From a virus (lineage: Duplodnaviria; Caudoviricetes): DNA of 55,227 bases. Numbering within the stretch: the stretch's first letter is position 1; the number at the start of each line of letters is the position of its first letter. The stretch is from IMG/VR virus record IMGVR_UViG_3300032282_000541, positions 1 to 55,227 of that record; one strand, 5' to 3'. Below are positions 1 to 55,227 of this stretch, piece by piece. Made by a program: the position numbers and the translations under genes. The notes beneath the pieces are model-generated. The model saw only the letters and a list, made by a program, of their open reading frames with translations, did not search any database and had not been told where the DNA came from.

Positions 1-36
1 AGTTGTGATGACAGCGGCAACAATGTTGGTTGTCAG
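1..36. repeat. Terminal direct repeat (circular assembly overlap), identical to 55192..55227
   Basis: agttgtgatgacagcggcaacaatgttggttgtcag occurs at both ends, and a reading frame is continuous across the join. Confidence 0.97.
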
Positions 37-414
37 CTTTGCTTGTGGTACAGCGTCCCAAACATAGACGCGACCCAGTGGGCCAACACCTACGCTCATT
101 ACGGATGGGTTTTGCAACAAAGCATTACCAGAACCAATGATGGTGGCGCTTGCTACAGTTTGTGAGGCGCTTACGGTGTAAGTTCCTACACCACCTGCAC
201 CCGTACCAAAAGCAGTAATGTAGGTTCCATTGGTGAGTGACGTTGAACTGTCAATGAACATACCCACAGTAATTGGGTCACCAGAAAGCATGGCGGTGAC
301 GGTCAACGTGGTTGTAGCAATTGAACCAGTAAAAGTTGAAACAGCAGGGTAGGTATCCGCACCTTGATAGGTAATAGCGGAACCCAAAAATAGGTCGTCT
401 GAAAATTGAGGCAT
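1..414 (-). CDS. 5' part of a 325-aa virion structural protein spanning the origin (continues at 55191..54628)
   Basis: ATG at 414 after an AAGGAG RBS; [16 protein letters not shown]...; 414+564 nt = 326 codons in frame with 54628..55122; Thr/Gly/Ala-rich; directly follows the capsid gene. Confidence 0.85.
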
Positions 415-445
415 TGATCTTCTCCTTGAAAAGCTTGATCAGATT

Positions 446-480
446 AAAAAATGGGGCTGGGTTTTATACCAGCCCCGTTT
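446..480 (-). terminator. Rho-independent terminator after the capsid gene
   Basis: GGGGCTGG/CCAGCCCC stem followed by a T-run on the minus strand. Confidence 0.8.
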
Positions 481-483
481 GCT

Positions 484-1398
484 TTAGATACCGGGGGTAC
501 CAAAAGCACAGCGTGGATCGGTGAAGCCGAGGTCATAACGCTCGGTCGCCTTGTAACGCATTGAGTCAGTCTCGAAGTCACCTTCCATGGTTTTCTCCAA
601 ACGACGACGCATCAAGAGCTTGAAGCCCTCTGGAGCATCTGTTTGGATGAAGAACGCAGTGGCAGAAGTCAAACGAGAGATAACTGCGGCACCTTCGTCC
701 AGCAAGCCAATTGACTTGACGGGGTTGATGTCGTTGTTTGCATTACCTGCACGCAAAACAGATTTCAACAAAACTTCAGCTTGGAAGATGTTGCCCGGAG
801 CCACGATCAATTGACGTGGTACCAAACGAATCTTCTTGCCGTTGTTGTCCACTGACTGACGAACTTGAATCAACATCTGTTCGAGAGATGTCTGTGACAA
901 GTTGGCCGCAGTAGCCAATTGGTTGCTGAAGGTGCCATTCACGATGGGGTGAGCGGTGTTGATCAAAGACACACCGTCGCCACCGGGGTAGGCGCTGTTA
1001 AACGCAACGTTCAGCACGTTAGCGGCCAACAATTCTTTGGTTTCCACCAGAGATTGAGCCAAATGGCGTGCATACACTTGACCGATACGGATGTGGTCGC
1101 CGTCTTCCACCAAGACTTTAGTCAGGGCAAAAGCCAGACCGTACACTTTGTACAGGTAGCGTTTTAAGAAGAGGACACCACCTTGTTGGTAGGTCACTGG
1201 AGTGCCGTCAGGTAACTGAGGGGCGGCTCCGAAACCGTACAGGACGGGCTCTTCGTGGTAGTTACGGGGGATACCGTCTTCTTCGCGGAACACACGGCTC
1301 CACTCGTCGGCACGTTGGTCATAGACTCCGTCAAAGCACTCATTCAGAATGGGTTCGACAATTGAACGGAAGTCCGTACTTCGCATTGGTGCGGCCAT
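484..1398 (-). CDS. Major capsid protein (HK97 fold)
   Basis: 304 aa; PRQLIVAP and C-terminal YKATERYDLGFTDPR resemble capsid proteins; last gene of the head operon, followed by a terminator. Confidence 0.88.
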   Translation of the reverse strand: MAAPMRSTDFRSIVEPILNECFDGVYDQRADEWSRVFREEDGIPRNYHEEPVLYGFGAAPQLPDGTPVTYQQGGVLFLKRYLYKVYGLAFALTKVLVEDGDHIRIGQVYARHLAQSLVETKELLAANVLNVAFNSAYPGGDGVSLINTAHPIVNGTFSNQLATAANLSQTSLEQMLIQVRQSVDNNGKKIRLVPRQLIVAPGNIFQAEVLLKSVLRAGNANNDINPVKSIGLLDEGAAVISRLTSATAFFIQTDAPEGFKLLMRRRLEKTMEGDFETDSMRYKATERYDLGFTDPRCAFGTPGI

Positions 1399-1416
1399 TT
1401 TTTACTCCTTGGCTAG

Positions 1417-2013
1417 TTAAGCAATTGCGGTGACAGCACCGAAGAATTGCGAGTTGGCACATACGACACGCACAATAGTGTATGCATCGCCCCAGTCATT
1501 GCCCGGATAAGGAGCAATGTCAACCACACGCATTTGGCCTTGTGAACCATTACCGACGGCAGTTGCAGAGCCCAAAGTGGCTTGCGACAAACCTGTGGTA
1601 GTAGAACCAGCGGTCACGTTTGTGAAGTTGAACTCATTACCAATGGTAGTTTGAGCCATTGAGCCATCAGCTTGGATTTCATAAACGATGTTTTGGTCGT
1701 TGTAGAAATAAGCAACGCAAGTTCCTGCGGTGTACGCAGTATTTGCAGGCCAGTAGTTGGACACACGGGCGCGGCCAGTAGTGTCAGTCCATTGCACACC
1801 AGAGAAAGCACCAACCCAAGCACCTGAAGTGGTGGCAGGGAGAATGGTACCGATGGTGCCGCCAATGGCGGTTGTTTGATAGCGAACAGGCTGACCTTTG
1901 AGAATGTCAGTGTTGTATCCAGAGGGAATGCCGCCAGCTAACGCCTGAGCACGATCCAAACCTGAGGGATGGAACGCAGGGCGCAAGCCAAACGGAGCAG
2001 AGGTTGCACTCAT
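1417..2013 (-). CDS. Head structural/decoration protein
   Basis: N-terminal APFGLRP; Gly/Thr-rich; immediately upstream of the capsid gene. Confidence 0.65.
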   Translation of the reverse strand: MSATSAPFGLRPAFHPSGLDRAQALAGGIPSGYNTDILKGQPVRYQTTAIGGTIGTILPATTSGAWVGAFSGVQWTDTTGRARVSNYWPANTAYTAGTCVAYFYNDQNIVYEIQADGSMAQTTIGNEFNFTNVTAGSTTTGLSQATLGSATAVGNGSQGQMRVVDIAPYPGNDWGDAYTIVRVVCANSQFFGAVTAIA

Positions 2014-2026
2014 AAATTACTCCTTG

Positions 2027-2569
2027 TTAGCCCGAAAATACGGGCATTTTGTTGGGTTGCTGTTCAATAGAGCCAAAACCTTCACCTTCGACCATAAGCA
2101 AAGAACGGCCATTGCTGTCGCGCCCTTGGAGACTTTCCTGTTGAATCTTGATCTTTTCTGCTTCTTCACGAGGTTTATCGTGATGCATATGAGTCATGAC
2201 CTCTTGGTAAATGTCCATTGGCAACTTAAACAAAAGCATCTCGTTGCATGAGATATGTCCAACATGCTCACCCGACTTCACTCGATGTTCTTCATAGCCC
2301 GGGAACTCATCCGCTTTCACGGGAACGTATCCAAGGCGCATCCGTTTATCGATGCTGTCGTAGCTGTTGGTTGTCGAAAGCCAGCATAAATGCCACCCGT
2401 CAATTTCGGGTAGTTTTGGCAATGCTGATTGCGTCCATTCCTCGCTCCACATACGTGTACGTTCCTGCGTCGAAATGAACTTATCTTCAGGTGCTTTGCG
2501 GCTTGCGTCCTCGCTTGCGCGATCATTGCGGCCACCAGCATTGAGAGATTTTTTGAGACGTGATTCCAT
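2027..2569 (-). CDS. Conserved head-operon protein
   Basis: 180 aa with RBS; G-W-H-L-C-W ... GY.PV motif; lies between scaffold and decoration genes. Confidence 0.6.
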   Translation of the reverse strand: MESRLKKSLNAGGRNDRASEDASRKAPEDKFISTQERTRMWSEEWTQSALPKLPEIDGWHLCWLSTTNSYDSIDKRMRLGYVPVKADEFPGYEEHRVKSGEHVGHISCNEMLLFKLPMDIYQEVMTHMHHDKPREEAEKIKIQQESLQGRDSNGRSLLMVEGEGFGSIEQQPNKMPVFSG

Positions 2570-2586
2570 GATGTATTCCCCTTAGA

Positions 2587-3582
2587 TTAGTTGCGACGAC
2601 CGTTGTTACGGTCATAAGAAATGAACTCAGCGATCATGCGCTTCTTGCGCTCAGGGTTGTCCCAAGCACCAGCTTCTTTCATTGCCTTGACTCGGTCAGG
2701 CGATAAAACAAACTGGTTGCGATTGGTACCACCATAAGCGGCTGACGCTTCTCGTCCTGCACTTCCCACAACATTCCTTGGTCTTCTGACATCACGGGAC
2801 TCGTTGTCATTGGAATCATTGTAGCGGTGTGGTAACTCTCTTTGCAAACGGCTGTCAAGCTCGTCCCAATAGTCGGGGTCGGTAGCGTTCCAACCCTGAG
2901 CCGCCATCAATTCGTCAGTCTTCTTGGCAATCCTGCTATCAGGGTCTGAAGCCGCCGGGTTGTACCACTTGTTGCGGCGCATCCACTGCTGGGCAAGCCT
3001 TTGAACCTCTGGATCGTGGTCATTGGCATCGTTTTGCTGAGGACGACGCAATTCTTGGTCAGCCTGATGGCGCATGGCCGTCAATTGGCGAGCCTCTTCT
3101 TGAGCAGTCTGCCAAAGAGTTTGAGCCTCCACCATGGCTTGGCCGTCGCCGTTCTGTGTGGCCTCTGCCAGCTTCATTTTGGCGTACTCAAGGCGCACCT
3201 GAGCGTCCTCAATACCCTTGTCGATGCGTGTAATGTGCTCGGACTTGGTATTTCGCTCCAATTGGCCTAAACGTCGCTTGAATTCCTCGTTTTCACGTTG
3301 GAGTTGGGTCAAGCGAGCGTCTTTTTCCTGATTTGTCTTGCGAATCAGGTCTTTTTTAGCCCGGCGACGGTTGCGTTTGGCCGCACGAAGCTCATCGTCG
3401 TCGTCTGGATGGTCTTCATCTTCAGCACTGACGTTGCCACCGTCTGCTTTTGCGTTTGAGCGGTCGTCATCACCACCTTCTTCGCCAGCATTCATTAGGC
3501 TACTGGGTAAATCGACCGTTGCAGAGCCGTCTTGCGACTCAATCACTGCAATGTCTTCATCTTTTCCTTTGGGATCAGCCAT
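2587..3582 (-). CDS. Putative capsid scaffolding protein
   Basis: Acidic N-terminus, long coiled coil, basic C-terminus; position between portal and capsid genes. Confidence 0.7.
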   Translation of the reverse strand: MADPKGKDEDIAVIESQDGSATVDLPSSLMNAGEEGGDDDRSNAKADGGNVSAEDEDHPDDDDELRAAKRNRRRAKKDLIRKTNQEKDARLTQLQRENEEFKRRLGQLERNTKSEHITRIDKGIEDAQVRLEYAKMKLAEATQNGDGQAMVEAQTLWQTAQEEARQLTAMRHQADQELRRPQQNDANDHDPEVQRLAQQWMRRNKWYNPAASDPDSRIAKKTDELMAAQGWNATDPDYWDELDSRLQRELPHRYNDSNDNESRDVRRPRNVVGSAGREASAAYGGTNRNQFVLSPDRVKAMKEAGAWDNPERKKRMIAEFISYDRNNGRRN

Positions 3583-3594
3583 TTTTGACTCCTG

Positions 3595-4050
3595 TTAGAC
3601 GTAGGCTTTGAAAGAAAGGGGATTGCTTGTGACTTTGGCGATCACTTCGTGGTCGTTGATGGTCATAAACAGTACGGGGTCTTCGCTTGCATCAGTCGCC
3701 GGGTCTTTCATTTCCCAGCGGTCACCGCCCCAACGAGGTACGCGAACAAAGTCACCAACTTCTGCCCATGAGCCCTCAGGCCATGACTGCATGGTGTCTC
3801 GGTTTTTGTACGCCAAAGGCCCAAGTGCCACGACCTTTCCGATCATGTTGTTCCACTTTTCGTTTTCTTTGGTTTCATCGACGATGATGATCATCCCCGC
3901 CTTCTTCTTGATCCGTCGGAGTTGCACGATCATGCGCCCACCCAACGGTTCCATACCCGGATTCACACCCGGGAATGCCCACGCCAACTCTTGCGGGTCG
4001 GGCGTGTCCTGCGTCGCTTCAAAAGTCACGACTTGTTTTCCTTCACTCAT
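3595..4050 (-). CDS. groES: GroES-like co-chaperonin
   Basis: PLGGRMIVQ, GMIII, GKVVALGPLAY, VGDFV, INDHEVIA match the Cpn10 pattern. Confidence 0.85.
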   Translation of the reverse strand: MSEGKQVVTFEATQDTPDPQELAWAFPGVNPGMEPLGGRMIVQLRRIKKKAGMIIIVDETKENEKWNNMIGKVVALGPLAYKNRDTMQSWPEGSWAEVGDFVRVPRWGGDRWEMKDPATDASEDPVLFMTINDHEVIAKVTSNPLSFKAYV

Positions 4051-4125
4051 CTTCTCTCCTTAACACCATATTTCAGGTGCATCGTTATGCACTTTTCAGC
4101 GCGGTCTCGCCACGGAGTGTGGCTA

Positions 4126-4305
4126 TCAATCTCTGTTTTTTTCTTCGTCCAGCATGTCGTCGATCATTGTCATGGTCAATTGCAGACCCTGATGCTCGCC
4201 GACCATTCGCTGGTAGCCGTCCCAAGTTGAAGGCACCCCGTGAGCGAGGGCCATTTGCAACTCAGCTTGGCGAATTTTGATCCTGTGGATCAGTTGTTCA
4301 AGCAT
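4126..4305 (-). CDS. Small hypothetical head-operon protein
   Basis: MLEQLIHRIK...YQRMVGEHQGL; the start at 4305 overlaps the upstream stop. Confidence 0.65.
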   Translation of the reverse strand: MLEQLIHRIKIRQAELQMALAHGVPSTWDGYQRMVGEHQGLQLTMTMIDDMLDEEKNRD

Positions 4306-4462
4306 TGGACTTCTTGGCACCAGACAAACCGCCAGTGCGCTTGGCAGGCTGGCTATTGGTTCCCTTGCCTTGCATGCTTTGGCCGTTCAGCTTCTCGCCC
4401 ATAGCCATGCGTTTGTGCTGGGGCACATTGACGCTCTTTTGTTCTTGATCAGATGTTGCCAT
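4298..4462 (-). CDS. 54-aa hypothetical protein (not in ORF track)
   Basis: AAGGAG RBS, then MATSDQEQKSVNVPQHKRMAMGE...KSNA*; fills the gap after the portal gene. Confidence 0.6.
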   Translation of the reverse strand: MATSDQEQKSVNVPQHKRMAMGEKLNGQSMQGKGTNSQPAKRTGGLSGAKKSNA

Positions 4463-6902
4463 TAGGTTCTCCTTGAGGTGGCGTTGTGGGCTCGGCGGGT
4501 GCCGCGCTTATTTGAGCCTGAGCCACGTTTTGAATGGTCTCGTGCGTCAATTTGGAATTCTCAATGGCAATCTTGGTTTGATTGTCTTGAGTGTGCTTCG
4601 CCATGTCTTCCTGCATTTTCTGTGTGTCCAGTTGCAGGCGAGCTTGGTCATATTGCGTCTTGCGTTGGGTCTCAGCCATGCTGGTGTCCTTGACCACTTG
4701 TGCGTCAGGCGGCAAAGGCTGGGGTGAGTTCTTGCGCTGTTGAGCCATTTGAATAAGCTGTTGCAGAGCCTGTTGGAATTGGCCGAACACTTGCTGGGTA
4801 TCCAGCATGACGTGGGCACCAACGGTCGTGTACACCTTGTCAATGGTGGCTGTGAGATTTGGATCGTCGTAGTCGTCTATAGGCTTGCCAACGGCATTCT
4901 CAACATATCCATTTGAGCGGTTGAGATACCACAAGGTCATGTGTTGCTTCAGGTGCTCAATCAGGTTGTTCAGGTAGTTCGGGTCAGCAAATGGCGACTG
5001 TCCCAAGAATGGGTTCAAAGCAAATTGCAGGTGATCCTGAATGTGGGCAATGTGATCCTGTTGCAGGTACGCATAGGCTGGCTGGCCGATGAGCAGTGCG
5101 GCATTCTCGTCTGCCGAGGTGCGTTGTTCTGGTGATGGCACGTCTTTCATCAATTCGTTGATGTTGGGAACCTTCATCTGCTTAAGCATGCGAGCCAAGA
5201 CTTTGCTCATGTTGAACTGATCAGGGTGCTTCTCAGCCAAAGCCAATACGGCTTGGTTTTGAGCCATGCGCTGGGTCTCACTGAAGATGTGAGGATCAGA
5301 CACTGGCACCACGTCGGTGTTCTTGTCAAAGTCTTCGCGGGTGACTTCCAAGTCGGCAACCACGTCGCCCATTTGCATCTCATCAAAGTGCCAGCGGTTC
5401 AAGCGGCACAGAATCTTCAGCACACGGGCTTGGCTGTCGTGCATGCGTGCATGGATTGATGAGAACACCGCCGCACCTTGCTCAATCAGGGCTTGTGTGG
5501 TGCCTACAGGGGCGTTGGCGTTCACGTCAGCAATCTTCTCTTCGCTGGTTGTGACTACGCCTTTGGCGGCTTTATCCAGCCATCCCAGCAACTCCAACAG
5601 CACAGGGCTTGGTGGATTGAATGGCATGGGCATGGCAATCTGGCGAATGTCCTGCACGCCGGGTGCGCCTTCGATCTCCACGATCTGGGTGACATCAACC
5701 TGCTGGCTTTGGCCGCTGATCTTTGCGCCCTTCAACTTCAGCATGGTTGCTGTGTTGTTGATGTGTGCGGTATCCAACAAAGCACGCAAAGCGCCCGTCA
5801 GAGCGGCGCTGAGGCCACCAATCAAGTGGGGCAGGCCAATGGCATAGGCACCACGCCATGGGATGAACTTGAACTCCACAACCCAGTCCAGCTTGGTCAT
5901 GGTTTCGTCCTGCTCTTCCCAGTTGCGGTACAGGCCAACTACCTGAAGATCGATCTCGTCAACCATCAGGATGTAGGGGGCTGTTTCTCCCTTGGTCTTC
6001 TTATCGTCTTCCAACTCCAAGTAGCAGTAGATGTGATAGACCTTGCGAAGACCGTCTTGGTTGTCTTCAAACTTCTTGCCTTCAACTTTGTTGTTGGCCT
6101 GCTCGACTTTGTTTTGCTCAAGGGTTTGGCTGGCTTTGACGTAGCTGACATCGCGGTACATCCCGGTGCGGATGCGGCGCTCAAACTCATATGTGGTGAT
6201 CTCGTGGACTTCAGCCGCACGCTGGGCGGTGTAGAAGTTGGTGGCCGCAAATGGCAGGATCACACGGTCGATAGGCAGGAACTCCACGCATGGGCGCTTC
6301 TTTTGCTCGTCAAACCACAGCTTGAAATATTGTGAGCCGCCCAGTGGCAACTGAGTCAGCAATTGCTCTTGCTCGTCTTTGAACTCTTCGATCTGCTCAG
6401 TGATCTGCCAGTTCAGGTAGTCGCGCTTGCGCTCTGACTTGGCAGATTTCATGTCGTCCATCTTGCCCAGCACCTTGGTCTTGACAGGGCCATCAGGTGG
6501 AAACATCTCTTTGATAGCGCGGGATGCAAAGTCAACACAGCCCTCGGCCATTGCCGGGTGGACTACTTTGCTGGCACCCATGAAGGTGGCACCACCAGGG
6601 GCATCGTTGCCCATACCAGTGCGTCGAATACCCTCTTCGTATTGCTTGTCGCGCAGTGACCGGGCTTCCTTGTCGGTCTCCAGCAAATCAAGGTAGCGCA
6701 TAGCCAGCGAAGACAGCGTCCCGGGGTCAATGCTGTCGGCCAAGTTGTCGTAGAACTCAGGGTTGAACTCAGGCCCGTCGTTCTCCATGGTGATGATGGC
6801 TGAACCGTCTTCCTGCTCTTCCGTGTCCATATCGGGCAAGTCAACGACAGCACTGCCGTCTTCTTGCTCCTCGATTGGGTAGTCGTCTTGTTCTGCCATC
6901 AT
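4449..6902 (-). CDS. Portal protein (podovirus type)
   Basis: 817 aa, largely helical; HPAMAEGCVDF, LPLGGSQYFK, PVGTTQALIEQG motifs; Q-rich coiled C-terminus; upstream of the head genes. Confidence 0.85.
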   Translation of the reverse strand: MMAEQDDYPIEEQEDGSAVVDLPDMDTEEQEDGSAIITMENDGPEFNPEFYDNLADSIDPGTLSSLAMRYLDLLETDKEARSLRDKQYEEGIRRTGMGNDAPGGATFMGASKVVHPAMAEGCVDFASRAIKEMFPPDGPVKTKVLGKMDDMKSAKSERKRDYLNWQITEQIEEFKDEQEQLLTQLPLGGSQYFKLWFDEQKKRPCVEFLPIDRVILPFAATNFYTAQRAAEVHEITTYEFERRIRTGMYRDVSYVKASQTLEQNKVEQANNKVEGKKFEDNQDGLRKVYHIYCYLELEDDKKTKGETAPYILMVDEIDLQVVGLYRNWEEQDETMTKLDWVVEFKFIPWRGAYAIGLPHLIGGLSAALTGALRALLDTAHINNTATMLKLKGAKISGQSQQVDVTQIVEIEGAPGVQDIRQIAMPMPFNPPSPVLLELLGWLDKAAKGVVTTSEEKIADVNANAPVGTTQALIEQGAAVFSSIHARMHDSQARVLKILCRLNRWHFDEMQMGDVVADLEVTREDFDKNTDVVPVSDPHIFSETQRMAQNQAVLALAEKHPDQFNMSKVLARMLKQMKVPNINELMKDVPSPEQRTSADENAALLIGQPAYAYLQQDHIAHIQDHLQFALNPFLGQSPFADPNYLNNLIEHLKQHMTLWYLNRSNGYVENAVGKPIDDYDDPNLTATIDKVYTTVGAHVMLDTQQVFGQFQQALQQLIQMAQQRKNSPQPLPPDAQVVKDTSMAETQRKTQYDQARLQLDTQKMQEDMAKHTQDNQTKIAIENSKLTHETIQNVAQAQISAAPAEPTTPPQGEPNGNI

Positions 6903-9900
6903 TTAGCCTTTTTCTTCAAGATCATTTCAAGTTGCATTGTCCCAGTATTTTTATGGACGGCAACTGGCATTTTGAAGCGAGTGTGTTTGGTCTCATCTTC
7001 ACCGTGACGCATAGCCAAGTGGCGTTGGGCCGCGACGTTCTGCTCAGGGAATGCGTGGAAGTCGTCGTCGCTATAACCGGGGTGACGGCCACCAACTGCG
7101 CCACCTTCAGCATAGAACTTGATGGACTGAGGTGCGCGGTACTCTTTGCCTGCCGCCTTCAGTTGATCTTCTGGCTTGTCGATCTCGTACTCGCCTTTGT
7201 TTGCGATTGCGTGCTCGATGTGCTTGTCGCTCACGTTGTGGGTGAACGATGTCTGGTGCCCAATGTTGCTGGTGGACTCGGTTGGCGTAGTCATCAGGAT
7301 GTGACCAGCCTTCTTACCGTTCTTGGTCATGAACCGCTTCTCAGGTAAGAACTCCTCGTCCTTGAACCGTGAGTCGGTGGGGATCATGTGATCCACGGTT
7401 TCCATTTGTCCAGTCTTCTTGTTTTTCTTGCGCTCAGGTACGTTCACCAGACGTGGGTGCAGGATGTGTTGCTTCTGGTAGTCAAAGCGTTTGCCGCCAA
7501 CAGTGGTGTGGCCGTAGTGAGCCTGTTCTGGTTTGGTGGGCTTGCCGTCGCCGCCAAAGTGACCTTCTGGGCCTTCTTTCTTTTCTTCAGGTGTCAACTC
7601 ATGGTCTTCGCGGCCAGTCGTCCAATACTTGGCGTGAGTGATGTGCTCTTCCATTTTCTTGGACATAGGTGAGCCGCGCTTCACGTCAGTCACCATGTAA
7701 GAGCCCTTGGGCGGTGTCTTGTTGCCCTGCTCATTTGTGAAGTCACCCTTGTTGTCAGCGGCCATGATGGTGTTGCGTACACGAGCCTTGTCACGGCCAA
7801 TGTTTTCAGCAATGGACTCACCCTTCTTGACCTTGGGGCCGACGTTGGAGTGGGTGACGTAGTAGCCGTTCTCTGGATCATGCAACTCGTTGGTCTTGCC
7901 GTAAGAGTTGGCAATGATTGGCGGCTTCTTGTCGGCTTTGCGCTGGTCATTCAAGTGACGGATAACGTGGCGTGAGGTCACGTCGGTCTCGTCCACCACG
8001 TTGGGACGGAACAACAAACGCTTGTTGTTCTTGTCTGCCAGTCGTGCGGCATTACGTAATGAGCCAGTGTGAGCCAGTATCCAGTCATTGGTCATGGCTG
8101 GGTCGTGCTTGGCCTGCTCATGAGCGGCTCGGCGTACTGCGGCACCAGCGTACTGGGACTCAGCATTCGGCGCAAAGCAGGTGCCCTTCTTGGTGTCCAC
8201 AATGCCATTTGCATCTTTACCACCGCCACAGCCTTCGGTCTGACCGGGGCAGGTGTTGATGACGTTGTACTTGGTGTCCTTGCCGTGGCCTGTGGTGTAC
8301 AGAGCATGACCTGCCACGCCTTTAGAGGCAAATCCAATGTGAGTGCGGCCTTGTGCGTCTTCCTCATGGCGCACGGTGTCCAGCTTCTCTGACTCATCCA
8401 ACGTGTTGGCTGTCTTGCCAATGTGCTTGGCTTCACGCAGGCGATTCAGTGCGGCCTCTTCTGCCTCGTGTTGTTCTTCAGGCGACTTTGCAAAGTGGTC
8501 GGCCAATGTTTTCTTGTGCATTGAGGCCATCTTGCTGAGGGTCAGCGGGTCGCGGTGGTCGTCGCCATAGACCTTTGCCCGGGCTTCGTTCATCTCATGC
8601 ATGCCGACAGCGCCAGCTTTTTTATTGCCTTCCAGTGTGTGGCGGGGCACGACGATACCCTTCACGCCGCCAGAGCCTTCAGCATTGATGGTCACACGTT
8701 TGCCAGTATCAGTAGGTGCCTTTGCGGCCATCTCAGACTTCATCTCCTCCACGGACTTAGCAGAACCGCCCTTAGCCATGGCCTGTGGGGGTTTCATGGC
8801 ACCCAGCGCCTGACCTTGCGGTGTCATCTGAAGCATGTTGCCCATGGGCGGTGTTGCTCCTTGTGGAGCCATGTCAGGCATACCGCCGGGAGGAGGGGGC
8901 TGGCCGGGTAATCCACCCTGTTGTTCAGGCTGGGGAGGTGGTGTCATAGGCTGAGGCATCAACTGCTGGCCGGGTTGCTGTTGGCTGGTGTCTACACCAC
9001 CGACAGGCATACCGCTGGTGGTTGCCACACCACCGGGAGTAGGCATGCCGCCGTACTCTTGATCTGGTGGGAAGAATGTCTTGGGGAACATGCCGGGGGC
9101 TTCGTTCACGCCGATGTTCTTCAGGTTGATGGGGTTAGCCTTCTTGGCAATCTCCATCTTCATTTGGGTCAGTGATGGTTGCACGTTGCCTCCTTCGGCT
9201 TTATGAATGATGCCACCCTGTGCATACAGGGGAAGGCCATTGGTTAATACGTCTTTACGCATGTCTTCTGTGATGGGGAAGTGGTGCAACCGCTTATCAG
9301 CCGTTTCAGCAATTTTTTGATTTTGCTCTGGCGTTAGTTGCGCCATGGGGATGTGAGCGATGCCTAATTTTTCCACGGCATTGCCATAGTCTTCTGGCGA
9401 ACCCTGCAAGCGATGACCACCCAACTGAGTCTTCACACCATACTTCTTGCCAATGCTGTTCAGGATGTTGGGAACCTTAGTGTCGTAGAAAGCTTTCATG
9501 CCCTTGCCGCCAACATGAATGTCCTCACCTTCAAGCTGGTGAGTACCCAATACTTGCGGGGCTTTCAGCAGGCGGTCTGCAACCTCCTTGCCAATGTGGC
9601 TGGGCAAGTCTTCCTTCTTAATGCCAGCTTCGTTCATTACCTCACGGCGATCATGACCGTATGCCTTTAGGCGCTCTTCCTCTGGGTGATAGCCAAGGTA
9701 GCCAATGTGGTTGCCGATGTTGTATCGCTTGGCTTGCTCCACGCCGGGAGTCACCACGACACCGTGGTAGCCCTTCTCTGCGGCATGGTGGATCAGACGC
9801 TTGAGCGCCATCTCTTCCCAGTTCTTTTTGAATGGGGCATCGGGTATGCCAGTGTCAACAGTGAAGGGTTCTGACTCTGTGACTGTTCCGTTGTGGTTCT

Positions 9901-10789
9901 TTGCGTAATCTTCCGCTTCTCTTTTGTCTCTAAGGGTCATCAAAAGTTGGCCGTTAGCATTTCTTATTTCATATTCATGGCGCTGTACCTTACCGTACCC
10001 CTTATCACGCCCTTGCTGATGCCAGTCAGACTGCAACTCTTCAAGGTGCAACAGCTTCTCACCGCTGGGGCCAGTGCGGTCTTTCACTCGCATGCTGGCA
10101 AGGATGTTTGGCTCATGATTAAAGTGAGCGCCTACGCCGGGAAATAATTGCTGTCCCAATACAACGGAAGCTTGCCCACTGCTCCCAGCATGCTTGGATG
10201 CCTCATCAGGGTCATCAAATAGAATTTTCTCTTCGCCCGGGCGTTGCGCCCAATACTTAGCAGGCATCTTGATCAGCATCTCGCGGTAGTTTTCGCCGCC
10301 GGGAAGCGTCCATTTCTCATGGTATCCATGATCAGGTTGTTCAGTCAAATGCTCTCGCGCAATACGCAATGCATTTGGCATATGGCTGGATCGCAACCTT
10401 CTCATTTCGTCCGCAAGAAGGGATCGGTATTCGCTTGACGTGTCAGATGCCTCACTAGCGTACTCTCTAGAGCGTGTTGAGATTAACCTGTTGGCATACT
10501 TGCGAAGCGCCTCTCTGCTTGGCGGCTCAGGCTCTTCACCCAAAACTTTTTCAGCAATAGCTGGCACTGGACGGATGGCAAGGTTCGCCATGAACTGGTC
10601 ATGAGTCATGCGTGGCATGCCCAACACTTCACCCAGTCCACGCTCTTGTATCTCTGTCTGCTTGATGCCGGGGATGCCCATCAGTTCCTTCATGAACTCG
10701 GCACCAGTCCCAACCTTGCGCCTCAGCAGGCCAGCGGCTCTGTCAATAGAGGAGTGAAAGGGCTTGCCCTCTCCGACCAGCTTCTTCAT
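6899..10789 (-). CDS. Large multidomain (polyvalent-type) protein
   Basis: N-terminal domain with PGGENYRE...EELQSDWHQ...DAPFK, a Pro/Gln/Met linker, and a C-terminal domain with TCPGQTEGC...CFA (Gp88-like); domains are bounded by AxGG motifs. Confidence 0.65.
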   Translation of the reverse strand: MKKLVGEGKPFHSSIDRAAGLLRRKVGTGAEFMKELMGIPGIKQTEIQERGLGEVLGMPRMTHDQFMANLAIRPVPAIAEKVLGEEPEPPSREALRKYANRLISTRSREYASEASDTSSEYRSLLADEMRRLRSSHMPNALRIAREHLTEQPDHGYHEKWTLPGGENYREMLIKMPAKYWAQRPGEEKILFDDPDEASKHAGSSGQASVVLGQQLFPGVGAHFNHEPNILASMRVKDRTGPSGEKLLHLEELQSDWHQQGRDKGYGKVQRHEYEIRNANGQLLMTLRDKREAEDYAKNHNGTVTESEPFTVDTGIPDAPFKKNWEEMALKRLIHHAAEKGYHGVVVTPGVEQAKRYNIGNHIGYLGYHPEEERLKAYGHDRREVMNEAGIKKEDLPSHIGKEVADRLLKAPQVLGTHQLEGEDIHVGGKGMKAFYDTKVPNILNSIGKKYGVKTQLGGHRLQGSPEDYGNAVEKLGIAHIPMAQLTPEQNQKIAETADKRLHHFPITEDMRKDVLTNGLPLYAQGGIIHKAEGGNVQPSLTQMKMEIAKKANPINLKNIGVNEAPGMFPKTFFPPDQEYGGMPTPGGVATTSGMPVGGVDTSQQQPGQQLMPQPMTPPPQPEQQGGLPGQPPPPGGMPDMAPQGATPPMGNMLQMTPQGQALGAMKPPQAMAKGGSAKSVEEMKSEMAAKAPTDTGKRVTINAEGSGGVKGIVVPRHTLEGNKKAGAVGMHEMNEARAKVYGDDHRDPLTLSKMASMHKKTLADHFAKSPEEQHEAEEAALNRLREAKHIGKTANTLDESEKLDTVRHEEDAQGRTHIGFASKGVAGHALYTTGHGKDTKYNVINTCPGQTEGCGGGKDANGIVDTKKGTCFAPNAESQYAGAAVRRAAHEQAKHDPAMTNDWILAHTGSLRNAARLADKNNKRLLFRPNVVDETDVTSRHVIRHLNDQRKADKKPPIIANSYGKTNELHDPENGYYVTHSNVGPKVKKGESIAENIGRDKARVRNTIMAADNKGDFTNEQGNKTPPKGSYMVTDVKRGSPMSKKMEEHITHAKYWTTGREDHELTPEEKKEGPEGHFGGDGKPTKPEQAHYGHTTVGGKRFDYQKQHILHPRLVNVPERKKNKKTGQMETVDHMIPTDSRFKDEEFLPEKRFMTKNGKKAGHILMTTPTESTSNIGHQTSFTHNVSDKHIEHAIANKGEYEIDKPEDQLKAAGKEYRAPQSIKFYAEGGAVGGRHPGYSDDDFHAFPEQNVAAQRHLAMRHGEDETKHTRFKMPVAVHKNTGTMQLEMILKKKAK

Positions 10790-12069
10790 AGTGAGCGTTC
10801 CTCAATATCTAGGTGGTGGGCATGGGTGACTGGGCCACCTTGTCCATACAGCGAGCGTTTGCCATACACGGGATTCTTTGCCAGCACCAAGGGGCCGATC
10901 TGAACGACGTGCTCAGAGTGCGTGATGGGCTTCATGGTCTCGCGGTCATAGAAGTCACCATGGCGGCGCGGGTCGTATCCCACTTGACGGTAGTCAGGAT
11001 GGTTCAGGTACTTCTGCATGTGCTTGACGGCTTTGTCTTCGTCGATGTGCTCAAGCTCACCCTTTATCCGGGCAAACGGTGTCTTGGTCTGCTCGCCAGT
11101 GGCAACCCGGATGGCTTTGCTTGGGGAGCCCTCAAAGGTTGCATTGCGTACCGAGGATACCGAACCATATGAGGTGGGGAACTTGTCCTGCCCACCCGAC
11201 TCATCATGGATGGAGTTCACCCACACACCATGGCGCTCGTATGCCGGGATGTCCAAGCGTAGTCCAACACGGTGCCCAGCAGGCCAATTGTTGTGTGACT
11301 TCCAATTCTGCTTCTGCCTGTCAATCAGTACGTCCATTGCCTGCTCGTCAGTGGCAGGCTTGGGAATGAAGTTGTACGCCTTCACAGGCTTTTCTTTTGC
11401 CACCACCTTGGCATAGGCCGCTTGCTTCATCTTGCCATCAGCCAGTGCCCGTGCGGCGGCTTCTATGTTGGGGTTGCGACGGCTGGCCGCATCATCAAAT
11501 ACGGTAGGACGCACCTCGACCTTGCCGCCCTTGGCCTCGTGGATCACCTTGCGGGAGATGATGCCGAGACCTACGTCATGTTCCTTCTCGTACCGCTCTG
11601 CCTTGTGCAATGGGTACAGGTGCTTGGTCTCTGTGTTGATGTCGAACTGTGACCCAGCAGGCACCAAGTGGTGGCCTTCCATCTCGCGGAATCTTTTCTT
11701 GTTCACCACCTCGGGTTCGCCGATAGTCACTTCTCCAATGGCTTTGGCTGGGCCTTCACCAGTCCTGACAATAGCCACACGCTTGCCTACGTAGGGGCGT
11801 AAGGTGTCACTGTTGCGGGACTCATATGTCTTGTGGCCGTCCACAATCAGATCAGCATAGCTAAGGTCTGCCTTGCGGTCGGATGCCACGTTGATGCCCA
11901 TCACTGACCCACCCTTGGCCTTCTTATCAGTAGGCAGTGACACGCCTTTGCCTGCCATCTTTTCCATATTGGCAATACCTTGCATGCGCTGATCAAACTG
12001 CAATCCAGCAGGCTTAAACATTTCTTTTAGGCGCTGTAGTTCAGCTAATTGCGCGGGTGTCAAAGGCAT
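10786..12069 (-). CDS. ASCH-domain-containing multidomain protein
   Basis: YADLIVDGHKTYESR...AIGEVTI matches the ASCH GxKxxExR signature; a second unknown domain follows. Confidence 0.72.
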   Translation of the reverse strand: MPLTPAQLAELQRLKEMFKPAGLQFDQRMQGIANMEKMAGKGVSLPTDKKAKGGSVMGINVASDRKADLSYADLIVDGHKTYESRNSDTLRPYVGKRVAIVRTGEGPAKAIGEVTIGEPEVVNKKRFREMEGHHLVPAGSQFDINTETKHLYPLHKAERYEKEHDVGLGIISRKVIHEAKGGKVEVRPTVFDDAASRRNPNIEAAARALADGKMKQAAYAKVVAKEKPVKAYNFIPKPATDEQAMDVLIDRQKQNWKSHNNWPAGHRVGLRLDIPAYERHGVWVNSIHDESGGQDKFPTSYGSVSSVRNATFEGSPSKAIRVATGEQTKTPFARIKGELEHIDEDKAVKHMQKYLNHPDYRQVGYDPRRHGDFYDRETMKPITHSEHVVQIGPLVLAKNPVYGKRSLYGQGGPVTHAHHLDIEERSL

Positions 12070-12130
12070 ATCAACCTCAAAAGGGAATTGCCGAGATTAT
12101 GCCTTCGCAGGGCAGTCAGAGCAACGTCCA

Positions 12131-12349
12131 TCAGCTTGGCAGATCGCCAGACTCTCGCAACTCTTTATCTCTGCGCCACCTGATCCACTCGCGCAACTGC
12201 TGGATAGCTTGTTGCTCGTTGATCTCTGCACGAGCACTGGTGAGGACTTCAAAGCGGTTGGCGCACACCGTGGTTCGGACTCCGTCGGTCTGAACAATCT
12301 TGGAATAGTCTTCGCCTGCATTGATTTCGATGTAGTCGTCATTTGCCAT
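12131..12349 (-). CDS. Small hypothetical protein
   Basis: AGGAGG RBS upstream of the ATG; 72 aa. Confidence 0.6.
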   Translation of the reverse strand: MANDDYIEINAGEDYSKIVQTDGVRTTVCANRFEVLTSARAEINEQQAIQQLREWIRWRRDKELRESGDLPS

Positions 12350-12374
12350 TCTACCTCCTGTAATGATTTGTGAT

Positions 12375-12420
12375 TAGTAGTCAGACTACGCTTTTGACTA
12401 GTAGTCAGACTACGCTTTTG
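12375..12420. repeat. Tandem 24-nt repeat, each unit carrying the palindrome GTAGTC-A-GACTAC
   Basis: tagtagtcagactacgcttttg at 12375 and 12399. Confidence 0.95.
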
Positions 12421-13857
12421 TCAGACACCATACGGATTCTCGCGGCCTCGCATGTTGTATATCTCTGCGTCGGTGATGTCTTCCTGCTCCAAGTCTTCCC
12501 GTGGTGGTGCGTCGATGCTGATCCACCCGGCATCGCGCAGATACCGTAGTCCTTGGCTGATGCAGTCTACGAACTCGTCATGCACAGTGCCCTCGGGGAA
12601 TGAGCATATCTGGCTGACCATGCCTTCAGCCCAGTCTCTGACAAAGCCTTTGCGCTTGCCCGACTCTGGCACCCAGACTCTTCCAGCTTTGATAATGTTC
12701 GCCACGATGGACAGTCGCTGTACTTTGTCAGCCCTGCCGGGGTTGTAGGCGATCACAGGCAGGTGCGCCTGCTGTAAGTCTTGGATCAGGGAGATGCCTG
12801 CGCTCTTGTCTTCCACGAGGATCACGTCCACCAGCTTCTTGCCCTTGCCTTCACCGTAGACCGTCTCGAACTCGTCGATCACCTTGGGGCGCAGTTGCGG
12901 GTATTGCAGGTGGTCTTGCCAGCAGTCGAGGATCATGACGCACATGCCACCGTCCATGGGCTTGAACACGCCCAGTGTGATGCACCCGGTCGGGTCGTTG
13001 ATCGTCTTATCACTGGTGGCGCAGTCATAGCTCTGGAGGATGTACTCCAGCTTGGGGAAGGGCTTGCCGTCCGGCCACAGCCTGAACCAGTCCCGTTTGA
13101 CGATGCCGCCTTCCTCGGGGTCGATGATCTCAGCGTGAATCTCCTGCCGTCCAAGGTTGGTGCCCTCGTACTGAAGAATCTGCTTCTGGAACGATGGGGC
13201 CAAGTTCTTGATGTTGCTGTACGTGCTGGCCCGGGTGATGGTCACGTCGTCACCTTCGCGCTCTATCAACTCCAGCACCACGTCCTTGGGCTTGGGCGTA
13301 GTCGAGCAGATCAGCTTGGTGCGTGTACCCAGCCGGATACCGAACTGGATCATGTCCCATGAGTCACGCAGGTATTCCCATGCGGCCAACTCATCCAGCC
13401 AGCCGCCGTGGAACTGCGGCCCCCGGAACCGCTCAGGCTCCGATGCCGGGATACCCTTGATCAGGCTCCCATTGATCAGGGTGATCTCATGCAGGCTGGA
13501 GTTGTACTTCTCAATGATGGCCGGGGGAATGACCTTCAGTAGGCCGGACTCACCCTCAAAGCAGGTGCTCTTCAAATCTCCACTGGTCGGAGCGGATACC
13601 AGCCACCGGGTGCCTGCCTGCTCCCATGCCCACCATCCCAGCGTCTCTGCCGCCGCTCTGGTCTTCCCGGCTCCACGGCCAGCCAGCAGTAACCATATGT
13701 TCCACCAGTCACCCTCAGGCTCTATCTGGTGCTTGAGCGCCTGCACCTTCAGCCATGTCATCTGCCAATTGATGGTGGCCTGCTCTACAGGGGAAAGCTT
13801 CGCAAACTCGGTCTGAAGATATACCTCGTCGTCGAGGATTGCCTCTGCAACGCTCAT
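12421..13857 (-). CDS. terL: Terminase large subunit
   Basis: Walker A AGRGAGKT, Walker B WLDE, coupling motif STTP, nuclease motifs QSYD and HDEFVD. Confidence 0.96.
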   Translation of the reverse strand: MSVAEAILDDEVYLQTEFAKLSPVEQATINWQMTWLKVQALKHQIEPEGDWWNIWLLLAGRGAGKTRAAAETLGWWAWEQAGTRWLVSAPTSGDLKSTCFEGESGLLKVIPPAIIEKYNSSLHEITLINGSLIKGIPASEPERFRGPQFHGGWLDELAAWEYLRDSWDMIQFGIRLGTRTKLICSTTPKPKDVVLELIEREGDDVTITRASTYSNIKNLAPSFQKQILQYEGTNLGRQEIHAEIIDPEEGGIVKRDWFRLWPDGKPFPKLEYILQSYDCATSDKTINDPTGCITLGVFKPMDGGMCVMILDCWQDHLQYPQLRPKVIDEFETVYGEGKGKKLVDVILVEDKSAGISLIQDLQQAHLPVIAYNPGRADKVQRLSIVANIIKAGRVWVPESGKRKGFVRDWAEGMVSQICSFPEGTVHDEFVDCISQGLRYLRDAGWISIDAPPREDLEQEDITDAEIYNMRGRENPYGV

Positions 13858-14165
13858 AGGGGCTTGATCAGGGCGTAGGGTTCGTTGGTGCGCTTAACCG
13901 TGTCTTCCATGGCCTTGAGGTCTTCCAGTAATTCCTTTTGTACCAACTCAAGGTCATTGATCATCAGGTAGTTGTCGATCACGTTCCACTTCTTGGTCTC
14001 CCACAAGATGCGGGGTGCCATGTGCAGGCGCACCCTCAGGCGGTAGGTGGTGGCCGTGTTGGTGGCGAAGTCATACCAAGCCCACAGCAAACGAAAGCCG
14101 CCCGGTGCTCGGCTGAAGTTCAGGCCCAGCTTGATGTGGTGGCCTTCTGGTGTGTAGTGAATCAT
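13854..14165 (-). CDS. Hypothetical protein
   Basis: 103 aa; 4-nt overlaps with both neighbours. Confidence 0.6.
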   Translation of the reverse strand: MIHYTPEGHHIKLGLNFSRAPGGFRLLWAWYDFATNTATTYRLRVRLHMAPRILWETKKWNVIDNYLMINDLELVQKELLEDLKAMEDTVKRTNEPYALIKPL

Positions 14166-14407
14166 TCTGCGACCTCGTAAGTCATTTCAAAGATGTCTGG
14201 CTTGCATGGGTAGTGCTCGCCCTTTACGCCTGTGATGATCCAGTCACCAATCGTGACCTGCATTTGGCCTTCCAGCGTGTGAATCCACCCGGTAGCTGGC
14301 TCGTTGTCTTTTCTGGGCATTGTGCTGACTTTTGGGTGGGTCTCGTGCCCAAGCCATTGAACAGCTTCGACCACCACGGGTTTCTTGCGGTACTGTGCCA
14401 TGGTCAC
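14162..14407 (-). CDS. Conserved small phage protein (YPCKPDIF family)
   Basis: YRKKPVVVEAVQW...TLEG...GDWIITGVKGEHYPCKPDIFEMTY. Confidence 0.75.
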   Translation of the reverse strand: MTMAQYRKKPVVVEAVQWLGHETHPKVSTMPRKDNEPATGWIHTLEGQMQVTIGDWIITGVKGEHYPCKPDIFEMTYEVAE

Positions 14408-14778
14408 TCCCCTGCCTGTCGGCTCATCTTGATAGATTTGAGCAGTTCACCGAACACGCTCACGTTGTGCTCGATCACCACCGGGTTGGTGTCACTGCCT
14501 GAGTGCTCCAACCGCGCCAGCTTAGGTATGTGGTACTCGACTACGCTTTGGAACATGTCGAACGCCTTAGCCGGGTTGGGTGGCACCACGTACTTCTCAA
14601 TGGGCTCACCGTCATCGGTTATCTCCAGCACCTTCACACCGTTGGCTACCTGATCAAGCCACTCAGTGAGCCTGTAGGCGTTTCCATCCACAAATGATGC
14701 TATGGCCTGCCTTGCATCCGAAGTGGCCTTATTTGGGCTTCCTGCTGGCCTCCCTGCGCCTTTATTACCTGTTGCCAT
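14404..14778 (-). CDS. terS: Terminase small subunit
   Basis: GRPAGSPNK N-terminus and YHIPKL; upstream of terL; start taken at MATG after a GGGAGG RBS. Confidence 0.7.
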   Translation of the reverse strand: MATGNKGAGRPAGSPNKATSDARQAIASFVDGNAYRLTEWLDQVANGVKVLEITDDGEPIEKYVVPPNPAKAFDMFQSVVEYHIPKLARLEHSGSDTNPVVIEHNVSVFGELLKSIKMSRQAGE

Positions 14779-14896
14779 AGTCCCTCCCAATAGATTTGAA
14801 TTGTTTATTCAAGAATTGAGGTATTTTGTTTTCATCGGTCATATTCCAGTCCTTTGTCGCGCAGTCGTTTCAGCGCATAGGACGTGAGTTTACTAT

Positions 14897-15142
14897 CTAA
14901 CTCCTCTTCTTGTGAAGAGCGTATTCTTTGTCGAATGCTTCGTTCACATCTTTTTCGCGGATCAGGGTGCCTACTTGTCTTGGCATGCCCAAACCGTTTA
15001 TTACTGCGATGACCTCAGTCACCAACTCTGGCCTTTGTGTGTGGACATAGTCAATTTGAAGCCGTTGGGTGTAAACCTCTACGTTTTCTTTGTAGTCTTC
15101 GCCGATCAGCTTGACCGTGATCTCTAGCCATTTGTGTGTCAT
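14897..15142 (-). CDS. Hypothetical protein
   Basis: 81 aa; coupled to the upstream ORF. Confidence 0.5.
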   Translation of the reverse strand: MTHKWLEITVKLIGEDYKENVEVYTQRLQIDYVHTQRPELVTEVIAVINGLGMPRQVGTLIREKDVNEAFDKEYALHKKRS

Positions 15143-15327
15143 TCTGCCTCCAAAGGCACATCACGCCATTCGCCATCTAAAATTTGGTCTTTGTCAGAGT
15201 TCCATGTTTTACCTTCCCACCACTGCTGAAGGATGCGAACAGTTTTTGGTTGCACTACGTCTTTGTAATCTTGAAATGGCACAAATATCTCTCGCTCAAC
15301 AAATCGTAGTTTTGGTGTTGGTTTCAT
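15139..15327 (-). CDS. Hypothetical protein
   Basis: MKPTPKLRFVER...LQQWW...EWRDVP; start chosen at the 4-nt overlap. Confidence 0.55.
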   Translation of the reverse strand: MKPTPKLRFVEREIFVPFQDYKDVVQPKTVRILQQWWEGKTWNSDKDQILDGEWRDVPLEAE

Positions 15328-15590
15328 TGTTTCTTCCCTTCTCTGTATCCACGTTGATATTCTTTTTCCAAACGCTGTTTGAACTTCTCTCCCACCCATG
15401 TCATGAAGACAATTGCACTCTCCTCAGCATTTCCCTCAAATGCCAGTCCGGGGCCGTTGAAATCCAGTACACCTACTTCATCGCCGTCTTGGTTCAAGAA
15501 GGTTAGCTTGCTGTCGTGCTTCGGTGGTTTGAAGCTCATGGTGGTTGGTATGCGGTTTTGTTGGCATTCTGGGCCTTCACTCATGTTCAC
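15324..15590 (-). CDS. Hypothetical protein
   Basis: 88 aa in a run of overlapping small ORFs. Confidence 0.5.
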   Translation of the reverse strand: MNMSEGPECQQNRIPTTMSFKPPKHDSKLTFLNQDGDEVGVLDFNGPGLAFEGNAEESAIVFMTWVGEKFKQRLEKEYQRGYREGKKQ

Positions 15591-15924
15591 TCCTCAGGAT
15601 TCGTTGTTCGGCAAACTTCTGGTATGCCTTCAGTTCTTTGTTTTCGGTTTCCAGCCGCTCAACCTTACCCTTTAAGTGCTGGATGGTGCTGTTGGCACGC
15701 TCAATCCATTCTTTGACCTCTGTGGGCATTGAGAACATCTGATTGGCTGGTGCCTGCGCCACAGACTTGTTGGCTACCAGCAGGCGTGGTGGTGCCTTCT
15801 TTGCTACCTTCTTGGCTGGTGCCTTCTTGGCGGCTGGCTTAGTCGTAGCTTTTCGGGATACGGACACAGGTGATCTCCTCAGGGTTGTATTGCATGTCAG
15901 GGGTGTAACGAATATCAGGGGCAT
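15577..15924 (-). CDS. Basic Lys/Ala-rich protein with C-terminal coiled coil (start uncertain)
   Basis: KPAAKKAPAKKVAKK histone-like stretch. Confidence 0.5.
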   Translation of the reverse strand: MPLIFVTPLTCNTTLRRSPVSVSRKATTKPAAKKAPAKKVAKKAPPRLLVANKSVAQAPANQMFSMPTEVKEWIERANSTIQHLKGKVERLETENKELKAYQKFAEQRILRSEHE

Positions 15925-16151
15925 AGGCGCACAGGATCAGGATCATGACAAACCACATCCCAATCACAATCTTTGACCACATGGATTCTGGTGGCCGCTG
16001 GCTGGGTAAATGGCTCATCATTTCGTCAATCTCTTCTTTTTTCATTTGCCTCTCCAATAAATGCCGTGGACAAAGCCACCAAGCCAACCAGCCAGTAAGC
16101 CTATGGCAAGGGCACCAATGGTCAGGAAGGTGAATACTGTGATTTCGCAGA

Positions 16152-16478
16152 TCATTTAACTTCCTCTATGGTGATGCGGTATTCCTTGCCAAACACGTCA
16201 TGTACCGTGATGGTCTTCTTTGCGCTCAAAATCTTGCCTTCCGGGCTCATGTCGTACTTGGGTCGGCCAACTATTTGAAGCAAGCCTTCGCTGTCATGTG
16301 ACCTCAGCTTGCCTGAAATGATGTGGGCAATGTAGTCGCAGTAGGCCATCAAGCTTTGTGCGTGGACGGCGCTGTTAACAGCCATTTTGATCATTGGTTC
16401 AAAGTCTTCCATGTTGTTCTCCTTAATTCTCGTACACGCCAAGTTCACCGGGATTGATCCACTCTGCATGCAAACCAC
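16152..16478 (-). CDS. Hypothetical protein (probable start MEDFE near 16412)
   Basis: AAGGAG RBS before the internal Met. Confidence 0.5.
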   Translation of the reverse strand: MVCMQSGSIPVNLACTRIKENNMEDFEPMIKMAVNSAVHAQSLMAYCDYIAHIISGKLRSHDSEGLLQIVGRPKYDMSPEGKILSAKKTITVHDVFGKEYRITIEEVK

Positions 16479-16680
16479 ATTTGCTCAGGACTGCGTCAAT
16501 CTTTGGGTTGACTCCAAATATCCAATTGGGTTGTAGGTACCCATCGTAGTAGTCAGCCCACTTGTACGAATCGGGCTCCTCAGCGCTGATCTGGAAACGA
16601 CCATCCATGTCGTCACGGGTGTACACAGGTACGCCCAGCTTCTTGAGGGCGTTGAATGCTTTGATGTATGTGCGCTTCAT
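16423..16680 (-). CDS. Hypothetical protein
   Basis: 85 aa; 4-nt overlap with the upstream ORF. Confidence 0.6.
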   Translation of the reverse strand: MKRTYIKAFNALKKLGVPVYTRDDMDGRFQISAEEPDSYKWADYYDGYLQPNWIFGVNPKIDAVLSKCGLHAEWINPGELGVYEN

Positions 16681-17267
16681 GCTGTCACCTCTGTGGAAAT
16701 GACTTTGGGGCGCTGGATGACTGTTTGCTTCACGCCATTACGCACGCCGTGCTCTTTGATGGTGGCTATGATGGTGGCTGTCTCACCCTTGTCAGGAAAG
16801 CCATTGGCTTTGCCTTTGTAGATGATGGTGTTGTTGTTTTCATCTTCGCAGATGTTGATGTAGTTGGTGCCGTAGGTGCCGTCCAGAACGACAATGTGAA
16901 CAACCTTGATGGTGATGGTGGTCTTCTCGCCCACGGTGCCAATGTGCTCGCGTGTAGCGTCTATAGCGGCCTTCTTGTCAGCCCACTCTGCGCGACGTGC
17001 GGCACGGGCATCAATACCCTTCAAGACGGCCTCGCACTGCTTAGGGGATAACTTACCAAAGGTGTCAAGAGCATAGGCCATGGAGCCCATGAAATCGTCT
17101 TTGTACATCACGTTGCCATTGCGGTATTCGCGGCCAGCCTCGGAAGCTTCAAGGATTTCAAGAGCGCGAGGGTTGTTAGCCAACCATGTTTTGCGTGCGT
17201 TGAAAAGAATGTTGCGCTTGACGGCGTTTGCATATGCTACGGGGTGCTCGATATGTTCTGTTGACAT
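16677..17267 (-). CDS. Hypothetical protein, possible C-terminal OB-fold
   Basis: Strong RBS; LSPKQ motif then a beta-rich HIGTVGEK...ATIKEH...QTVIQRPK segment. Confidence 0.55.
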   Translation of the reverse strand: MSTEHIEHPVAYANAVKRNILFNARKTWLANNPRALEILEASEAGREYRNGNVMYKDDFMGSMAYALDTFGKLSPKQCEAVLKGIDARAARRAEWADKKAAIDATREHIGTVGEKTTITIKVVHIVVLDGTYGTNYINICEDENNNTIIYKGKANGFPDKGETATIIATIKEHGVRNGVKQTVIQRPKVISTEVTA

Positions 17268-17309
17268 GTTGATCTCCTGATTTAAACCTGCGTCATTGCA
17301 GTGAAAGAA

Positions 17310-17549
17310 CTATAACACAAAATTAGATTGTTTGAGATATTGTTTGGCGCGGCGCTTGTCGGCAATCGACATTGGCAAGCCCTGCTCCATGCGCTCGACC
17401 AGTCCCTTTTCGTATGCATAAGGATCGCAATCTGCCCAAGCGGTGTCGCCAAACTGCTCGGCACGCTCTTCGGCTGTCAGTTCAATGCGGGGGAGCCCTT
17501 GCTCCTTCCGCATTTTGATCTCGGCCAGTAATTGCTGATGTGTTCTCAT
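17310..17549 (-). CDS. Hypothetical protein
   Basis: 79 aa; same strand as neighbours. Confidence 0.5.
   Translation of the reverse strand: MRTHQQLLAEIKMRKEQGLPRIELTAEERAEQFGDTAWADCDPYAYEKGLVERMEQGLPMSIADKRRAKQYLKQSNFVL
17311..17327 (-). promoter_or_regulatory. Promoter/operator repeat (TCTAAC-N5-GTTAGA family)
   Basis: tataacacaaaattaga; the minus strand reads TG-T-TATAGT (extended -10). Confidence 0.65.
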
Positions 17550-17558
17550 CTTTTGACT

Positions 17559-17846
17559 TTAGTAGGTGTAAAAGCCTGCGACTGCTCCGACGTAACCACC
17601 CATGCAAGTTTTGCGGCTGAACATCTCGCTGTAGTCTAATGCGCCAACCCAGCGGTTCCATGCGGGAATGAAGAACACAACGTAGCGAGCAGGCTTGGCT
17701 TCTTTGTCGAAGTAGGTGCCTGCGGCTTTGGAAGCGGCGGCGGTTGCCTTCTCTGCGGCCTGCTGTGTTGCGTAGTTCTTGCAAGGCTGTTTGTTGGTGG
17801 TGCGGTACTCTTCGATGCGTGCTGTGACTGTTTCGATGATGTTCAT
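17559..17846 (-). CDS. Hypothetical early protein
   Basis: AAGGAG RBS; downstream of a promoter repeat. Confidence 0.6.
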   Translation of the reverse strand: MNIIETVTARIEEYRTTNKQPCKNYATQQAAEKATAAASKAAGTYFDKEAKPARYVVFFIPAWNRWVGALDYSEMFSRKTCMGGYVGAVAGFYTY

Positions 17847-17888
17847 GTTGATCTCCTTTTAAACCGATCTCGTTGACCGTGAGAGAAT

Positions 17889-17905
17889 TCTAACACGAAG
17901 TTAGA
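17889..17905 (-). promoter_or_regulatory. Promoter/operator repeat
   Basis: tctaacacgaagttaga inverted repeat overlapping TG-T-TAGAAT. Confidence 0.7.
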
Positions 17906-17929
17906 GTCTTGATTGTTTAGGTGTTTACC

Positions 17930-18256
17930 CTAGTCTTTTCTGATCGGCCTTGGCTGGCAGGTTTGGCCTTTGCCCATGGCTTTGTGGATGGTCGTCGCAG
18001 TCTCTAAGATGACCTCACCCTCCTCCAGTTTGTGTTCCACCTGCATGGCCGCTATATAAGCGATTTCTGCGCGGCTTATCTCGTCCTTTGCCAATAGCAA
18101 AGCTTTTGCCAGCAGGGAAGTGCTCAGGTTGACCATAACGTTGAGGGCAACCTGCATGTCGTGCTCGTCAATCAAGGCTTTCATCTTAGCGTGCAGGTAT
18201 GCCTCATTGGCATCAATGGCGTTGCTGATGGCTTTTATGGTTTTGTCGTCCATCAT
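17930..18256 (-). CDS. Hypothetical protein
   Basis: 108 aa; coupled ORF. Confidence 0.55.
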   Translation of the reverse strand: MMDDKTIKAISNAIDANEAYLHAKMKALIDEHDMQVALNVMVNLSTSLLAKALLLAKDEISRAEIAYIAAMQVEHKLEEGEVILETATTIHKAMGKGQTCQPRPIRKD

Positions 18257-18540
18257 TGTCTCTGGCTTGGTATACGGTTCAGAATGGCCTGAGCGACCGT
18301 TCTAAGGGCTGTGACTACCTCACCCTCATCTTCGTGGTCAGCAAAGGCCATAACAAGGTCAGCGCATGCCTGACGCTCAATCATGATGACCCGCTTGCTG
18401 GTCTCAATTGCCACCGTCATGATCTCGGCCTTGGCGATGGTGATGGCATCGTCGAACTCAGCTTGGGTGAAGAATGTCACTGCGCCTGAACCACCCAACA
18501 GTTGCCGGGCCAGTTGGCTCATTTCTTTTTTCTCGGTCAT
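18253..18540 (-). CDS. Hypothetical protein (ERQACA motif)
   Basis: 95 aa; coupled ORF. Confidence 0.55.
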   Translation of the reverse strand: MTEKKEMSQLARQLLGGSGAVTFFTQAEFDDAITIAKAEIMTVAIETSKRVIMIERQACADLVMAFADHEDEGEVVTALRTVAQAILNRIPSQRQ

Positions 18541-18737
18541 TTGAATTTCCTCACATTGGAAAACGGAATGTCAATTGGCTTTTCTGGTGGTGGTGGAGGC
18601 ATATTGGCGCTGGGTGGCACCCACCCATGTTTTCGCCAGATGGCCTGCACGTCAGACCCGCTACTCCATTTGAATTCGGCAGTAGGTATGCTGGGGTAGC
18701 TGATCTTTGAGTGCGGTGGCAAAGTGATCTTGCTCAT
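18537..18737 (-). CDS. Hypothetical protein
   Basis: 66 aa; WRKHGWVPPS motif. Confidence 0.55.
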   Translation of the reverse strand: MSKITLPPHSKISYPSIPTAEFKWSSGSDVQAIWRKHGWVPPSANMPPPPPEKPIDIPFSNVRKFK

Positions 18738-18746
18738 GAAAATCCC

Positions 18747-19028
18747 TTATTCAGAATATGCAATGGCTTGCAGTTTACTGATACGCTCATTGATCTCAGT
18801 CACGGTCTTCTGGTATTCGGCCATGACCTTTTGCTTTTGCTTTTCCAATGCGGCAATTTTTTGTGCCCGTGGATCATAGTCTTCTGGCACGTCAATTTCG
18901 ATTTGTTGTTCGCAGACATAGGTGCGGTAATTGTCGTCGTCAGCTTTGAAGCTAAGAACCTCAAACTGGCCTTCTTCATCCCATTCGTACTTGCAATAGT
19001 GAATGTGTGCGGTTGTTTTGACTTTCAT
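18747..19028 (-). CDS. Hypothetical protein with C-terminal coiled coil
   Basis: Start MKVKTT after AAGGAG, overlapping the upstream stop. Confidence 0.55.
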   Translation of the reverse strand: MKVKTTAHIHYCKYEWDEEGQFEVLSFKADDDNYRTYVCEQQIEIDVPEDYDPRAQKIAALEKQKQKVMAEYQKTVTEINERISKLQAIAYSE

Positions 19029-19234
19029 GCTAGGGCTCCTTTGGCAAGTTTCATTTGGCGTTCGCGGATGGCATCGATCTCTGCCCACAATTTGATGTAG
19101 TAGGGATCGTCGGTTGGCAGGTGGTTGTTCACCTGCAAAGTGGTATGGCAGTCTTGCAATGCATGGGCACACATGTTGGAGTCGTACCCCTTAAATTTGT
19201 TGGTGCAGGTTTCGCGCAATTGTCCGTATGTCAT
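19025..19234 (-). CDS. Hypothetical protein
   Basis: 69 aa with RBS. Confidence 0.55.
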   Translation of the reverse strand: MTYGQLRETCTNKFKGYDSNMCAHALQDCHTTLQVNNHLPTDDPYYIKLWAEIDAIRERQMKLAKGALA

Positions 19235-19271
19235 AGTGTTTTCCTTGTGGGGGCCAAAGCCCCCGAGTTGA

Positions 19272-19619
19272 TTACTTGACTGGTGTCACGCGGATGTCGG
19301 CGCGGCCTTCTTTGCGGAAGGTGTTCAGCACGTCCTTCTGGATGCCGTATGCCACGCACAGCTTGGCGTAGTCCACGGTGCCAGAGACTGCGACCAGCTT
19401 GACAGTGACAGAATGCAATTCGCCTTTGTGTGGAATGTCGTCGCCGTTGGCATCTTTTGCACATTCGCCATATTTGTTGGCGATGGCATGCTTCATTGCC
19501 TCAACTTGTTTTGCCAATGCCTTGGCTTGCTGGTCGAGCACGAAGAGTGCGTCGATATCGTTTGTGAAAGACTCGATAGTTGCGAGTGCTTGGATAGTGG
19601 CTTGTGTTTCTGTGATCAT
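19272..19619 (-). CDS. Hypothetical early protein
   Basis: GGAG RBS; downstream of a promoter repeat. Confidence 0.6.
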   Translation of the reverse strand: MITETQATIQALATIESFTNDIDALFVLDQQAKALAKQVEAMKHAIANKYGECAKDANGDDIPHKGELHSVTVKLVAVSGTVDYAKLCVAYGIQKDVLNTFRKEGRADIRVTPVK

Positions 19620-19661
19620 TTGGAATCTCCATTTAAACCTGCGATGTTGCAGTGAACGAAG

Positions 19662-19678
19662 TCTAACACAAAGTTAGA
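19662..19678 (-). promoter_or_regulatory. Promoter/operator repeat
   Basis: tctaacacaaagttaga. Confidence 0.7.
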
Positions 19679-19745
19679 TTCTGTTGGCAAGACTTTTCTC
19701 AATTATTTTTGTAGGTGCTTTCCCTAATGTTGTTATGTGAACTAT

Positions 19746-20018
19746 TTATTTAGTAGTCAGACTACTAAATACGTTTGAAACAGTGACATTCAGGGCATCC
19801 AACTCTTTCATTTTGGCTATAGCCCATGCACGTTTCTCCCCGTGCCAGCCCATCTTGGAGCCTTGGTGGCAGGACTTGCACAGAGCCACCACGGTGTAGT
19901 GCAGTCCCTGCTCAATGTGGTGGGCATCGGAGGGGCCGGGCACCCCGCATACAGAGCAGGGTTGCTCTTTGACCATACCTACCCACAGGCGCTCCAGCTT
20001 GTTGTAGCTACCGTTCAT
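19746..20018 (-). CDS. Zn-binding HNH-like protein (DUF968/Ref-like)
   Basis: CSVC...DAHH...ALCKSCH motif; start at the 4-nt overlap. Confidence 0.65.
   Translation of the reverse strand: MNGSYNKLERLWVGMVKEQPCSVCGVPGPSDAHHIEQGLHYTVVALCKSCHQGSKMGWHGEKRAWAIAKMKELDALNVTVSNVFSSLTTK
19748..19770. repeat. Perfect 23-bp palindrome containing the dispersed GTAGTCAGACTAC motif
   Basis: atttagtagtc-a-gactactaaat. Confidence 0.9.
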
Positions 20019-20356
20019 GTCACCGCCTTGTCGAATGCCCGGTTGCTGGCCTCCTGAGAGCGCCACACGTCGATTCGTGCCTGCGCCGACACCAACCCCC
20101 AGCGATACGTTTCTTCGGCCTCTACGGCTGATTCCAGCCCATTCAGCACTTCGATGTAGACCGGGTCTGCGTAGGCTTCAATCTCGGCCACCGCCGCCGA
20201 CTTTGCCCGGCCATCTGATAACGCCGCTTTCATCAGCATGGCCTTCTGGCTTTTGCGGTACTCTTCCAGATACACCCGGTGCGCTCTGGCTTCCGCATAC
20301 TTGCGTCCGTGGGTGTACAGGTAGTCCACTGCGTCGTTGATGTCCTTCTGATTCAT
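20015..20356 (-). CDS. Conserved helical phage protein
   Basis: EAYADPVY...IDVWRSQEASNR. Confidence 0.65.
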   Translation of the reverse strand: MNQKDINDAVDYLYTHGRKYAEARAHRVYLEEYRKSQKAMLMKAALSDGRAKSAAVAEIEAYADPVYIEVLNGLESAVEAEETYRWGLVSAQARIDVWRSQEASNRAFDKAVT

Positions 20357-20392
20357 TTTGCTTCCCCTGAATTTGTCTTTTACGCCAGCCGC

Positions 20393-20842
20393 TCATGATC
20401 CGAACCGGGCGATCAATGCGGCATCTGCGAATGCTTGGCCTGCGCCCTTCTTGTCCAGTTCACGCCACTGCGGCCACAACTGCAACGCCTTTGACCTTGC
20501 CTCGTCCTTGTCCTTGCCGTTGACTCCAACGGCCTTCTTCCACGACTGAGGGGTGACGTTGGTCACAGGTATTTCAAGGGCTCCCAGCACGCCCATAACG
20601 CTTCCCACAGCATGGCCGAAGGTGAACATCGATGTCACACCTTGGCCGGGCATGGCACCCACCTGCTCAATCACAGCTTTGTCAATGTTGAGAAATCGAA
20701 TGAGGGATGCCAATGCGGCAGTGTTCACTCGGTTGTTCTTTCCAACCATGTAGGTGGGCATGCGCTCCCACTCAATTGGGTTGCCGTCTTCCAGCAAAAC
20801 AAATGCGCCGGACAGGCCGGGGTCGATACCAAGGACTCTCAT
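20393..20842 (-). CDS. RuvC-like Holliday junction resolvase
   Basis: VLGIDPG, IEQV..MPGQGVTS.F.FG, PQSWKK, ADAALIA. Confidence 0.88.
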   Translation of the reverse strand: MRVLGIDPGLSGAFVLLEDGNPIEWERMPTYMVGKNNRVNTAALASLIRFLNIDKAVIEQVGAMPGQGVTSMFTFGHAVGSVMGVLGALEIPVTNVTPQSWKKAVGVNGKDKDEARSKALQLWPQWRELDKKGAGQAFADAALIARFGS

Positions 20843-21282
20843 GTGTTCTTCTCCTCGGCGTAGCCGTTCTTTAGCTTGAGTTTGGCTTCAATGGCTCTAG
20901 CAAATGATGTAACCATAGTCATTGTGCTTCTGTCTGGTTTTGTAGCTTCTTCCCACAAATTCCTAATTTCTTCTCCTTCTAGCCCTACCCATGTGCGCTG
21001 TGATGGGGTGATTGGGTCGCATATATGGCATACCTGACCTTGATTGCAATCACACACAGGCTCTTGGCTTTTCAACTCTGCAATAGCTTGGCGTAGTGCA
21101 GTGGTGGCGGCATCAATCTCTATATTGGCTTCATCTGCTCCACAGTTGCACTCATCTCGCTCAGAATCATTGGAGCATCCTTGGTGATGTTTTGGGCATG
21201 AATACCAAGTGTCTTCGCAGTAGTAATGCGTCTGCCTGTTGTTATCCAACGCCCTAAGCGCCTGTTTCAATACTTCAATCAT
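20839..21282 (-). CDS. Hypothetical mosaic protein
   Basis: Cys-rich inserts; ends FARAIEAKLK. Confidence 0.55.
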   Translation of the reverse strand: MIEVLKQALRALDNNRQTHYYCEDTWYSCPKHHQGCSNDSERDECNCGADEANIEIDAATTALRQAIAELKSQEPVCDCNQGQVCHICDPITPSQRTWVGLEGEEIRNLWEEATKPDRSTMTMVTSFARAIEAKLKLKNGYAEEKNT

Positions 21283-21436
21283 GCTTGTTTCTCCAACTGG
21301 CTTATGAATTCTTGAATTGTGAAAAAGGCTTCTTCTGCGCCAAACAAGCCCAATACTGGTTTGCCGTTTACCGAACCCGATGTTTCGATTAGCGCAAGCA
21401 GTGCAATCAATTCAACAAATTGTTCTTCAGTTATGT

Positions 21437-21640
21437 TCATGCTTGCTCTCCTCTGGCTCTGATGGCTTGGGCAATCGTGCTACCGATAACGCCAAAACCG
21501 GAATCGGCAATCGTTGCACAGGCTTCACGTTCAACGGCGGCTATTGTTTCCAATTGACCACGCAAATTAGCAATCGTCAGCAACAAAGAATCTCTTGCAG
21601 TTTTTAATCTTTCATATTCAATTGTTTCTTCATCGGTCAT
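21437..21640 (-). CDS. Hypothetical protein (EREACA motif)
   Basis: EREACA...AIRARG. Confidence 0.55.
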   Translation of the reverse strand: MTDEETIEYERLKTARDSLLLTIANLRGQLETIAAVEREACATIADSGFGVIGSTIAQAIRARGEQA

Positions 21641-21915
21641 GACTTGCCTTTCAATATAAATTTTGGACAGCGTTGCAAAATAAATCGTGATGGGGTTTGT
21701 GGTTTGCCAAACCTGTCAGGCATCTTGATGCACTTGTGATCGATGTAGTTCTTGCACTCAAAGCAAAGTCTGCGGTCGTCACCAATGTCTGCATCACGCT
21801 CCCACAACTTGTCGGCCAAGTTCCATGCATCGTCAGCACTCAACCCTTGCTCTTCAAACACCTTGCGACGACGTGTGTGTTTAGCGACTGCAATATCTGT
21901 TTCTTCTGCGGTCAT
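21637..21915 (-). CDS. Small Cys-containing protein
   Basis: DDRRLCFEC...LQRCPKF. Confidence 0.6.
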   Translation of the reverse strand: MTAEETDIAVAKHTRRRKVFEEQGLSADDAWNLADKLWERDADIGDDRRLCFECKNYIDHKCIKMPDRFGKPQTPSRFILQRCPKFILKGKS

Positions 21916-22355
21916 GCTGGAACCTTTAACATCATTTCTTGAGTGCGCTTCTCGGTGGCTCTATGAGCGGCGATCATGGTGCGTGCAGGTAAGTTCTCCA
22001 ACACCATTTCGTAGTCTTCCAACACGCCGCGCAAGGTGACCATGTCAGGGCCATTCAGGCGCAATGACATGCCCTTTTGCAAATGCCTCATGCCTGCGTT
22101 TGCCAGTGCTGTGACTGCGTCTCCAATGGCATCTTGCTCGTCGGCAACAAGACCCATATCCAGCAATGTCTGCATCATGTTCACTGCATCAAAAACAACT
22201 TCCCAGTCTTTGAGAGTGACTTCAGGGGCTCTCTCAATATTTTCAAGGCCAGCCTTCATGATGGTGAGTTGGTTGTCACGTTTTTGTTTTGGCAGTGGCT
22301 CTGTTGGGCTTGCCAGCAGTACATCCCAATGGCTGTAGCTGAATTTGGGTTTCAT
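21912..22355 (-). CDS. Hypothetical protein
   Basis: AGGAG RBS; 147 aa; downstream of a promoter repeat. Confidence 0.6.
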   Translation of the reverse strand: MKPKFSYSHWDVLLASPTEPLPKQKRDNQLTIMKAGLENIERAPEVTLKDWEVVFDAVNMMQTLLDMGLVADEQDAIGDAVTALANAGMRHLQKGMSLRLNGPDMVTLRGVLEDYEMVLENLPARTMIAAHRATEKRTQEMMLKVPA

Positions 22356-22394
22356 CTTTTCTCCTGTTATCCCACAACGGTGTGGTGCCTACAT

Positions 22395-22411
22395 TCTAAC
22401 ACAAAGTTAGA
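22395..22411 (-). promoter_or_regulatory. Promoter/operator repeat
   Basis: tctaacacaaagttaga, identical to the 19662 copy. Confidence 0.7.
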
Positions 22412-22640
22412 TTTCTGAAATGGTGATTGTTGAATCTACTCTGTTGATATGCATAGTTCCTGTGGTCACAAAATTCCAGTCGTGATCGTTGGGGTCTGCC
22501 TCAGTGTGTGAGTGGGCCAACAGCCAAACCCTCTTGCAAATCCATTCTTTGCCAGTCTCATCGAACACACGCCACTTGTGATCGATGGTGCCCCTGCCGG
22601 GTTGCCCGGCAGACTTGTTGTATCTGATCCTGAATTTCAT
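22407..22640 (-). CDS. Hypothetical protein
   Basis: MKFRIRYNKS... after a GGAGG RBS, coupled to the oxygenase gene. Confidence 0.55.
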   Translation of the reverse strand: MKFRIRYNKSAGQPGRGTIDHKWRVFDETGKEWICKRVWLLAHSHTEADPNDHDWNFVTTGTMHINRVDSTITISEI

Positions 22641-23272
22641 ATCACCTCCACGTCGGGCTCTTGTGGCTCTGGTGCTACTGCCACCGATAGGTTCATGTGA
22701 ACGAACCTCATGGGCTCTTGGCTCATGTTTTTGGTGAAAGAGTGGGGTAGCCATGCATTTGCAAATATCAGGGTTCCTGCATCCGGCGTGAACACGACTT
22801 GATGTGATCCCATGGTGATCTTGTTGGCATCCTTCTCAGGCAGGTTGATGATCACCTTGGCGTGCCTCGGATCGTGCAATACCAGCTTGCATGAGTTCTT
22901 GGGTGCGTCGATGAAATAGAACGCACTGATCTGCACTCCATGGCCGTGGATATGGGTTTCCATTGAAGACATGTGGCTGTGTTCTTGCGTCCACATCTCA
23001 GTGAAGAACGTCACCAAACTATCCATGTTGTAGCCCTGCGACTCAAGAATGTTCCATGCGGTCTGCGACACGTACCGGGAAAACTCTTCCAACTCTGGTT
23101 CATGTGCATAGGTTCCGGTCATAAGGGTGGCACCTTTTGAACCTTCACGATTGGCTTCTTCATACCTCGAAGACACTGTGCGAACTGCCTCCAAAAACTC
23201 AGGTTTTTTCACCACATAAATCGGGCTGGCAAAGTAGTGCGCTTCTTCAAGTTTGTCCATTCGTTTCTCCAA
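22637..23272 (-). CDS. Putative 2OG-Fe(II) oxygenase (TIGR02466-like)
   Basis: HIH...SAFYF...DPR...LIFANAWLPH...R..MN pattern. Confidence 0.78.
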   Translation of the reverse strand: MEKRMDKLEEAHYFASPIYVVKKPEFLEAVRTVSSRYEEANREGSKGATLMTGTYAHEPELEEFSRYVSQTAWNILESQGYNMDSLVTFFTEMWTQEHSHMSSMETHIHGHGVQISAFYFIDAPKNSCKLVLHDPRHAKVIINLPEKDANKITMGSHQVVFTPDAGTLIFANAWLPHSFTKNMSQEPMRFVHMNLSVAVAPEPQEPDVEVI

Positions 23273-23354
23273 ATAAATTCACGTCAGTCTAACATAGGGT
23301 TTGATTCTTCAGTCAAAAAAATCGGAGGCTCTCCCCCTTATTGACTCCTTATCA

Positions 23355-23590
23355 ATCCTTTCACCCAAAGACCCCCCTACCCCAGACGGAGTAGAGAGGG
23401 AAGGTGCTTCACCCCACTTGCGTGGATCATCATGTGAACGGTTTTACGTTCGACCCCTCGGCTTGATGATTCGACCAGCCGACTGGATTATTCGGGAACT
23501 GCCCCCTAGCCTTGCGGCATACCAGCTACGCTTTCCTTCCGCGCCACCACGACTGGGGTGCTTACTTTCGTGCGGAGTACGGCAGGGGTG
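23355..23590 (-). ncRNA. Candidate structured non-coding RNA
   Basis: Minus-strand hairpins with GNRA loops (GCC-GCAA-GGC, CCAC-GCAA-GTGG) and a 12-bp stem that needs G-U pairs. Confidence 0.5.
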
Positions 23591-23597
23591 AGAAAAC

Positions 23598-23715
23598 AAA
23601 AAAAGCCGTTAAGACAAACCCCGGTGAGAACTCATCCCCCTTTTGAGAGGATGGCACCCCATGCGGGGTCGGAGTTTGACTTAACGGCTTTCATTTGCAC
23701 AGGTTCTCACGCCTT
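23598..23715 (-). ncRNA. C4/CI-like antisense RNA cloverleaf
   Basis: 12-bp closing stem AAAGCCGTTAAG/CTTAACGGCTTT plus T-run, two internal hairpins, and an unpaired GTTCTCAC complementary to upstream GTGAGAAC. Confidence 0.6.
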
Positions 23716-23780
23716 GCAATTCAAATTCTATCAACAGGTCTCACGACATGTCAACACCAAAAACAAAATGGTGTCGCATT

Positions 23781-23855
23781 TGGTAGCGGGGGCTGGATTC
23801 GCACCAGCGATCTACGGGTTATGAGCCTGTCGAGTTACTACTTCTCCACCCCGCA
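23781..23855 (-). tRNA. tRNA-Met(CAT), initiator-like
   Basis: TGCGGGGTGGAGAAGTAGTAACTCGACAGGCTCATAACCCGTAGATCGCTGGTGCGAATCCAGCCCCCGCTACCA; cloverleaf, encoded CCA, 1:72 mismatch, close to bacterial tRNA-fMet. Confidence 0.92.
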
Positions 23856-23860
23856 ATAAG

Positions 23861-24103
23861 TTGTCGGCTACTTGCATTGTCTGGTTGACAATTAAGCAAC
23901 GTGGCGGTCTAGGCCATCCTTCAGCATCCGCTTTCACCAACAAGAGTATGGACTGTTTGCAGTTGCGACCTGCACAGAGCATCGGGATGAATGACTTGGG
24001 TTCGGCTGGCTTGCAAGACACCTTACCGCAGAGGTCACATGACCGACTTCATACCTGCCAATCCACACACTTGTTGGCGTTGGCGTTTACAGTCCACCAA
24101 CAC
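23861..24103 (-). ncRNA. Structured RNA elements upstream of the tRNA
   Basis: 18-bp stem 23938-23955/24059-24076 with G-U pairs; GAA/AGUA loop-E-like internal loop in 23861-23943. Confidence 0.45.
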
Positions 24104-24117
24104 GACCTTCTAGAGGG

Positions 24118-24987
24118 TCAGGAATATACCATTTCTTTTTTCTTCAGTTCCATGACCTTCGCAACGACCGCAAAAAGGCTTTCCCTTTGATGCAGGTCGT
24201 TGGCATCCCATCCCACAGTATCGGCCATCGTCCAAGGCAAACCTGTACTTATTGCCGATTTTTCTCCAGTCTTAGATTCATCGTTGTCGGCAAAAACATA
24301 CACCCTGCCGGGCACCTGATCGGCCACCTGCACCATGTTGCTGGCGCTGAAGCACACAACCACCGCCGCAGGCATGCCAACGCTCTTCAGGGCGTGTTTT
24401 AAGGACATCCCTGTGGCTACCCCTTCGACCAGCCAACTCTCGCCTGCATCGCGGTTTCCCAGCGTCAGGACGGCGTTCTTTGCCCTCATGCCATGGAGCA
24501 TCTTCTTTTCATACTTGCGAGTCTCTACGTCCCATCTGATCGACTGGTAGCCCTGCAACTTGTTGGTCACCACGTTCCGCATGGGGATCAACAGTTTGTC
24601 GTCCAGCACCAGCCCACGGGCTTCCTTGAACCCTTTGATCTCAAGGTAGGGGTGGTAGTCCTGCTTGGCCGACCGCAGGGTGATGTCAGCCTGCAAGGCG
24701 GCGTACTCGTACTTCTTGTCCTGTTCGCTGGCCGCTGTGGATCGTTTAGCCGCCCATGCACGCTTTTCTTCGTCAGTCCATGGTTTGGCATGCGGGTCTT
24801 CGTACCAGATCACTCTGGCCTCTCCTGACCAGTCCATGACCCATCCACGCTCACCATCCCAGAAGTAGGCACCATTGCCGGACTTTGGCTTCTCTACGGT
24901 GCCACACCGCTTGATCTTGTCGGACGCATACAGGCGGGTGTGATCAATCTCAACACCATGGGCTCGGGCAAAGTCAACGAAACGCAT
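24118..24987 (-). CDS. Toprim-domain DNA primase
   Basis: HPYL..KG, LLIPM, VEGVATG, FADND, DANDL. Confidence 0.85.
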   Translation of the reverse strand: MRFVDFARAHGVEIDHTRLYASDKIKRCGTVEKPKSGNGAYFWDGERGWVMDWSGEARVIWYEDPHAKPWTDEEKRAWAAKRSTAASEQDKKYEYAALQADITLRSAKQDYHPYLEIKGFKEARGLVLDDKLLIPMRNVVTNKLQGYQSIRWDVETRKYEKKMLHGMRAKNAVLTLGNRDAGESWLVEGVATGMSLKHALKSVGMPAAVVVCFSASNMVQVADQVPGRVYVFADNDESKTGEKSAISTGLPWTMADTVGWDANDLHQRESLFAVVAKVMELKKKEMVYS

Positions 24988-25177
24988 ACGCCCCCCTTAC
25001 ACCACACAGGCGTTCATACTTGGCACCACGCTTAAGGCGCTTGCACACATTGGCCTTGCTTTGAGCTTTGGCCTTCTGTTGAAGTTGTGCTGAAGTCAAG
25101 GGCGCTGGCGGCTCGTTGTACTGATACACCGAAAACCCGACAGCAACGGCCAGACAAACCAAATATTCTTTAATCAT
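24974..25177 (-). CDS. Small protein with N-terminal hydrophobic segment
   Basis: MIKEYLVCLAVAVGFSVY; 4-nt overlap with the helicase gene. Confidence 0.45.
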   Translation of the reverse strand: MIKEYLVCLAVAVGFSVYQYNEPPAPLTSAQLQQKAKAQSKANVCKRLKRGAKYERLCGVRGAYAFR

Positions 25178-26703
25178 TTGCCAGCCCCTTTCTTCCACGC
25201 CATGTTCAGTTGGGTAATTTTATTGATCACGTTCTTGCCAATCTCAACTGTAGGCGCAGTGGTGAACTTCCACGTCGGGTCTTGCCCGGTAATCTTCTTG
25301 AACAGGTGGTAGGCGCGGCCTTGTTGGTTTTCAGGCTTGCTGTGAATGCGTGCGTAGTTCACGACTTGGTGCCACAGGTGCTCGGCGTTGTCGGCAATCT
25401 TTTTCTTGTTCTTACCCTCGCCAATGAAGATTTCCTTCATGTGGCCGGGCAGTGCTTCGCTGATCTGCGTGCTGACCTTCTCGTGGCCGCAGGCCATGCA
25501 CCGCTTGTGAAACGGCTTGTAGCCACAGCGTGGGCAACCCTTGGCCTCAAACTCCTCCTGCTTACGAATGGCCTTGTCCAGCTTCTCGCCGTCGTCCAAC
25601 TTCGCCAGACCATTGAAGTAGATGTCGTTGAAGTCCTCAAAGAAGCGCACGATGTTGCCGCTGAAGTCCAGCAGGTAGCAGTCCTTCTTGCCAGTCTCGT
25701 TGGATGAGCGCAGGCCACGCCCCCACATCTGGATCGCAGTAGACAGCGACTTGCGTAAAGGACGGGCATCACAGATACAACCCACGTCAGGCACGTCAAA
25801 ACCCTTTGCAAGAGCCTCTACGCTGATCAGCACCCGCAAGTGGCTGTCGGGCTTCCTATACTCCTTCAGGAGGTCTTCCCGCTCCTTGGCGGTGGTGTCC
25901 GAAGTGAACACAGCGGCCATCACGCCGCTTGTAATAAATTGCCGGGCCATTTCTTCACAGTGCTTGATGGTCGCGCCAAACACAATGGTCTTGCGGTTCT
26001 CGCCAAACCTGTGCCAGTCAGCGACTACGTCACCAATAATTGCCATGCCACGCTCTTCAGCGGCTTTGTCTGTCCATTCGCCGCCTGCGGTAGCCGCGCC
26101 AGTCATGTCAGGCTTGTGGCAAGAGAAGATTCGCATAGGCACCAGCACGCCGTTTTGCGTCAGGTCGTACATGGTGGTGGCGTTGATCAAGTTGGTGAAT
26201 ATCTTGCCCAAGCCAACTGTGAAGGGTGTGGCCGATAAACCGACTACAGCGGCACCAGTGCTTTGTGCAAACTCAGTCCACGCCTTGTAAGCAGTGTGGG
26301 CTTCATCGACCACCAGAACATCCATCTTCGGCCAGAACTCACGCTTGGCAATCGTCTGGACGGATGCAATCTGCAACAGTTCGTCGGGCTTACGTCTCCA
26401 GTGATTGGCCTGAATTATCCCGTGGCTGTGCAGGCCGTAGTTGTCGGCCACCGTGGATGTTTGGTTGATCAGCGTGGTGCGGTCGCACAGGAATACTGCA
26501 CGCTTACCACGCTGGATCGCTTCATTGCAAATTCTCAACCCGAGGTAGGTCTTACCCGCCCCGGTGGGAGCCATGATGAGTTGGTTTTTATGCCCCTCAC
26601 GGAACCCCTGTCTCAATTCGTTGTGAGCATCAACTTGAAACTGCCGGGGGGTTGGGAATTTTGATCCATCATCACGCTCACTTGGCGCTAGGGAGTTGGT
26701 CAT
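25174..26703 (-). CDS. Superfamily 2 DNA helicase with Zn finger
   Basis: APTGAGKT, DEAH, SAT, KGFDVP, QMWGRGLR, CPRC/CMAC. Confidence 0.93.
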   Translation of the reverse strand: MTNSLAPSERDDGSKFPTPRQFQVDAHNELRQGFREGHKNQLIMAPTGAGKTYLGLRICNEAIQRGKRAVFLCDRTTLINQTSTVADNYGLHSHGIIQANHWRRKPDELLQIASVQTIAKREFWPKMDVLVVDEAHTAYKAWTEFAQSTGAAVVGLSATPFTVGLGKIFTNLINATTMYDLTQNGVLVPMRIFSCHKPDMTGAATAGGEWTDKAAEERGMAIIGDVVADWHRFGENRKTIVFGATIKHCEEMARQFITSGVMAAVFTSDTTAKEREDLLKEYRKPDSHLRVLISVEALAKGFDVPDVGCICDARPLRKSLSTAIQMWGRGLRSSNETGKKDCYLLDFSGNIVRFFEDFNDIYFNGLAKLDDGEKLDKAIRKQEEFEAKGCPRCGYKPFHKRCMACGHEKVSTQISEALPGHMKEIFIGEGKNKKKIADNAEHLWHQVVNYARIHSKPENQQGRAYHLFKKITGQDPTWKFTTAPTVEIGKNVINKITQLNMAWKKGAGK

Positions 26704-27491
26704 TTTTTGCCTTTCAGCTTATCGTTTTCTTTTTGAAGTTTCTTGCAAAGTTTTACTGCCTCGTTACGCTCATTCATCAACCCATGTATACGAACGTCAA
26801 GTTGAGCGTTCAGATGGTTCAGGCGTGTGATTTCGGCGTGTGCTGTTGCCAGTGCGTCGTCGGATTCCAACAGCTTGTACATGGCATCTTGGTCGGCCTG
26901 TAAAGCCAACTCATTTGCCTTCAGTTCAGCCTCGTCCGGGCCTTCGCCAACAAATGAGATTTCCTCAGAAAGCGTAGTCTGACTACTAGTTGCGGCCTCC
27001 TCAACGATCTGCTTGGCCTTCTCGACGGTGTGCTTTTTCTTAGACTCAGCCTGCTTTTTCTTGGTCTCCGGGTTACGGAGGGCACCAACAAATGACCGGG
27101 AAACGGCACAAATCTTGGCAATTTCGTAGTCGGTTTCGTCTTTGGTCAACTCATGAACCATGGCCGCTTCAACCACCTTGCGCTTGTCTTCATTGGTGCG
27201 TGGCTTGCCGTGCGTGCCATTGACACCAAACGACATGACCTGCGCTTCAAGTTGAGTGCCGGGCTTGTAGTTGATGTCCACTTGCTTGATGCCCAACAAC
27301 TTGTAAGCGTGATAGCGATGAAAGCCATCTACCAGCCAATGTGTTGCGCCATCAAACACCGTGAGCAAGGCGGGGAATACATCCCCTTCCTTCATGCACT
27401 CAACGTAGTGGTAGACAAGCTGTTGATCGATTAACTCACGGCCTTGGGTGCCGCCGTCGATCCTAATATCGTTCAAGTTTACTTTTTTCAT
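26700..27491 (-). CDS. ParB-like N-terminal domain protein with HTH and coiled coil
   Basis: LVDGFHRYHAY (GxxR motif), N-terminal IRID..TQ.R, HTH-like DYEIAKICAVSRSFV. Confidence 0.8.
   Translation of the reverse strand: MKKVNLNDIRIDGGTQGRELIDQQLVYHYVECMKEGDVFPALLTVFDGATHWLVDGFHRYHAYKLLGIKQVDINYKPGTQLEAQVMSFGVNGTHGKPRTNEDKRKVVEAAMVHELTKDETDYEIAKICAVSRSFVGALRNPETKKKQAESKKKHTVEKAKQIVEEAATSSQTTLSEEISFVGEGPDEAELKANELALQADQDAMYKLLESDDALATAHAEITRLNHLNAQLDVRIHGLMNERNEAVKLCKKLQKENDKLKGKK
26969..26990. repeat. Dispersed palindromic motif copy inside the parB-like gene
   Basis: Exact 22-nt reverse complement of 12397..12418. Confidence 0.9.
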
Positions 27492-27521
27492 TCATGTCTC
27501 CATTAAATACCCAACATCGGG

Positions 27522-27722
27522 TCAGTCAAACAAATCAGGGCGCAGTTCTTTTGCTGTCACGAGACCTTGTGTGGCCTTCTCAATTTTTCTTGCCAAAACA
27601 AACGATGGACGGCGTGCTTTTCGGATCAGTAGTCCCAGCCATGTCTGGGTGATTCCGAGGTGATCAGCCATCTCTTTTTTTGATCCGTATGGTTCATCCT
27701 TGAAATACTGCTTCAGGTTCAT
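27522..27722 (-). CDS. Cro/YdaS-like HTH regulator
   Basis: MADHLGITQTW HTH and C-terminal IEKATQGLVTAKELRPD; AAGGAG RBS. Confidence 0.82.
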   Translation of the reverse strand: MNLKQYFKDEPYGSKKEMADHLGITQTWLGLLIRKARRPSFVLARKIEKATQGLVTAKELRPDLFD

Positions 27723-27739
27723 ACAACTCCTTTCTGTGA

Positions 27740-27776
27740 AATAGTCTAACACAATATTAGATTGTGTGTTATAGTC
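27740..27776. promoter_or_regulatory. Divergent promoter pair with operator-like repeat
   Basis: tctaacacaatattaga at 27745-27761; TG-T-TAGACT on the minus strand and TG-T-TATAGT on the plus strand at the strand switch. Confidence 0.7.
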
Positions 27777-27834
27777 TTCCCACGGTCGCGTTGACCGGGC
27801 TGATGTCCTACGGGACGATTTACAAAGGAAGATT

Positions 27835-28482
27835 ATGAGCTTTATCGTGGAAGACAAAGGCGGCGACTTTGAGCGTTGCCCACAAGGAATGCACCTTGCA
27901 CGGTGCTACCGAATCATTGATCTGGGCACCCAGAAGTCTGAGTACATGGGTCAGGTCAAGTATTTGCACAAGGTCATGTTGGGCTGGGAAATCCACGGCA
28001 TGAACGACGATGGTACTGCCATCAAGATGAAGGATGGTCGACCATTTGCCATCTTCAAAAACTACACCTTGTCATGGTCTGAAAAAGCCAACTTGCGTCT
28101 TGACCTCCAGTCATGGCGTGGCAAAGCTTTCACGCAGGAGGAGATGCGGAAGTTTGACCTGAAGAACGTGCTTGGTGCCTTCTGCATGTTGAACGTAATT
28201 GAACGCCCCGGACAAGACGGCAAGACGTACACCAACGTCAATGGCGTGACTCCAGTGCCTGCAATGATCAAGCAAAACGGTCTGCCTGCTCCAGTCAACA
28301 CCAACGAGATGTTCAACCTTCAAGAGCCTGACTGGGTCATGTTTGAGAACTTCAGCGACAACCTCAAGAAGAAGATCATCTCTTCACCTGAGTTTGAAAA
28401 GGCGAAGGGTGGTGCACAGCCAGCAAAGCAAGCGCCTGCGGCCAGCATGGCTGATGATGATCTTGACGATATTCCTTTCTGA
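27835..28482 (+). CDS. Putative single-stranded DNA-binding protein
   Basis: GMHLARCYRIIDLGTQ N-terminus; acidic DDDLDDIPF tail. Confidence 0.75.
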   Translation: MSFIVEDKGGDFERCPQGMHLARCYRIIDLGTQKSEYMGQVKYLHKVMLGWEIHGMNDDGTAIKMKDGRPFAIFKNYTLSWSEKANLRLDLQSWRGKAFTQEEMRKFDLKNVLGAFCMLNVIERPGQDGKTYTNVNGVTPVPAMIKQNGLPAPVNTNEMFNLQEPDWVMFENFSDNLKKKIISSPEFEKAKGGAQPAKQAPAASMADDDLDDIPF

Positions 28483-28494
28483 TCGGAGGCCAAC

Positions 28495-28674
28495 ATGTCT
28501 AATTTTTTTGATTGGCTAAATGATTACGTCCCTTTGGTAATTGTGATCATTATTTGGCTGATTATTCTTCCCGTTCGGCTATCGATATTGATGCTGTTGC
28601 CTTCATCGGCTTGGCGTGGTTCGCACTTCTTCAACCCTGTGTATGAGTTTTTTGCATTCGAGGAGAGATTATGA
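28495..28674 (+). CDS. 59-aa membrane protein (not in ORF track)
   Basis: GGAGG RBS; VPLVIVIIIWLIILPV hydrophobic helix; 4-nt overlap with the next gene. Confidence 0.55.
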   Translation: MSNFFDWLNDYVPLVIVIIIWLIILPVRLSILMLLPSSAWRGSHFFNPVYEFFAFEERL

Positions 28675-28958
28675 AATTGATTGCACTATTCCTTGTTGTT
28701 TTGGTCGGTTGCTCGTCTACCCCGCCTGCTCCCTCCAAGCCAGCGCCTGTTGTCATTCATGAGCAAACGTATCCCAATCAGAAATTGGTTGTGGATTCAG
28801 AGGTGTCTGAGATGAGTCGTCAAGACATCATCAGCGCCATTCATGAGTGCCAAGAAAACGACTTGCGACCTATCCCGGTTAAATCAAAGAAAAGAGTTGA
28901 AGGACGCATCACCGATGCCATCATCAACGTGATCTGCGGCCCTCAGAAAGCAAAATAA
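28671..28958 (+). CDS. Lipoprotein
   Basis: MKLIALFLVVLVG-C lipobox. Confidence 0.72.
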   Translation: MKLIALFLVVLVGCSSTPPAPSKPAPVVIHEQTYPNQKLVVDSEVSEMSRQDIISAIHECQENDLRPIPVKSKKRVEGRITDAIINVICGPQKAK

Positions 28959-28967
28959 GGAGAACAA

Positions 28968-29246
28968 ATGAGCACCATATCAACATCAAAACTCAGCGAA
29001 ATAGTTGGCTTGCATATTCCAATTGTTTTTTTGAAAGACCTTGGTCTCAAGCCTGCTTATGAAACAAAAAGCGGTGCCATGTGGAATGAGAGCGACGTGG
29101 ACTCCATCTTTTTGGAGTTGGGGCTTCATTTCCTAAACAAGTCCAAATTAAATTTGGAAGCTCCGTATGGATACAAAAAGAACGGCGAACCATCAAAAAA
29201 ACGTGGCAGGCCATCAACCCCTATATTTCAAAAGGAACACGCATGA
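28968..29246 (+). CDS. Hypothetical DNA-binding protein
   Basis: APYGYKKNG.P.KKRGRP (AT-hook-like). Confidence 0.55.
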   Translation: MSTISTSKLSEIVGLHIPIVFLKDLGLKPAYETKSGAMWNESDVDSIFLELGLHFLNKSKLNLEAPYGYKKNGEPSKKRGRPSTPIFQKEHA

Positions 29247-30031
29247 GCACCATCATTGCCCGGTCGGCTGAATCAGTCCACTGGTACAAACAAGACGGAG
29301 GCCCACAGTACACCGTGAAGGCCAAAGACGGCTCAGACCGCCCCACGACCCTCAGGGACGCACGCAAGATGGACTTGGTGCCTTCGGTCACCACCGTCAT
29401 GAAAGTTGCCGCAAAGCCCGGCTTGGAGCAGTGGAAGCTGGAGCAAATGCTTTTGGCCTCCATGACCCTCACCCAGTTGCCCGGCGAAACAGAGCAAGCC
29501 TTCATTGCACGAATCGTTGCCGACTCTAAGGAGACGGGGAAGCAGGCCGCAGAAAAGGGCACGCGCATCCACGAGTCCATCGAATCATGGTTTGAAGGCA
29601 AGAAGGACGTTGTCCACAAGGACATCGCCATGGCGTTTGAAGAGTCCATCTTCACCCACTTTGGCACCCACCCGTTCCAGCCATGGCTGACAGAGCGGTC
29701 GTTCTCCAGCCCTCGGGGGTTTGGCGGCAAGGTGGACTTGTACTGTGAGCCTGATCAGCATGCACCCATGGGGATCGTGTTGGATGCCAAGTCAAAGGAC
29801 TTTGGCCCCGACGACAAGGTTGATGCCTATGACGAGCACCTGATGCAGTTGGCGGCATACCGCTATGGCCTCGGTGTGCCTTATGCACGCTGTGCAAACG
29901 TGTTTGTGTCTCGTAGTCACCCCGGCCTTGTGAAGGTCGTGGAATGGCCTGAGGCCGAACTGGTGAAGGGCTGGGAAATGTTCCAAGCATTGCTTCGCTT
30001 TTGGAAACTGAAAAATAACTTTGGAGTTTGA
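29243..30031 (+). CDS. PD-(D/E)xK exonuclease (Cas4-like/recombination)
   Basis: PSVTT, GTRIH, GKVD, LDAK, QLAAY. Confidence 0.85.
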   Translation: MSTIIARSAESVHWYKQDGGPQYTVKAKDGSDRPTTLRDARKMDLVPSVTTVMKVAAKPGLEQWKLEQMLLASMTLTQLPGETEQAFIARIVADSKETGKQAAEKGTRIHESIESWFEGKKDVVHKDIAMAFEESIFTHFGTHPFQPWLTERSFSSPRGFGGKVDLYCEPDQHAPMGIVLDAKSKDFGPDDKVDAYDEHLMQLAAYRYGLGVPYARCANVFVSRSHPGLVKVVEWPEAELVKGWEMFQALLRFWKLKNNFGV

Positions 30032-30032
30032 G

Positions 30033-30245
30033 ATGGCAGAACGTATTTATGTAGTCGGTGGCCCCACAGGTATCCACCTCATCAGTTCATCCACCAAGCA
30101 AGGCGCAATTGCTTATGTGGCTCACAACGTCTACAAGGCCACTGTAGCCACCCAGAATGATCTGGTTGAACTGTTGGGCAAGGGTGTGAAAGTCGAGCAC
30201 GCTAGAGCGCAAAACATGGACTTGGACTTTGGGGAAAACAAGTGA
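30033..30245 (+). CDS. Hypothetical protein
   Basis: MAERIYVV...VATQNDLV; GGAG RBS. Confidence 0.6.
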   Translation: MAERIYVVGGPTGIHLISSSTKQGAIAYVAHNVYKATVATQNDLVELLGKGVKVEHARAQNMDLDFGENK

Positions 30246-30484
30246 GCCTCAAGAAAGACGACGTGATCCAAGCCTTCTTTGCCGCTGGCCTTGAGGGTGA
30301 CTACAACTTCCTTGAAGACGATCTCATGAAGCTTGCAACGGCCTTTGCGGCCTTGCGAAACGAAGAGATCAACGAGAGGGTGTTCCGTACAGCCAAGTTT
30401 GAACGCTCACGCTGTGTAGAGTTCGTGCGAAGCCTCAACCCAGAGGTTGCACGAGCCCTTGAAGACAAGAAGTGGTCTCTGTAA
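30242..30484 (+). CDS. Hypothetical protein
   Basis: 80 aa; 4-nt overlap; ends at a terminator. Confidence 0.6.
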   Translation: MSLKKDDVIQAFFAAGLEGDYNFLEDDLMKLATAFAALRNEEINERVFRTAKFERSRCVEFVRSLNPEVARALEDKKWSL

Positions 30485-30509
30485 AAAAGCCCCCTCATCG
30501 GGGGGCTTC
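30483..30509. terminator. Terminator hairpin at the convergence of early and late operons
   Basis: AAAAAAGCCCCC-tcatc-GGGGGCTT. Confidence 0.7.
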
Positions 30510-30571
30510 AGAGGGGGCGTAAAAGGGGCAACTGCAATGCCCTCATATTGGCGAGACAACCAACATGATCT

Positions 30572-31825
30572 TTAAGGTCTTCCCTGTCCTGCTACTGTGC
30601 GTAAACCCTCAGCCGTTTGCTCAGGATGCTCAAACATTTCAGAGCCAGTAAACATATTGGGATCAGCAACATCGGGTAGGGTCATTCCCTTGTAAAGTTC
30701 ATCCCGATGTTTGTATGCCCAAGGCAATGTAGCCAATGCGCCAGCAGTGCCTGTCTTGCGACCTCCAAAAGTTTGAGCAAGGCTTCCAGCCAGACGAGAC
30801 CAATCTTGCCAATCAATTGGCTCTTTGTTTTTCCACTTTTGGTAAATGTCATATCCGCTCAAACCGGATTGAGCGCCACCAATTGTGCCCATAGCGGCTT
30901 TGCCTAAGCCCGAGCGATAACCTCTTGATTTTGAAAGGTCAGACTCCCTATTGATGGTTTGCTGAGACAAGCCAGCCTTGTTCAATTCGGATTGACGTTG
31001 AAGCTCCAAATTCTGGCGCTGTTGTTCAGTCTGAGCTTTGGCCTGCTGTTGAGCAATCTCTGTTGCAACATTTGTTGGTACTTGGATGCCACTCTTTAGC
31101 GGAACAACTTGTCCGGCTTGAACAATTGGATCAGGTGCATAAGGATTGATTTTGGAAACAGTGCGTTCTGTCTCGGCTTGATGACGTGCTCGACGTTGTT
31201 GCTCTGCGTTGTACCCATAGCCACGCTGTGCGCCTGTGGTGCCCATGGTTGGGCCTTCGCCACCTTGCAAGATGCGTTGCACTTGATCAGGTGTGAAATC
31301 AGTTATTTTGGCGTTGGGGTCTTGCGTTAGATTTCTGAGTTGCTCTTCAATCTTGTTGACAAGTGAATGCCTCTCTTTTATGTCGCCAACGGCCTCATTC
31401 ATTATGCGAATATTTTCTTCACTTGGCTTTGGAGAAAAAATATTGGTGCCTTGAGGGCTGGGTTTGAGGCCAGACTCAAAATCTCGACCAGTAAGGCGAG
31501 CCAAGACACCTGCCGTCGCACCACTTGCGGCGGCTATTTGTTTGTTGGAAAGAGTTTGAGCTTCTTCTTTTTTCTTCTCTTCTTCTTTTTGTTGTCTCTG
31601 AGCTTTTTCTAAAGCTTCTAGCACTTGATCGGCAATACTTTTTGGCGCACCACCTTCTTCGGCTGGTGGCTTGTTTTCAGCATTGGGTTCAGCAGAAGGG
31701 AGAGGCGCAGGTGGTTTTGCATGCCCACGTCTTACCTCAGGGGCATGCTTTTCGTCTTCGCTTTCAATCCCCTCTTCTTTCAGCCGGGCCTTGATTGCCG
31801 CTTTGATTTCTTCTTCTTCTGTCAT
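30572..31825 (-). CDS. Putative internal virion/ejection protein
   Basis: Last late gene; helical, Gly/Ala-rich amphipathic segments. Confidence 0.5.
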   Translation of the reverse strand: MTEEEEIKAAIKARLKEEGIESEDEKHAPEVRRGHAKPPAPLPSAEPNAENKPPAEEGGAPKSIADQVLEALEKAQRQQKEEEKKKEEAQTLSNKQIAAASGATAGVLARLTGRDFESGLKPSPQGTNIFSPKPSEENIRIMNEAVGDIKERHSLVNKIEEQLRNLTQDPNAKITDFTPDQVQRILQGGEGPTMGTTGAQRGYGYNAEQQRRARHQAETERTVSKINPYAPDPIVQAGQVVPLKSGIQVPTNVATEIAQQQAKAQTEQQRQNLELQRQSELNKAGLSQQTINRESDLSKSRGYRSGLGKAAMGTIGGAQSGLSGYDIYQKWKNKEPIDWQDWSRLAGSLAQTFGGRKTGTAGALATLPWAYKHRDELYKGMTLPDVADPNMFTGSEMFEHPEQTAEGLRTVAGQGRP

Positions 31826-33348
31826 GGTCTTTGACCTTTCAGGCTCTTGTGATATTTTGCGTTCTTGTCTTTTAGGATTCCCTCGTAGACACCGTTTTCA
31901 ATCTTGAGGTCTTTGCTTTGTCTGTAAATATCGTAATGAGGCGACAAGCTACCAGAGTCAATCACGGTAGGTAATGCATCAGAGATGATGTCGTGAATTC
32001 GTTTGGCGTGCTTCAACTGCTCAATGTTCAAGTCAACCTGATGAGCAATTGCTTTTGGATTCTTGTCGATGTGCATCTCTTGAAGCAAAAGCTGTTGAAA
32101 CTTGCCTTCGCCAGCCTTGGATGGATCAATGCCTCTAGCCAGCAATCCATAGTAAGCACTGGTTGCAAGGTTGTTGATCAGAGTGTCACGATAAGCTTGT
32201 TCATCTGCGCTGAGATTTGCGTCCAAGCCAGCAGTCACTGGAATGCCAATGTTCACGCCATAGCCGTTCCAGTTCACAGATAAGCCTTTTTCGAGCATTG
32301 CGGCAAGACCTCCCTGCTGGCGAATCAAATTTGTAACTTTCAGGAAGGTGGTTGGGTCGCTTCTGATTGCCTCTTGAACGGAGTTATTTGAAGATGTTGC
32401 AATTGCAAAATTCTGAGGATCGTTGACCAGTTGAAGCGCCTTGAACTGACGCTCTGGCTCTGCATTGGTTGATGCCGCAGTATCCAATACAGACTTGTTC
32501 CTTGCCTTCTCAATTTCAGTTACTGCCTGAGGATGAGGCAACACAAACGACGGCTTGTACTTAAACGCCGTTGTGCTTTCAGCAGGTTTTGTTGCTGTGT
32601 CGCTTGTGATTGGCGGTACGTTGGACGAAGAGGTTCCGGGTGCCGCATTAGGTGTCGCACCGGGTGCGCCGGGCAATCTGTCTGCCGCAGTGCCTGATGT
32701 ATCGCCGGGATAAACAGGTGGTCTTTCAGACTGTCGAGCGGCAATTGCGGCCATTCCGGCTTTGTACTGCTCCTCCGTGATCATTCCAGACCTACGCTGA
32801 CTTTCAAGCAAAACCATGTCTTGCTGTTGTTGTTGAACCAGCAATTGATTTTGAGCCGTTCTATTGGACATCAAAGTGTTCTGCTGTGTGCGTGCTTCTT
32901 TAACAGACTGTGCAACTTCAGAGTTGGGATCAAGCGAAATGATGCGAGTCGCAGTGGACTCATCCATTGGCTTGCCAGTTTTTTTCCAGTCTTGAAAGAG
33001 AGTGTTTTGGATTTTTCTTTGACCAAGCAAAATATTTGACTGCTCAATCTGAGCCTTCATTTGAGCAATGGGTAGTTGTTGAGCACGCTTTTGCTCAGTC
33101 TGCTCACCCAAAGCCTCAGCCGCACTACCAGCAGACGCAAGGAAGCCACCTAATTGAGGCTTGGCAAACCCTGCGGCCACTTTGAACCAATTTGGCTCTT
33201 GGTAGCGTTTTTCGAGTGCCTGAACACCCTCTTGCAGAATGCCTTGATACTTTTCTAATTTATCCTCGGGCAGTTCTGCTGGGTTGATCTTTCCAAGGCC
33301 ACCAGTAAAACTGTAGTCCTGTGGTTTTTGTTGGGTAGTTTCTGCCAT
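31822..33348 (-). CDS. Putative internal virion/ejection protein
   Basis: WFKVAAGFAKP..GGF Gly/Ala segment, Q-rich coiled coils, position in the operon. Confidence 0.6.
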   Translation of the reverse strand: MAETTQQKPQDYSFTGGLGKINPAELPEDKLEKYQGILQEGVQALEKRYQEPNWFKVAAGFAKPQLGGFLASAGSAAEALGEQTEQKRAQQLPIAQMKAQIEQSNILLGQRKIQNTLFQDWKKTGKPMDESTATRIISLDPNSEVAQSVKEARTQQNTLMSNRTAQNQLLVQQQQQDMVLLESQRRSGMITEEQYKAGMAAIAARQSERPPVYPGDTSGTAADRLPGAPGATPNAAPGTSSSNVPPITSDTATKPAESTTAFKYKPSFVLPHPQAVTEIEKARNKSVLDTAASTNAEPERQFKALQLVNDPQNFAIATSSNNSVQEAIRSDPTTFLKVTNLIRQQGGLAAMLEKGLSVNWNGYGVNIGIPVTAGLDANLSADEQAYRDTLINNLATSAYYGLLARGIDPSKAGEGKFQQLLLQEMHIDKNPKAIAHQVDLNIEQLKHAKRIHDIISDALPTVIDSGSLSPHYDIYRQSKDLKIENGVYEGILKDKNAKYHKSLKGQRP

Positions 33349-33351
33349 GGT

Positions 33352-34698
33352 TTAACCTTTCTTTTGTGGCAAAGCACCACGGTAGGTGGTTGAAGCACAG
33401 CCTGTGTAGCCACGAGCCTTTGATTTAATCAGGCCACCGCGAGCGGCAAATGCGCTACCGCCATAGCAACAGCAATAATCAAAATATCCCGGATCAACAG
33501 TTGAGTCATCAAAAGTTGAATCACCAAAACTTGAGTCGTCAGTTGGGTCTTGCATCCAACTTCCAGTGTTGTCGTTTATACCTGAGTCGTCAGTTGGGTC
33601 TTGCATCCAACCTCCAGTGTTGTCGTTTATTAACGAGCCGGGGTCTGCGCCTGCGCCTCCACCAAATATATTTCCAATCTTTGAAAAACCTTTATCCACC
33701 ACGTCCCTGAATCCGGGAATGCACTTGTACAGACCCATTGCCCCGGTTCCTGCGGCGGCAAGGCTTGATAGTGGTGACATGCACAGCGTGGTCTTGGTGC
33801 CCACTGGGATGCTGTAACCCTGCAACAGACTACCCAATGAAGCCAGCTTGGTCAATGGGTAGTTTTCTTCGTTCTGACCAATGGTCTGCTGTTGACCACC
33901 AAGGGTGGACAGAGCATTGATACAAGCCAAGTTCAGGCCAGCGCCAGTCTGCGCCAAGTTACCTATGTTTGTGCCTGCTGTATTCAGCAACTGGCCTTGG
34001 TTTGCCGCCGCTTGTGCCGCAGTAGAACCAGCAGTCAGGTTGGCTTGGTTTTGTGCTTGTTGGGCGGTGGATGTGGTGTTTGCAAGGTTGCCCAAAGCAC
34101 CTTGCTTGGCCGTAGCCGCTTGGAGCGCCTGAGCATACCCTTGGTTCTCCATGTTGGCGATCTGGGCGTTCAGGTCTTGCTGTGCCTGTGCATTGACTTG
34201 ACCCAGCACTTGGGCACCACGCTGTGAACCAAACTGTCCAGAGCCCACTGCCGCCGCTGTGGCCGCAGGAGATAAGTTATTGCGGATGTTGCGCTGGGCA
34301 ACGTCCGACATACCCTGCACAGCCGTCTGGATGTACGGGCTCATGTACTGAGATGCCAAGCATGAAAGGTTCAGGTTGGCGGTCTGGCAGATAAGGGGTC
34401 TGGCCGCGCACAAGGGGCTGGCATTGGTGCCTGCTTGCAAGTAGGGTGCGGCGGCACCAGTCACGTCCTGACCTGCCGCTTGGCCTATGTAGTTCTTACC
34501 CGTGGCAATGCTGGGTTGTTGCGCTCCAAAGTTCTGACAGACAGCCTCAAAAGCCTTTGTCTGTAAAGGCTGGGCACCTACGTAACACGCTTGCCCGGCG
34601 GCGGCTTGGCCTTGAGTGGCAAGGTTACTAAGGTAATTCGTGTAGTAACTGGGAGCCGTCGTTTCCTTGTTTTGTGACGATTGAAGTAAATTTGCCAT
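33352..34698 (-). CDS. Putative ejection (DNA pilot-like) protein, Cys-rich
   Basis: YMSPY...GQFGSQRG motif; Gln/Ala/Gly-rich; 12 Cys. Confidence 0.65.
   Translation of the reverse strand: MANLLQSSQNKETTAPSYYTNYLSNLATQGQAAAGQACYVGAQPLQTKAFEAVCQNFGAQQPSIATGKNYIGQAAGQDVTGAAAPYLQAGTNASPLCAARPLICQTANLNLSCLASQYMSPYIQTAVQGMSDVAQRNIRNNLSPAATAAAVGSGQFGSQRGAQVLGQVNAQAQQDLNAQIANMENQGYAQALQAATAKQGALGNLANTTSTAQQAQNQANLTAGSTAAQAAANQGQLLNTAGTNIGNLAQTGAGLNLACINALSTLGGQQQTIGQNEENYPLTKLASLGSLLQGYSIPVGTKTTLCMSPLSSLAAAGTGAMGLYKCIPGFRDVVDKGFSKIGNIFGGGAGADPGSLINDNTGGWMQDPTDDSGINDNTGSWMQDPTDDSSFGDSTFDDSTVDPGYFDYCCCYGGSAFAARGGLIKSKARGYTGCASTTYRGALPQKKG
33532..33630. repeat. 51-nt tandem duplication encoding INDNTG(G/S)WMQDPTDDS twice
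   Basis: Near-identical units starting at 33532 and 33583. Confidence 0.92.
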
Positions 34699-34700
34699 TT

Positions 34701-36647
34701 TTAACCTTTCGCTCCATTGATGTAGTCAAGTGGAGATTTTGCCTTTGGGGGAATTTTACTTGTGGGTGCTGATCTTTTGTGTGCCCTGAGTTTCTCACGA
34801 AGGCCGTCCAAAATCTTTGCACCCGCCTTGTTGTCACCGCCACCCAGAGCGGTCACAAATCCTTCTGGGAACACATACTCGCCATCTGCAATCTTTGCAG
34901 GTACAGGCTTGCCGCCACCAGTCTCTTTGTGAGGTACTTGGCTACGGAAGCTCTCAAGGACATCTTTACCAGCCTTGCTGGAGCCGTCGCCCAGTGCCGC
35001 CACCACGTCAGCGTCCATCACGTAGTCGCCATCGTGAAGCATGGCCGGAATTTCGTCTGATTGACCTGTACCGCCACCGCAAGCATAGAAACCAGTCAAC
35101 CCGGTTACAAACTCTGTGTTGTGACCTTCAGGTGCGGCCTCTCTGTACTTACTCGGCAGACCACCTTTAGCCAAGCCACCCATATTGCCCATAGGTGAAA
35201 TGTGTTGACTCATGTGTGAAAGCGGCTTCAAGCCCATTGCGGCACGACGCTGGGATGCAGTCGATGTCAATAGGTTTGCGGCGCAATCAGCAAATTTAGG
35301 CATGTACTTAGGATCATTGTTCAGGCAGAAACAAGTTGTTGTTCCACCTGAAGCAAATCCACTTGGGCTTGCAAAGTTTCCAGAGATTTGACTTCCAGTT
35401 TCATCAATATCCAGAGGCTTCAAAACGTCAGCAGAGTAATTTTTGCCGTACAGGGCCGCTTCTCTTTTTTTCTTTTCTAGCTCTTCTTCTGTCAAAGTAG
35501 TTTTGGTCAAGGCGTTTGGATCAAGCTTGTTCACCAGCATTTCTGCATCTGTGTTCAACCATGGGCTCATCACACTTGACAGGGATGAGTAGTCACCAGC
35601 GCCGCTTGATCCTTTTGATCCCGTTGACTTGCCTGTGCCTTTTTTCAGGAATGCGCTGGCATTGATGTTGGGCACATCGATGTTGTAGGCGCAAGAAGGC
35701 GTTGGAATGACCGCTTCACCAGTCACGTTGGGATTGTTGATGAATGATCCGGGATCACCCAGTGCAGGCTTGGCACTTTGATCAATGAACCCTGCGCCAC
35801 TGACAGTGCCCAAGGCACCTGTAGAGTAATCAGGATTGTTGATGAATGAATTGGGGTCGCCCAAAGGAGCGGAAGCATCAATTGAAAGCCCGGAAGCACC
35901 ACCCATGTTGCTCATTCCCGGCGCTTGCCCCATGATGCTATCCATGGTCAAGGTGTTGTAAGCACCAGCAGGATTCAATCCTTGCTCACTTGTGGGAATG
36001 TTGCTCTTATCACCAGTCAATGAGTAATCGGTTGGCTTTACATCCCAACTTGATTTGTCAAGAGGTTCATAGTCATCAGTACCCTCTGGAGAGTCATATG
36101 AGATATTTAAATCATCTTCATTCATTGATGGCGTATTCAACTCTGTAGCCGTTGCATCAGTGAGTGCATTAAATCCAGTATTCAGGCCGCTCATCAAAGC
36201 GCCTTGTCTAATATCTCCACCACGTAATCCTGCGGCGGTTGCTCCTGCGGCGGCGCTTCCAAGGGTTGCTGAAAGACCAGCGTTGATACCTTGATCAGTA
36301 AGTGCCGAGGAAAAAGATGAGCCCACGCCAGAGCCAATTTGCTGAGTTACGTATGAAACGCCAGCATTCAGTAGCGCCTTGTCAAGGGATTGACCATGAG
36401 CCACGCCATCGACAACGTTAACCGCAGGCAAGAGGTATGGCGCATAGACGGCGGCGGCAACCTTGGCCGCTGTACCAATTGGGTCTTTTCCTGCCGCTGT
36501 GATTGTGTTGTCTACAACCTGAACAACTGGCTGAAGGATTTCTCTATCTACTGTTTTTAAAACATCATCAGCCGCCTCGAACACATCTCCAACGGCATCT
36601 CCAACACCTTCAAAAACATCTCCAGCAAATTCAACCACTGCTCCCAT
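34701..36647 (-). CDS. Putative ejection protein with duplicated C-terminal PAxxxDGxYV domain
   Basis: Amphipathic N-terminus starting MGA; GGGTGQSDEIPAMLHDGDYV and PAKIADGEYV repeats. Confidence 0.62.
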   Translation of the reverse strand: MGAVVEFAGDVFEGVGDAVGDVFEAADDVLKTVDREILQPVVQVVDNTITAAGKDPIGTAAKVAAAVYAPYLLPAVNVVDGVAHGQSLDKALLNAGVSYVTQQIGSGVGSSFSSALTDQGINAGLSATLGSAAAGATAAGLRGGDIRQGALMSGLNTGFNALTDATATELNTPSMNEDDLNISYDSPEGTDDYEPLDKSSWDVKPTDYSLTGDKSNIPTSEQGLNPAGAYNTLTMDSIMGQAPGMSNMGGASGLSIDASAPLGDPNSFINNPDYSTGALGTVSGAGFIDQSAKPALGDPGSFINNPNVTGEAVIPTPSCAYNIDVPNINASAFLKKGTGKSTGSKGSSGAGDYSSLSSVMSPWLNTDAEMLVNKLDPNALTKTTLTEEELEKKKREAALYGKNYSADVLKPLDIDETGSQISGNFASPSGFASGGTTTCFCLNNDPKYMPKFADCAANLLTSTASQRRAAMGLKPLSHMSQHISPMGNMGGLAKGGLPSKYREAAPEGHNTEFVTGLTGFYACGGGTGQSDEIPAMLHDGDYVMDADVVAALGDGSSKAGKDVLESFRSQVPHKETGGGKPVPAKIADGEYVFPEGFVTALGGGDNKAGAKILDGLREKLRAHKRSAPTSKIPPKAKSPLDYINGAKG

Positions 36648-36648
36648 A

Positions 36649-37080
36649 TTAAGCTCCTAAATTCAAAACAATGCGTGTTTTGCCAGATTGCGATTTATAC
36701 ATTTGGTAACCCATGCCGGGCAACGGTGGACGCATTGCAATAATCTTGAACAACTGAGCCAACTGCGGATCATCAAATTCAGTGACAAGGACTTTCAAGT
36801 TCAAAACACGACGAGCCCAGACAACAAACTGTTTGCTGTTGTCAACAAAATTGGGTGGTATGTCAACGTTGAAGGCTTTGAAAAACCCTTGGCCGTCTTT
36901 GCCAGTATGAACTTCAAACAAAGTGTTTCCAATTTGTTGTACCTTGCAATTTGGTTGGCTCAACTCAGCCAAGATGGCAGGCATCACAACATTGTCAGGC
37001 TGAGGCTGAGGATTGTTCTTCAAGAAAATGCCAAGGATTTGACCTGAATCCAGTTCTTTGTCTTTTGAATCTACATACAT
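36649..37080 (-). CDS. Hypothetical alpha/beta protein (possible acyltransferase, by position only)
   Basis: 143 aa between the ketosynthase and the first ejection protein. Confidence 0.5.
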   Translation of the reverse strand: MYVDSKDKELDSGQILGIFLKNNPQPQPDNVVMPAILAELSQPNCKVQQIGNTLFEVHTGKDGQGFFKAFNVDIPPNFVDNSKQFVVWARRVLNLKVLVTEFDDPQLAQLFKIIAMRPPLPGMGYQMYKSQSGKTRIVLNLGA

Positions 37081-37081
37081 G

Positions 37082-38197
37082 TCATAACTCCGTTGTCATT
37101 ACTGCCGCTGAATACACGTTGCCCATGCCAGCCGCCAACGACAGAATGGCACCCTTGGGTGCATCAACGTCATGCGACAAAAACACGTCATCTTCTTGAG
37201 TTCTATTCGGGATGCCGGGCACAAACCCACTGTTCATATTGTCGATCAGTAAGCATGTTTCTAGCAACCCGCTCACGCCCATGGTGTGGCCGATCACCTG
37301 TTTGTAGGATGTCGCCACAAAATCCTTGAATACCGACTCAATGGCGTTTCTCTCTGCCTTGTTGTTTGACTTGGTGCCAGTTCCGTGGGTTTTGATCACC
37401 GCCACGCACTCCGGAGACAGTTTTGCCATATCCAGAGCGCCCTTAGCGGCCCGGATAAAGCCTTCGCCACTCTCAGCCTGCCCAATGGCATTGGCGTGGG
37501 CTTCTGAGGCCGTGTAGGCACCCAAAAGCCGCCCCTTTGGTATGACTGCACGACGTATCACCGTCGCCTCGTCCTCAAACACCGCCAAGCAGGCTCCTTG
37601 GCCTACGTGGAAGCCGCCGTTGACACTGTCAAAGGCTGAGGGCTTGACACCCTCTTTTTCGTCTTTCCACGCCAGCGAGGCTTGGGCTTCGCCAAAGAAG
37701 TTCAGGGTGAGGTTGCTGACCTGATCCTCGACGGCCAGCACCACCACCCGGTTGAAGCCATAGAACCGCATCAGGGTCTGCACATCCATGAGCACCTTCA
37801 TGCTGGAAGCGCAGGCGCTGGAATCGGTCACGATGTGGTCGGATGCGCCAAAAGCTTGGGCTGTACGGCCTGCATAGACCTGAGTCAACGTCAGTGGCAA
37901 GAACTTGTACTCGTAGATCAGCGAGTTGGGCTCAGACTTGATCGGGTTGATCCCGGCAAAGTGAGCATTGCCGGAAGCAAGAATGAACGCCGTTTTGGCT
38001 TCTTTGTCTTCCCTGATCGACGTTGCCAAGTCTTTGTCCAACACCTTGTCGGCCACCCGGTGGGGCACATAGAACAGGCCAGTCTTGATCCTGTCGTAGG
38101 TTTCTGGGAACCAATTGACGACCTGAGGATATTTGATGTCCTCAAGCAGTTTGGTCTCGGTGGTGGATGCCAGTCGGTAGTCGCTGAGATAAATCAT
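37082..38197 (-). CDS. Beta-ketoacyl-ACP synthase (FabF/FabB-like)
   Basis: Catalytic SSACASS, HGTGT and K..IGH motifs; FD...GF..GQGA. Confidence 0.92.
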   Translation of the reverse strand: MIYLSDYRLASTTETKLLEDIKYPQVVNWFPETYDRIKTGLFYVPHRVADKVLDKDLATSIREDKEAKTAFILASGNAHFAGINPIKSEPNSLIYEYKFLPLTLTQVYAGRTAQAFGASDHIVTDSSACASSMKVLMDVQTLMRFYGFNRVVVLAVEDQVSNLTLNFFGEAQASLAWKDEKEGVKPSAFDSVNGGFHVGQGACLAVFEDEATVIRRAVIPKGRLLGAYTASEAHANAIGQAESGEGFIRAAKGALDMAKLSPECVAVIKTHGTGTKSNNKAERNAIESVFKDFVATSYKQVIGHTMGVSGLLETCLLIDNMNSGFVPGIPNRTQEDDVFLSHDVDAPKGAILSLAAGMGNVYSAAVMTTEL

Positions 38198-38475
38198 TTG
38201 ATCATCTCCATGGCGGCTTCGATGGACTCACACTCGCGCTTTTTGTTGACTTGGATGAAGTCAAACAGTTCTTGCGGAGTGGTTGGGTGGTAGTCAGTTG
38301 CGACAGCGTCGTCAATGTCGTAGATGATTGCAAAGTACATCACAATCATCAGGCCATCTAAAGAGTCGATCTCCGTCTCTGTGAATGGCTCCTCCATGCT
38401 TTGCAATGGAGTCAGGTCTTGGTGAGACGGTTTGGTAAACCTCGCCACCTTGTTGAGTAAGTCAAGAAAATTCAT
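38194..38475 (-). CDS. Acyl carrier protein
   Basis: 93 aa, acidic; EIDSLD phosphopantetheine-site motif; adjacent to the ketosynthase. Confidence 0.85.
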   Translation of the reverse strand: MNFLDLLNKVARFTKPSHQDLTPLQSMEEPFTETEIDSLDGLMIVMYFAIIYDIDDAVATDYHPTTPQELFDFIQVNKKRECESIEAAMEMIK

Positions 38476-38708
38476 TGTGCCCCCACATTCATAATGCCTG
38501 TCATTTGTTCAGCCCACTCGTACCAGAACTCATATCCACGGTGATCAGGAACACCTGATTGGACAAAGTACCCAATACCATTTAGGCCATCAACCCACTG
38601 TCGCCAGTTTTCTTCTTCTACGTACCCCAACTGGTTAGGGGCAAACAACTCGGCCATCAATTTGCAGTATTGATCCCAAGTCATCCCTCTCGGATCGTAG
38701 GCAATCAT
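38472..38708 (-). CDS. Small Trp-rich tail-operon protein
   Basis: 78 aa; overlaps both neighbours. Confidence 0.65.
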   Translation of the reverse strand: MIAYDPRGMTWDQYCKLMAELFAPNQLGYVEEENWRQWVDGLNGIGYFVQSGVPDHRGYEFWYEWAEQMTGIMNVGAQ

Positions 38709-40981
38709 TATGGATTACCTGTTCCGCGCACATCGCCTGTATCCAAACTCAACAATGTTCGACCCATGAAGTAATCGCCATTTTGTGTGTTGCTTCGGAA
38801 CTTTAAGCGCATCTCGCGTCTTTGCTCTTTCATGTCAATTTTAAGCGTAGTGTTTGCAAAGACGTATGGCTCGGAAGGATCGTCAACGTCGTCAGCGTAG
38901 GATTTACCCGTTACCACCACTTCCATGTCGCCTACCTGAACAAAGTCAGGTTCAATCCGCTCGCATCGTGTCCACACGTTATCACCGGGTTGCTCTACAG
39001 CACCCACAAGACCCGCACGAGCGCCAATCACATTGGTCTCAAAGAACGAGTCAATTGCGTTCACACGGTTGGTATAAACCTCATTTGTGCCAGTTTCGTG
39101 TTGCCACAAGGTGTACTGTCCCGCCGTGTTCTCGACGTTACCAGCCCAAATAGGCCGACGGAACACTTCAGAAAACACACCAGCAGAGCGATAAGCGCCC
39201 AAAGCTTGACCTGCGTCATACCAAACCTTCTCTCTCACGTTGTAAATAATTGCATCATTGCATTCTTCACTGTCGCCGGACGGAAAGAACCACCAAATCT
39301 CACCCCAGCGCGGCACCTTGCTAACCCATACCTTTTGGCGCTGTCTGTAGTTCAAGTTGTCAAAAAAGTAGTTGAAGTTCTGCTTGTTGTCCAACTCCTG
39401 AACCACACCGTTGTAGGTCAAGAATCGGTCTGTTCCGCACCAGTAAAAAATGCCGTCATATTCAATAACGCACTGGCTGGACAGGATTGATGACTGTTGG
39501 GTGATCAGGTCGTACTTCCAATAAAAGGTCTGGTTGCCCACAGTGGTCGGTGCATAGGTCACCCGTACCACTGAGTCCAATGTCCAAAATAGGCCAGCAG
39601 GAGACGTTGTGCCGCCCCTCAGAGGCAGTCCCTTGACCACTTTGGTGGATGACACGTTGTTCTTGTTGGAGTCGGCTGAAGTCCAGTTGCTGAAATCTCC
39701 TGCCGCGCTGTTGGCAATGTAGCCGTAGTTGCCATAGGCAAACAGGTATGGGAACAGCATCACGATGCCACCAGACACTTCAATGTTGTTGTCAAAGGTC
39801 AATGTTGCATAAGCACCAAAAGTCAGGCCAGTGGTTGTGCCTGCGGTTGTGGTGATTGCGGTGCCGCCAAACGTCGCCGACAAGGTGAATGTGCTCGTTG
39901 TGTTGGTGGTAATTACGTAATACGTACCAGCGGCAATGCCTGTGGCGGTGCCTGTTAACGTGCCTGTAACGACAACCGTTTGACCAACTGCAATGTTGGT
40001 GGTTGCTGTACAAGAGAATTGACCAGCAGTGCCAGTAACAGCAACAGAGGCCAATACTGCACTTGGTGTAGACGCAGTGGCATTCCTGCTCAATGTTGCC
40101 GTCCAAACGCCAGTAACTTCTAAGGCAGACAAAACAGTGGTGCCTGTGGGGATGCCCGTACCAGTCACGGATACGCCAGCGCCGATAGCCGCAATTGTTG
40201 TTGGGAAAGTGACAGTAGGCGATCCACTTGTGGTGGTGCCCGTTGCTGTGAACACCCCCACAGGATTTAATGTTGACCCTGCAAATGGGCCAAACATAGG
40301 TCGAGAGTTTATTGAGGACGAAATGTCATTGAGGTTTTGACCGGGGTGAGCGATCAAATTGTTGTCGCCATTTCCCAGTGCGTCATATCCAATGTCAAAC
40401 TGCCACAGTGTGTTATCGCTTGGAGCGTAGGTAGTCAAATCGTTAACGTAGGAGGCAAACCCAGAGCCAGCGCCGCCAATACTTGCATTGTTGATGGTGA
40501 TAGCCCCATTGTGGACGTAATCAATACCAGCCGTGGTTACAACCACACTGAAAACCAAATTACCTGCAACTACCACGGTAGCAAGAGCCCCTGTACCCGA
40601 TGTAGCAACTAAAGGAACACTGGTGTACGTTCCATTGACATAACCTGTGCCTTGATTGGTGATTGTGATTGTTTCCAAAGGGCCAGTCGGCTCAATTGGT
40701 ACTGGGCCAAAGCCCACACCATTGTCGTTATCGGTCGTCCACTGTTCTATGCCGTTGTTGTATCCAGATATTACATAGTTGAGGCCGTCCTCGGCACTCA
40801 TAATCATTCCGCGACTGATACCTGTTGCATCCAAAAAAGCCCCAATGTAGCCACCTATCTTGCGTGGTCGGCTGTATTGGAATCTCACCCATTTTCCGTC
40901 CACATAACTCACAGAGGCAAACTGCGTGCTATCTCTTTGGATGCCCGGGCCAACTTGTAACGTGACGACTTTTGCGGTCAT
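38708..40981 (-). CDS. Tail nozzle/stabilisation protein (P22 gp10/T7 gp12-like)
   Basis: 757 aa, beta-rich; VRF...RPRKIGG, EIWWFFPS, IYN..E.VW; Thr-rich inserted domains. Confidence 0.72.
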   Translation of the reverse strand: MTAKVVTLQVGPGIQRDSTQFASVSYVDGKWVRFQYSRPRKIGGYIGAFLDATGISRGMIMSAEDGLNYVISGYNNGIEQWTTDNDNGVGFGPVPIEPTGPLETITITNQGTGYVNGTYTSVPLVATSGTGALATVVVAGNLVFSVVVTTAGIDYVHNGAITINNASIGGAGSGFASYVNDLTTYAPSDNTLWQFDIGYDALGNGDNNLIAHPGQNLNDISSSINSRPMFGPFAGSTLNPVGVFTATGTTTSGSPTVTFPTTIAAIGAGVSVTGTGIPTGTTVLSALEVTGVWTATLSRNATASTPSAVLASVAVTGTAGQFSCTATTNIAVGQTVVVTGTLTGTATGIAAGTYYVITTNTTSTFTLSATFGGTAITTTAGTTTGLTFGAYATLTFDNNIEVSGGIVMLFPYLFAYGNYGYIANSAAGDFSNWTSADSNKNNVSSTKVVKGLPLRGGTTSPAGLFWTLDSVVRVTYAPTTVGNQTFYWKYDLITQQSSILSSQCVIEYDGIFYWCGTDRFLTYNGVVQELDNKQNFNYFFDNLNYRQRQKVWVSKVPRWGEIWWFFPSGDSEECNDAIIYNVREKVWYDAGQALGAYRSAGVFSEVFRRPIWAGNVENTAGQYTLWQHETGTNEVYTNRVNAIDSFFETNVIGARAGLVGAVEQPGDNVWTRCERIEPDFVQVGDMEVVVTGKSYADDVDDPSEPYVFANTTLKIDMKEQRREMRLKFRSNTQNGDYFMGRTLLSLDTGDVRGTGNP

Positions 40982-42201
40982 TAGAACGCTCCACCAACAA
41001 TCCCTACGGGCAAACGCAATCCTGTTGAGGCCAAGGTTCCAGCATTTACGCCAGCAACTGCAAAGCCAAGCTGATTACTGGCGGCTTGATACAAACCAGT
41101 CGTTGGGCTGGATGCAAACGACAACGATGGTGCGGCGGCAGAACCATTACCCAATGTCAATGCATTGATTGACGAAGATGTTGATGTTTGTGCGTTGTAG
41201 ACGTTTGTGCCATCGCAAATTGCAATGATCGTTTGATTCTGTGGCAATACAACCGTTGTGCCCCCAACTACACCAGTAGTGAAAGTTAACGTATATGAGC
41301 CAGTCGTATTGTTTTGTAAAGAATACAACTGCACAGTTGGAGGAAGCACCACGGTGCAGTTTGATACTAAGGCACCTTGGTACTCTTGAATGATGTTTGC
41401 GCCTTCTGCTGAAGTCAACGTCACAGTACCGCCAGTCACCGACTTAGCGAGTTGAGTGAAGAAGAACGTCGCAGATTGTCCGTAACCATAACTAAAGTAA
41501 TTCAAGCCATCAGAAACCACCACAAACGATTCGGCAATTTGAAGTTGTGCGCTTGAATTTCCATCAATGGTGTTGGAGCCCACAAGGGCTACATTCAAAA
41601 TGCCAGTGCCGTTGTTTTTGATCACAACGTACCAGCCTTCACCTACTGTTACTGCGTTGGGTAGTGTGACCGTACCAGCACCACCAGTCCACGCATAAAG
41701 GGATGATTGATCTACTGGCAACAAACTGTAGTTTGAAGAAAAAGTTGAAACCAACGTAGAGGTATTCAGCGTAGTAGAAATGGCCGTGAGGCCGTATCCA
41801 GCCAGTGTGGCGGCGTTGGCCGAGGATGTGCCTGCGCCAAAGGTTACGCTCTCCCAAGAGCCATTAACAGTCGTGTTGTCCGTGACGTAGATGTACTCAG
41901 AAATACCTGAAGCAATTGACACAATAGTGTTGCCGCCAGTATCCACCACGGTGAAAGAATAAGAGCCAATGTTGCGGATCAGCACACTTTGACCTGTAGA
42001 CACCGAAGTCGCAGGCGGCATGTACAGTTTTAAGTTTGTGTTGAGGGTCGCTGTGACTTCAATGATGTTGGCAACAACGTTGTCAGTGTTGCCGTTGATC
42101 GGCCATTGAAGTTCGGTGTCGGCGCTAATCGACAGGCTCTCATAACCCACCTGAGATGGGCTGATCGTTTGACCTGTGTATGGGTTTATGTAACTTGTCA
42201 T
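40981..42201 (-). CDS. Tail protein
   Basis: Beta-rich repeats, CDGTNV, GSAAAPSLSF..TTGLY. Confidence 0.7.
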   Translation of the reverse strand: MTSYINPYTGQTISPSQVGYESLSISADTELQWPINGNTDNVVANIIEVTATLNTNLKLYMPPATSVSTGQSVLIRNIGSYSFTVVDTGGNTIVSIASGISEYIYVTDNTTVNGSWESVTFGAGTSSANAATLAGYGLTAISTTLNTSTLVSTFSSNYSLLPVDQSSLYAWTGGAGTVTLPNAVTVGEGWYVVIKNNGTGILNVALVGSNTIDGNSSAQLQIAESFVVVSDGLNYFSYGYGQSATFFFTQLAKSVTGGTVTLTSAEGANIIQEYQGALVSNCTVVLPPTVQLYSLQNNTTGSYTLTFTTGVVGGTTVVLPQNQTIIAICDGTNVYNAQTSTSSSINALTLGNGSAAAPSLSFASSPTTGLYQAASNQLGFAVAGVNAGTLASTGLRLPVGIVGGAF

Positions 42202-42203
42202 TT

Positions 42204-42842
42204 TTATGAGTCCACGGCAATGGCTTGACGATCACCAACTCGCGCAATATCTTCTGCTTTAAGAGATTGGAGCGCCTCGGTGTACTTTTGCTGAAAGATT
42301 GTGCGCTGGTCGTTCTTGAGGAACTGCATCGCCTGCAACAGGGTGCCAAACAACATAGCGTTTGGGGCGTTTTGGGTGAGCCAATTGGTTTGATTGGCAG
42401 AACTCAATGGGGAGATGCGCTCATAGTAAAGCACCTCAAAGTCGTAGTTTGTATCAGGTGTGGGTGCCAAGTACCAGTGCTCCCAATCGGTATCTGCGTA
42501 GTACAAAGGCACATCGGTCTCAGTATCGTCAGGCCAGTAGTTCTTCAGATACTCGTACTTGCGAAGGTAGACAGGCTGTTTCTTGCCGCTCACTTTGACG
42601 CTCATAGATACAGTCTTGCGCCACCGAGCAGGCTTTTGCAAGATGGGGTTGTCCGGGGTCATTGAGGCTTCGACTACTTGCAATTGACCCAGCGTCTTGA
42701 TCTCCTGAGCAATTTCAAACTCAGCCAGCGAGATGAAGGTGGGAATTGCATCAACAACAGAGGCATCTTTACGCTCCAAGTACTGAAGTACCGTGGAGGT
42801 CAAGCTGTCGTAAGTCATCACCCATGATGGGATTAGTGTCAT
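42204..42842 (-). CDS. Head-tail adaptor/tail tubular protein
   Basis: TYDSL...IPTFISLAE...LAPTPD...NWL...P..LFGTL. Confidence 0.72.
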   Translation of the reverse strand: MTLIPSWVMTYDSLTSTVLQYLERKDASVVDAIPTFISLAEFEIAQEIKTLGQLQVVEASMTPDNPILQKPARWRKTVSMSVKVSGKKQPVYLRKYEYLKNYWPDDTETDVPLYYADTDWEHWYLAPTPDTNYDFEVLYYERISPLSSANQTNWLTQNAPNAMLFGTLLQAMQFLKNDQRTIFQQKYTEALQSLKAEDIARVGDRQAIAVDS

Positions 42843-42854
42843 TGCGTCGTCCCT

Positions 42855-43196
42855 TTATCCAACATTGCGCTCAAAGTGAGGGCAGTCAACAAGTGATTTG
42901 AAGTTGCCTCCCCAGCGATTCTTGGGGTGCAGTGACTCCCAATATACGCCCAGTGGAGCAAGCATCTCCTTGTCCCAGATTATCTTCCCTGCCTTGAAAA
43001 AGTTCAAATCAATGGCGCACCGCTTCAGGTGGATTGAGTTGAGGGTCTTGGAACGGCCTGTTTTGACGTATATGGCCTGTTGTTCGGGTGTCCGGGCCAA
43101 CTCCCCACCAGTGACCATGAAACCCTGTGCGGTGGCGTATTCGATCAGTTTGCAGGCATCTAGCAAGAAAGCCGCTTGTTCTGTGTTCAGGCTCAT
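42855..43196 (-). CDS. Endolysin, peptidase M15 family
   Basis: R..EQQ, S.H....AID, WGG.F..VDCPHFE. Confidence 0.88.
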   Translation of the reverse strand: MSLNTEQAAFLLDACKLIEYATAQGFMVTGGELARTPEQQAIYVKTGRSKTLNSIHLKRCAIDLNFFKAGKIIWDKEMLAPLGVYWESLHPKNRWGGNFKSLVDCPHFERNVG

Positions 43197-43414
43197 TTTT
43201 CTTCCTCATCATGGGATAGTTTCACGCCAGCCAACAACCCAATAAAACCGCCCACAATGGTTTGAAATGCAGGGCTAATCAGTTTAAAGATTTCAGCGTT
43301 GTCCACTTTTTCGTCAAACAATCCTGTCATCAAAACGCCAACCATGCTAAGGATGACAACGCACAAAGTGAAGCTGACCATCAAGGTCACAAAGAAAGTT
43401 AACTTGGCTTTCAT
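43193..43414 (-). CDS. Two-TM membrane protein (lysis cassette)
   Basis: Two hydrophobic helices. Confidence 0.6.
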   Translation of the reverse strand: MKAKLTFFVTLMVSFTLCVVILSMVGVLMTGLFDEKVDNAEIFKLISPAFQTIVGGFIGLLAGVKLSHDEEEK

Positions 43415-43920
43415 TTCTTCCTCATTTCTGCCAGCTTCTCAACCGTGCGACCGCCAAAGTAGGCACCCATGATCAGCATGCCCCAGTTGCCCAGTAAAGT
43501 GACGTAGGACTCGTTGGCGTTGTAATTAAAGGCTGACATCATGGCAAATAAGAAGTAGCCCACAAAGATTGCTATGAGGCTGATAGGGCGTATGTTTTTA
43601 GACAGCCAAGAGTCAGATGCCATATCCGCTTCCCAGCGGTCTGTGATGTTGTCAGCATCGTTCTGGGCGGCTTTTGCCAACAGATCAAGTTCGGCTAATT
43701 CCATCTTGGCTTTTTCAATGCCCAGCTCAAGTAATCGTTCTTCATGGTCAAATTGAAGCTGGCGCAGCTTGGCGACATCCTCAGGTGTAGGGTTATCAGG
43801 GATTTTCACGCCCAAAGTGTTTTCAACAACTTCCTTGCCTTTGGCTTGGATAGCGCTGGAAAGCAGCCCCAGACCGTTCTGGGCAAGACTACCTAAAAGG
43901 GACGCAAGTATTGGCAACAT
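43411..43920 (-). CDS. Holin (3TM, GTA-type)
   Basis: SDSWLSKNIRP...YFGGR motif with TM helices. Confidence 0.8.
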   Translation of the reverse strand: MLPILASLLGSLAQNGLGLLSSAIQAKGKEVVENTLGVKIPDNPTPEDVAKLRQLQFDHEERLLELGIEKAKMELAELDLLAKAAQNDADNITDRWEADMASDSWLSKNIRPISLIAIFVGYFLFAMMSAFNYNANESYVTLLGNWGMLIMGAYFGGRTVEKLAEMRKK

Positions 43921-44078
43921 TATTTTTCCTTTGCTTTGTCAATCAATTTTTGAACAGTTTGCTGCTGTTGTTTGGTCTGCTCTCGTACTTCCAAAATATC
44001 AAAGTACAGCATTGCCATCAAAGGCAAAAGCACACCAAACACAGCAACCATAGCAATTAAAGCAATCAGAAACCCCAT
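43920..44078 (-). CDS. Small single-TM membrane protein
   Basis: MGFLIALIAMVAVFGVLLP...; start at the internal Met of the 43920..44201 frame. Confidence 0.5.
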   Translation of the reverse strand: MGFLIALIAMVAVFGVLLPLMAMLYFDILEVREQTKQQQQTVQKLIDKAKEK

Positions 44079-44605
44079 TTCGCTATCCTCATCTGTCGGA
44101 TTGCTAGAAACATTAGGTGGAGGTATATAAAAACTATTACCACTCCCGCTATTAGAAGCGCCCTGTCTTGTAGTTGGTTTAGCATTTTTCTGCGTTGCCA
44201 TGCCACTACCCTTTCTTTGGCCTCTTGCGCTAGTCTCTCCTGATCTTGTTCAGCCTGCAATCTTTCAAACTCATTTTGAAACCGTGACCAGACCGCGCCC
44301 AATGCCGGATCAACGCCGTAAATCAACAGTTCCCTTAACTCAGTGGCTTGGCGCTCCAACTCCATCTCTTGAAAGATATTGTCCAGTGCCTGCGCTTTTA
44401 ATGACTTACCCTTTGGCGGGTTTTTCTTTTGTTCGGCGGCGGCGGTTTTGACTTGTTCATGGGCATCGAAAAATTTGCCGATGTGACCAGAAATTTCCAT
44501 TGTGATGGAGGTGACATCCTTAGCGACCGACTTTGCATCCTTGTAAAGCGCCACACCTTGTTTAATTGCGGCAATGGCGGCAAGTGCAAGTGTGAAAGGA
44601 TCAAT
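44066..44605 (-). CDS. Coiled-coil membrane protein, possible ATT start
   Basis: The frame extends upstream of 44554 to IDPFTLALAA at 44605; C-terminal TM segment. Confidence 0.6.
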   Translation of the reverse strand: MDPFTLALAAIAAIKQGVALYKDAKSVAKDVTSITMEISGHIGKFFDAHEQVKTAAAEQKKNPPKGKSLKAQALDNIFQEMELERQATELRELLIYGVDPALGAVWSRFQNEFERLQAEQDQERLAQEAKERVVAWQRRKMLNQLQDRALLIAGVVIVFIYLHLMFLAIRQMRIAKWGF

Positions 44606-44803
44606 TTAGAGCCCCAAGAGTTTCTTGACAAATTCACCGGCAACGCCAGGGCCAAACAACACGCAAATCATGACCGCATACAGCAAGTATTCAATCTTGG
44701 TCATGCGCTTGTCGCCCTCTGCCAAAGTTTTTTGAATGGCCTCGTACCGTTGGGCGCAAATGGCCTCATGCACGGCAAACTCTATTTCAAGTTCATCACT
44801 CAT
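44606..44803 (-). CDS. Small coiled-coil plus TM protein
   Basis: HEAICAQRY...RMTKIE then a TM helix. Confidence 0.65.
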   Translation of the reverse strand: MSDELEIEFAVHEAICAQRYEAIQKTLAEGDKRMTKIEYLLYAVMICVLFGPGVAGEFVKKLLGL

Positions 44804-44942
44804 TTGCTGGCTCAGGTTGAGTTTGCTCTTTGGCTTCTTTTTGGATAGCTTCTATGATTTGAAAGACTTCACCATAGGGGCGTGTTCCAAGGTATTGCAA
44901 AATGCCGTTGACAAGTTGAGTTGAAAGTTTAATGCTTTCCAT
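44796..44942 (-). CDS. 48-aa hypothetical protein (not in ORF track)
   Basis: MESIKLSTQLVNGILQYLGTRPYGEV...; fills the gap with overlaps at both ends. Confidence 0.6.
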   Translation of the reverse strand: MESIKLSTQLVNGILQYLGTRPYGEVFQIIEAIQKEAKEQTQPEPANE

Positions 44943-45232
44943 TACCAAGGTACTCCTGTTGCTGTTACTGGATTCTTTTGCAGTGCAATCTGGCTTGCTA
45001 GACTTGCTTCTGTTGCGTCTTTGTCTACGCCATTAGCCCAACACCAATCCAGCACATCCTGCTCAGTCACGCTGGCGTATGGGATAGATGGCGTAGCACT
45101 AGCAAAGCCACAAGTGCTGTAAACAGAGGCTGTGTAGTCTCCATCCACTGCTGTTGCAGTCCAGTGGGCGGTGGTGATGAAACCGTCAGAGACTAGGTAG
45201 TCGGTTTGGGTAATAGACCAAGTTATTGCCAT
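44942..45232 (-). CDS. Tail-fibre-associated small protein
   Basis: IPYASVTEQDVLDW...GVPW; follows the fibre gene. Confidence 0.65.
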   Translation of the reverse strand: MAITWSITQTDYLVSDGFITTAHWTATAVDGDYTASVYSTCGFASATPSIPYASVTEQDVLDWCWANGVDKDATEASLASQIALQKNPVTATGVPW

Positions 45233-45244
45233 GATTGCTCCTGA

Positions 45245-47137
45245 TTAAACTAAACGATAAAGAACAAAGGTGTTTGCCGCTGTTCTGCGAATGCGGAAGT
45301 GGGCTGATGCGCCAATTGCAATGGTTAATGAACCCAATGAAGTTACGTTTGTATTCACAGCCATTGTAATTACACCAGTAGCTGTGTTGATAACAAAGAA
45401 GTCATAGCCAATGTTTGTAGTTGCCCATGTAGCCAATGTCTCCAATGTCGAACCCAGAGGCATTGTGATGGTGTACGTTGTACCTGTGGCACTGATTATT
45501 TGCCCTTGGATGTTGGCGTTGGTCAGCGTTGTTGCGGCGGCAATTCCTGTAGGTGCTGGTGCATACGGCATGATTGCGCCAGTTAAAACCTGTAAATTAC
45601 CAGCATCAACAATTATGCTTCCAGTTCCGCTTTGACGGAACAAGTGAAGATTTGTATCAGCACGCAATTGCATTGACCATATATTTACTTGGTCTTGGGC
45701 AAGATGTAATGATGGGTATGAAGATGCACCAGCACCATCGGCTTGCACTGCGCCGCTACTTGCTGCTGTTGAACTGCCAACATAGATGGTAGGGTTTCCA
45801 GAATTTCTAACCGTCAAAGCCCCGTATGTTCCAGGCGAAGTAGTACCTATACCCACATTACCGCTGGTATCTATAACAAACGGGGTGGTGCTTGCAGTAG
45901 TATTTTGAATAGTAAAAGAAGAACTACCTGTTGTACCTGCTCTCCAATTTTGAGCAGAAGTTGCATTATTTCTAAATTGAACATACGCAAAATTACTAGA
46001 CGTTGTTCCATCGCCAGCCGATAAAACTAATGACGTTCCTGTTGATGTAGAGGTGTTGTTTATAGATACTTGTTCTTGTGTTTGGCAGGTAAATGTAGTG
46101 CGACCGCTGGAGTCAATACGCATACGTTCAGAAGAAGCACTAACGTCATAAAAACGAAGTGCGCCATCATTAGTGCTTGAATTACCAATAGCCCATGTTC
46201 TTGTACCTGTGTAGGTAAATCTAATCATGCCATTAGAAGTGCCAAGCAACTCTAATAATGAACCCGGCGAAGTAGTACCTATACCTAAATTGCCAGACGC
46301 ATCCAGTGTCATGTTTGATGACCAAGTTAATGCAGCACCTGCGCCACCAGAATTACTTGCGGCTGTTTGCCATACATGAGTTCCTGCTGACTGGTAATAG
46401 TTTGTGGCGTATCCGTTGCCGACATATTTAGGAGATGAGCCAACGCTATATGCGTTTTTACCTAAATTCATTGCGCCGGAAGTAGTTCCAGAACTTAAAA
46501 AAGAAGTGTTGGACGCATCCCCAATTTGAATGGCTTTATCACTGTTCCATGTGGCACTAGGCGTAACACCTATACCCAAATTTGTACCATCAAATACTAA
46601 GCCTGTACCAGAAGTAAGAGACTTACTACCATTTAGATATGTAACGCCATTTGCAGTACCCGCAGACAGCACAGGATTGGCTGTAAGGGTTGCAACGCCT
46701 GTCAGGGTTGTAGTTCCAGTTACTCCCAAAGTAGTAGAGGCTGTAACTGAAGTAAACGCACCCGCCAACGGCGTAGTCGTGCCAATGATGACGTTGTTAA
46801 TCTGGTTACCGCCGCCTGCTACTGTGCCGCCAAGAGTAAAAGCACCAATGGTGTTGGCAGTTAATGTCGTGCCGTTAAAGGTTAAGTTGGCAGAGCCAGC
46901 AAGCACGCCAGATGAGTTGTATTGCACCTGTGTGTTTGAACCGCCAGCAGGGCCACCGCCAGAAGCAGAAAGCAGTGTTACCACGCCTGAACTGTTCTTG
47001 AAGTAAAGCTTTCCATCGGCGTAGTTCAAGGCCAATTCAGCACCTAATGCGCTACTGGTCAGGTTGGCGGCAAGAGGTACGTTTGAGGCTGTACCAGAAC
47101 CGTAGATCAGAATTGGGGTATATCCACTTTGTGCCAT
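45245..47137 (-). CDS. Tail fibre protein
   Basis: ELALNYADGKLYFK N-terminus; GN(L/V)GIGTTSP and ERMRIDSSG repeats. Confidence 0.85.
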   Translation of the reverse strand: MAQSGYTPILIYGSGTASNVPLAANLTSSALGAELALNYADGKLYFKNSSGVVTLLSASGGGPAGGSNTQVQYNSSGVLAGSANLTFNGTTLTANTIGAFTLGGTVAGGGNQINNVIIGTTTPLAGAFTSVTASTTLGVTGTTTLTGVATLTANPVLSAGTANGVTYLNGSKSLTSGTGLVFDGTNLGIGVTPSATWNSDKAIQIGDASNTSFLSSGTTSGAMNLGKNAYSVGSSPKYVGNGYATNYYQSAGTHVWQTAASNSGGAGAALTWSSNMTLDASGNLGIGTTSPGSLLELLGTSNGMIRFTYTGTRTWAIGNSSTNDGALRFYDVSASSERMRIDSSGRTTFTCQTQEQVSINNTSTSTGTSLVLSAGDGTTSSNFAYVQFRNNATSAQNWRAGTTGSSSFTIQNTTASTTPFVIDTSGNVGIGTTSPGTYGALTVRNSGNPTIYVGSSTAASSGAVQADGAGASSYPSLHLAQDQVNIWSMQLRADTNLHLFRQSGTGSIIVDAGNLQVLTGAIMPYAPAPTGIAAATTLTNANIQGQIISATGTTYTITMPLGSTLETLATWATTNIGYDFFVINTATGVITMAVNTNVTSLGSLTIAIGASAHFRIRRTAANTFVLYRLV

Positions 47138-47146
47138 GTTTTTTCC

Positions 47147-49759
47147 TTAGAAGGCTCCACCTGAAATGCCACCTGTAATTGTGCCATTTACTGCGTTGCA
47201 AGTTATTGATGAGTTTACCAATTGAGGCAAATTACCGCTAGTCGCGGTCACGAAAGTCAAGTAGTTTGTCGCACCTGTTGTTGCCGCTGTAATGGCTGTG
47301 TTTGTTGCGTTGGTCGCAGTACCCGCAGTCGCCGCATTCAGGTTGGCAACTTGCGTGGTAGATGCAACAGTAAACGGAGCCGTTCCGGTCGCAACGGTGG
47401 ATGTGATGACACCAGTTGCCGAAATAGTGGTAAACGCCCCTGTAGTGGCCGTTGTAGCCCCCACAGTGCCGTTGATGTTGATGGACGCTGTACCCGTCAG
47501 ATTTGTCACCGTGCCGCTACTTGGCGTACCCAAAGCGCCGCCGTTGACCACAATAGACCCGGCAGTACCCACAGCAACCGCCAAAGCAGTTGCTACGTTC
47601 GTTCCCAAACCCGTGATAGACCCAACAGCAGGGGTCACGGTGGTGTTTCCGGCCAACGTCAGTTGACCTTGAGCATTAACGGTGAAAGTCCCAACTTGAG
47701 TCGCTGAACCATAAGCTCCAGCGGTTACCCCGGTGTTGGAGATGTTGAAGGTCGTTACCGGAGACAGGTTTAGGCCAGTGCCAGCGGTATAGGTCAGCGG
47801 CGCATTGAACTGAAGGAAAACCAGCGCAGTTGTGCCGACCGTGATTGGAAGCGGAGTCTGCTGAACCCATGCGGTCGATGCATTTGTACCCGAGATGACC
47901 AGCACATAGTCGCCAGCATCAATCTCGTTGGTTCCTGACCCGCTAGTGTCGTAGTCAGTTGCACGAGTCAACACCCATGGGGTTATGGCAGAACCCACCG
48001 ATGTGACGGTATATACGCCGTTGTAGGCATCAAGCCCACCAGCAGAAGGCTCGTCTTTAACGAGAACTCGTTGCCCAACCGTAGGTGAACCACCTCCCAA
48101 AGACAGGGTGGCATAAGGCACTGACTTTGTGATCGTTGCACCCACCCCGGAAGCGCCATTGTTGTAAACGTAGGCTCCAAGCACTGCGGTCGTTGCATAG
48201 TTGACTGGCTGGTGGTAGTTCAAACCAGAAGCGATTGAGTCCACATACTGCTTGGTAGCCAGTTCCAAAGCCGATGTAGGGTCTTGCGTCACCGTCACCG
48301 TAGTCAGGCCAGCCAAGGTGGTTGTCGTGCCCCCCAATGACAGAACAGTCGACCCAATGGTCACCGATGAGTTGGTCAGGCTTGAGTTACCAATATTGGT
48401 CAGGGTGTTGGTTGATCCGCTGATCGCTTTGTTTGTCAGGGTCTGTGAGCCCGTCAGGGTCGCCACGGTCGAGTCAATTGCCACCGTCACCGAGCCAGAA
48501 CCGTTGTAGCTCGTACCCGATAACCCGGTGCCAATCGTCAAAGAATTGAGGTTTGAACCCAGTGCAACACCGGATATGGTGCTGTTGGACAGGGCAGAGT
48601 TGGGTATGTTGCTGAACGTGTTGCTCGCCCCTGACATGGTCTTGTTGGTCAGGGTCTGGGTTCCAGTCAGGGTTGCAACCGTCGAATCAATCGCAATAGT
48701 GACCGCAGTCGAACCGTTGTAACTTGTGCCAGACAACCCAGTGCCTATGGTCAAGGCATTGGAAGCCGTGGCTGTCACAGTAATTGAGCCACCCAAACTG
48801 ACAGATGACCCATTGATTGAAATCGCACTGTTTGCCAATTGAGCGTTGGTTACGGTGCCAGACAAATCTGTTGTTGGAATGGTGGCCGATGCGGTCATGG
48901 CCGACACGCCATTTCCGTACATGTAACCAGTCAATGCTGATGCACCTGTGCCGCCGCTTGATGAATTTACGATGCCTCCCAAAGTCACCGAGCCCGTGGT
49001 GCTTGTATTGGGTGTTAATCCTGTTGTTCCTGCACTGAAAGACGTTACGCCGCCAGTCAGACTAAATTGATTCCACCCATTGTTTGTGTACCCCTCAAAC
49101 TGCTGGAGACTGGAGTTGTAGCGGAAGGTTCCCAGATTGGTAACCCTTTGTCCAGTGGAGCCCACAGGCACCGTGATGCCACCTTGACCGGGAATTATGG
49201 TGTTGTCGGCCAATCCAACAGTCACATCAGCGGAACCGTTGCCGTTCAAAACCGTAGTCTGACTACTAGTTGCCAAAATATTTATCTTGGCCGGGATGCC
49301 AGATTGAATTGCCAAAATGCCTGTTCCGGTCAGCCCGGCAAAGTTACTTAGCACCGTTCCAAGGCCAATTGTGGGGTTTCCAGCCACTCCATCGCCGTCA
49401 GCAATAGTCAACCCTGTATTGACTGCTATTTGGCGTGCTGTGACCGTATTTGAGCCTGTCTTGACTTGAATACCAGTACCGCTGGAGTTCAGTGATAAGG
49501 CCGCGCCGATCAAATTGATTTGCAAGGTGCCTTGAGCACCGTTGTCGGTCAGGCTCAAACCAGCATTGGTGGAGATGTAGCGAGATTGAGTTAAGCCAGC
49601 AGTCAGACCAACGGTCAAGAATGGGTAGTTCAGGGCACCAGCACCAGCAATTGCGCCAGTGGTGGTTTGCACAGTTACGCCACTCTGAACGATTGGAACT
49701 GATTCTGATCCCGTTAGAGCTAGCGCCTGTGGTAGCTGTGTGATTGCGACTTGTGACAT
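47147..49759 (-). CDS. Long tail fibre/tail protein
   Basis: Thr/Gly-rich; FRYNS, ATKQYVD, RVLVKD, LTRATD motifs; start taken at MSQVAI. Confidence 0.8.
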   Translation of the reverse strand: MSQVAITQLPQALALTGSESVPIVQSGVTVQTTTGAIAGAGALNYPFLTVGLTAGLTQSRYISTNAGLSLTDNGAQGTLQINLIGAALSLNSSGTGIQVKTGSNTVTARQIAVNTGLTIADGDGVAGNPTIGLGTVLSNFAGLTGTGILAIQSGIPAKINILATSSQTTVLNGNGSADVTVGLADNTIIPGQGGITVPVGSTGQRVTNLGTFRYNSSLQQFEGYTNNGWNQFSLTGGVTSFSAGTTGLTPNTSTTGSVTLGGIVNSSSGGTGASALTGYMYGNGVSAMTASATIPTTDLSGTVTNAQLANSAISINGSSVSLGGSITVTATASNALTIGTGLSGTSYNGSTAVTIAIDSTVATLTGTQTLTNKTMSGASNTFSNIPNSALSNSTISGVALGSNLNSLTIGTGLSGTSYNGSGSVTVAIDSTVATLTGSQTLTNKAISGSTNTLTNIGNSSLTNSSVTIGSTVLSLGGTTTTLAGLTTVTVTQDPTSALELATKQYVDSIASGLNYHQPVNYATTAVLGAYVYNNGASGVGATITKSVPYATLSLGGGSPTVGQRVLVKDEPSAGGLDAYNGVYTVTSVGSAITPWVLTRATDYDTSGSGTNEIDAGDYVLVISGTNASTAWVQQTPLPITVGTTALVFLQFNAPLTYTAGTGLNLSPVTTFNISNTGVTAGAYGSATQVGTFTVNAQGQLTLAGNTTVTPAVGSITGLGTNVATALAVAVGTAGSIVVNGGALGTPSSGTVTNLTGTASININGTVGATTATTGAFTTISATGVITSTVATGTAPFTVASTTQVANLNAATAGTATNATNTAITAATTGATNYLTFVTATSGNLPQLVNSSITCNAVNGTITGGISGGAF
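48365..48755 (-). repeat. Internal ~71-aa duplication in the tail fibre
   Basis: LTIGTGLSGTSYNGS...AIDSTVATLTG.QTLTNK twice, with diverged synonymous codons. Confidence 0.85.
49253..49273. repeat. Dispersed palindromic motif copy inside the tail gene
   Basis: cgtagtctgactactagttgc, identical to 26973..26993. Confidence 0.9.
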
Positions 49760-49760
49760 A

Positions 49761-50102
49761 TCAGGGTTGCGTTCCAATAATTTGTCGGTTGCCGTCCTGT
49801 GCAGGAGTTTCTCCGCTTTGCTCGGTGCTCAGGACTTCGCCGCCATATGGTTGAGTCAAAATGTCGTTTGGATCGACAGCCACACTGACATCTGGCCGTG
49901 GATATTGGAGTGTAATGCGCTCTGTCTTTCGAGCGGGTAAACGGTAAGGGTCTTTTTGATCGGCGCAATTTTGCTGACAGACCTTTAAACCCGGAAAGTT
50001 TGGATCAGGCATGGCCTCAACAATAGCCCTCTTCATGCGACAACGGTCGCAAATAAAGATTGCTATCGATGCATTGCCTTCAGTGTTTAAAAAACGAGGC
50101 AT
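49761..50102 (-). CDS. Small Cys-containing virion-module protein
   Basis: CDRC...C...C.D.KDP...PRPD. Confidence 0.7.
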   Translation of the reverse strand: MPRFLNTEGNASIAIFICDRCRMKRAIVEAMPDPNFPGLKVCQQNCADQKDPYRLPARKTERITLQYPRPDVSVAVDPNDILTQPYGGEVLSTEQSGETPAQDGNRQIIGTQP

Positions 50103-50105
50103 GCG

Positions 50106-51176
50106 TTACCTCGTATAAACAGAAATGTTAGGGGCGTAGTAGATCGGTGATTTGTCGCGGTTTTCGTTCTCAGCCATGATGAAGTACTTGTCGGCTTGGC
50201 CTTCAAGGTACGTAACCCTAGCAAGGTCAACCGCAGGCAGGATCAAGCTCATCTGGTGAGCCAGCATGCACTGGATTGCTTGGTAGAAGTACTGAGGAAT
50301 TTCCAATTCGCCGTACAAGTCGCCAACGTCCATCACTTGGCGAGAGTACCAAATGGTCATCTGCACAAAAGGGTCGGACGGTGTCGGCCACAACACAATT
50401 TTGGATTGAGGCAGGGTGCGATTGAACCAGTACTGGAACGGCTGGTTGGCCGTGAAGTTCTTGTTTGGCAAATTGGTGTAGTCATCACGGTTCAAGCGAG
50501 CCATGGTGATTTCAGTACTGTTGTTGCCCACATAGAACTCAGCCACGTCCAGAGTACCGCCGCCAGTCTCGCGCATGCGATAAAACTGAGCAGTCACACC
50601 GGGATCAATGTCGTACCACAACCATTGGCCTGACTCCCATATGGTCACGCCTGTGTCTTGCAACAGATTCCATGTTGCGCCGTCACTTGACCACTCCAGC
50701 AGGATGTGGAACGAGCCAGAGGTGGCAGGCAAGATACCGATTGATCCGGCATAGATGGGGTTATTTGTGCCGTAGTCGATGCTGATGTAGCCATCGGGCG
50801 CGGTTTGTGCGTCTGATGTAAGTACGTTGTTGTCAAAAGCCAAGCCAGTTATGCCAGAAGATGAAGAATACCCGCCACCTGTTGATGGAGTTGGTCGGTT
50901 CATCCTGCGATACAAAGCGTTGAGCACATCATTGCCACCCAAAGGAAGCAAGTACTCAAACTGGTCGGCATTCAGGCCATAAACCTTCTTGTCAATACAC
51001 CAATAGTTGATGCCCTGATTTATCAGGTTGGATAGGATAAAGAACAGCGCCTGCTTGGAGCCTTGGACTTGCTCAACAGTCAACTCTTCAGCCAATTTAC
51101 CCGCCATGCGAGCACCTTGGTCAATGAATTTCTGTACTGAGACAACTGTCTGTCCTACGGTTCCGCTGTAAGCCAT
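50106..51176 (-). CDS. Head-completion/adaptor protein with inserted beta-sandwich domain
   Basis: NQGINYW, R.DY..LPNK...P.Q.WF.R, LWPTP motifs. Confidence 0.7.
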   Translation of the reverse strand: MAYSGTVGQTVVSVQKFIDQGARMAGKLAEELTVEQVQGSKQALFFILSNLINQGINYWCIDKKVYGLNADQFEYLLPLGGNDVLNALYRRMNRPTPSTGGGYSSSSGITGLAFDNNVLTSDAQTAPDGYISIDYGTNNPIYAGSIGILPATSGSFHILLEWSSDGATWNLLQDTGVTIWESGQWLWYDIDPGVTAQFYRMRETGGGTLDVAEFYVGNNSTEITMARLNRDDYTNLPNKNFTANQPFQYWFNRTLPQSKIVLWPTPSDPFVQMTIWYSRQVMDVGDLYGELEIPQYFYQAIQCMLAHQMSLILPAVDLARVTYLEGQADKYFIMAENENRDKSPIYYAPNISVYTR

Positions 51177-51184
51177 TATTTACC

Positions 51185-51688
51185 TCACCAATTTGATTGT
51201 TTTTTGTTTTTGGTATGGGTTGATACCTTGCAATCCTTCAAGCTGATCTTGCCGCCTTTTTTAGCGCGGTAACCTTCAGATTCAACTCTAGGATATTCGT
51301 ATGGTTCGCCGCCTTCTGTTGCTACATCTTTGGTGCGTTCTATCTGTATATCGCCTTTTTTGTTTCTTACTGGAGGAACAAAAGATGGGCGGCTTTCATT
51401 GGTTGACAAGTCAACAGCTTTCTCACGAGCCGGGGCTACATAAGGCTCCAATGGAATTGACTTGCCAGCATCACGACGAGCATTCACCGCATCTTCAACA
51501 CCTTGTTTTCTTGCATCACTCTTGCCAAACAAGAAGTTACGGACAGCACTGAGGTTGTTCTCTCCAGCGGCTTTGTCTCGGTCATATTGCTTGCGAGCCA
51601 TTTCGTCACCGGGGTAAATCTTTCCACGGTTGCCGGGCTTGTTAGACCATGCAATTTCGTCGTCAGAGCGTGATTTCCAATTACCCAT
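51185..51688 (-). CDS. Hypothetical protein with shared C-terminal tag
   Basis: Ends KKGGKISLKDCKVSTHTKNKKQSNW. Confidence 0.7.
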   Translation of the reverse strand: MGNWKSRSDDEIAWSNKPGNRGKIYPGDEMARKQYDRDKAAGENNLSAVRNFLFGKSDARKQGVEDAVNARRDAGKSIPLEPYVAPAREKAVDLSTNESRPSFVPPVRNKKGDIQIERTKDVATEGGEPYEYPRVESEGYRAKKGGKISLKDCKVSTHTKNKKQSNW

Positions 51689-51697
51689 GATGACCCC

Positions 51698-52006
51698 TTA
51701 CCAGCCTGAATGCTTGGAATTTTTCTGATGCGTTGATACTTTGCAATCTTTCAAGTTGATTGAGCCGCCTTTTGCTTTTTTCAATGGCCTTTTCAATGCA
51801 AGAGTCTTTGCTCTCATGTCATCAAACTGCGAGTCAAATGCATCAGGCTTCAACATTTCTTTTCGCTCGACAGTAGATTGAGCGTTTCTTTGGTCAAAAA
51901 CGTCTTTGGGCACAGCAACATTATTGTGCATGTAAACAGGAGCGCCACTTGCATCTTTGGTTATTCTGAAAATGTTTGTGTCGCCTAATTGATTTTCGTT
52001 ATCCAT
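51698..52006 (-). CDS. Hypothetical protein with shared C-terminal tag
   Basis: Ends AKGGSINLKDCKVSTHQKNSKHSGW. Confidence 0.7.
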   Translation of the reverse strand: MDNENQLGDTNIFRITKDASGAPVYMHNNVAVPKDVFDQRNAQSTVERKEMLKPDAFDSQFDDMRAKTLALKRPLKKAKGGSINLKDCKVSTHQKNSKHSGW

Positions 52007-52016
52007 GATTTACTCC

Positions 52017-52496
52017 TTACCAGCAAGAATTATTTTTGCCCTTGGACGCAGTTGAAACACTGCAATCCTTCAGGTTGATTTTGCCACCTTGTTTGTATCC
52101 ATACTTCTTGACATTTTGGATTCTTTGAGCCATTTGATTCATGCCTCCTTGCATGTCTCGGGCGGTGCGCTCTTCATCCGACAAGTTCTGCTCGCGGTCT
52201 GCGTACTGGTAGTTCTTGCCCTTGTTGTAGGTGGCTTCCATTTCAGCATGGCGCTTTTGAAGGTTTGGTAAATCAGCGGCATCTTTCTTGGCAGTATCAC
52301 GCTCACGCTGAACGCCTTCAGCCTTAGATTTTTCATTGCGTGCCTTGACATCAGCCATGGACTTTTGTTTAAAAGCCTCACGCTCTGCCTTGGCTTCAGC
52401 GCCAGTTTTTCTAACGCCTGAACTGATGCTCTTCAATGCGGCATCGATAGCGGCTTTTTGCCTTGGACTTGATTTGTAGTTGCCCATCATGCTCAT
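52017..52496 (-). CDS. Hypothetical protein with shared C-terminal tag
   Basis: Ends KQGGKINLKDCSVSTASKGKNNSCW. Confidence 0.7.
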   Translation of the reverse strand: MSMMGNYKSSPRQKAAIDAALKSISSGVRKTGAEAKAEREAFKQKSMADVKARNEKSKAEGVQRERDTAKKDAADLPNLQKRHAEMEATYNKGKNYQYADREQNLSDEERTARDMQGGMNQMAQRIQNVKKYGYKQGGKINLKDCSVSTASKGKNNSCW

Positions 52497-52506
52497 GATT
52501 TTTCCT

Positions 52507-53019
52507 TTACCAGCCGGGACAGTTCCAGCGTTTTAACGAGGCTTTGGCTCTTGGTGCGTCACCCTTTGAGTGCTCAACAACACCGCTCATTCTGGCGCAG
52601 AACGAGTCCTTGCGTGCGCCGCCTTGGGGCTGTGGAGCCTTCAGGTTGCTTCCAGTTTCACGGTTGTATTTTGCCCGACCCTTGGCTGTTAATCCAGCGC
52701 CTTTGGACTCGGGAAGCTTCTCACCGCGACCGACCGCAAGGCTGGGGCCACCCTCTTTCAGTTTGGCGGTTTTTGCTGACTGCTTGAAGGCATCAGCCGT
52801 TGGCGCACCTTTGCTACCAACTCGACGCATTTTTTCACCAGAGCCTTCAGCAATTCTTTGCTGTTTGCGATGAATGTTTTCATAGAGACCACCCTCTTTC
52901 ATGTTTTTGTCGGCCTTGACAAATTCTTTGCCAACCTTCTGAGGAACGCCGCCAAAGCCGCCCTTGGTGTGGGCGGCGGCTTCCATCAAACGATGTTGAG
53001 CAGGTGATTTGCTTGGCAT
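52507..53019 (-). CDS. Basic protein built from three small modules
   Basis: MPSKSPAQHRLM / GLYENIHRK..RI..GSGEKMR / GLTAKGR...SFCARM...WNC, separated by KEGG motifs. Confidence 0.7.
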   Translation of the reverse strand: MPSKSPAQHRLMEAAAHTKGGFGGVPQKVGKEFVKADKNMKEGGLYENIHRKQQRIAEGSGEKMRRVGSKGAPTADAFKQSAKTAKLKEGGPSLAVGRGEKLPESKGAGLTAKGRAKYNRETGSNLKAPQPQGGARKDSFCARMSGVVEHSKGDAPRAKASLKRWNCPGW

Positions 53020-53021
53020 GA

Positions 53022-53426
53022 TCAGGCGTATGACTTGACCATCTCAAGCACAACGGTGTAAGTGTCACCAGCAGATGCATCAAGGGTAGTGAATGTGATT
53101 GCGCCATCAACACCAGTTCCAGCATTGTTGGTCAAGCCACCAATTGCACTGAAGTCTTGTTGATAACTGTTGTTCTGTGGAATTGTTTCAATGACCACAG
53201 GTGTACTTGCCTTCCACTTCAATTGCACTTCCATGCCATGAGTCAAGGCAGTGATTTTTGTAATGGTCACACGGTCGCAAGCGCCACCCGCCGCAGACGA
53301 ATTCAGCGACGAAGGATTGACTTTGACAACATTGGTTTCACCAGTGCCATCACTGGTGTTTGTAAATTTCATGATTGCAACACGCTCACCATCAAAGAGC
53401 GTTTGACTTCCGACTGCATCAGCCAT
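53022..53426 (-). CDS. Virion structural protein (beta-rich)
   Basis: GGAG RBS before MADAV; beta-strand-rich; lies in the head-completion region. Confidence 0.65.
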   Translation of the reverse strand: MADAVGSQTLFDGERVAIMKFTNTSDGTGETNVVKVNPSSLNSSAAGGACDRVTITKITALTHGMEVQLKWKASTPVVIETIPQNNSYQQDFSAIGGLTNNAGTGVDGAITFTTLDASAGDTYTVVLEMVKSYA

Positions 53427-53440
53427 AAATTTCTCCAATT

Positions 53441-53464
53441 AAAAGCAGGGGCCGAAGCCCCTAC
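53441..53464 (-). terminator. Rho-independent terminator with UUCG loop
   Basis: GTAGGGGC-TTCG-GCCCCTGC-TTTT. Confidence 0.85.
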
Positions 53465-53470
53465 TCATTT

Positions 53471-54616
53471 TCAACAAGCGCGACCGCCTCGTTTCTTGCC
53501 GGGCGACACAGTCACTGATTTCTCGGTTTTTGTGACGCTACCAGCAGGCGGCGAAATGAAGTTCTTGGCCTTGCCATACAACTCCTTCGCCATACTCAGC
53601 GGGTTCATAGCCTCTTCAAGTTCACGGCTGGCTTTGTCGCTGACGGCTTTTGGGTCTTTCACGGTGTACTTGTCACCAGAAGAACCGCCGTCTTCAAACT
53701 TTTTTACCTTGCCGCCTTCCTTGAAGGTGCCGGATTGCAAGCTGTTCGCTACTGGGCGCGAAACTGGCTTTTTGGGCATCGCGACGGGTTTGCCTGTATC
53801 AACAGTTCCCCCCGTCGCGTAGGCTTTTTTTGCTGAACCACCCATCTTGTAGCCGCCACCGTTGGCTTTTTTCACACCGCCAGTGGTGGTGTTGGTAACG
53901 CCGGGCTTGGCTGTGTCAGCGGGACGGTTTTCCCAATTGACATCGCCGCCCGTTTTGTAACCACCACCATTACCCATCTTTACGCCGACGTTGCCGCCAG
54001 ACTTGTAGCCACCCGGTTTGCCTTCTTTGACTTCGCCAGTGCTACCTGTGGTCATGCCTTTTTTGGCTGTGACCATTTTGGTCTTGCCAGTTTTGCTCAT
54101 GATGATGCCACCTGAAGCTTTGCCGTGAGCCTTGGAGGCAGACATAGACTCGTGGTGCTTCAACTCTTTCTCAAGAGCCTTGCACTCAGCAGAGCCGCCG
54201 TCTTTCATGCCAGTCAAGGCACGACGCACAGCCATAGCACGAGCGTTACGCTTGGTAGGAGGCATGCCAGCCAGTGCGGCACGACCCATGGCCTGCATAG
54301 GAGCAGGTGCCGGAGCGTTTGCACCGGGTGTCACGCCGGGAGCGGCAGGCATCATTCCACCCATTTGCTTGTGAGCGACTTTGCCGCCATGAGCATACAT
54401 GTTTGGATTCATTGCCTTGCGACGTGCGGCCATGGATGGCTTTTTGGGAGCCACGCCATTCTCAGGGCTTTCAAATACCTTGGTGTTGTTGCTTGCCATG
54501 GACTTGAAGCCATCGGATTGCATAGCCTTGGAGGCCACTTTGCCGCCCTTTTTGAGCTTCAGGATAACTGAGGGCTCTGTGGTCATCATTTTGACCATTG
54601 GTTTAAATTGACCCAT
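53471..54616 (-). CDS. Lys/Gly-rich low-complexity protein with 12 xxxGG repeats
   Basis: LKKGG, YAHGG, KQMGG, MKDGG, KASGG, YKSGG, YKTGG, YKMGG, YATGG, FKEGG, FEDGG, KKRGG. Confidence 0.75.
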   Translation of the reverse strand: MGQFKPMVKMMTTEPSVILKLKKGGKVASKAMQSDGFKSMASNNTKVFESPENGVAPKKPSMAARRKAMNPNMYAHGGKVAHKQMGGMMPAAPGVTPGANAPAPAPMQAMGRAALAGMPPTKRNARAMAVRRALTGMKDGGSAECKALEKELKHHESMSASKAHGKASGGIIMSKTGKTKMVTAKKGMTTGSTGEVKEGKPGGYKSGGNVGVKMGNGGGYKTGGDVNWENRPADTAKPGVTNTTTGGVKKANGGGYKMGGSAKKAYATGGTVDTGKPVAMPKKPVSRPVANSLQSGTFKEGGKVKKFEDGGSSGDKYTVKDPKAVSDKASRELEEAMNPLSMAKELYGKAKNFISPPAGSVTKTEKSVTVSPGKKRGGRAC

Positions 54617-54627
54617 GTTGCTCTCCT

Positions 54628-55191
54628 TTATGCTTGTGTTACGCCAAAAGCGCCAACACGGGTTGCATTTGGGCCTGCCGCAATTGCTGGCAGGGCTATG
54701 CCCATCACAAGACGTTTGATACCGTCACAAGCAGAAGAGGGCAAATAAGTACCCCGCACATCGCCAGTAGTGGTGGTAGCCGTCAATGTGGCGGCGGCGG
54801 CAAATGTTCCTGCATCTTCTGCAAGCGTGTTGTTCCAACCAGCGCGAGTGACGTATCCAGCATCAGTGATACGCAGTGGCGCACCCAAGATGTCGGTTGT
54901 ACCTACCGCAACAGTTACCACGCTTGCGCCAGAAGCAGTGACGCTGGAGATTTGGTAAAAAGCTTTTTTACCGTTGACAGTTGTTGATGCCACTGTTCCT
55001 GTTGCAATCACTTCGCTCATGGCTTGACCGTAGTAGTCGTAACCAGAAACAGTAATGTTGACAGAAGTTGGAGAACCAGCACCAGTGGTTGTAGAAACCG
55101 CACGAGGGCAGTCAAGTTGCAAGACTGTTGCGCCGCTTGTATTCGTAACGGATGTAACACCAGCACCTGCGGCAAGCGTGAGCGTGGTAGC
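54628..55191 (-). CDS. 3' part of the origin-spanning structural protein
   Basis: In frame with 1..414; SGYDYYGQAMSE and TTTTGDVRGTY motifs. Confidence 0.85.
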   Translation of the reverse strand, partial: ATTLTLAAGAGVTSVTNTSGATVLQLDCPRAVSTTTGAGSPTSVNITVSGYDYYGQAMSEVIATGTVASTTVNGKKAFYQISSVTASGASVVTVAVGTTDILGAPLRITDAGYVTRAGWNNTLAEDAGTFAAAATLTATTTTGDVRGTYLPSSACDGIKRLVMGIALPAIAAGPNATRVGAFGVTQA

Positions 55192-55227
55192 AGTTGTGAT
55201 GACAGCGGCAACAATGTTGGTTGTCAG

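Follow-up and report, generated by a model that had tools for sequence, protein, structure and literature searches.

A recurrent A-x-G-G peptide marks the boundaries of reshuffled modules in a phage polyvalent protein

What is encoded in the long interval between the terL and portal genes of this complete 55-kb tailed-phage genome, and what is the role of the A-x-G-G peptides that recur in its products? The whole stretch of DNA analysed, 55,227 nucleotides, is called the window below, and all the genes and modules given with coordinates lie on its minus strand. The initial annotation had described two polyprotein-like genes between terL (12421..13857) and the portal gene (4449..6902). In addition to a 72-aa ORF (12131..12349), the interval hosts a 427-aa gene (p427, 10786..12069) and a 1296-aa gene (p1296, 6899..10789). 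The first includes in order a leader, an ASCH module, an L5-gp82-like module and a conserved 15-aa C-terminal peptide; the second an EELQSDWHQ module, a P/Q-rich tether, a 3-Cys module and a C-terminal tail. The modular character of both was upheld, but many relatives feature a single gene; by comparison with these, p427 and p1296 are the first and second halves of a modular polyvalent protein, encoded here in split form and consisting of autonomous modules arranged in a chain. The two genes overlap by 4 nt (ATGA), as do p1296 and the portal gene. Since they are located between terL and portal and feature these overlaps, they count as encoded among late/virion genes, and the chain is, judging from gene layout, translationally coupled to the portal. 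A GroES-like gene is found two genes downstream of the portal, and the head module has also a separate scaffold.

The motif positions reported initially were all correct, and with one extra AVGG (7088-7099) the total amounts to eight. In p427 the motifs are AKGG at 11908-11919 (A is residue 51), AKGG at 11524-11535 (residue 179) and GQGG at 10834-10845 (residues 409-412); in p1296 AQGG at 9212-9223 (residue 523), AEGG at 9188-9199 (residue 531), AKGG at 8765-8776 (residue 672) and AEGG at 7100-7111 (residue 1227). A.GG is found 7 times in the 1723 aa of the two proteins, against a shuffled mean of 1.42, and 7 was reached in 0 of 2000 shuffles; the extended form [KMYLFH][AG].GG.[VIA] is found 6 times, against 0.14 in shuffles. 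In the remaining 44 ORFs of the genome (12716 aa) A.GG is counted 17 times and the extended form 4 times. A scoring matrix derived from 306 motif 13-mers of relatives, the window being left out, detected 6 matches in p427 and p1296, one in a scaffold-like protein and two in a 381-aa Lys/Gly-rich protein, its score being due in part to homologous flanks; run on the other 43 ORFs it gave no match. With shuffled sequences the total was 0.25 matches. The terL-portal loci of the lineage contain 373 A.GG in 92193 aa, and fit the consensus [K/M/Y/L/F]-A-x-G-G-x-V: position -3 is occupied by one of the five listed residues in 320 of the 373 and position +2 by Val in 220, Ala at -2 being fixed by the A.GG search itself. 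An amphipathic ..QM[RK]xAL helix follows 58 of 370 junctions. In 319 motifs the information at the third codon positions of A, G and G is 0.2-0.44 bit, close to background codon usage; because synonymous variation is found under a constant peptide, the motif is, on these codon counts, selected as peptide and not as DNA. A published description of the A-x-G-G motif was not found in a literature search.

The chain begins with a 54-aa leader (11908..12069; module family 12) ending in KAKGG, found also at the N-terminus of the 890-aa protein of MW202545.1. The 128-aa ASCH module (11524..11907; family 10, 14 members) extends from KAKGG to EAKGG. An ASCH domain had been placed between the first two motifs of p427, and the PF04266 match falls there indeed (residues 71-152, 25.7 bits against a gathering cut-off of 21.2); orthologous modules score 23.8-25.7 bits. 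The L5-gp82-like module (10834..11523; family 11), ending in YGQGG, gave weak matches to PF25735 and phrog_586. The peptide PVTHAHHLDIEERSL (10789..10833) lies after GG, at the end of p427, and is followed by the stop and ATGA restart. It is kept as peptide in 21 distinct split loci, regardless of the preceding module.

The EELQSDWHQ module (module 4, 9212..10789; family 4) is 526 aa long and ends in LPLYAQGG. Nearly all the top 50 rows retrieved with its predicted fold by a wide VIA-align search are GNAT-type proteins (Z 7.3-10.2, rmsd 3.0-6.4 Å, 111-150 aligned residues of the 526-residue model), Z values of 7-8 being common among unrelated models. Foldseek retrieved nothing at E ≤ 0.001 with the same model, and GNAT Pfam families gave no match at E ≤ 0.1. 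The predicted fold resembles GNAT acyltransferases, and the domain may be described as GNAT-like. The second motif, in tandem, identified by motif search, closes the 8-aa spacer IIHKAEGG (9188..9211). Module 1 (8765..9187), whose family is the largest with 54 members, consists of the conserved start NVQPSLTQMKMEIAKK and a P/Q/G/M-rich low-complexity tether, and ends in MAKGG. The 555-aa 3-Cys module (module 2, 7100..8764; family 2) ends in YAEGG; Cys171, Cys178 and Cys195 are invariant, distant standalone homologues included. A radical-SAM identity was considered, but the cysteine spacing is C-x6-C-x16-C and not CxxxCxxC; many radical-SAM rows were retrieved in structure searches, all under noise level (best Z 4.9, SuiB, rmsd 4.7 Å, 168 aligned; Foldseek best E 0.018). 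No protease-like fold was seen in the searches with module 2. The C-terminal tail (6902..7099), predicted to be disordered, includes AVGG, DDDFHAFPEQN..AQRHLAMR.. and TMQLEMILKKKAK. Its last ~20 aa are common to nearly all relatives, regardless of the preceding module, and the invariant end of the chain is made of tether and terminal ..DTM.LEL..KKAK peptide.

The two predicted folds end before the motifs and do not span them. The folded core of the 3-Cys module stops about 10 aa short of YAEGG; pLDDT is < 50 at residues 524-526 of the module-4 model and, in the module-2+3 model, at residues 547-620, a stretch that includes the motif (551-555). In the models, the motif is located just outside the folds, in disordered linker.

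A relative of the portal is encoded in 124 of 127 matching IMG/VR stretches. Of these loci 80 were kept; 75, L001 and the window counted, feature both terL and portal, and 63 are distinct. The terL-portal gap in the latter measures 2978-7343 nt and hosts between one and four ORFs of 40 aa or more, in 59 different module orders. In 38 loci of the lineage, identity of the major capsid protein amounts to 91-96%. The longest relatives line up to ~10 modules in 1998 aa, and in locus L053 the modules of the window are fused in one 1646-aa gene. Among 89 distinct relatives, homology breakpoints fall at the motifs: 40.5% of 9418 internal BLASTP endpoints are located within 5 aa from a motif, against 4.9% for random positions, endpoints not being independent events because the sequences are related. 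Orthologues had been expected to reveal swaps with breakpoints at the motifs, and 216 of 464 unique breakpoints lie indeed within 10 aa from A.GG, against 39 expected; the other 248 are farther off. The GenBank relative MW202545.1 has kept the leader and everything from KAEGG onward, whereas the small domain that it hosts between KAKGG and KAEGG is a different one. Compared with fused homologues, six downstream ORFs of split loci begin at -1 to +1 residue from the end of the GG, and tandem motifs are separated by spacers down to 8 aa. Among close relatives, as their alignments indicate, modules have been swapped, duplicated, lost and put in a new order, and the joints lie at the motif. The breakpoints and the 59 orders in 63 loci strongly support the earlier view of the domains as interchangeable cassettes delimited by motifs. 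That domains would not be kept without motifs holds in part: within the lineage cassettes retain them, but distant 3-Cys and ART-PolyVal homologues lack the motif, which therefore belongs to the phage lineage and not to the domains.

Several unrelated domains coexist in the window (ASCH, L5-gp82-like, GNAT-like of 526 aa, 3-Cys of 555 aa). ART-PolyVal, ASCH, PcfJ and LPD23 domains are found in the loci of relatives, and orthologous loci sharing modules match PF18760 (E 9.7e-21, L048) and PF18838 (E 2.5e-11, L022). Precomputed Pfam domains of 120 homologues include GDSL lipase, GNAT and GP88, as well as signature domains of the class. ART-PolyVal or LPD signature domains were not detected by Pfam in p427 and p1296, nor was Phage_Mu_F (MuF) at E ≤ 0.1. 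Because relatives carry ART-PolyVal, LPD23 and PcfJ, the protein of the window is assigned by homology to the polyvalent proteins sensu Iyer, Burroughs, Anand, de Souza and Aravind 2017 (PMC5512222). With the proteins described in that article it shares unrelated effector-type domains in one polypeptide, extensive mosaicism and location beside virion genes; it differs in that modules are separated by a defined peptide motif, which also marks recombination joints. In the main text of the article the words 'linker' and 'glycine' occur 0 times.

The motif is not confined to the chain. The scaffold-like 331-aa protein (2587..3582) carries KADGG at A46 and AAYGG near residue 283, and its orthologues feature a C-terminal A[YF]GG in 45 and an N-terminal KA[ED]GG in 14 of 55 distinct sequences. 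The 381-aa Lys/Gly-rich protein (53471..54616) carries YAHGGKV, KASGGII and YATGGTV, and at least 3 copies are found in 39 of 40 orthologues. A.GG is also enriched in the post-portal polyproteins of MW202675.1 (5 against 1.2) and of roseophage CRP-207 (gp58, 4 against 0.9); no excess was found in the polyvalent proteins p59/p60 of F116 and gp15/gp16 of the Octadecabacter virus BD1. This distribution suggests that the motif tracks the head-module lineage.

The explanation that we favour, tentatively and at somewhat less than an even chance, is that the chain is packaged into the head and then cut after Gly-Gly, its modules being injected as anti-host proteins. The invariant C-terminal end would be the address by which the entire chain reaches the head during assembly, beside the portal. 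A putative protease would cut the A-x-G-G sites after Gly-Gly, and act also on the motif-bearing scaffold-like and Lys/Gly-rich head proteins; the released modules would leave with DNA, their targets in the host being RNA, nucleotides or proteins. If each module were freed as a protein of its own, any order or combination would work, and the proposed separate release would explain both the combinatorial freedom and the interchangeability of fused and split forms. Cutting is consistent with the invariant residues A, G and G being the smallest ones, with the ORF starts found in split loci at -1 to +1 of GG, with tandem motifs as near as 8 aa, with the presence of the motif in head proteins and with one universal C-terminal peptide, whatever the last module. 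As in a polyprotein cut at Gly-Gly, Gly-Gly recurs at module boundaries in a linker predicted to be exposed. Other data argue against processing. Among the larger ORFs of the window, 36 of them scanned with Pfam and 16 with PHROGs, no protease family was identified, and many ORFs had no match of any kind; no metallopeptidase or other peptidase domain was detected in the chain. Alignment of the capsid protein with its family begins at residue 6, and a propeptide is therefore lacking. A layout with separate scaffold and GroES-like genes is typical of protease-free assembly. Cleavage at the many sites of the Lys/Gly-rich protein would leave short peptides, and its array is, from the sequence, no less suggestive of a multivalent binding protein. 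Conservation reaches the residue before Ala and the Val two residues past Gly-Gly, and the amphipathic helix found after junctions would fit a binding element.

The latter observations may be accommodated by assuming, as is possible though rather doubtful, that the motif, often with the ..QM[RK]xAL helix, is a docking tag binding a head component such as the capsid interior, the portal or the scaffold. The chain would stay intact, held at many points, and the Lys/Gly-rich protein would work as multivalent glue. This disordered Lys/His/Gly-rich protein, in which 3 to 10 or more copies form arrays, fits such a role, and so does its MW202675.1 counterpart with an array of its own. Scaffolds bind coat protein through their C-terminal end, and near the C-terminus of the scaffold-like protein AAYGG is followed by ..SPDRVKAMKEAG. 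The helix after 58 of 370 junctions, the ..DTM.LEL..KKAK end of the chain, the failure to find protease families and the association of the motif with the head-module lineage point in the same direction. However, Ala, Gly and Gly offer little binding surface, a single universal C-terminal address would be superfluous if every junction docked, and nothing in docking explains ORF starts exactly after GG.

Less probable still is a passive hinge, a favoured flexible linker tolerating in-frame recombination, inherited with modules and recognised by nothing. Gly-rich linkers are common, the motif is located in predicted disordered linkers, and the joints are domain boundaries, where BLAST alignments stop anyway. 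A mere hinge is at odds with the position-specific pattern at -3 and +2, the motif in unrelated proteins of the same head module, the tandem copies 8 aa apart and the synonymous variation under a constant peptide; moreover, F116 and BD1 polyvalent proteins, which also need linkers, have no excess. A DNA-level signal, either microhomology or a recombinase site swapping cassettes, would account for breakpoints at the motif, and the fixed bases GCN NNN GGN GGN provide some microhomology, but it is very improbable, as only 8 of 12 bases are fixed and third codon positions are nearly free, with codon use like background. The least probable reading, by analogy with the GroES mobile loop (..KSAGGIVL..), is that K-A-x-G-G-x-[V/I] tags let each module recruit host GroEL: some copies read KASGGIIM and MW202675.1, as the window, has a GroES-like gene, but most copies lack the three-hydrophobic run after GG and CRP-207 has no GroES gene in the region inspected.

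Packaging followed by cutting has partial parallels. T4 gp21, with its capsid-targeting sequences, and the phiKZ and SPN3US prohead proteases cut head proteins at consensus sites ending in Glu. There too internal head proteins reach the prohead by targeting before they are cut, and a short consensus is common to scaffold, internal and ejected proteins, but the protease genes are known; the motif described here ends in Gly-Gly, and its cleavage is inferred from sequence. Gly-Gly-X sites are used to cut virion precursors or polyproteins by adenovirus, ASFV and the coronavirus PLpro. The sites are alike in that a pair of glycines is preceded by a small or hydrophobic residue. These viruses infect eukaryotes and have a cysteine protease dedicated to the task, of a family not detected in the phage ORFs scanned, and in the phage motif the position two residues before Gly-Gly is Ala, not hydrophobic. 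Short peptides send cargo inside HK97-fold shells in encapsulins (cargo-loading peptides) and P22 scaffold fusions, with one terminal peptide per cargo, whereas the phage motif is repeated at every module boundary, its binding being putative. Among polyvalent proteins, packaging and delivery with DNA were proposed by Iyer et al. 2017 (PMC5512222), who suggested autoproteolysis where a metallopeptidase domain is present, and described processed P1 Dar proteins; the phi24B polyvalent protein (gp47) was detected in virions by proteomics. P1 Dar proteins and gp47 are large anti-host proteins that are packaged in the head, and some undergo processing ahead of packaging or in its course, but they are encoded as separate genes or as one giant protein, and are not reported to shuffle tag-delimited cassettes.

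Polyvalent proteins are already known, and the gap addressed here concerns the exchange, loading and release of their modules. In these phages a defined peptide marks every module boundary, the recombination joints and other head proteins, and provides a sequence rule by which such giant proteins may be divided into functional units to be annotated and expressed. The motif and the invariant C-terminal address offer a handle for finding the partner that reads the motif. With a capsid 91-96% identical and cargo in 59 orders in 63 loci, the system is a natural plug-and-play cargo; reshuffling at the tags points to built-in swapping of modules, and probably to delivery of anti-host proteins. At E ≤ 1e-5, databases list at least 7244 members of the capsid protein family, the best 120 being at least 93% identical. 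It is conceivable, though on balance unlikely, that this abundant uncultured lineage uses a true polyprotein strategy, in which an unrecognised protease would cut a head-targeted chain of exchangeable anti-host modules after Phi-A-x-G-G, and scaffold and internal basic proteins would be processed at this site too. If cleavage does occur, a tailed phage would have a polyprotein system, the bacteriophage counterpart of the Gly-Gly-X maturation of adenovirus and ASFV, and the motif would be a readable tag for spotting injected effectors in metagenomes.

The window, 55227 bp long, corresponds to a complete virus record bounded by direct terminal repeats; nearly all the genes are encoded by the minus strand. 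The ORF located past the capsid gene (1-414) runs off the window start, and has overlapping residues in common with an ORF at the other end (54628-55227, minus strand), in line with the record having a direct terminal repeat. The terL gene (12421-13857, minus strand; Terminase_6N, E 3.9e-25) and the portal gene (4449-6902, minus strand; phrog_1216, E 8.6e-25) are separated by three ORFs, of 427 aa (10786-12069, minus strand), 1296 aa (6899-10789, minus strand) and 72 aa. The two large ORFs, encoding the proteins denominated p427 and p1296, are joined to each other and to the portal gene by 4-nt ATGA overlaps.

The motif A-x-G-G is found in p427 as A-K-G-G at residues 51 and 179, accompanied by G-Q-G-G at 409, and in p1296 as A-Q-G-G at 523, A-E-G-G at 531, A-K-G-G at 672, A-E-G-G at 1227 and A-V-G-G at 1231. 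All the copies named in the initial annotation were found in place; the last one adds to them. The seven A-x-G-G copies in 1723 aa compare with a mean of 1.42 in shuffled sequences, and none of 2000 shuffles reached seven; an extended form of the motif occurs six times in the two proteins, against 0.14 in shuffles. From 373 instances a consensus [K/M/Y/L/F]-A-[K/E/..]-G-G-x-V could be derived, often followed by x-P.

The pieces enclosed by the motifs are of diverse nature. The ASCH module spans p427 residues 55-182, and its Pfam match (71-152, above the Pfam cut-off) falls between the first two motifs, as had been proposed. A L5-gp82-like domain gave weak matches (PF25735, E 0.0022; phrog_586, E 2.7e-6), and a further module has a conserved 40-aa head and a P/Q-rich tether. 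For the EELQSDWHQ module (module 4), GNAT-type proteins, including tRNA-acetylating toxins, fill nearly all the top 50 rows of a wide structural search, at Z values (7.3-10.2) barely above the level of unrelated models. The module with three invariant cysteines (module 2) is part of a small family, with 88 representative clusters that include standalone proteins of 620-695 aa; the best 120 homologues are close relatives, all at least 73% identical, and add no depth to the alignment. Its radical-SAM and TIM-barrel rows are sub-threshold (Z at most 4.9) and nothing in the model suggests a protease. Profile searches of PDB sequences with modules 2 and 4 gave nothing below E 0.3, and none of the AlphaFold models (module 4; module 2 with the C-terminal tail, module 3) was matched by Foldseek in PDB at E <= 0.001. 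Similarly, head-module proteins of 180 aa (2027-2569) and 198 aa (1417-2013) had no meaningful match in profile searches of PDB sequences; in the ESM Atlas the former matches only unnamed viral clusters, and module 2 has no usable match. Relatives additionally carry ART-PolyVal, PcfJ-like and LPD23 domains, and GDSL lipase and GNAT are among the precomputed Pfam domains of the homologues.

With the portal as query, 124 relatives were identified in IMG/VR, and 80 loci, whose portals are 74-92% identical, were retained. Both terL and portal are present in 75 loci, 63 of them distinct, counting the window and the GenBank relative MW202545.1. The terL-portal gap ranges in the related loci from 2978 to 7343 nt, and hosts between one and four ORFs 40 aa long or longer, the large proteins reaching up to 1998 aa. 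In several relatives the two genes of the window are fused, as in L053, where a single 1646-aa protein features the same order of modules. In the 890-aa protein of MW202545.1, the p427 leader extends to KAKGG and is followed by a domain of another kind, about 85 aa long; from KAEGG onward the protein is 71.6% identical to p1296 residues 528-1296. This replacement is the first sign of cassette exchange.

In tblastn searches of the loci, 26 of 88 p1296 alignments begin at residue 527 or 528, and 30 end at residues 675-691; the p427 alignments, 26 in all, begin at 51-57 in 9 cases, and end at 184-190 in 8 and at 412-419 in 11. The all-against-all BLASTP comparison of 89 distinct large proteins yielded 9418 internal alignment ends, which are not independent events because the sequences share kinship; 40.5% fall within 5 aa of A-x-G-G against 4.9% of random positions, and the median distances are 9 and 82 aa, respectively. 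Once ends were collapsed to 464 unique breakpoints, 216 lay 10 aa or less from a motif, against an expectation of 39. The other 248 are farther than 10 aa away, and among them will be variants of the motif or cases of partial homology. Proteins were cut at A-x-G-G, and the pieces clustered by a 70% mutual-coverage rule, adopted in place of single-linkage clustering at 50% coverage, which lumped 279 segments together. The pieces fall into 87 families, arranged in 59 different orders in the 63 loci. The left neighbours of module 5 are of 17 kinds, and those to the right of module 6 of 13 kinds. Across the same loci the capsid protein is 91-96% identical. The interchangeable cassettes envisaged at the outset, with swap breakpoints at the motifs, are thus borne out by both breakpoint positions and module orders.

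The motifs lie outside the folded parts. In the AlphaFold model of module 4 (pLDDT 75) the last confident element extends to residue 517, and residues 524-526 have pLDDT below 50; in that of modules 2 and 3 (pLDDT 81, pTM 0.76) values below 50 are found at residues 547-620, YAEGG occupying 551-555. Folds spanning the motifs, which would have contradicted the initial annotation, were seen in neither model. Linkers have recurrent features of their own. An amphipathic stretch ..P-[ST]-x-x-Q-M-[RK]-x-A-L follows 58 of 370 junctions, the unit F-G-F-A-x-G-G-x-V-A-P-E-E-W-x-A-E-E-H-V-N-Y recurs, and P/Q-rich stretches are closed by P-Q-G-[LM]-A-x-G-G. The end of the portal-side protein, ..KKGG-x-V..DTM-x-LEL..KKAK, is conserved whatever module precedes it.

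Where the chain is split in two genes, the upstream one ends with GG-x-VTHAHHL[E/D]IEERPL and a stop, and ATGA leads into M-x-ELVG-x-GKPF. This end (10789-10833, minus strand, in the window) recurs in 21 distinct loci independently of the upstream module, conserved in its amino acids while the codons vary synonymously; its coding sequence includes GAGGAG or GAAGAG, which resembles a Shine-Dalgarno sequence for the following gene. Six downstream ORFs of split loci, having module 1 (the conserved start with its tether) or module 5 first, start -1 to +1 residue after the Gly-Gly of fused homologues; ORFs of the module-4 type start 9-10 residues after it. The split junction lacks a slippery heptamer, and a programmed frameshift there was discarded for this reason. 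No polyproteins ending at Gly-Gly were found, the L010 protein seemingly ending exactly at FAEGG being a contig-end artefact. Double-glycine bacteriocin leaders were similarly dismissed, since the leader is here about 50 aa long, and GG is far from the helical part.

A matrix built from the motifs of the relatives matched, among 45 other window proteins, only a scaffold-like protein of 331 aa and a Lys/Gly-rich one of 381 aa. Distinct orthologues of the former carry A-A-[YF]-G-G some 50 aa ahead of the C-terminus in 45 of 55 cases, and K-A-[ED]-G-G near residue 45 in 14 of 55; five of the ten lacking the C-terminal copy are truncated ORFs. The 381-aa protein (53471-54616, minus strand) is Lys/Gly/His/Met-rich and apparently disordered, consists mostly of K-x-G-G-K-[VI] and [HKY]-A-x-G-G-x-[VI] repeats, and has no Pfam or PHROG match. 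At least three motif copies were found in 39 of 40 orthologues, to which fuller sequences add many K-x-G-G-K-[VI] repeats, and the copy number of the repeats varies from 3 to 10 or more. K-x-GG copies were also spotted in a 170-aa protein (52507-53019, minus strand) with a C-terminal DUF6321 domain (E 3.7e-16); in PHROGs, far larger phage proteins have this domain at their C-terminus.

Beyond this clade, the post-portal polyproteins of MW202675.1 are also enriched in the motif (5 copies versus 1.2; 6 of 500 shuffles reach 5), and this phage encodes a counterpart of the 381-aa protein, annotated 'yenB', that is Lys/Gly-rich and full of K-x-G-G-K-V. Enrichment was seen as well in gp58 of roseophage CRP-207 (4 versus 0.9; 2 of 500 shuffles reach 4), where YAEGG is followed by SV, FAEGG by TL and MAAGG by YA. 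Both AEGG motifs of gp58 are followed by ..SEGEYVVPADVV.., which resembles the ..DGEYVFPEGFV.. element found along with LAKGG in a 648-aa Gly/Ser-rich protein (34701-36647, minus strand; 6233-9070 in L083); by sequence resemblance, this may be another shared mini-element. Records of Pseudomonas phage F116 and Octadecabacter virus BD1 were retrieved via the ART-PolyVal domain (tblastn, one module against GenBank phages), and no enrichment was detected in their polyvalent proteins (p59 and p60; gp15 and gp16). The delimitation of domains by the motif does not extend to the distant standalone 3-Cys homologues P0154, P0159, P0163, P0185 and P0205, which lack the C-terminal motif and tail. Taken with F116 and BD1, this indicates that the motif follows the phage lineage and the head module, not the domains.

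Other genes deserve mention. A GroES-like co-chaperonin gene (3595-4050, minus strand; Cpn10, E 3.7e-4; phrog_3188, E 5e-7) lies two genes downstream of the portal, and is present in MW202545.1 and MW202675.1 too. A 371-aa protein (37082-38197, minus strand) with N- and C-terminal beta-ketoacyl synthase domains (PF02801, E 2.9e-17; PF00109, E 4e-6) is unusual for a phage structural region. The early/replication region encodes a putative 2OG-Fe(II) oxygenase of 211 aa (22637-23272, minus strand; PF13759, E 3.5e-11), close to a Toprim protein (24118-24987) and a superfamily-2 helicase (25174-26703). Matches to the SU10 adaptor family (42204-42842, E 6e-25; 50106-51176, E 0.0028; both minus strand) suggest a kuravirus-like neck, though portal and polyprotein resemble those of HMO-2011-type roseophages.

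As to function, the invariant end would address the chain to the prohead, and the chain would then be cut after Gly-Gly. Cutting, a tentative reading with somewhat less than an even chance, is favoured because the residues that never vary are the smallest, ORFs of split loci start right after Gly-Gly, tandem sites are separated by 8-aa spacers, the site is present in a scaffold-like protein and a basic internal one, both typical kinds of substrate, and module order and split or fused gene state appear irrelevant. Cut in this way, p427 would yield fragments of 54, 128, 230 and 15 aa, and p1296 fragments of 526, 8, 141, 555, 4 and 62 aa. It is disfavoured by the failure to detect protease families, either by Pfam in 36 window ORFs or by PHROGs in 16, and by a capsid protein that has no propeptide. 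The N-terminal Cys-His pair of the portal was discarded as a protease, the two residues being only 7 apart. Alternatively, the motif may be a non-covalent docking tag on an uncut chain, a less likely reading overall than cutting; it counts against cutting that the motif arrays of a disordered basic protein, and the helices that come after many sites, fit docking at least as well. A complex prediction for the 75-aa C-terminal tail, the portal (residues 100-700) and the capsid protein, run without controls, scored 0.00, and is neutral on binding. That the motif is a passive hinge is less plausible still. Mimicry of GroEL is highly improbable, and so is a signal acting at the DNA level, since third positions in the codons for Ala and Gly show hardly any constraint (0.2-0.44 bit, matching background codon use), and selection is therefore on the peptide.

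The modular protein of the window belongs to the polyvalent class of Iyer et al. 2017 (PMC5512222). In that article, polyvalent proteins have been proposed to be packaged into the head and delivered with DNA, and to undergo autoproteolysis where a metallopeptidase domain is present; the words 'linker' and 'glycine' are absent from the main text. According to a phi24B preprint, a 2811-aa polyvalent protein was found in virions by proteomics. In the literature outside subscription journals and supplementary files, neither the motif nor tag-delimited cassette exchange in polyvalent proteins was found described. The architecture is modular and shufflable, delimited by tags that lie outside folds, are common to head-module proteins and are lineage-specific, and the chain has an invariant C-terminal end and is coupled to the portal. 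The capsid protein (484-1398, minus strand; Phage_capsid_4, Mu gpT-like) is a member of a very large and very uniform family, one member of which is named 'uncultured Caudovirales phage UFOVP52'. The family counts at least 7244 proteins at E <= 1e-5, the best 120 of which are at least 93% identical and are relatives only, adding no depth to the alignment; the lineage hosting this architecture is abundant.

Follow-up and report, generated by a model that had tools for sequence, protein, structure and literature searches.

Some bacterial toxins and injection machines are known to be lipidated with the help of dedicated carrier proteins. Classical RTX toxin systems rely on the housekeeping acyl carrier protein (ACP) and are not known to include a private ACP or ketosynthase (KS). 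As would be the case in the phage pathway proposed below, systems with HlyC/CyaC-type lysine acyltransferases (TAAT) and the related CdiC-CdiA system combine an acyl-ACP donor with a small acyltransferase, which is encoded beside the gene of its substrate, and a substrate that engages membranes; CdiC is described as placing 3-hydroxydecanoate on a lysine of CdiA (PMC8510554). For the SPI-1 type III secretion system of Salmonella a dedicated ACP, IacP, has been described together with the acylation of the translocon protein SipB, the membrane-perforating component, which promotes membrane insertion (PMC5279801). A further precedent is NodF/NodE, a private ACP and KS reported to provide a special acyl chain that the N-acyltransferase NodA transfers to an amine (PMC9048898). 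The acceptor of NodA is a chito-oligosaccharide, unlike the protein proposed for the phage. NodA is not known to be a GNAT. In the GNAT-ACP-KS loading module of CurA-type polyketide synthases, the same three domain types as in the phage occur together, and the GNAT, which uses His and Thr, decarboxylates malonyl-ACP to prime the KS. Among phages, cobavirus pc40 is described as encoding a GNAT at the position of T7 gp13 (PMC6775973).

The window analyzed here, i.e., the whole stretch of 55,227 nucleotides, is the complete 55.2 kb genome of an uncultured phage. On its minus strand the genes of a protein with ACP fold, a KS, and a 143-amino-acid protein, followed by those of four large proteins, are tightly packed together with their neighbors:

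38708-40981, minus strand: virion structural protein of 757 amino acids (g757), upstream of the cassette (phrog_3287, E 5.6e-22)
38472-38708, minus strand: protein of 78 amino acids (g78), between g757 and the ACP
38194-38475, minus strand: predicted ACP of 93 amino acids, by fold, profile, and Asp-Ser motif
37082-38197, minus strand: KS of 371 amino acids, by Pfam and alignment to FabF
36649-37080, minus strand: predicted GNAT-fold acyltransferase of 143 amino acids, by AF2 model, Foldseek, and VIA
34701-36647, minus strand: protein of 648 amino acids (g648), proposed acyl acceptor, probably an internal virion (ejection) protein
33352-34698, minus strand: Gln/Ala-rich protein of 448 amino acids with 12 Cys (g448), probable internal virion protein
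31822-33348, minus strand: protein of 508 amino acids from the same operon, conserved in close relatives
30572-31825, minus strand: protein of 417 amino acids, last in the operon, with a terminator-like hairpin behind it

The overlaps cited for translational coupling in the preliminary description were borne out by the junctions, which read TAATG at 38708 and ATGA at the overlaps 38472-38475 and 38194-38197; later genes of the operon are separated by gaps of 1-3 nt or overlap by 4 nt. The terminator-like hairpin (30504-30490) lies just past the gene of the 417-aa protein and is the sole strong one on the minus strand between positions 29500 and 45500. In MW202545.1, the gene at the position of this last protein is annotated as an SLT transglycosylase but is only weakly similar (34% over 62 aa), and the counterpart of g757 carries the annotation "phage stabilization protein". 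The only PHROG matched by g757, termed a nozzle gene in the preliminary description, is the "virion structural protein" family listed above, and g757 is 44% identical over 360 aa to gp067c of Caulobacter phage GB2A. This nearest cultured relative lacks the ACP, KS, and GNAT, but retains g406, g757, g78, the C-terminal part of g648, and g448; the comparison covers a single phage species, whose four isolates are described as near-identical (PMC11053796). The g78 homolog of GB2A is 35% identical (E 1e-06), and a g78-like gene precedes the GNAT gene on contig L107, where ACP-KS is located elsewhere. Because it is kept in GB2A without the cassette and lies beside the GNAT in L107, g78 can be assigned on comparative grounds to the tail/virion module, outside the acyl cassette.

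Judged by analogy, the closest mechanistic parallels to this locus would be the acyl-ACP-dependent acylation of RTX toxins by HlyC and the IacP-dependent acylation of SipB. The acyltransferase of the phage differs from HlyC in being a canonical small GNAT, and an assignment of the 143-aa protein to the HlyC/TAAT group was rejected, as hhalign of its family against an HlyC-family protein (PF02794) of the bacterial contig L101 gave a probability of 0.3, with no sequence relation detected. Furthermore, RTX toxins are secreted, whereas the proposed phage substrate would be a virion-internal protein. Like IacP, the phage ACP is private and encoded together with a putative injection machine, but the Salmonella system is bacterial, has a cysteine as modified residue, and in the available part of its description neither a KS nor a GNAT is named (PMC5279801). 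With NodF/NodE-NodA, the phage shares a private ACP and KS without the rest of a fatty acid synthase (PMC9048898). The CurA loading module differs from the phage cassette, which encodes ACP, KS, and GNAT, in this order, as individual small proteins, has no invariant His in the alignment of its GNAT family, and lacks a downstream assembly line. Cobavirus pc40 and Roseobacter phage CRP-902 (gp35) share with the phage a small GNAT gene between tail and internal virion protein genes, but ACP and KS are absent from both, and no sequence relation of either GNAT to that of the phage was detected. The statement in the preliminary description that this slot often holds a GNAT in podoviruses is echoed in print as far as the cobaviruses are concerned (PMC6775973).

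The 93-aa protein (pI 4.26) contains the motif EIDSLDG, in which Ser38 is the predicted phosphopantetheine site. It had no Pfam match, PP-binding (PF00550) included, and a single one of 32 family members touched PF00550 (E 0.18, below the cut-off), while the bacterial homolog in L101 reached an E of 0.0074, still under the cut-off. The family profile obtained 42 matches to solved structures at E<=10, 41 of them ACPs, and the DSLD motif was in register in the top match (E 0.012). In the AlphaFold2 model (pLDDT 92.7), a four-helix carrier fold with Asp-Ser-Leu was found, with Ser38 at the N-terminus of helix II (residues 38-51). Carrier proteins accounted for 49 of the 50 Foldseek matches listed and for all 50 VIA matches listed, with Z up to 8.0 and an rmsd of 2.2-3.3 Å over 67-82 residues. 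Fold model, family profile, and the Asp-Ser pair (D37 and S38), which is invariant in 32 sequences, agree with the earlier identification of an ACP with an IDSLD motif and indicate a very divergent member of this group.

The KS matched Ketoacyl-synt_C (PF02801; E 2.9e-17, 63.2 bits, cut-off 20.8) and ketoacyl-synt (PF00109; E 4.1e-06, 27 bits, cut-off 20.8). Its best solved relative is FabF of S. pneumoniae (E 4.6e-23), to which the Cys and the first and second His align. All 123 relatives examined have Cys129, His271, and His304, which corroborates the intact Cys-His-His motifs noted before, and Lys299, five residues ahead of the second His, which we take to correspond to Lys335 in FabF numbering, is conserved in at least 97%. 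Possession of both Pfam domains and of the catalytic Cys/His/His/Lys places the protein in the Cys-His-His class (KAS I/II-like). It resembles FabF and FabB as a thiolase-fold condensing enzyme with Cys-His-His-Lys, but is shorter (371 aa compared to about 410 aa) and has GMGN instead of GFGG. The AGMGN reported in place of FGFGG was indeed found, the C-terminal loop of the window KS reading AAGMGN; GMGN is complete in 121 of 123 sequences, and G357, M358, and G359 are each present in 122. The Phe of the GFGG loop is the gatekeeper residue of FabF. The first ~100 residues are family-specific and do not align to FabF, and matches outside the KS family, in the PDB and in the library, are confined to residues ~99-350. 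The family forms a clade on a long branch, and its separation from an outgroup of 15 FabF-like sequences has an SH-aLRT support of 100%. An assignment to FabF/FabB proper (housekeeping KAS II/I) was rejected, considering the missing full-length alignment, the absence of GFGG, and the separate clade. A member of the KS family was detected on at least 544 viral contigs. When checked for a host capture, the KS fell outside the FabF clade, and the tree indicates a deep, separate, and phage-centered family rather than a recently captured host fabF.

For the 143-aa protein, the suspected GNAT/acyltransferase fold was supported by structure prediction as well as by fold search. The AF2 model (pLDDT 93.0; element order H H E E E H E H E E) had 45 Foldseek matches in the PDB at E<=0.001, and all those listed were N-acetyl/acyltransferases (GNAT enzymes); VIA yielded Z values of 10-11.9 over 115-127 residues, with 11.9 for HP0935 and RimI. 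The protein is thus predicted to fold as a GNAT acyltransferase, although none of 39 family members matched a Pfam acetyltransferase family at E<=1, and PF11039 is absent from the genome. N71, D73, and T100 are invariant in the family and lie at the ends of beta4/beta5, as read by eye from the alignment. With its pI of 8.71 the protein would show a charge fit, albeit a weak one, to the acidic ACP.

Gene linkage was determined from the KS side in 147 unique KS loci (L001, L015, and L103-L112 having been excluded beforehand), and from the GNAT side in 68 unique loci drawn from the best 80 of 175 matches. An ACP gene was directly upstream of the KS in 138 of 140 readable loci and a GNAT gene directly downstream in 111 of 134, and the order ACP-KS-GNAT proved to be conserved far beyond close relatives. 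In one phage group, corresponding to ~18 of the 134 readable loci, ACP-KS is located among early genes after a SNF2 helicase, so that the term "late module" used previously does not apply throughout. L107 is the one early-region contig readable for both parts. Here, ACP-KS follows the SNF2 helicase and the GNAT gene (E 4.3e-33) lies 17 kb away, preceded by g757-like and g78-like genes and followed by the gene of a protein starting with MSAVVEFVGDV. The GNAT thus stays with the proposed substrate gene though ACP-KS is elsewhere, an observation in support of a functional link between the two. Because the other early-region records are 18-43% complete, the GNAT could be looked for in this one early-region locus only.

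The 648-aa protein starts with MGAVVEFAGDV and contains acidic VGDVVE-type repeats, a C-terminal double repeat, and a moderately hydrophobic stretch at residues 61-79 (Kyte-Doolittle 1.38). Among 103 homologs the N-terminus is conserved as M-[G/S/A]-A-V-V, residue 2 being G in 43, S in 46, A in 9, P in 4, and F in 1. The Met-Gly start pointed out earlier is therefore present in the window, but Gly itself is not conserved, whereas G, S, or A occurs in 98 of 103 homologs. According to the specificity of methionine aminopeptidase, all three residues permit removal of the initiator Met; the four homologs with Pro at this position speak against acceptor function. The C-terminal repeats are common to gp065c, the GB2A counterpart, which starts differently (MMGDEILVVD); GB2A lacks the ACP, KS, and GNAT as well as the conserved start of g648, which again is in favor of a link. 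A weak match to the tape-measure PHROG phrog_6090 (E 0.0038) was obtained for the 648-aa protein, and no family match to characterized ejection proteins for the 448-, 508-, and 417-aa proteins. All four genes are placed after the tail genes and before the terminator, which fits internal virion proteins, and position and composition make such a role probable for the 648-aa (ejection) protein and for the 448-aa protein. The latter is the Cys-rich protein mentioned in the preliminary description (its 12 Cys include CCC near the C-terminus) and is homologous to gp064c of GB2A (26% identity, E 1e-14).

We give about even chances to the interpretation that ACP, KS, and GNAT together make up a complete acyl-transfer route of the phage, by which an internal (ejection) protein of the virion is lipidated. 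A six-frame Pfam scan of the whole genome detected no PPTase (PF01648), FabD-type (PF00698), AMP-binding (PF00501), short-chain reductase (PF13561), or FabA/Z (PF07977) domain, as had already been stated for PPTase, reductase, and dehydratase. Since the phage encodes no phosphopantetheinyl transferase, that of the host would have to activate the phage ACP at Ser38. The KS, with its intact Cys-His-His-Lys, would then load or extend an acyl chain on the private ACP, and host FabD, FabG, FabZ, and FabI would supply the steps absent from the phage, a dependence also ascribed to rhizobial NodF/NodE. The acidic acyl-ACP could hand its acyl group to the basic GNAT-fold protein, which would then acylate an amine of the 648-aa protein (M-[G/S/A]-AVV start) encoded directly downstream, most likely the alpha-amine freed by initiator Met removal or, alternatively, a lysine. 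This lipid may aid entry of the protein into the host envelope during genome ejection. We infer the acceptor from gene order and linkage alone, the location of the cassette directly upstream of a probable ejection gene suggesting an acyl chain on the ejected protein. The earlier view of a late lipidation module distinct from an ordinary metabolic gene pair gains from the synteny, the GNAT fold, and the separate KS family, and also, unexpectedly, from the bacterial KS-ACP loci described below, but the module is not always late. The more specific scenario, N-terminal fatty acylation of the ejected protein in a widespread clade of uncultured phages with a tailor-made chain from phage ACP and KS, is put forward tentatively.

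Alternatively, the acyl-ACP pathway could be real but have a non-virion acceptor, such as a small molecule (an amino acid or polyamine, yielding an N-acyl amide or signal), a component of the host envelope, or a host protein, and could serve to reprogram or protect the infected cell. Small-molecule GNATs (SpeG, PseH, and acetyltransferases for aminoglycosides and phosphinothricin) are among the solved folds nearest to the 143-aa protein, as is the long-chain acyltransferase domain of NcdE, and the early location of ACP-KS in ~18 loci would suit such a function too. However, the protein N-terminal acetyltransferases RimI, Ard1, and Naa60 are also among the top matches and equally near (within 1-2 Z units), the GNAT remains tied to the M-[G/S/A]-AVV gene even in L107, GB2A without a GNAT has a different start on its g648 counterpart, and bacterial relatives of ACP-KS partner with protein acyltransferases, so that we regard a non-virion acceptor as unlikely.

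These bacterial relatives are located on three contigs (L100, L101, and L185), in which a full-length KS and an ACP are directly followed by an HlyC-family acyltransferase (E 2.4e-18, 5e-21, and 1.4e-21, respectively). The KS of L100 and L101 are 46% identical to the window KS and fall into one subclade of the KS tree, which was built without L185, and RTX-repeat proteins are encoded downstream in these two of the three contigs (E 2.1e-44 and 1.3e-28). The three contigs probably represent one lineage. Bacterial members of the KS-ACP family are rare: the KS occurred in 1 of 401 sampled genomes of the bacterial order concerned, and this one was the starting genome. Because the GNAT family shows no sequence relation to the HlyC-type enzyme, the bacterial arrangement is an analogy and not a homology. 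In the literature, no description of RTX loci carrying a private ACP and KS was found.

Motif A of GNATs (Q/R-x-x-G-x-G/A) binds the pyrophosphate of CoA. No such motif was visible by eye in 39 sequences of the phage GNAT family, whose beta4-alpha3 loop reads N-A/V-D-x-x-x-N without a conserved Gly pair. This argues against the possibility that the GNAT is an ordinary T7 gp13-slot morphogenesis protein or acetyl-CoA-dependent enzyme and that ACP-KS is a separate mobile two-gene insert, a combination we consider quite improbable. Because other podophages have a GNAT without ACP-KS in this slot, as in CRP-902 and the cobaviruses (PMC6775973), its presence there need not imply acyl-ACP; moreover, ACP-KS moves as a pair and has no adjoining GNAT in 23 of the 134 readable loci. 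On the other hand, the KS is directly upstream of the GNAT in 66 of the 68 unique loci from the best 80 of 175 matches, the two exceptions being fragments (9% and 22% complete), and no HMM match exists between the GNAT family and the CRP-902 GNAT.

It appears very improbable that ACP-KS is an auxiliary metabolic module boosting or redirecting fatty acid synthesis of the host, with the GNAT and virion genes being irrelevant. The condensing active site is complete, and fabF/acpP-type genes are listed among auxiliary metabolic genes of predicted prophages, but in those prophages they are found in the host order fabG-acpP-fabF, unlike in the phage (PMC8224337). The KS, in addition, aligns to FabF at ~27% identity and only within residues ~99-340, has its own N-terminus and a distant clade, is accompanied by a private divergent ACP in nearly all readable loci, and the scans listed above revealed no other enzyme of fatty acid synthesis in the genome. 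A purely structural or assembly role in the virion, without catalysis, might be suggested for the KS-like and ACP-like proteins by their position in a structural operon and by the sub-threshold scores of the ACP, but is hardly credible given that the catalytic residues of the KS (Cys, two His, and Lys) as well as the Asp-Ser of the ACP are invariant across sequences down to ~30% identity and that ACP-KS is found outside structural modules, too.

No earlier description of the lipidation of phage virion or ejection proteins via dedicated carrier proteins was found in the literature. If the proposed lipidation of an ejection protein is true, these phages would chemically arm injected proteins for crossing the host envelope, and the small GNATs encoded beside internal virion genes in podophages would gain a testable function. 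Should the chain indeed be placed on the N-terminus, bacterial viruses would have an equivalent of the N-myristoylated proteins with which animal viruses penetrate membranes, and a first hint at the role of the gp13-slot GNAT in podophages would be at hand. In that scenario the KS-ACP family would serve protein acyltransferases, HlyC-type activators of RTX proteins among them, as a general source of special acyl chains. The KS and ACP would define a new family, found on at least 544 viral contigs, and point to RTX loci with a private ACP and ketosynthase.

The window record carries direct terminal repeats, is rated 100% complete at 55,227 bases and holds nearly all of its large ORFs on the minus strand. 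Tail-fibre-like proteins and the first six features listed below were identified by PHROG matches, and neither a tail tube, nor a sheath, nor a clear tape-measure protein was seen in the genome.

Features of the window
484-1398, head protein/protease-like ORF
4449-6902, portal
12421-13857, terminase large subunit
25174-26703, helicase
42855-43196, endolysin (phrog_465, E 1e-15)
43411-43920, holin (phrog_3427, E 2.8e-14)
38194-38475, minus, 93-aa carrier protein
37082-38197, minus, 371-aa ketosynthase (KS)
36649-37080, minus, 143-aa GNAT
34701-36647, minus, 648-aa probable ejection protein

After the lysis genes, the minus strand encodes a 212-aa virion protein, a 406-aa tail-fibre-like protein, proteins of 757 and 78 aa, the 93-aa protein, the KS and the 143-aa protein, followed by proteins of 648, 448, 508 and 417 aa, without real gaps throughout the run. 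The junctions are, in order, TAATG, ATGA, ATGA, spacers of 1-3 nt and a final ATGA-type overlap, and the top terminator-like hairpin on the minus strand follows the 417-aa gene, the last of the run. All sequence details of the preliminary description were found (the IDSLD, Cys-His-His and AGMGN motifs and the gene overlaps), as were the downstream protein with a Met-Gly start and the Cys-rich one (12 Cys). Among GenBank phage records, nucleotide similarity was found only to the metagenome-assembled MW202545.1, which matches 81% of a 3-kb query at 71% and shares the window's gene order. The holin and endolysin genes (42855-43920) interrupt the structural run, with tail-fibre genes on one side and the cassette-bearing block on the other. 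A 1296-aa protein encoded between the terminase side and the portal gene (6899-10789), whose sole match is endolysin-like (residues 222-358; phrog_7348, E 2.2e-06), may be a large virion-associated wall-degrading protein, and a 151-aa ORF beside the head genes (3595-4050) matches a GroES-like co-chaperonin family (phrog_3188, E 5.1e-07).

The 93-aa protein was not recognized by Pfam and, as a single sequence, gave only chance-level matches to solved structures. Four lines of evidence agree that it is an acyl carrier protein (ACP). A profile of 10 sequences obtained 42 solved-sequence matches at E<=10, 41 of them ACPs, the best (E 0.012) aligning DSLD over DSLD. The AlphaFold2 model (32 sequences) has a pLDDT of 92.7, with the second long helix beginning exactly at Ser38. 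The matches listed in fold searches with this model were almost all carrier proteins; their modest scores (Foldseek best E 0.13; VIA Z up to 8.0) are expected for a helical protein of about 90 residues. Finally, Asp37 and Ser38 are invariant in the family, and the protein is acidic (pI 4.26). Some database homologues are already named 'acyl carrier protein', and the ESM Atlas returned only viral clusters without family names, one of them a neighbouring ACP-like cluster of whose members 11% have PP-binding.

Both Pfam KS domains score above their cut-offs in the 371-aa protein. Its closest solved relatives are FabF enzymes (E 4.6e-23; approximately 27% identity), with an alignment that begins only at KS residue ~99 and in which the phage ACASS, HGTGT and GHTMG line up with the catalytic Cys and two His of FabF. 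Across 123 family sequences Cys129, His271 and His304 are invariant, and Lys299 and the GMGN loop nearly so. When 1.84 billion cluster representatives were searched, 9,437 matched at E<=0.001 but just 50 at E<=1e-30. The full-length members among these 50 have 344-389 aa, span residues 1-367 and are as little as 28% identical; the rest are fragments and P0364, a 6,344-aa synthase. Weaker matches, to giant polyketide synthases and FabF-like proteins of about 400 aa, cover the core region only. In a quick-method tree of 69 hand-picked sequences, with support by SH-aLRT only, the KS family formed one clade (100% support) on a long branch apart from 15 FabF-like sequences. Since alignment, cluster search and tree all separate the KS family from FabF, a recent capture of host fabF/acpP is ruled out.

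At least 544 viral contigs encode a relative of the KS. No cultured carrier emerged when 50,697 phage records were searched by tblastn with three queries (KS, GNAT and a family member of 332 aa); the metagenome-assembled MW202545.1 was the sole carrier. Listeria, Enterococcus and Staphylococcus records that matched at 24-27% identity were rejected, as they look like unannotated contigs bearing host FabF. A search of viral contigs aimed at the contexts of distant KS members recovered the main clade again and nothing else.

None of the 169 homologues of the 143-aa protein has a Pfam domain, and the single sequence gave only chance-level matches to solved structures. The GNAT/acyltransferase fold that the preliminary description had named as support for its idea was found in the model of 36649..37080 (39 sequences; pLDDT 93.0), whose order of helices and strands is that of a GNAT. 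Of the solved structures, 45 matched in Foldseek at E<=0.001, each listed one an N-acetyl/acyltransferase; in VIA a Z of 11.9 was reached by HP0935, a protein acetyltransferase, and by RimI (rmsd 1.9 A over 115 residues), with many further GNATs within 2 Z units of the top. The invariant N71, D73, T100 and G51-N52-T53 group near strands beta4 and beta5. No CoA-pyrophosphate motif was visible by eye in the family alignment (39 sequences); its absence would fit a carrier-protein-bound acyl donor, a point that is only suggestive. A complex prediction of GNAT and ACP, with both as alignments and without controls, scored 0.28 against a mark of 0.32 and speaks neither for nor against binding. The ESM Atlas matched the protein to a DUF2824 cluster at 0.94, and PF11039 (DUF2824) was not found in the window genome. 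No TAAT structure was among the 50 VIA matches listed for the model, which may nevertheless resemble one.

Three viral scans and one genome scan yielded 184 loci, which were reduced to 147 unique KS loci by setting aside L001, L015 and L103-L112 and removing duplicates. The ACP gene abuts the KS gene in 138 of the 140 loci that could be read upstream, and the GNAT gene abuts it in 111 of the 134 that could be read downstream. Viewed from the GNAT side (the best 80 of 175 matches), the KS lies directly upstream in 66 of 68 unique loci. Of the 23 loci in which no GNAT adjoins the KS, about 18 have a common layout, in which a helicase gene is followed by ACP, KS and a series of small genes of early type; for L047 alone, Pfam confirmed the helicase as SNF2. 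Two more are the bacterial RTX loci, and the other three (L094, L095 and L144) have other contexts. L095 (7657-9128; Rhodocyclaceae MAG contig, 89.8 kb) and L094 (441-1843; Nitrosomonadaceae, 2.6 kb) carry ACP-KS pairs without GNAT that are 61-62% identical to the window pair and neighbour bacterial-looking genes and a GIY-YIG nuclease; these may be prophage remnants or binning artefacts. L144 (5277-9299) belongs to a different phage type and encodes an ACP-like ORF, a 147-aa ORF, a distant-subclade KS and a 723-aa protein, so that the pair is found in other genome architectures too. In two more distant cassette phages (L012, 6678-7694; L014, 3967-4983), a 338-aa ORF just upstream of tail-fibre-like genes contains a YCDD motif like that of reverse transcriptases and could represent a diversity-generating retroelement.

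Two contrasts bear on the 648-aa protein. The other records searched for separate GNAT and KS genes were fragments, 9-43% complete, the informative exception being the contig L098/L107. On this 30-kb contig ACP-KS has the early layout, and the GNAT (E 4.3e-33) is found at a distance of 17 kb, preceded by the 757-aa-like and 78-aa-like proteins, in that order, and followed by a protein starting MSAVVEFVGDV. When the cassette is split, the GNAT thus remains beside the downstream protein gene. The nearest cultured relatives are four near-identical Caulobacter 'Riverwalk' phages (PMC11053796). They share the 406-aa, 757-aa (44% identity), 78-aa (35%) and 448-aa (26%) proteins and the C-terminal repeats of the 648-aa protein (52% over 57 aa), contain no ACP, KS or GNAT, and have a 648-aa counterpart with a different start (MMGDEILVVD...). 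The C-terminal part (34701-35200) holds two copies of a DG-Y-V-x5-V-x-ALG-G-x4-G-x3-L-like repeat, and this double repeat is the sole part that the 648-aa protein has in common with gp065c of Caulobacter phage GB2A.

Among the 117 unique loci with an adjacent GNAT, the next ORF was readable in 103; it starts with M-S in 46, M-G in 43, M-A in nine, M-P in four and M-F in one. Residue 2 is usually followed by A-V-V, acidic VGDVVE-like repeats and a hydrophobic stretch. Gly2 is thus dispensable, being present in just 43 of the 103 homologues, and Met-Gly as an N-myristoylation-type signal is ruled out as stated. A small residue 2, nearly universal here, permits removal of the initiator Met; as a weaker idea, it might expose the alpha-amine.

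The genome scan detected KS family members in MAGs, chiefly of Betaproteobacteria, and these matches point to Burkholderiales such as Polaromonas as hosts. Three loci, from two Burkholderiales MAGs and one metagenome contig, combine the KS with HlyC (family name from Pfam).

Bacterial loci with KS and HlyC
L101, 3799-7550, weak HlyC-like (E 4.5e-07), ACP-like, KS, HlyC family (E 5e-21), RTX-repeat protein (E 1.3e-28)
L100 (890-kb contig), 7483-14361, ACP-like, KS, HlyC (E 2.4e-18), then outer-membrane efflux protein, 158-aa ORF, RTX-repeat protein (E 2.1e-44)
L185 (metagenome contig), 539-2766, HlyC-like (E 0.0018), ACP-like, KS, HlyC (E 1.4e-21), contig end

Along its entire length the L101 KS shares 46% identity with the window KS, and L100 and L101 form their own subclade within the family (99% support). 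The arrangement is rare: among 401 genomes sampled from the order of L100, the 400 others yielded no further carrier. HlyC-type enzymes acylate lysines of RTX toxins with acyl-ACP as the donor. These loci are thus a second, independent setting in which the KS-ACP family has a protein acyltransferase and a membrane-active substrate as partners. The phage GNAT and HlyC are unrelated in sequence; the parallel is functional, not genealogical. No publication was found that describes an RTX locus carrying an ACP and a KS of its own.

Whole-genome scans revealed no other fatty-acid enzyme and no PPTase in the phage. A host enzyme would activate the phage ACP, the KS would build some acyl chain on it, and the GNAT would use the acyl-ACP as donor for the protein encoded downstream. 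Alternatively, the acceptor may be a small molecule or a host target rather than a virion protein, a reading against which the retention of the GNAT beside the downstream gene in L098 counts. A further alternative is that the GNAT works independently of ACP-KS. It is favoured by GNATs in the same slot without ACP-KS in Roseobacter phage CRP-902 and cobaviruses, and faces the adjacency of GNAT and KS at most loci. In CRP-902 (L208, 8472-10349), a cultured roseophage, the annotated GNAT gp35 (144 aa) immediately precedes a 480-aa protein starting MGGF; no ACP or KS lies near gp35, which is missed by the cassette GNAT family HMM. For slot GNATs, CRP-902 offers a possible test case in culture.

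The literature search found no published description of a phage ACP-KS-GNAT cassette or of lipidated phage ejection proteins. For phage acpP/fabF it found one paper, which reports host-like fabG-acpP-fabF operons in predicted prophages (PMC8224337). The closest precedents are IacP-SipB (PMC5279801), CdiC-CdiA (PMC8510554), NodE/NodF (PMC9048898) and a GNAT of unexplained role beside internal virion proteins (PMC6775973, PMC8477408).

The proposal of a late module acylating ejection proteins is partly supported: the cassette is real, conserved and not ordinary metabolism; its lateness does not extend to the approximately 18 loci with ACP-KS in the early layout. ACP, KS and GNAT probably form one acyl-ACP-dependent transfer pathway. 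The best reading of the cassette, with chances that are about even, is a lipidation system encoded by the phage and directed at an internal virion protein.
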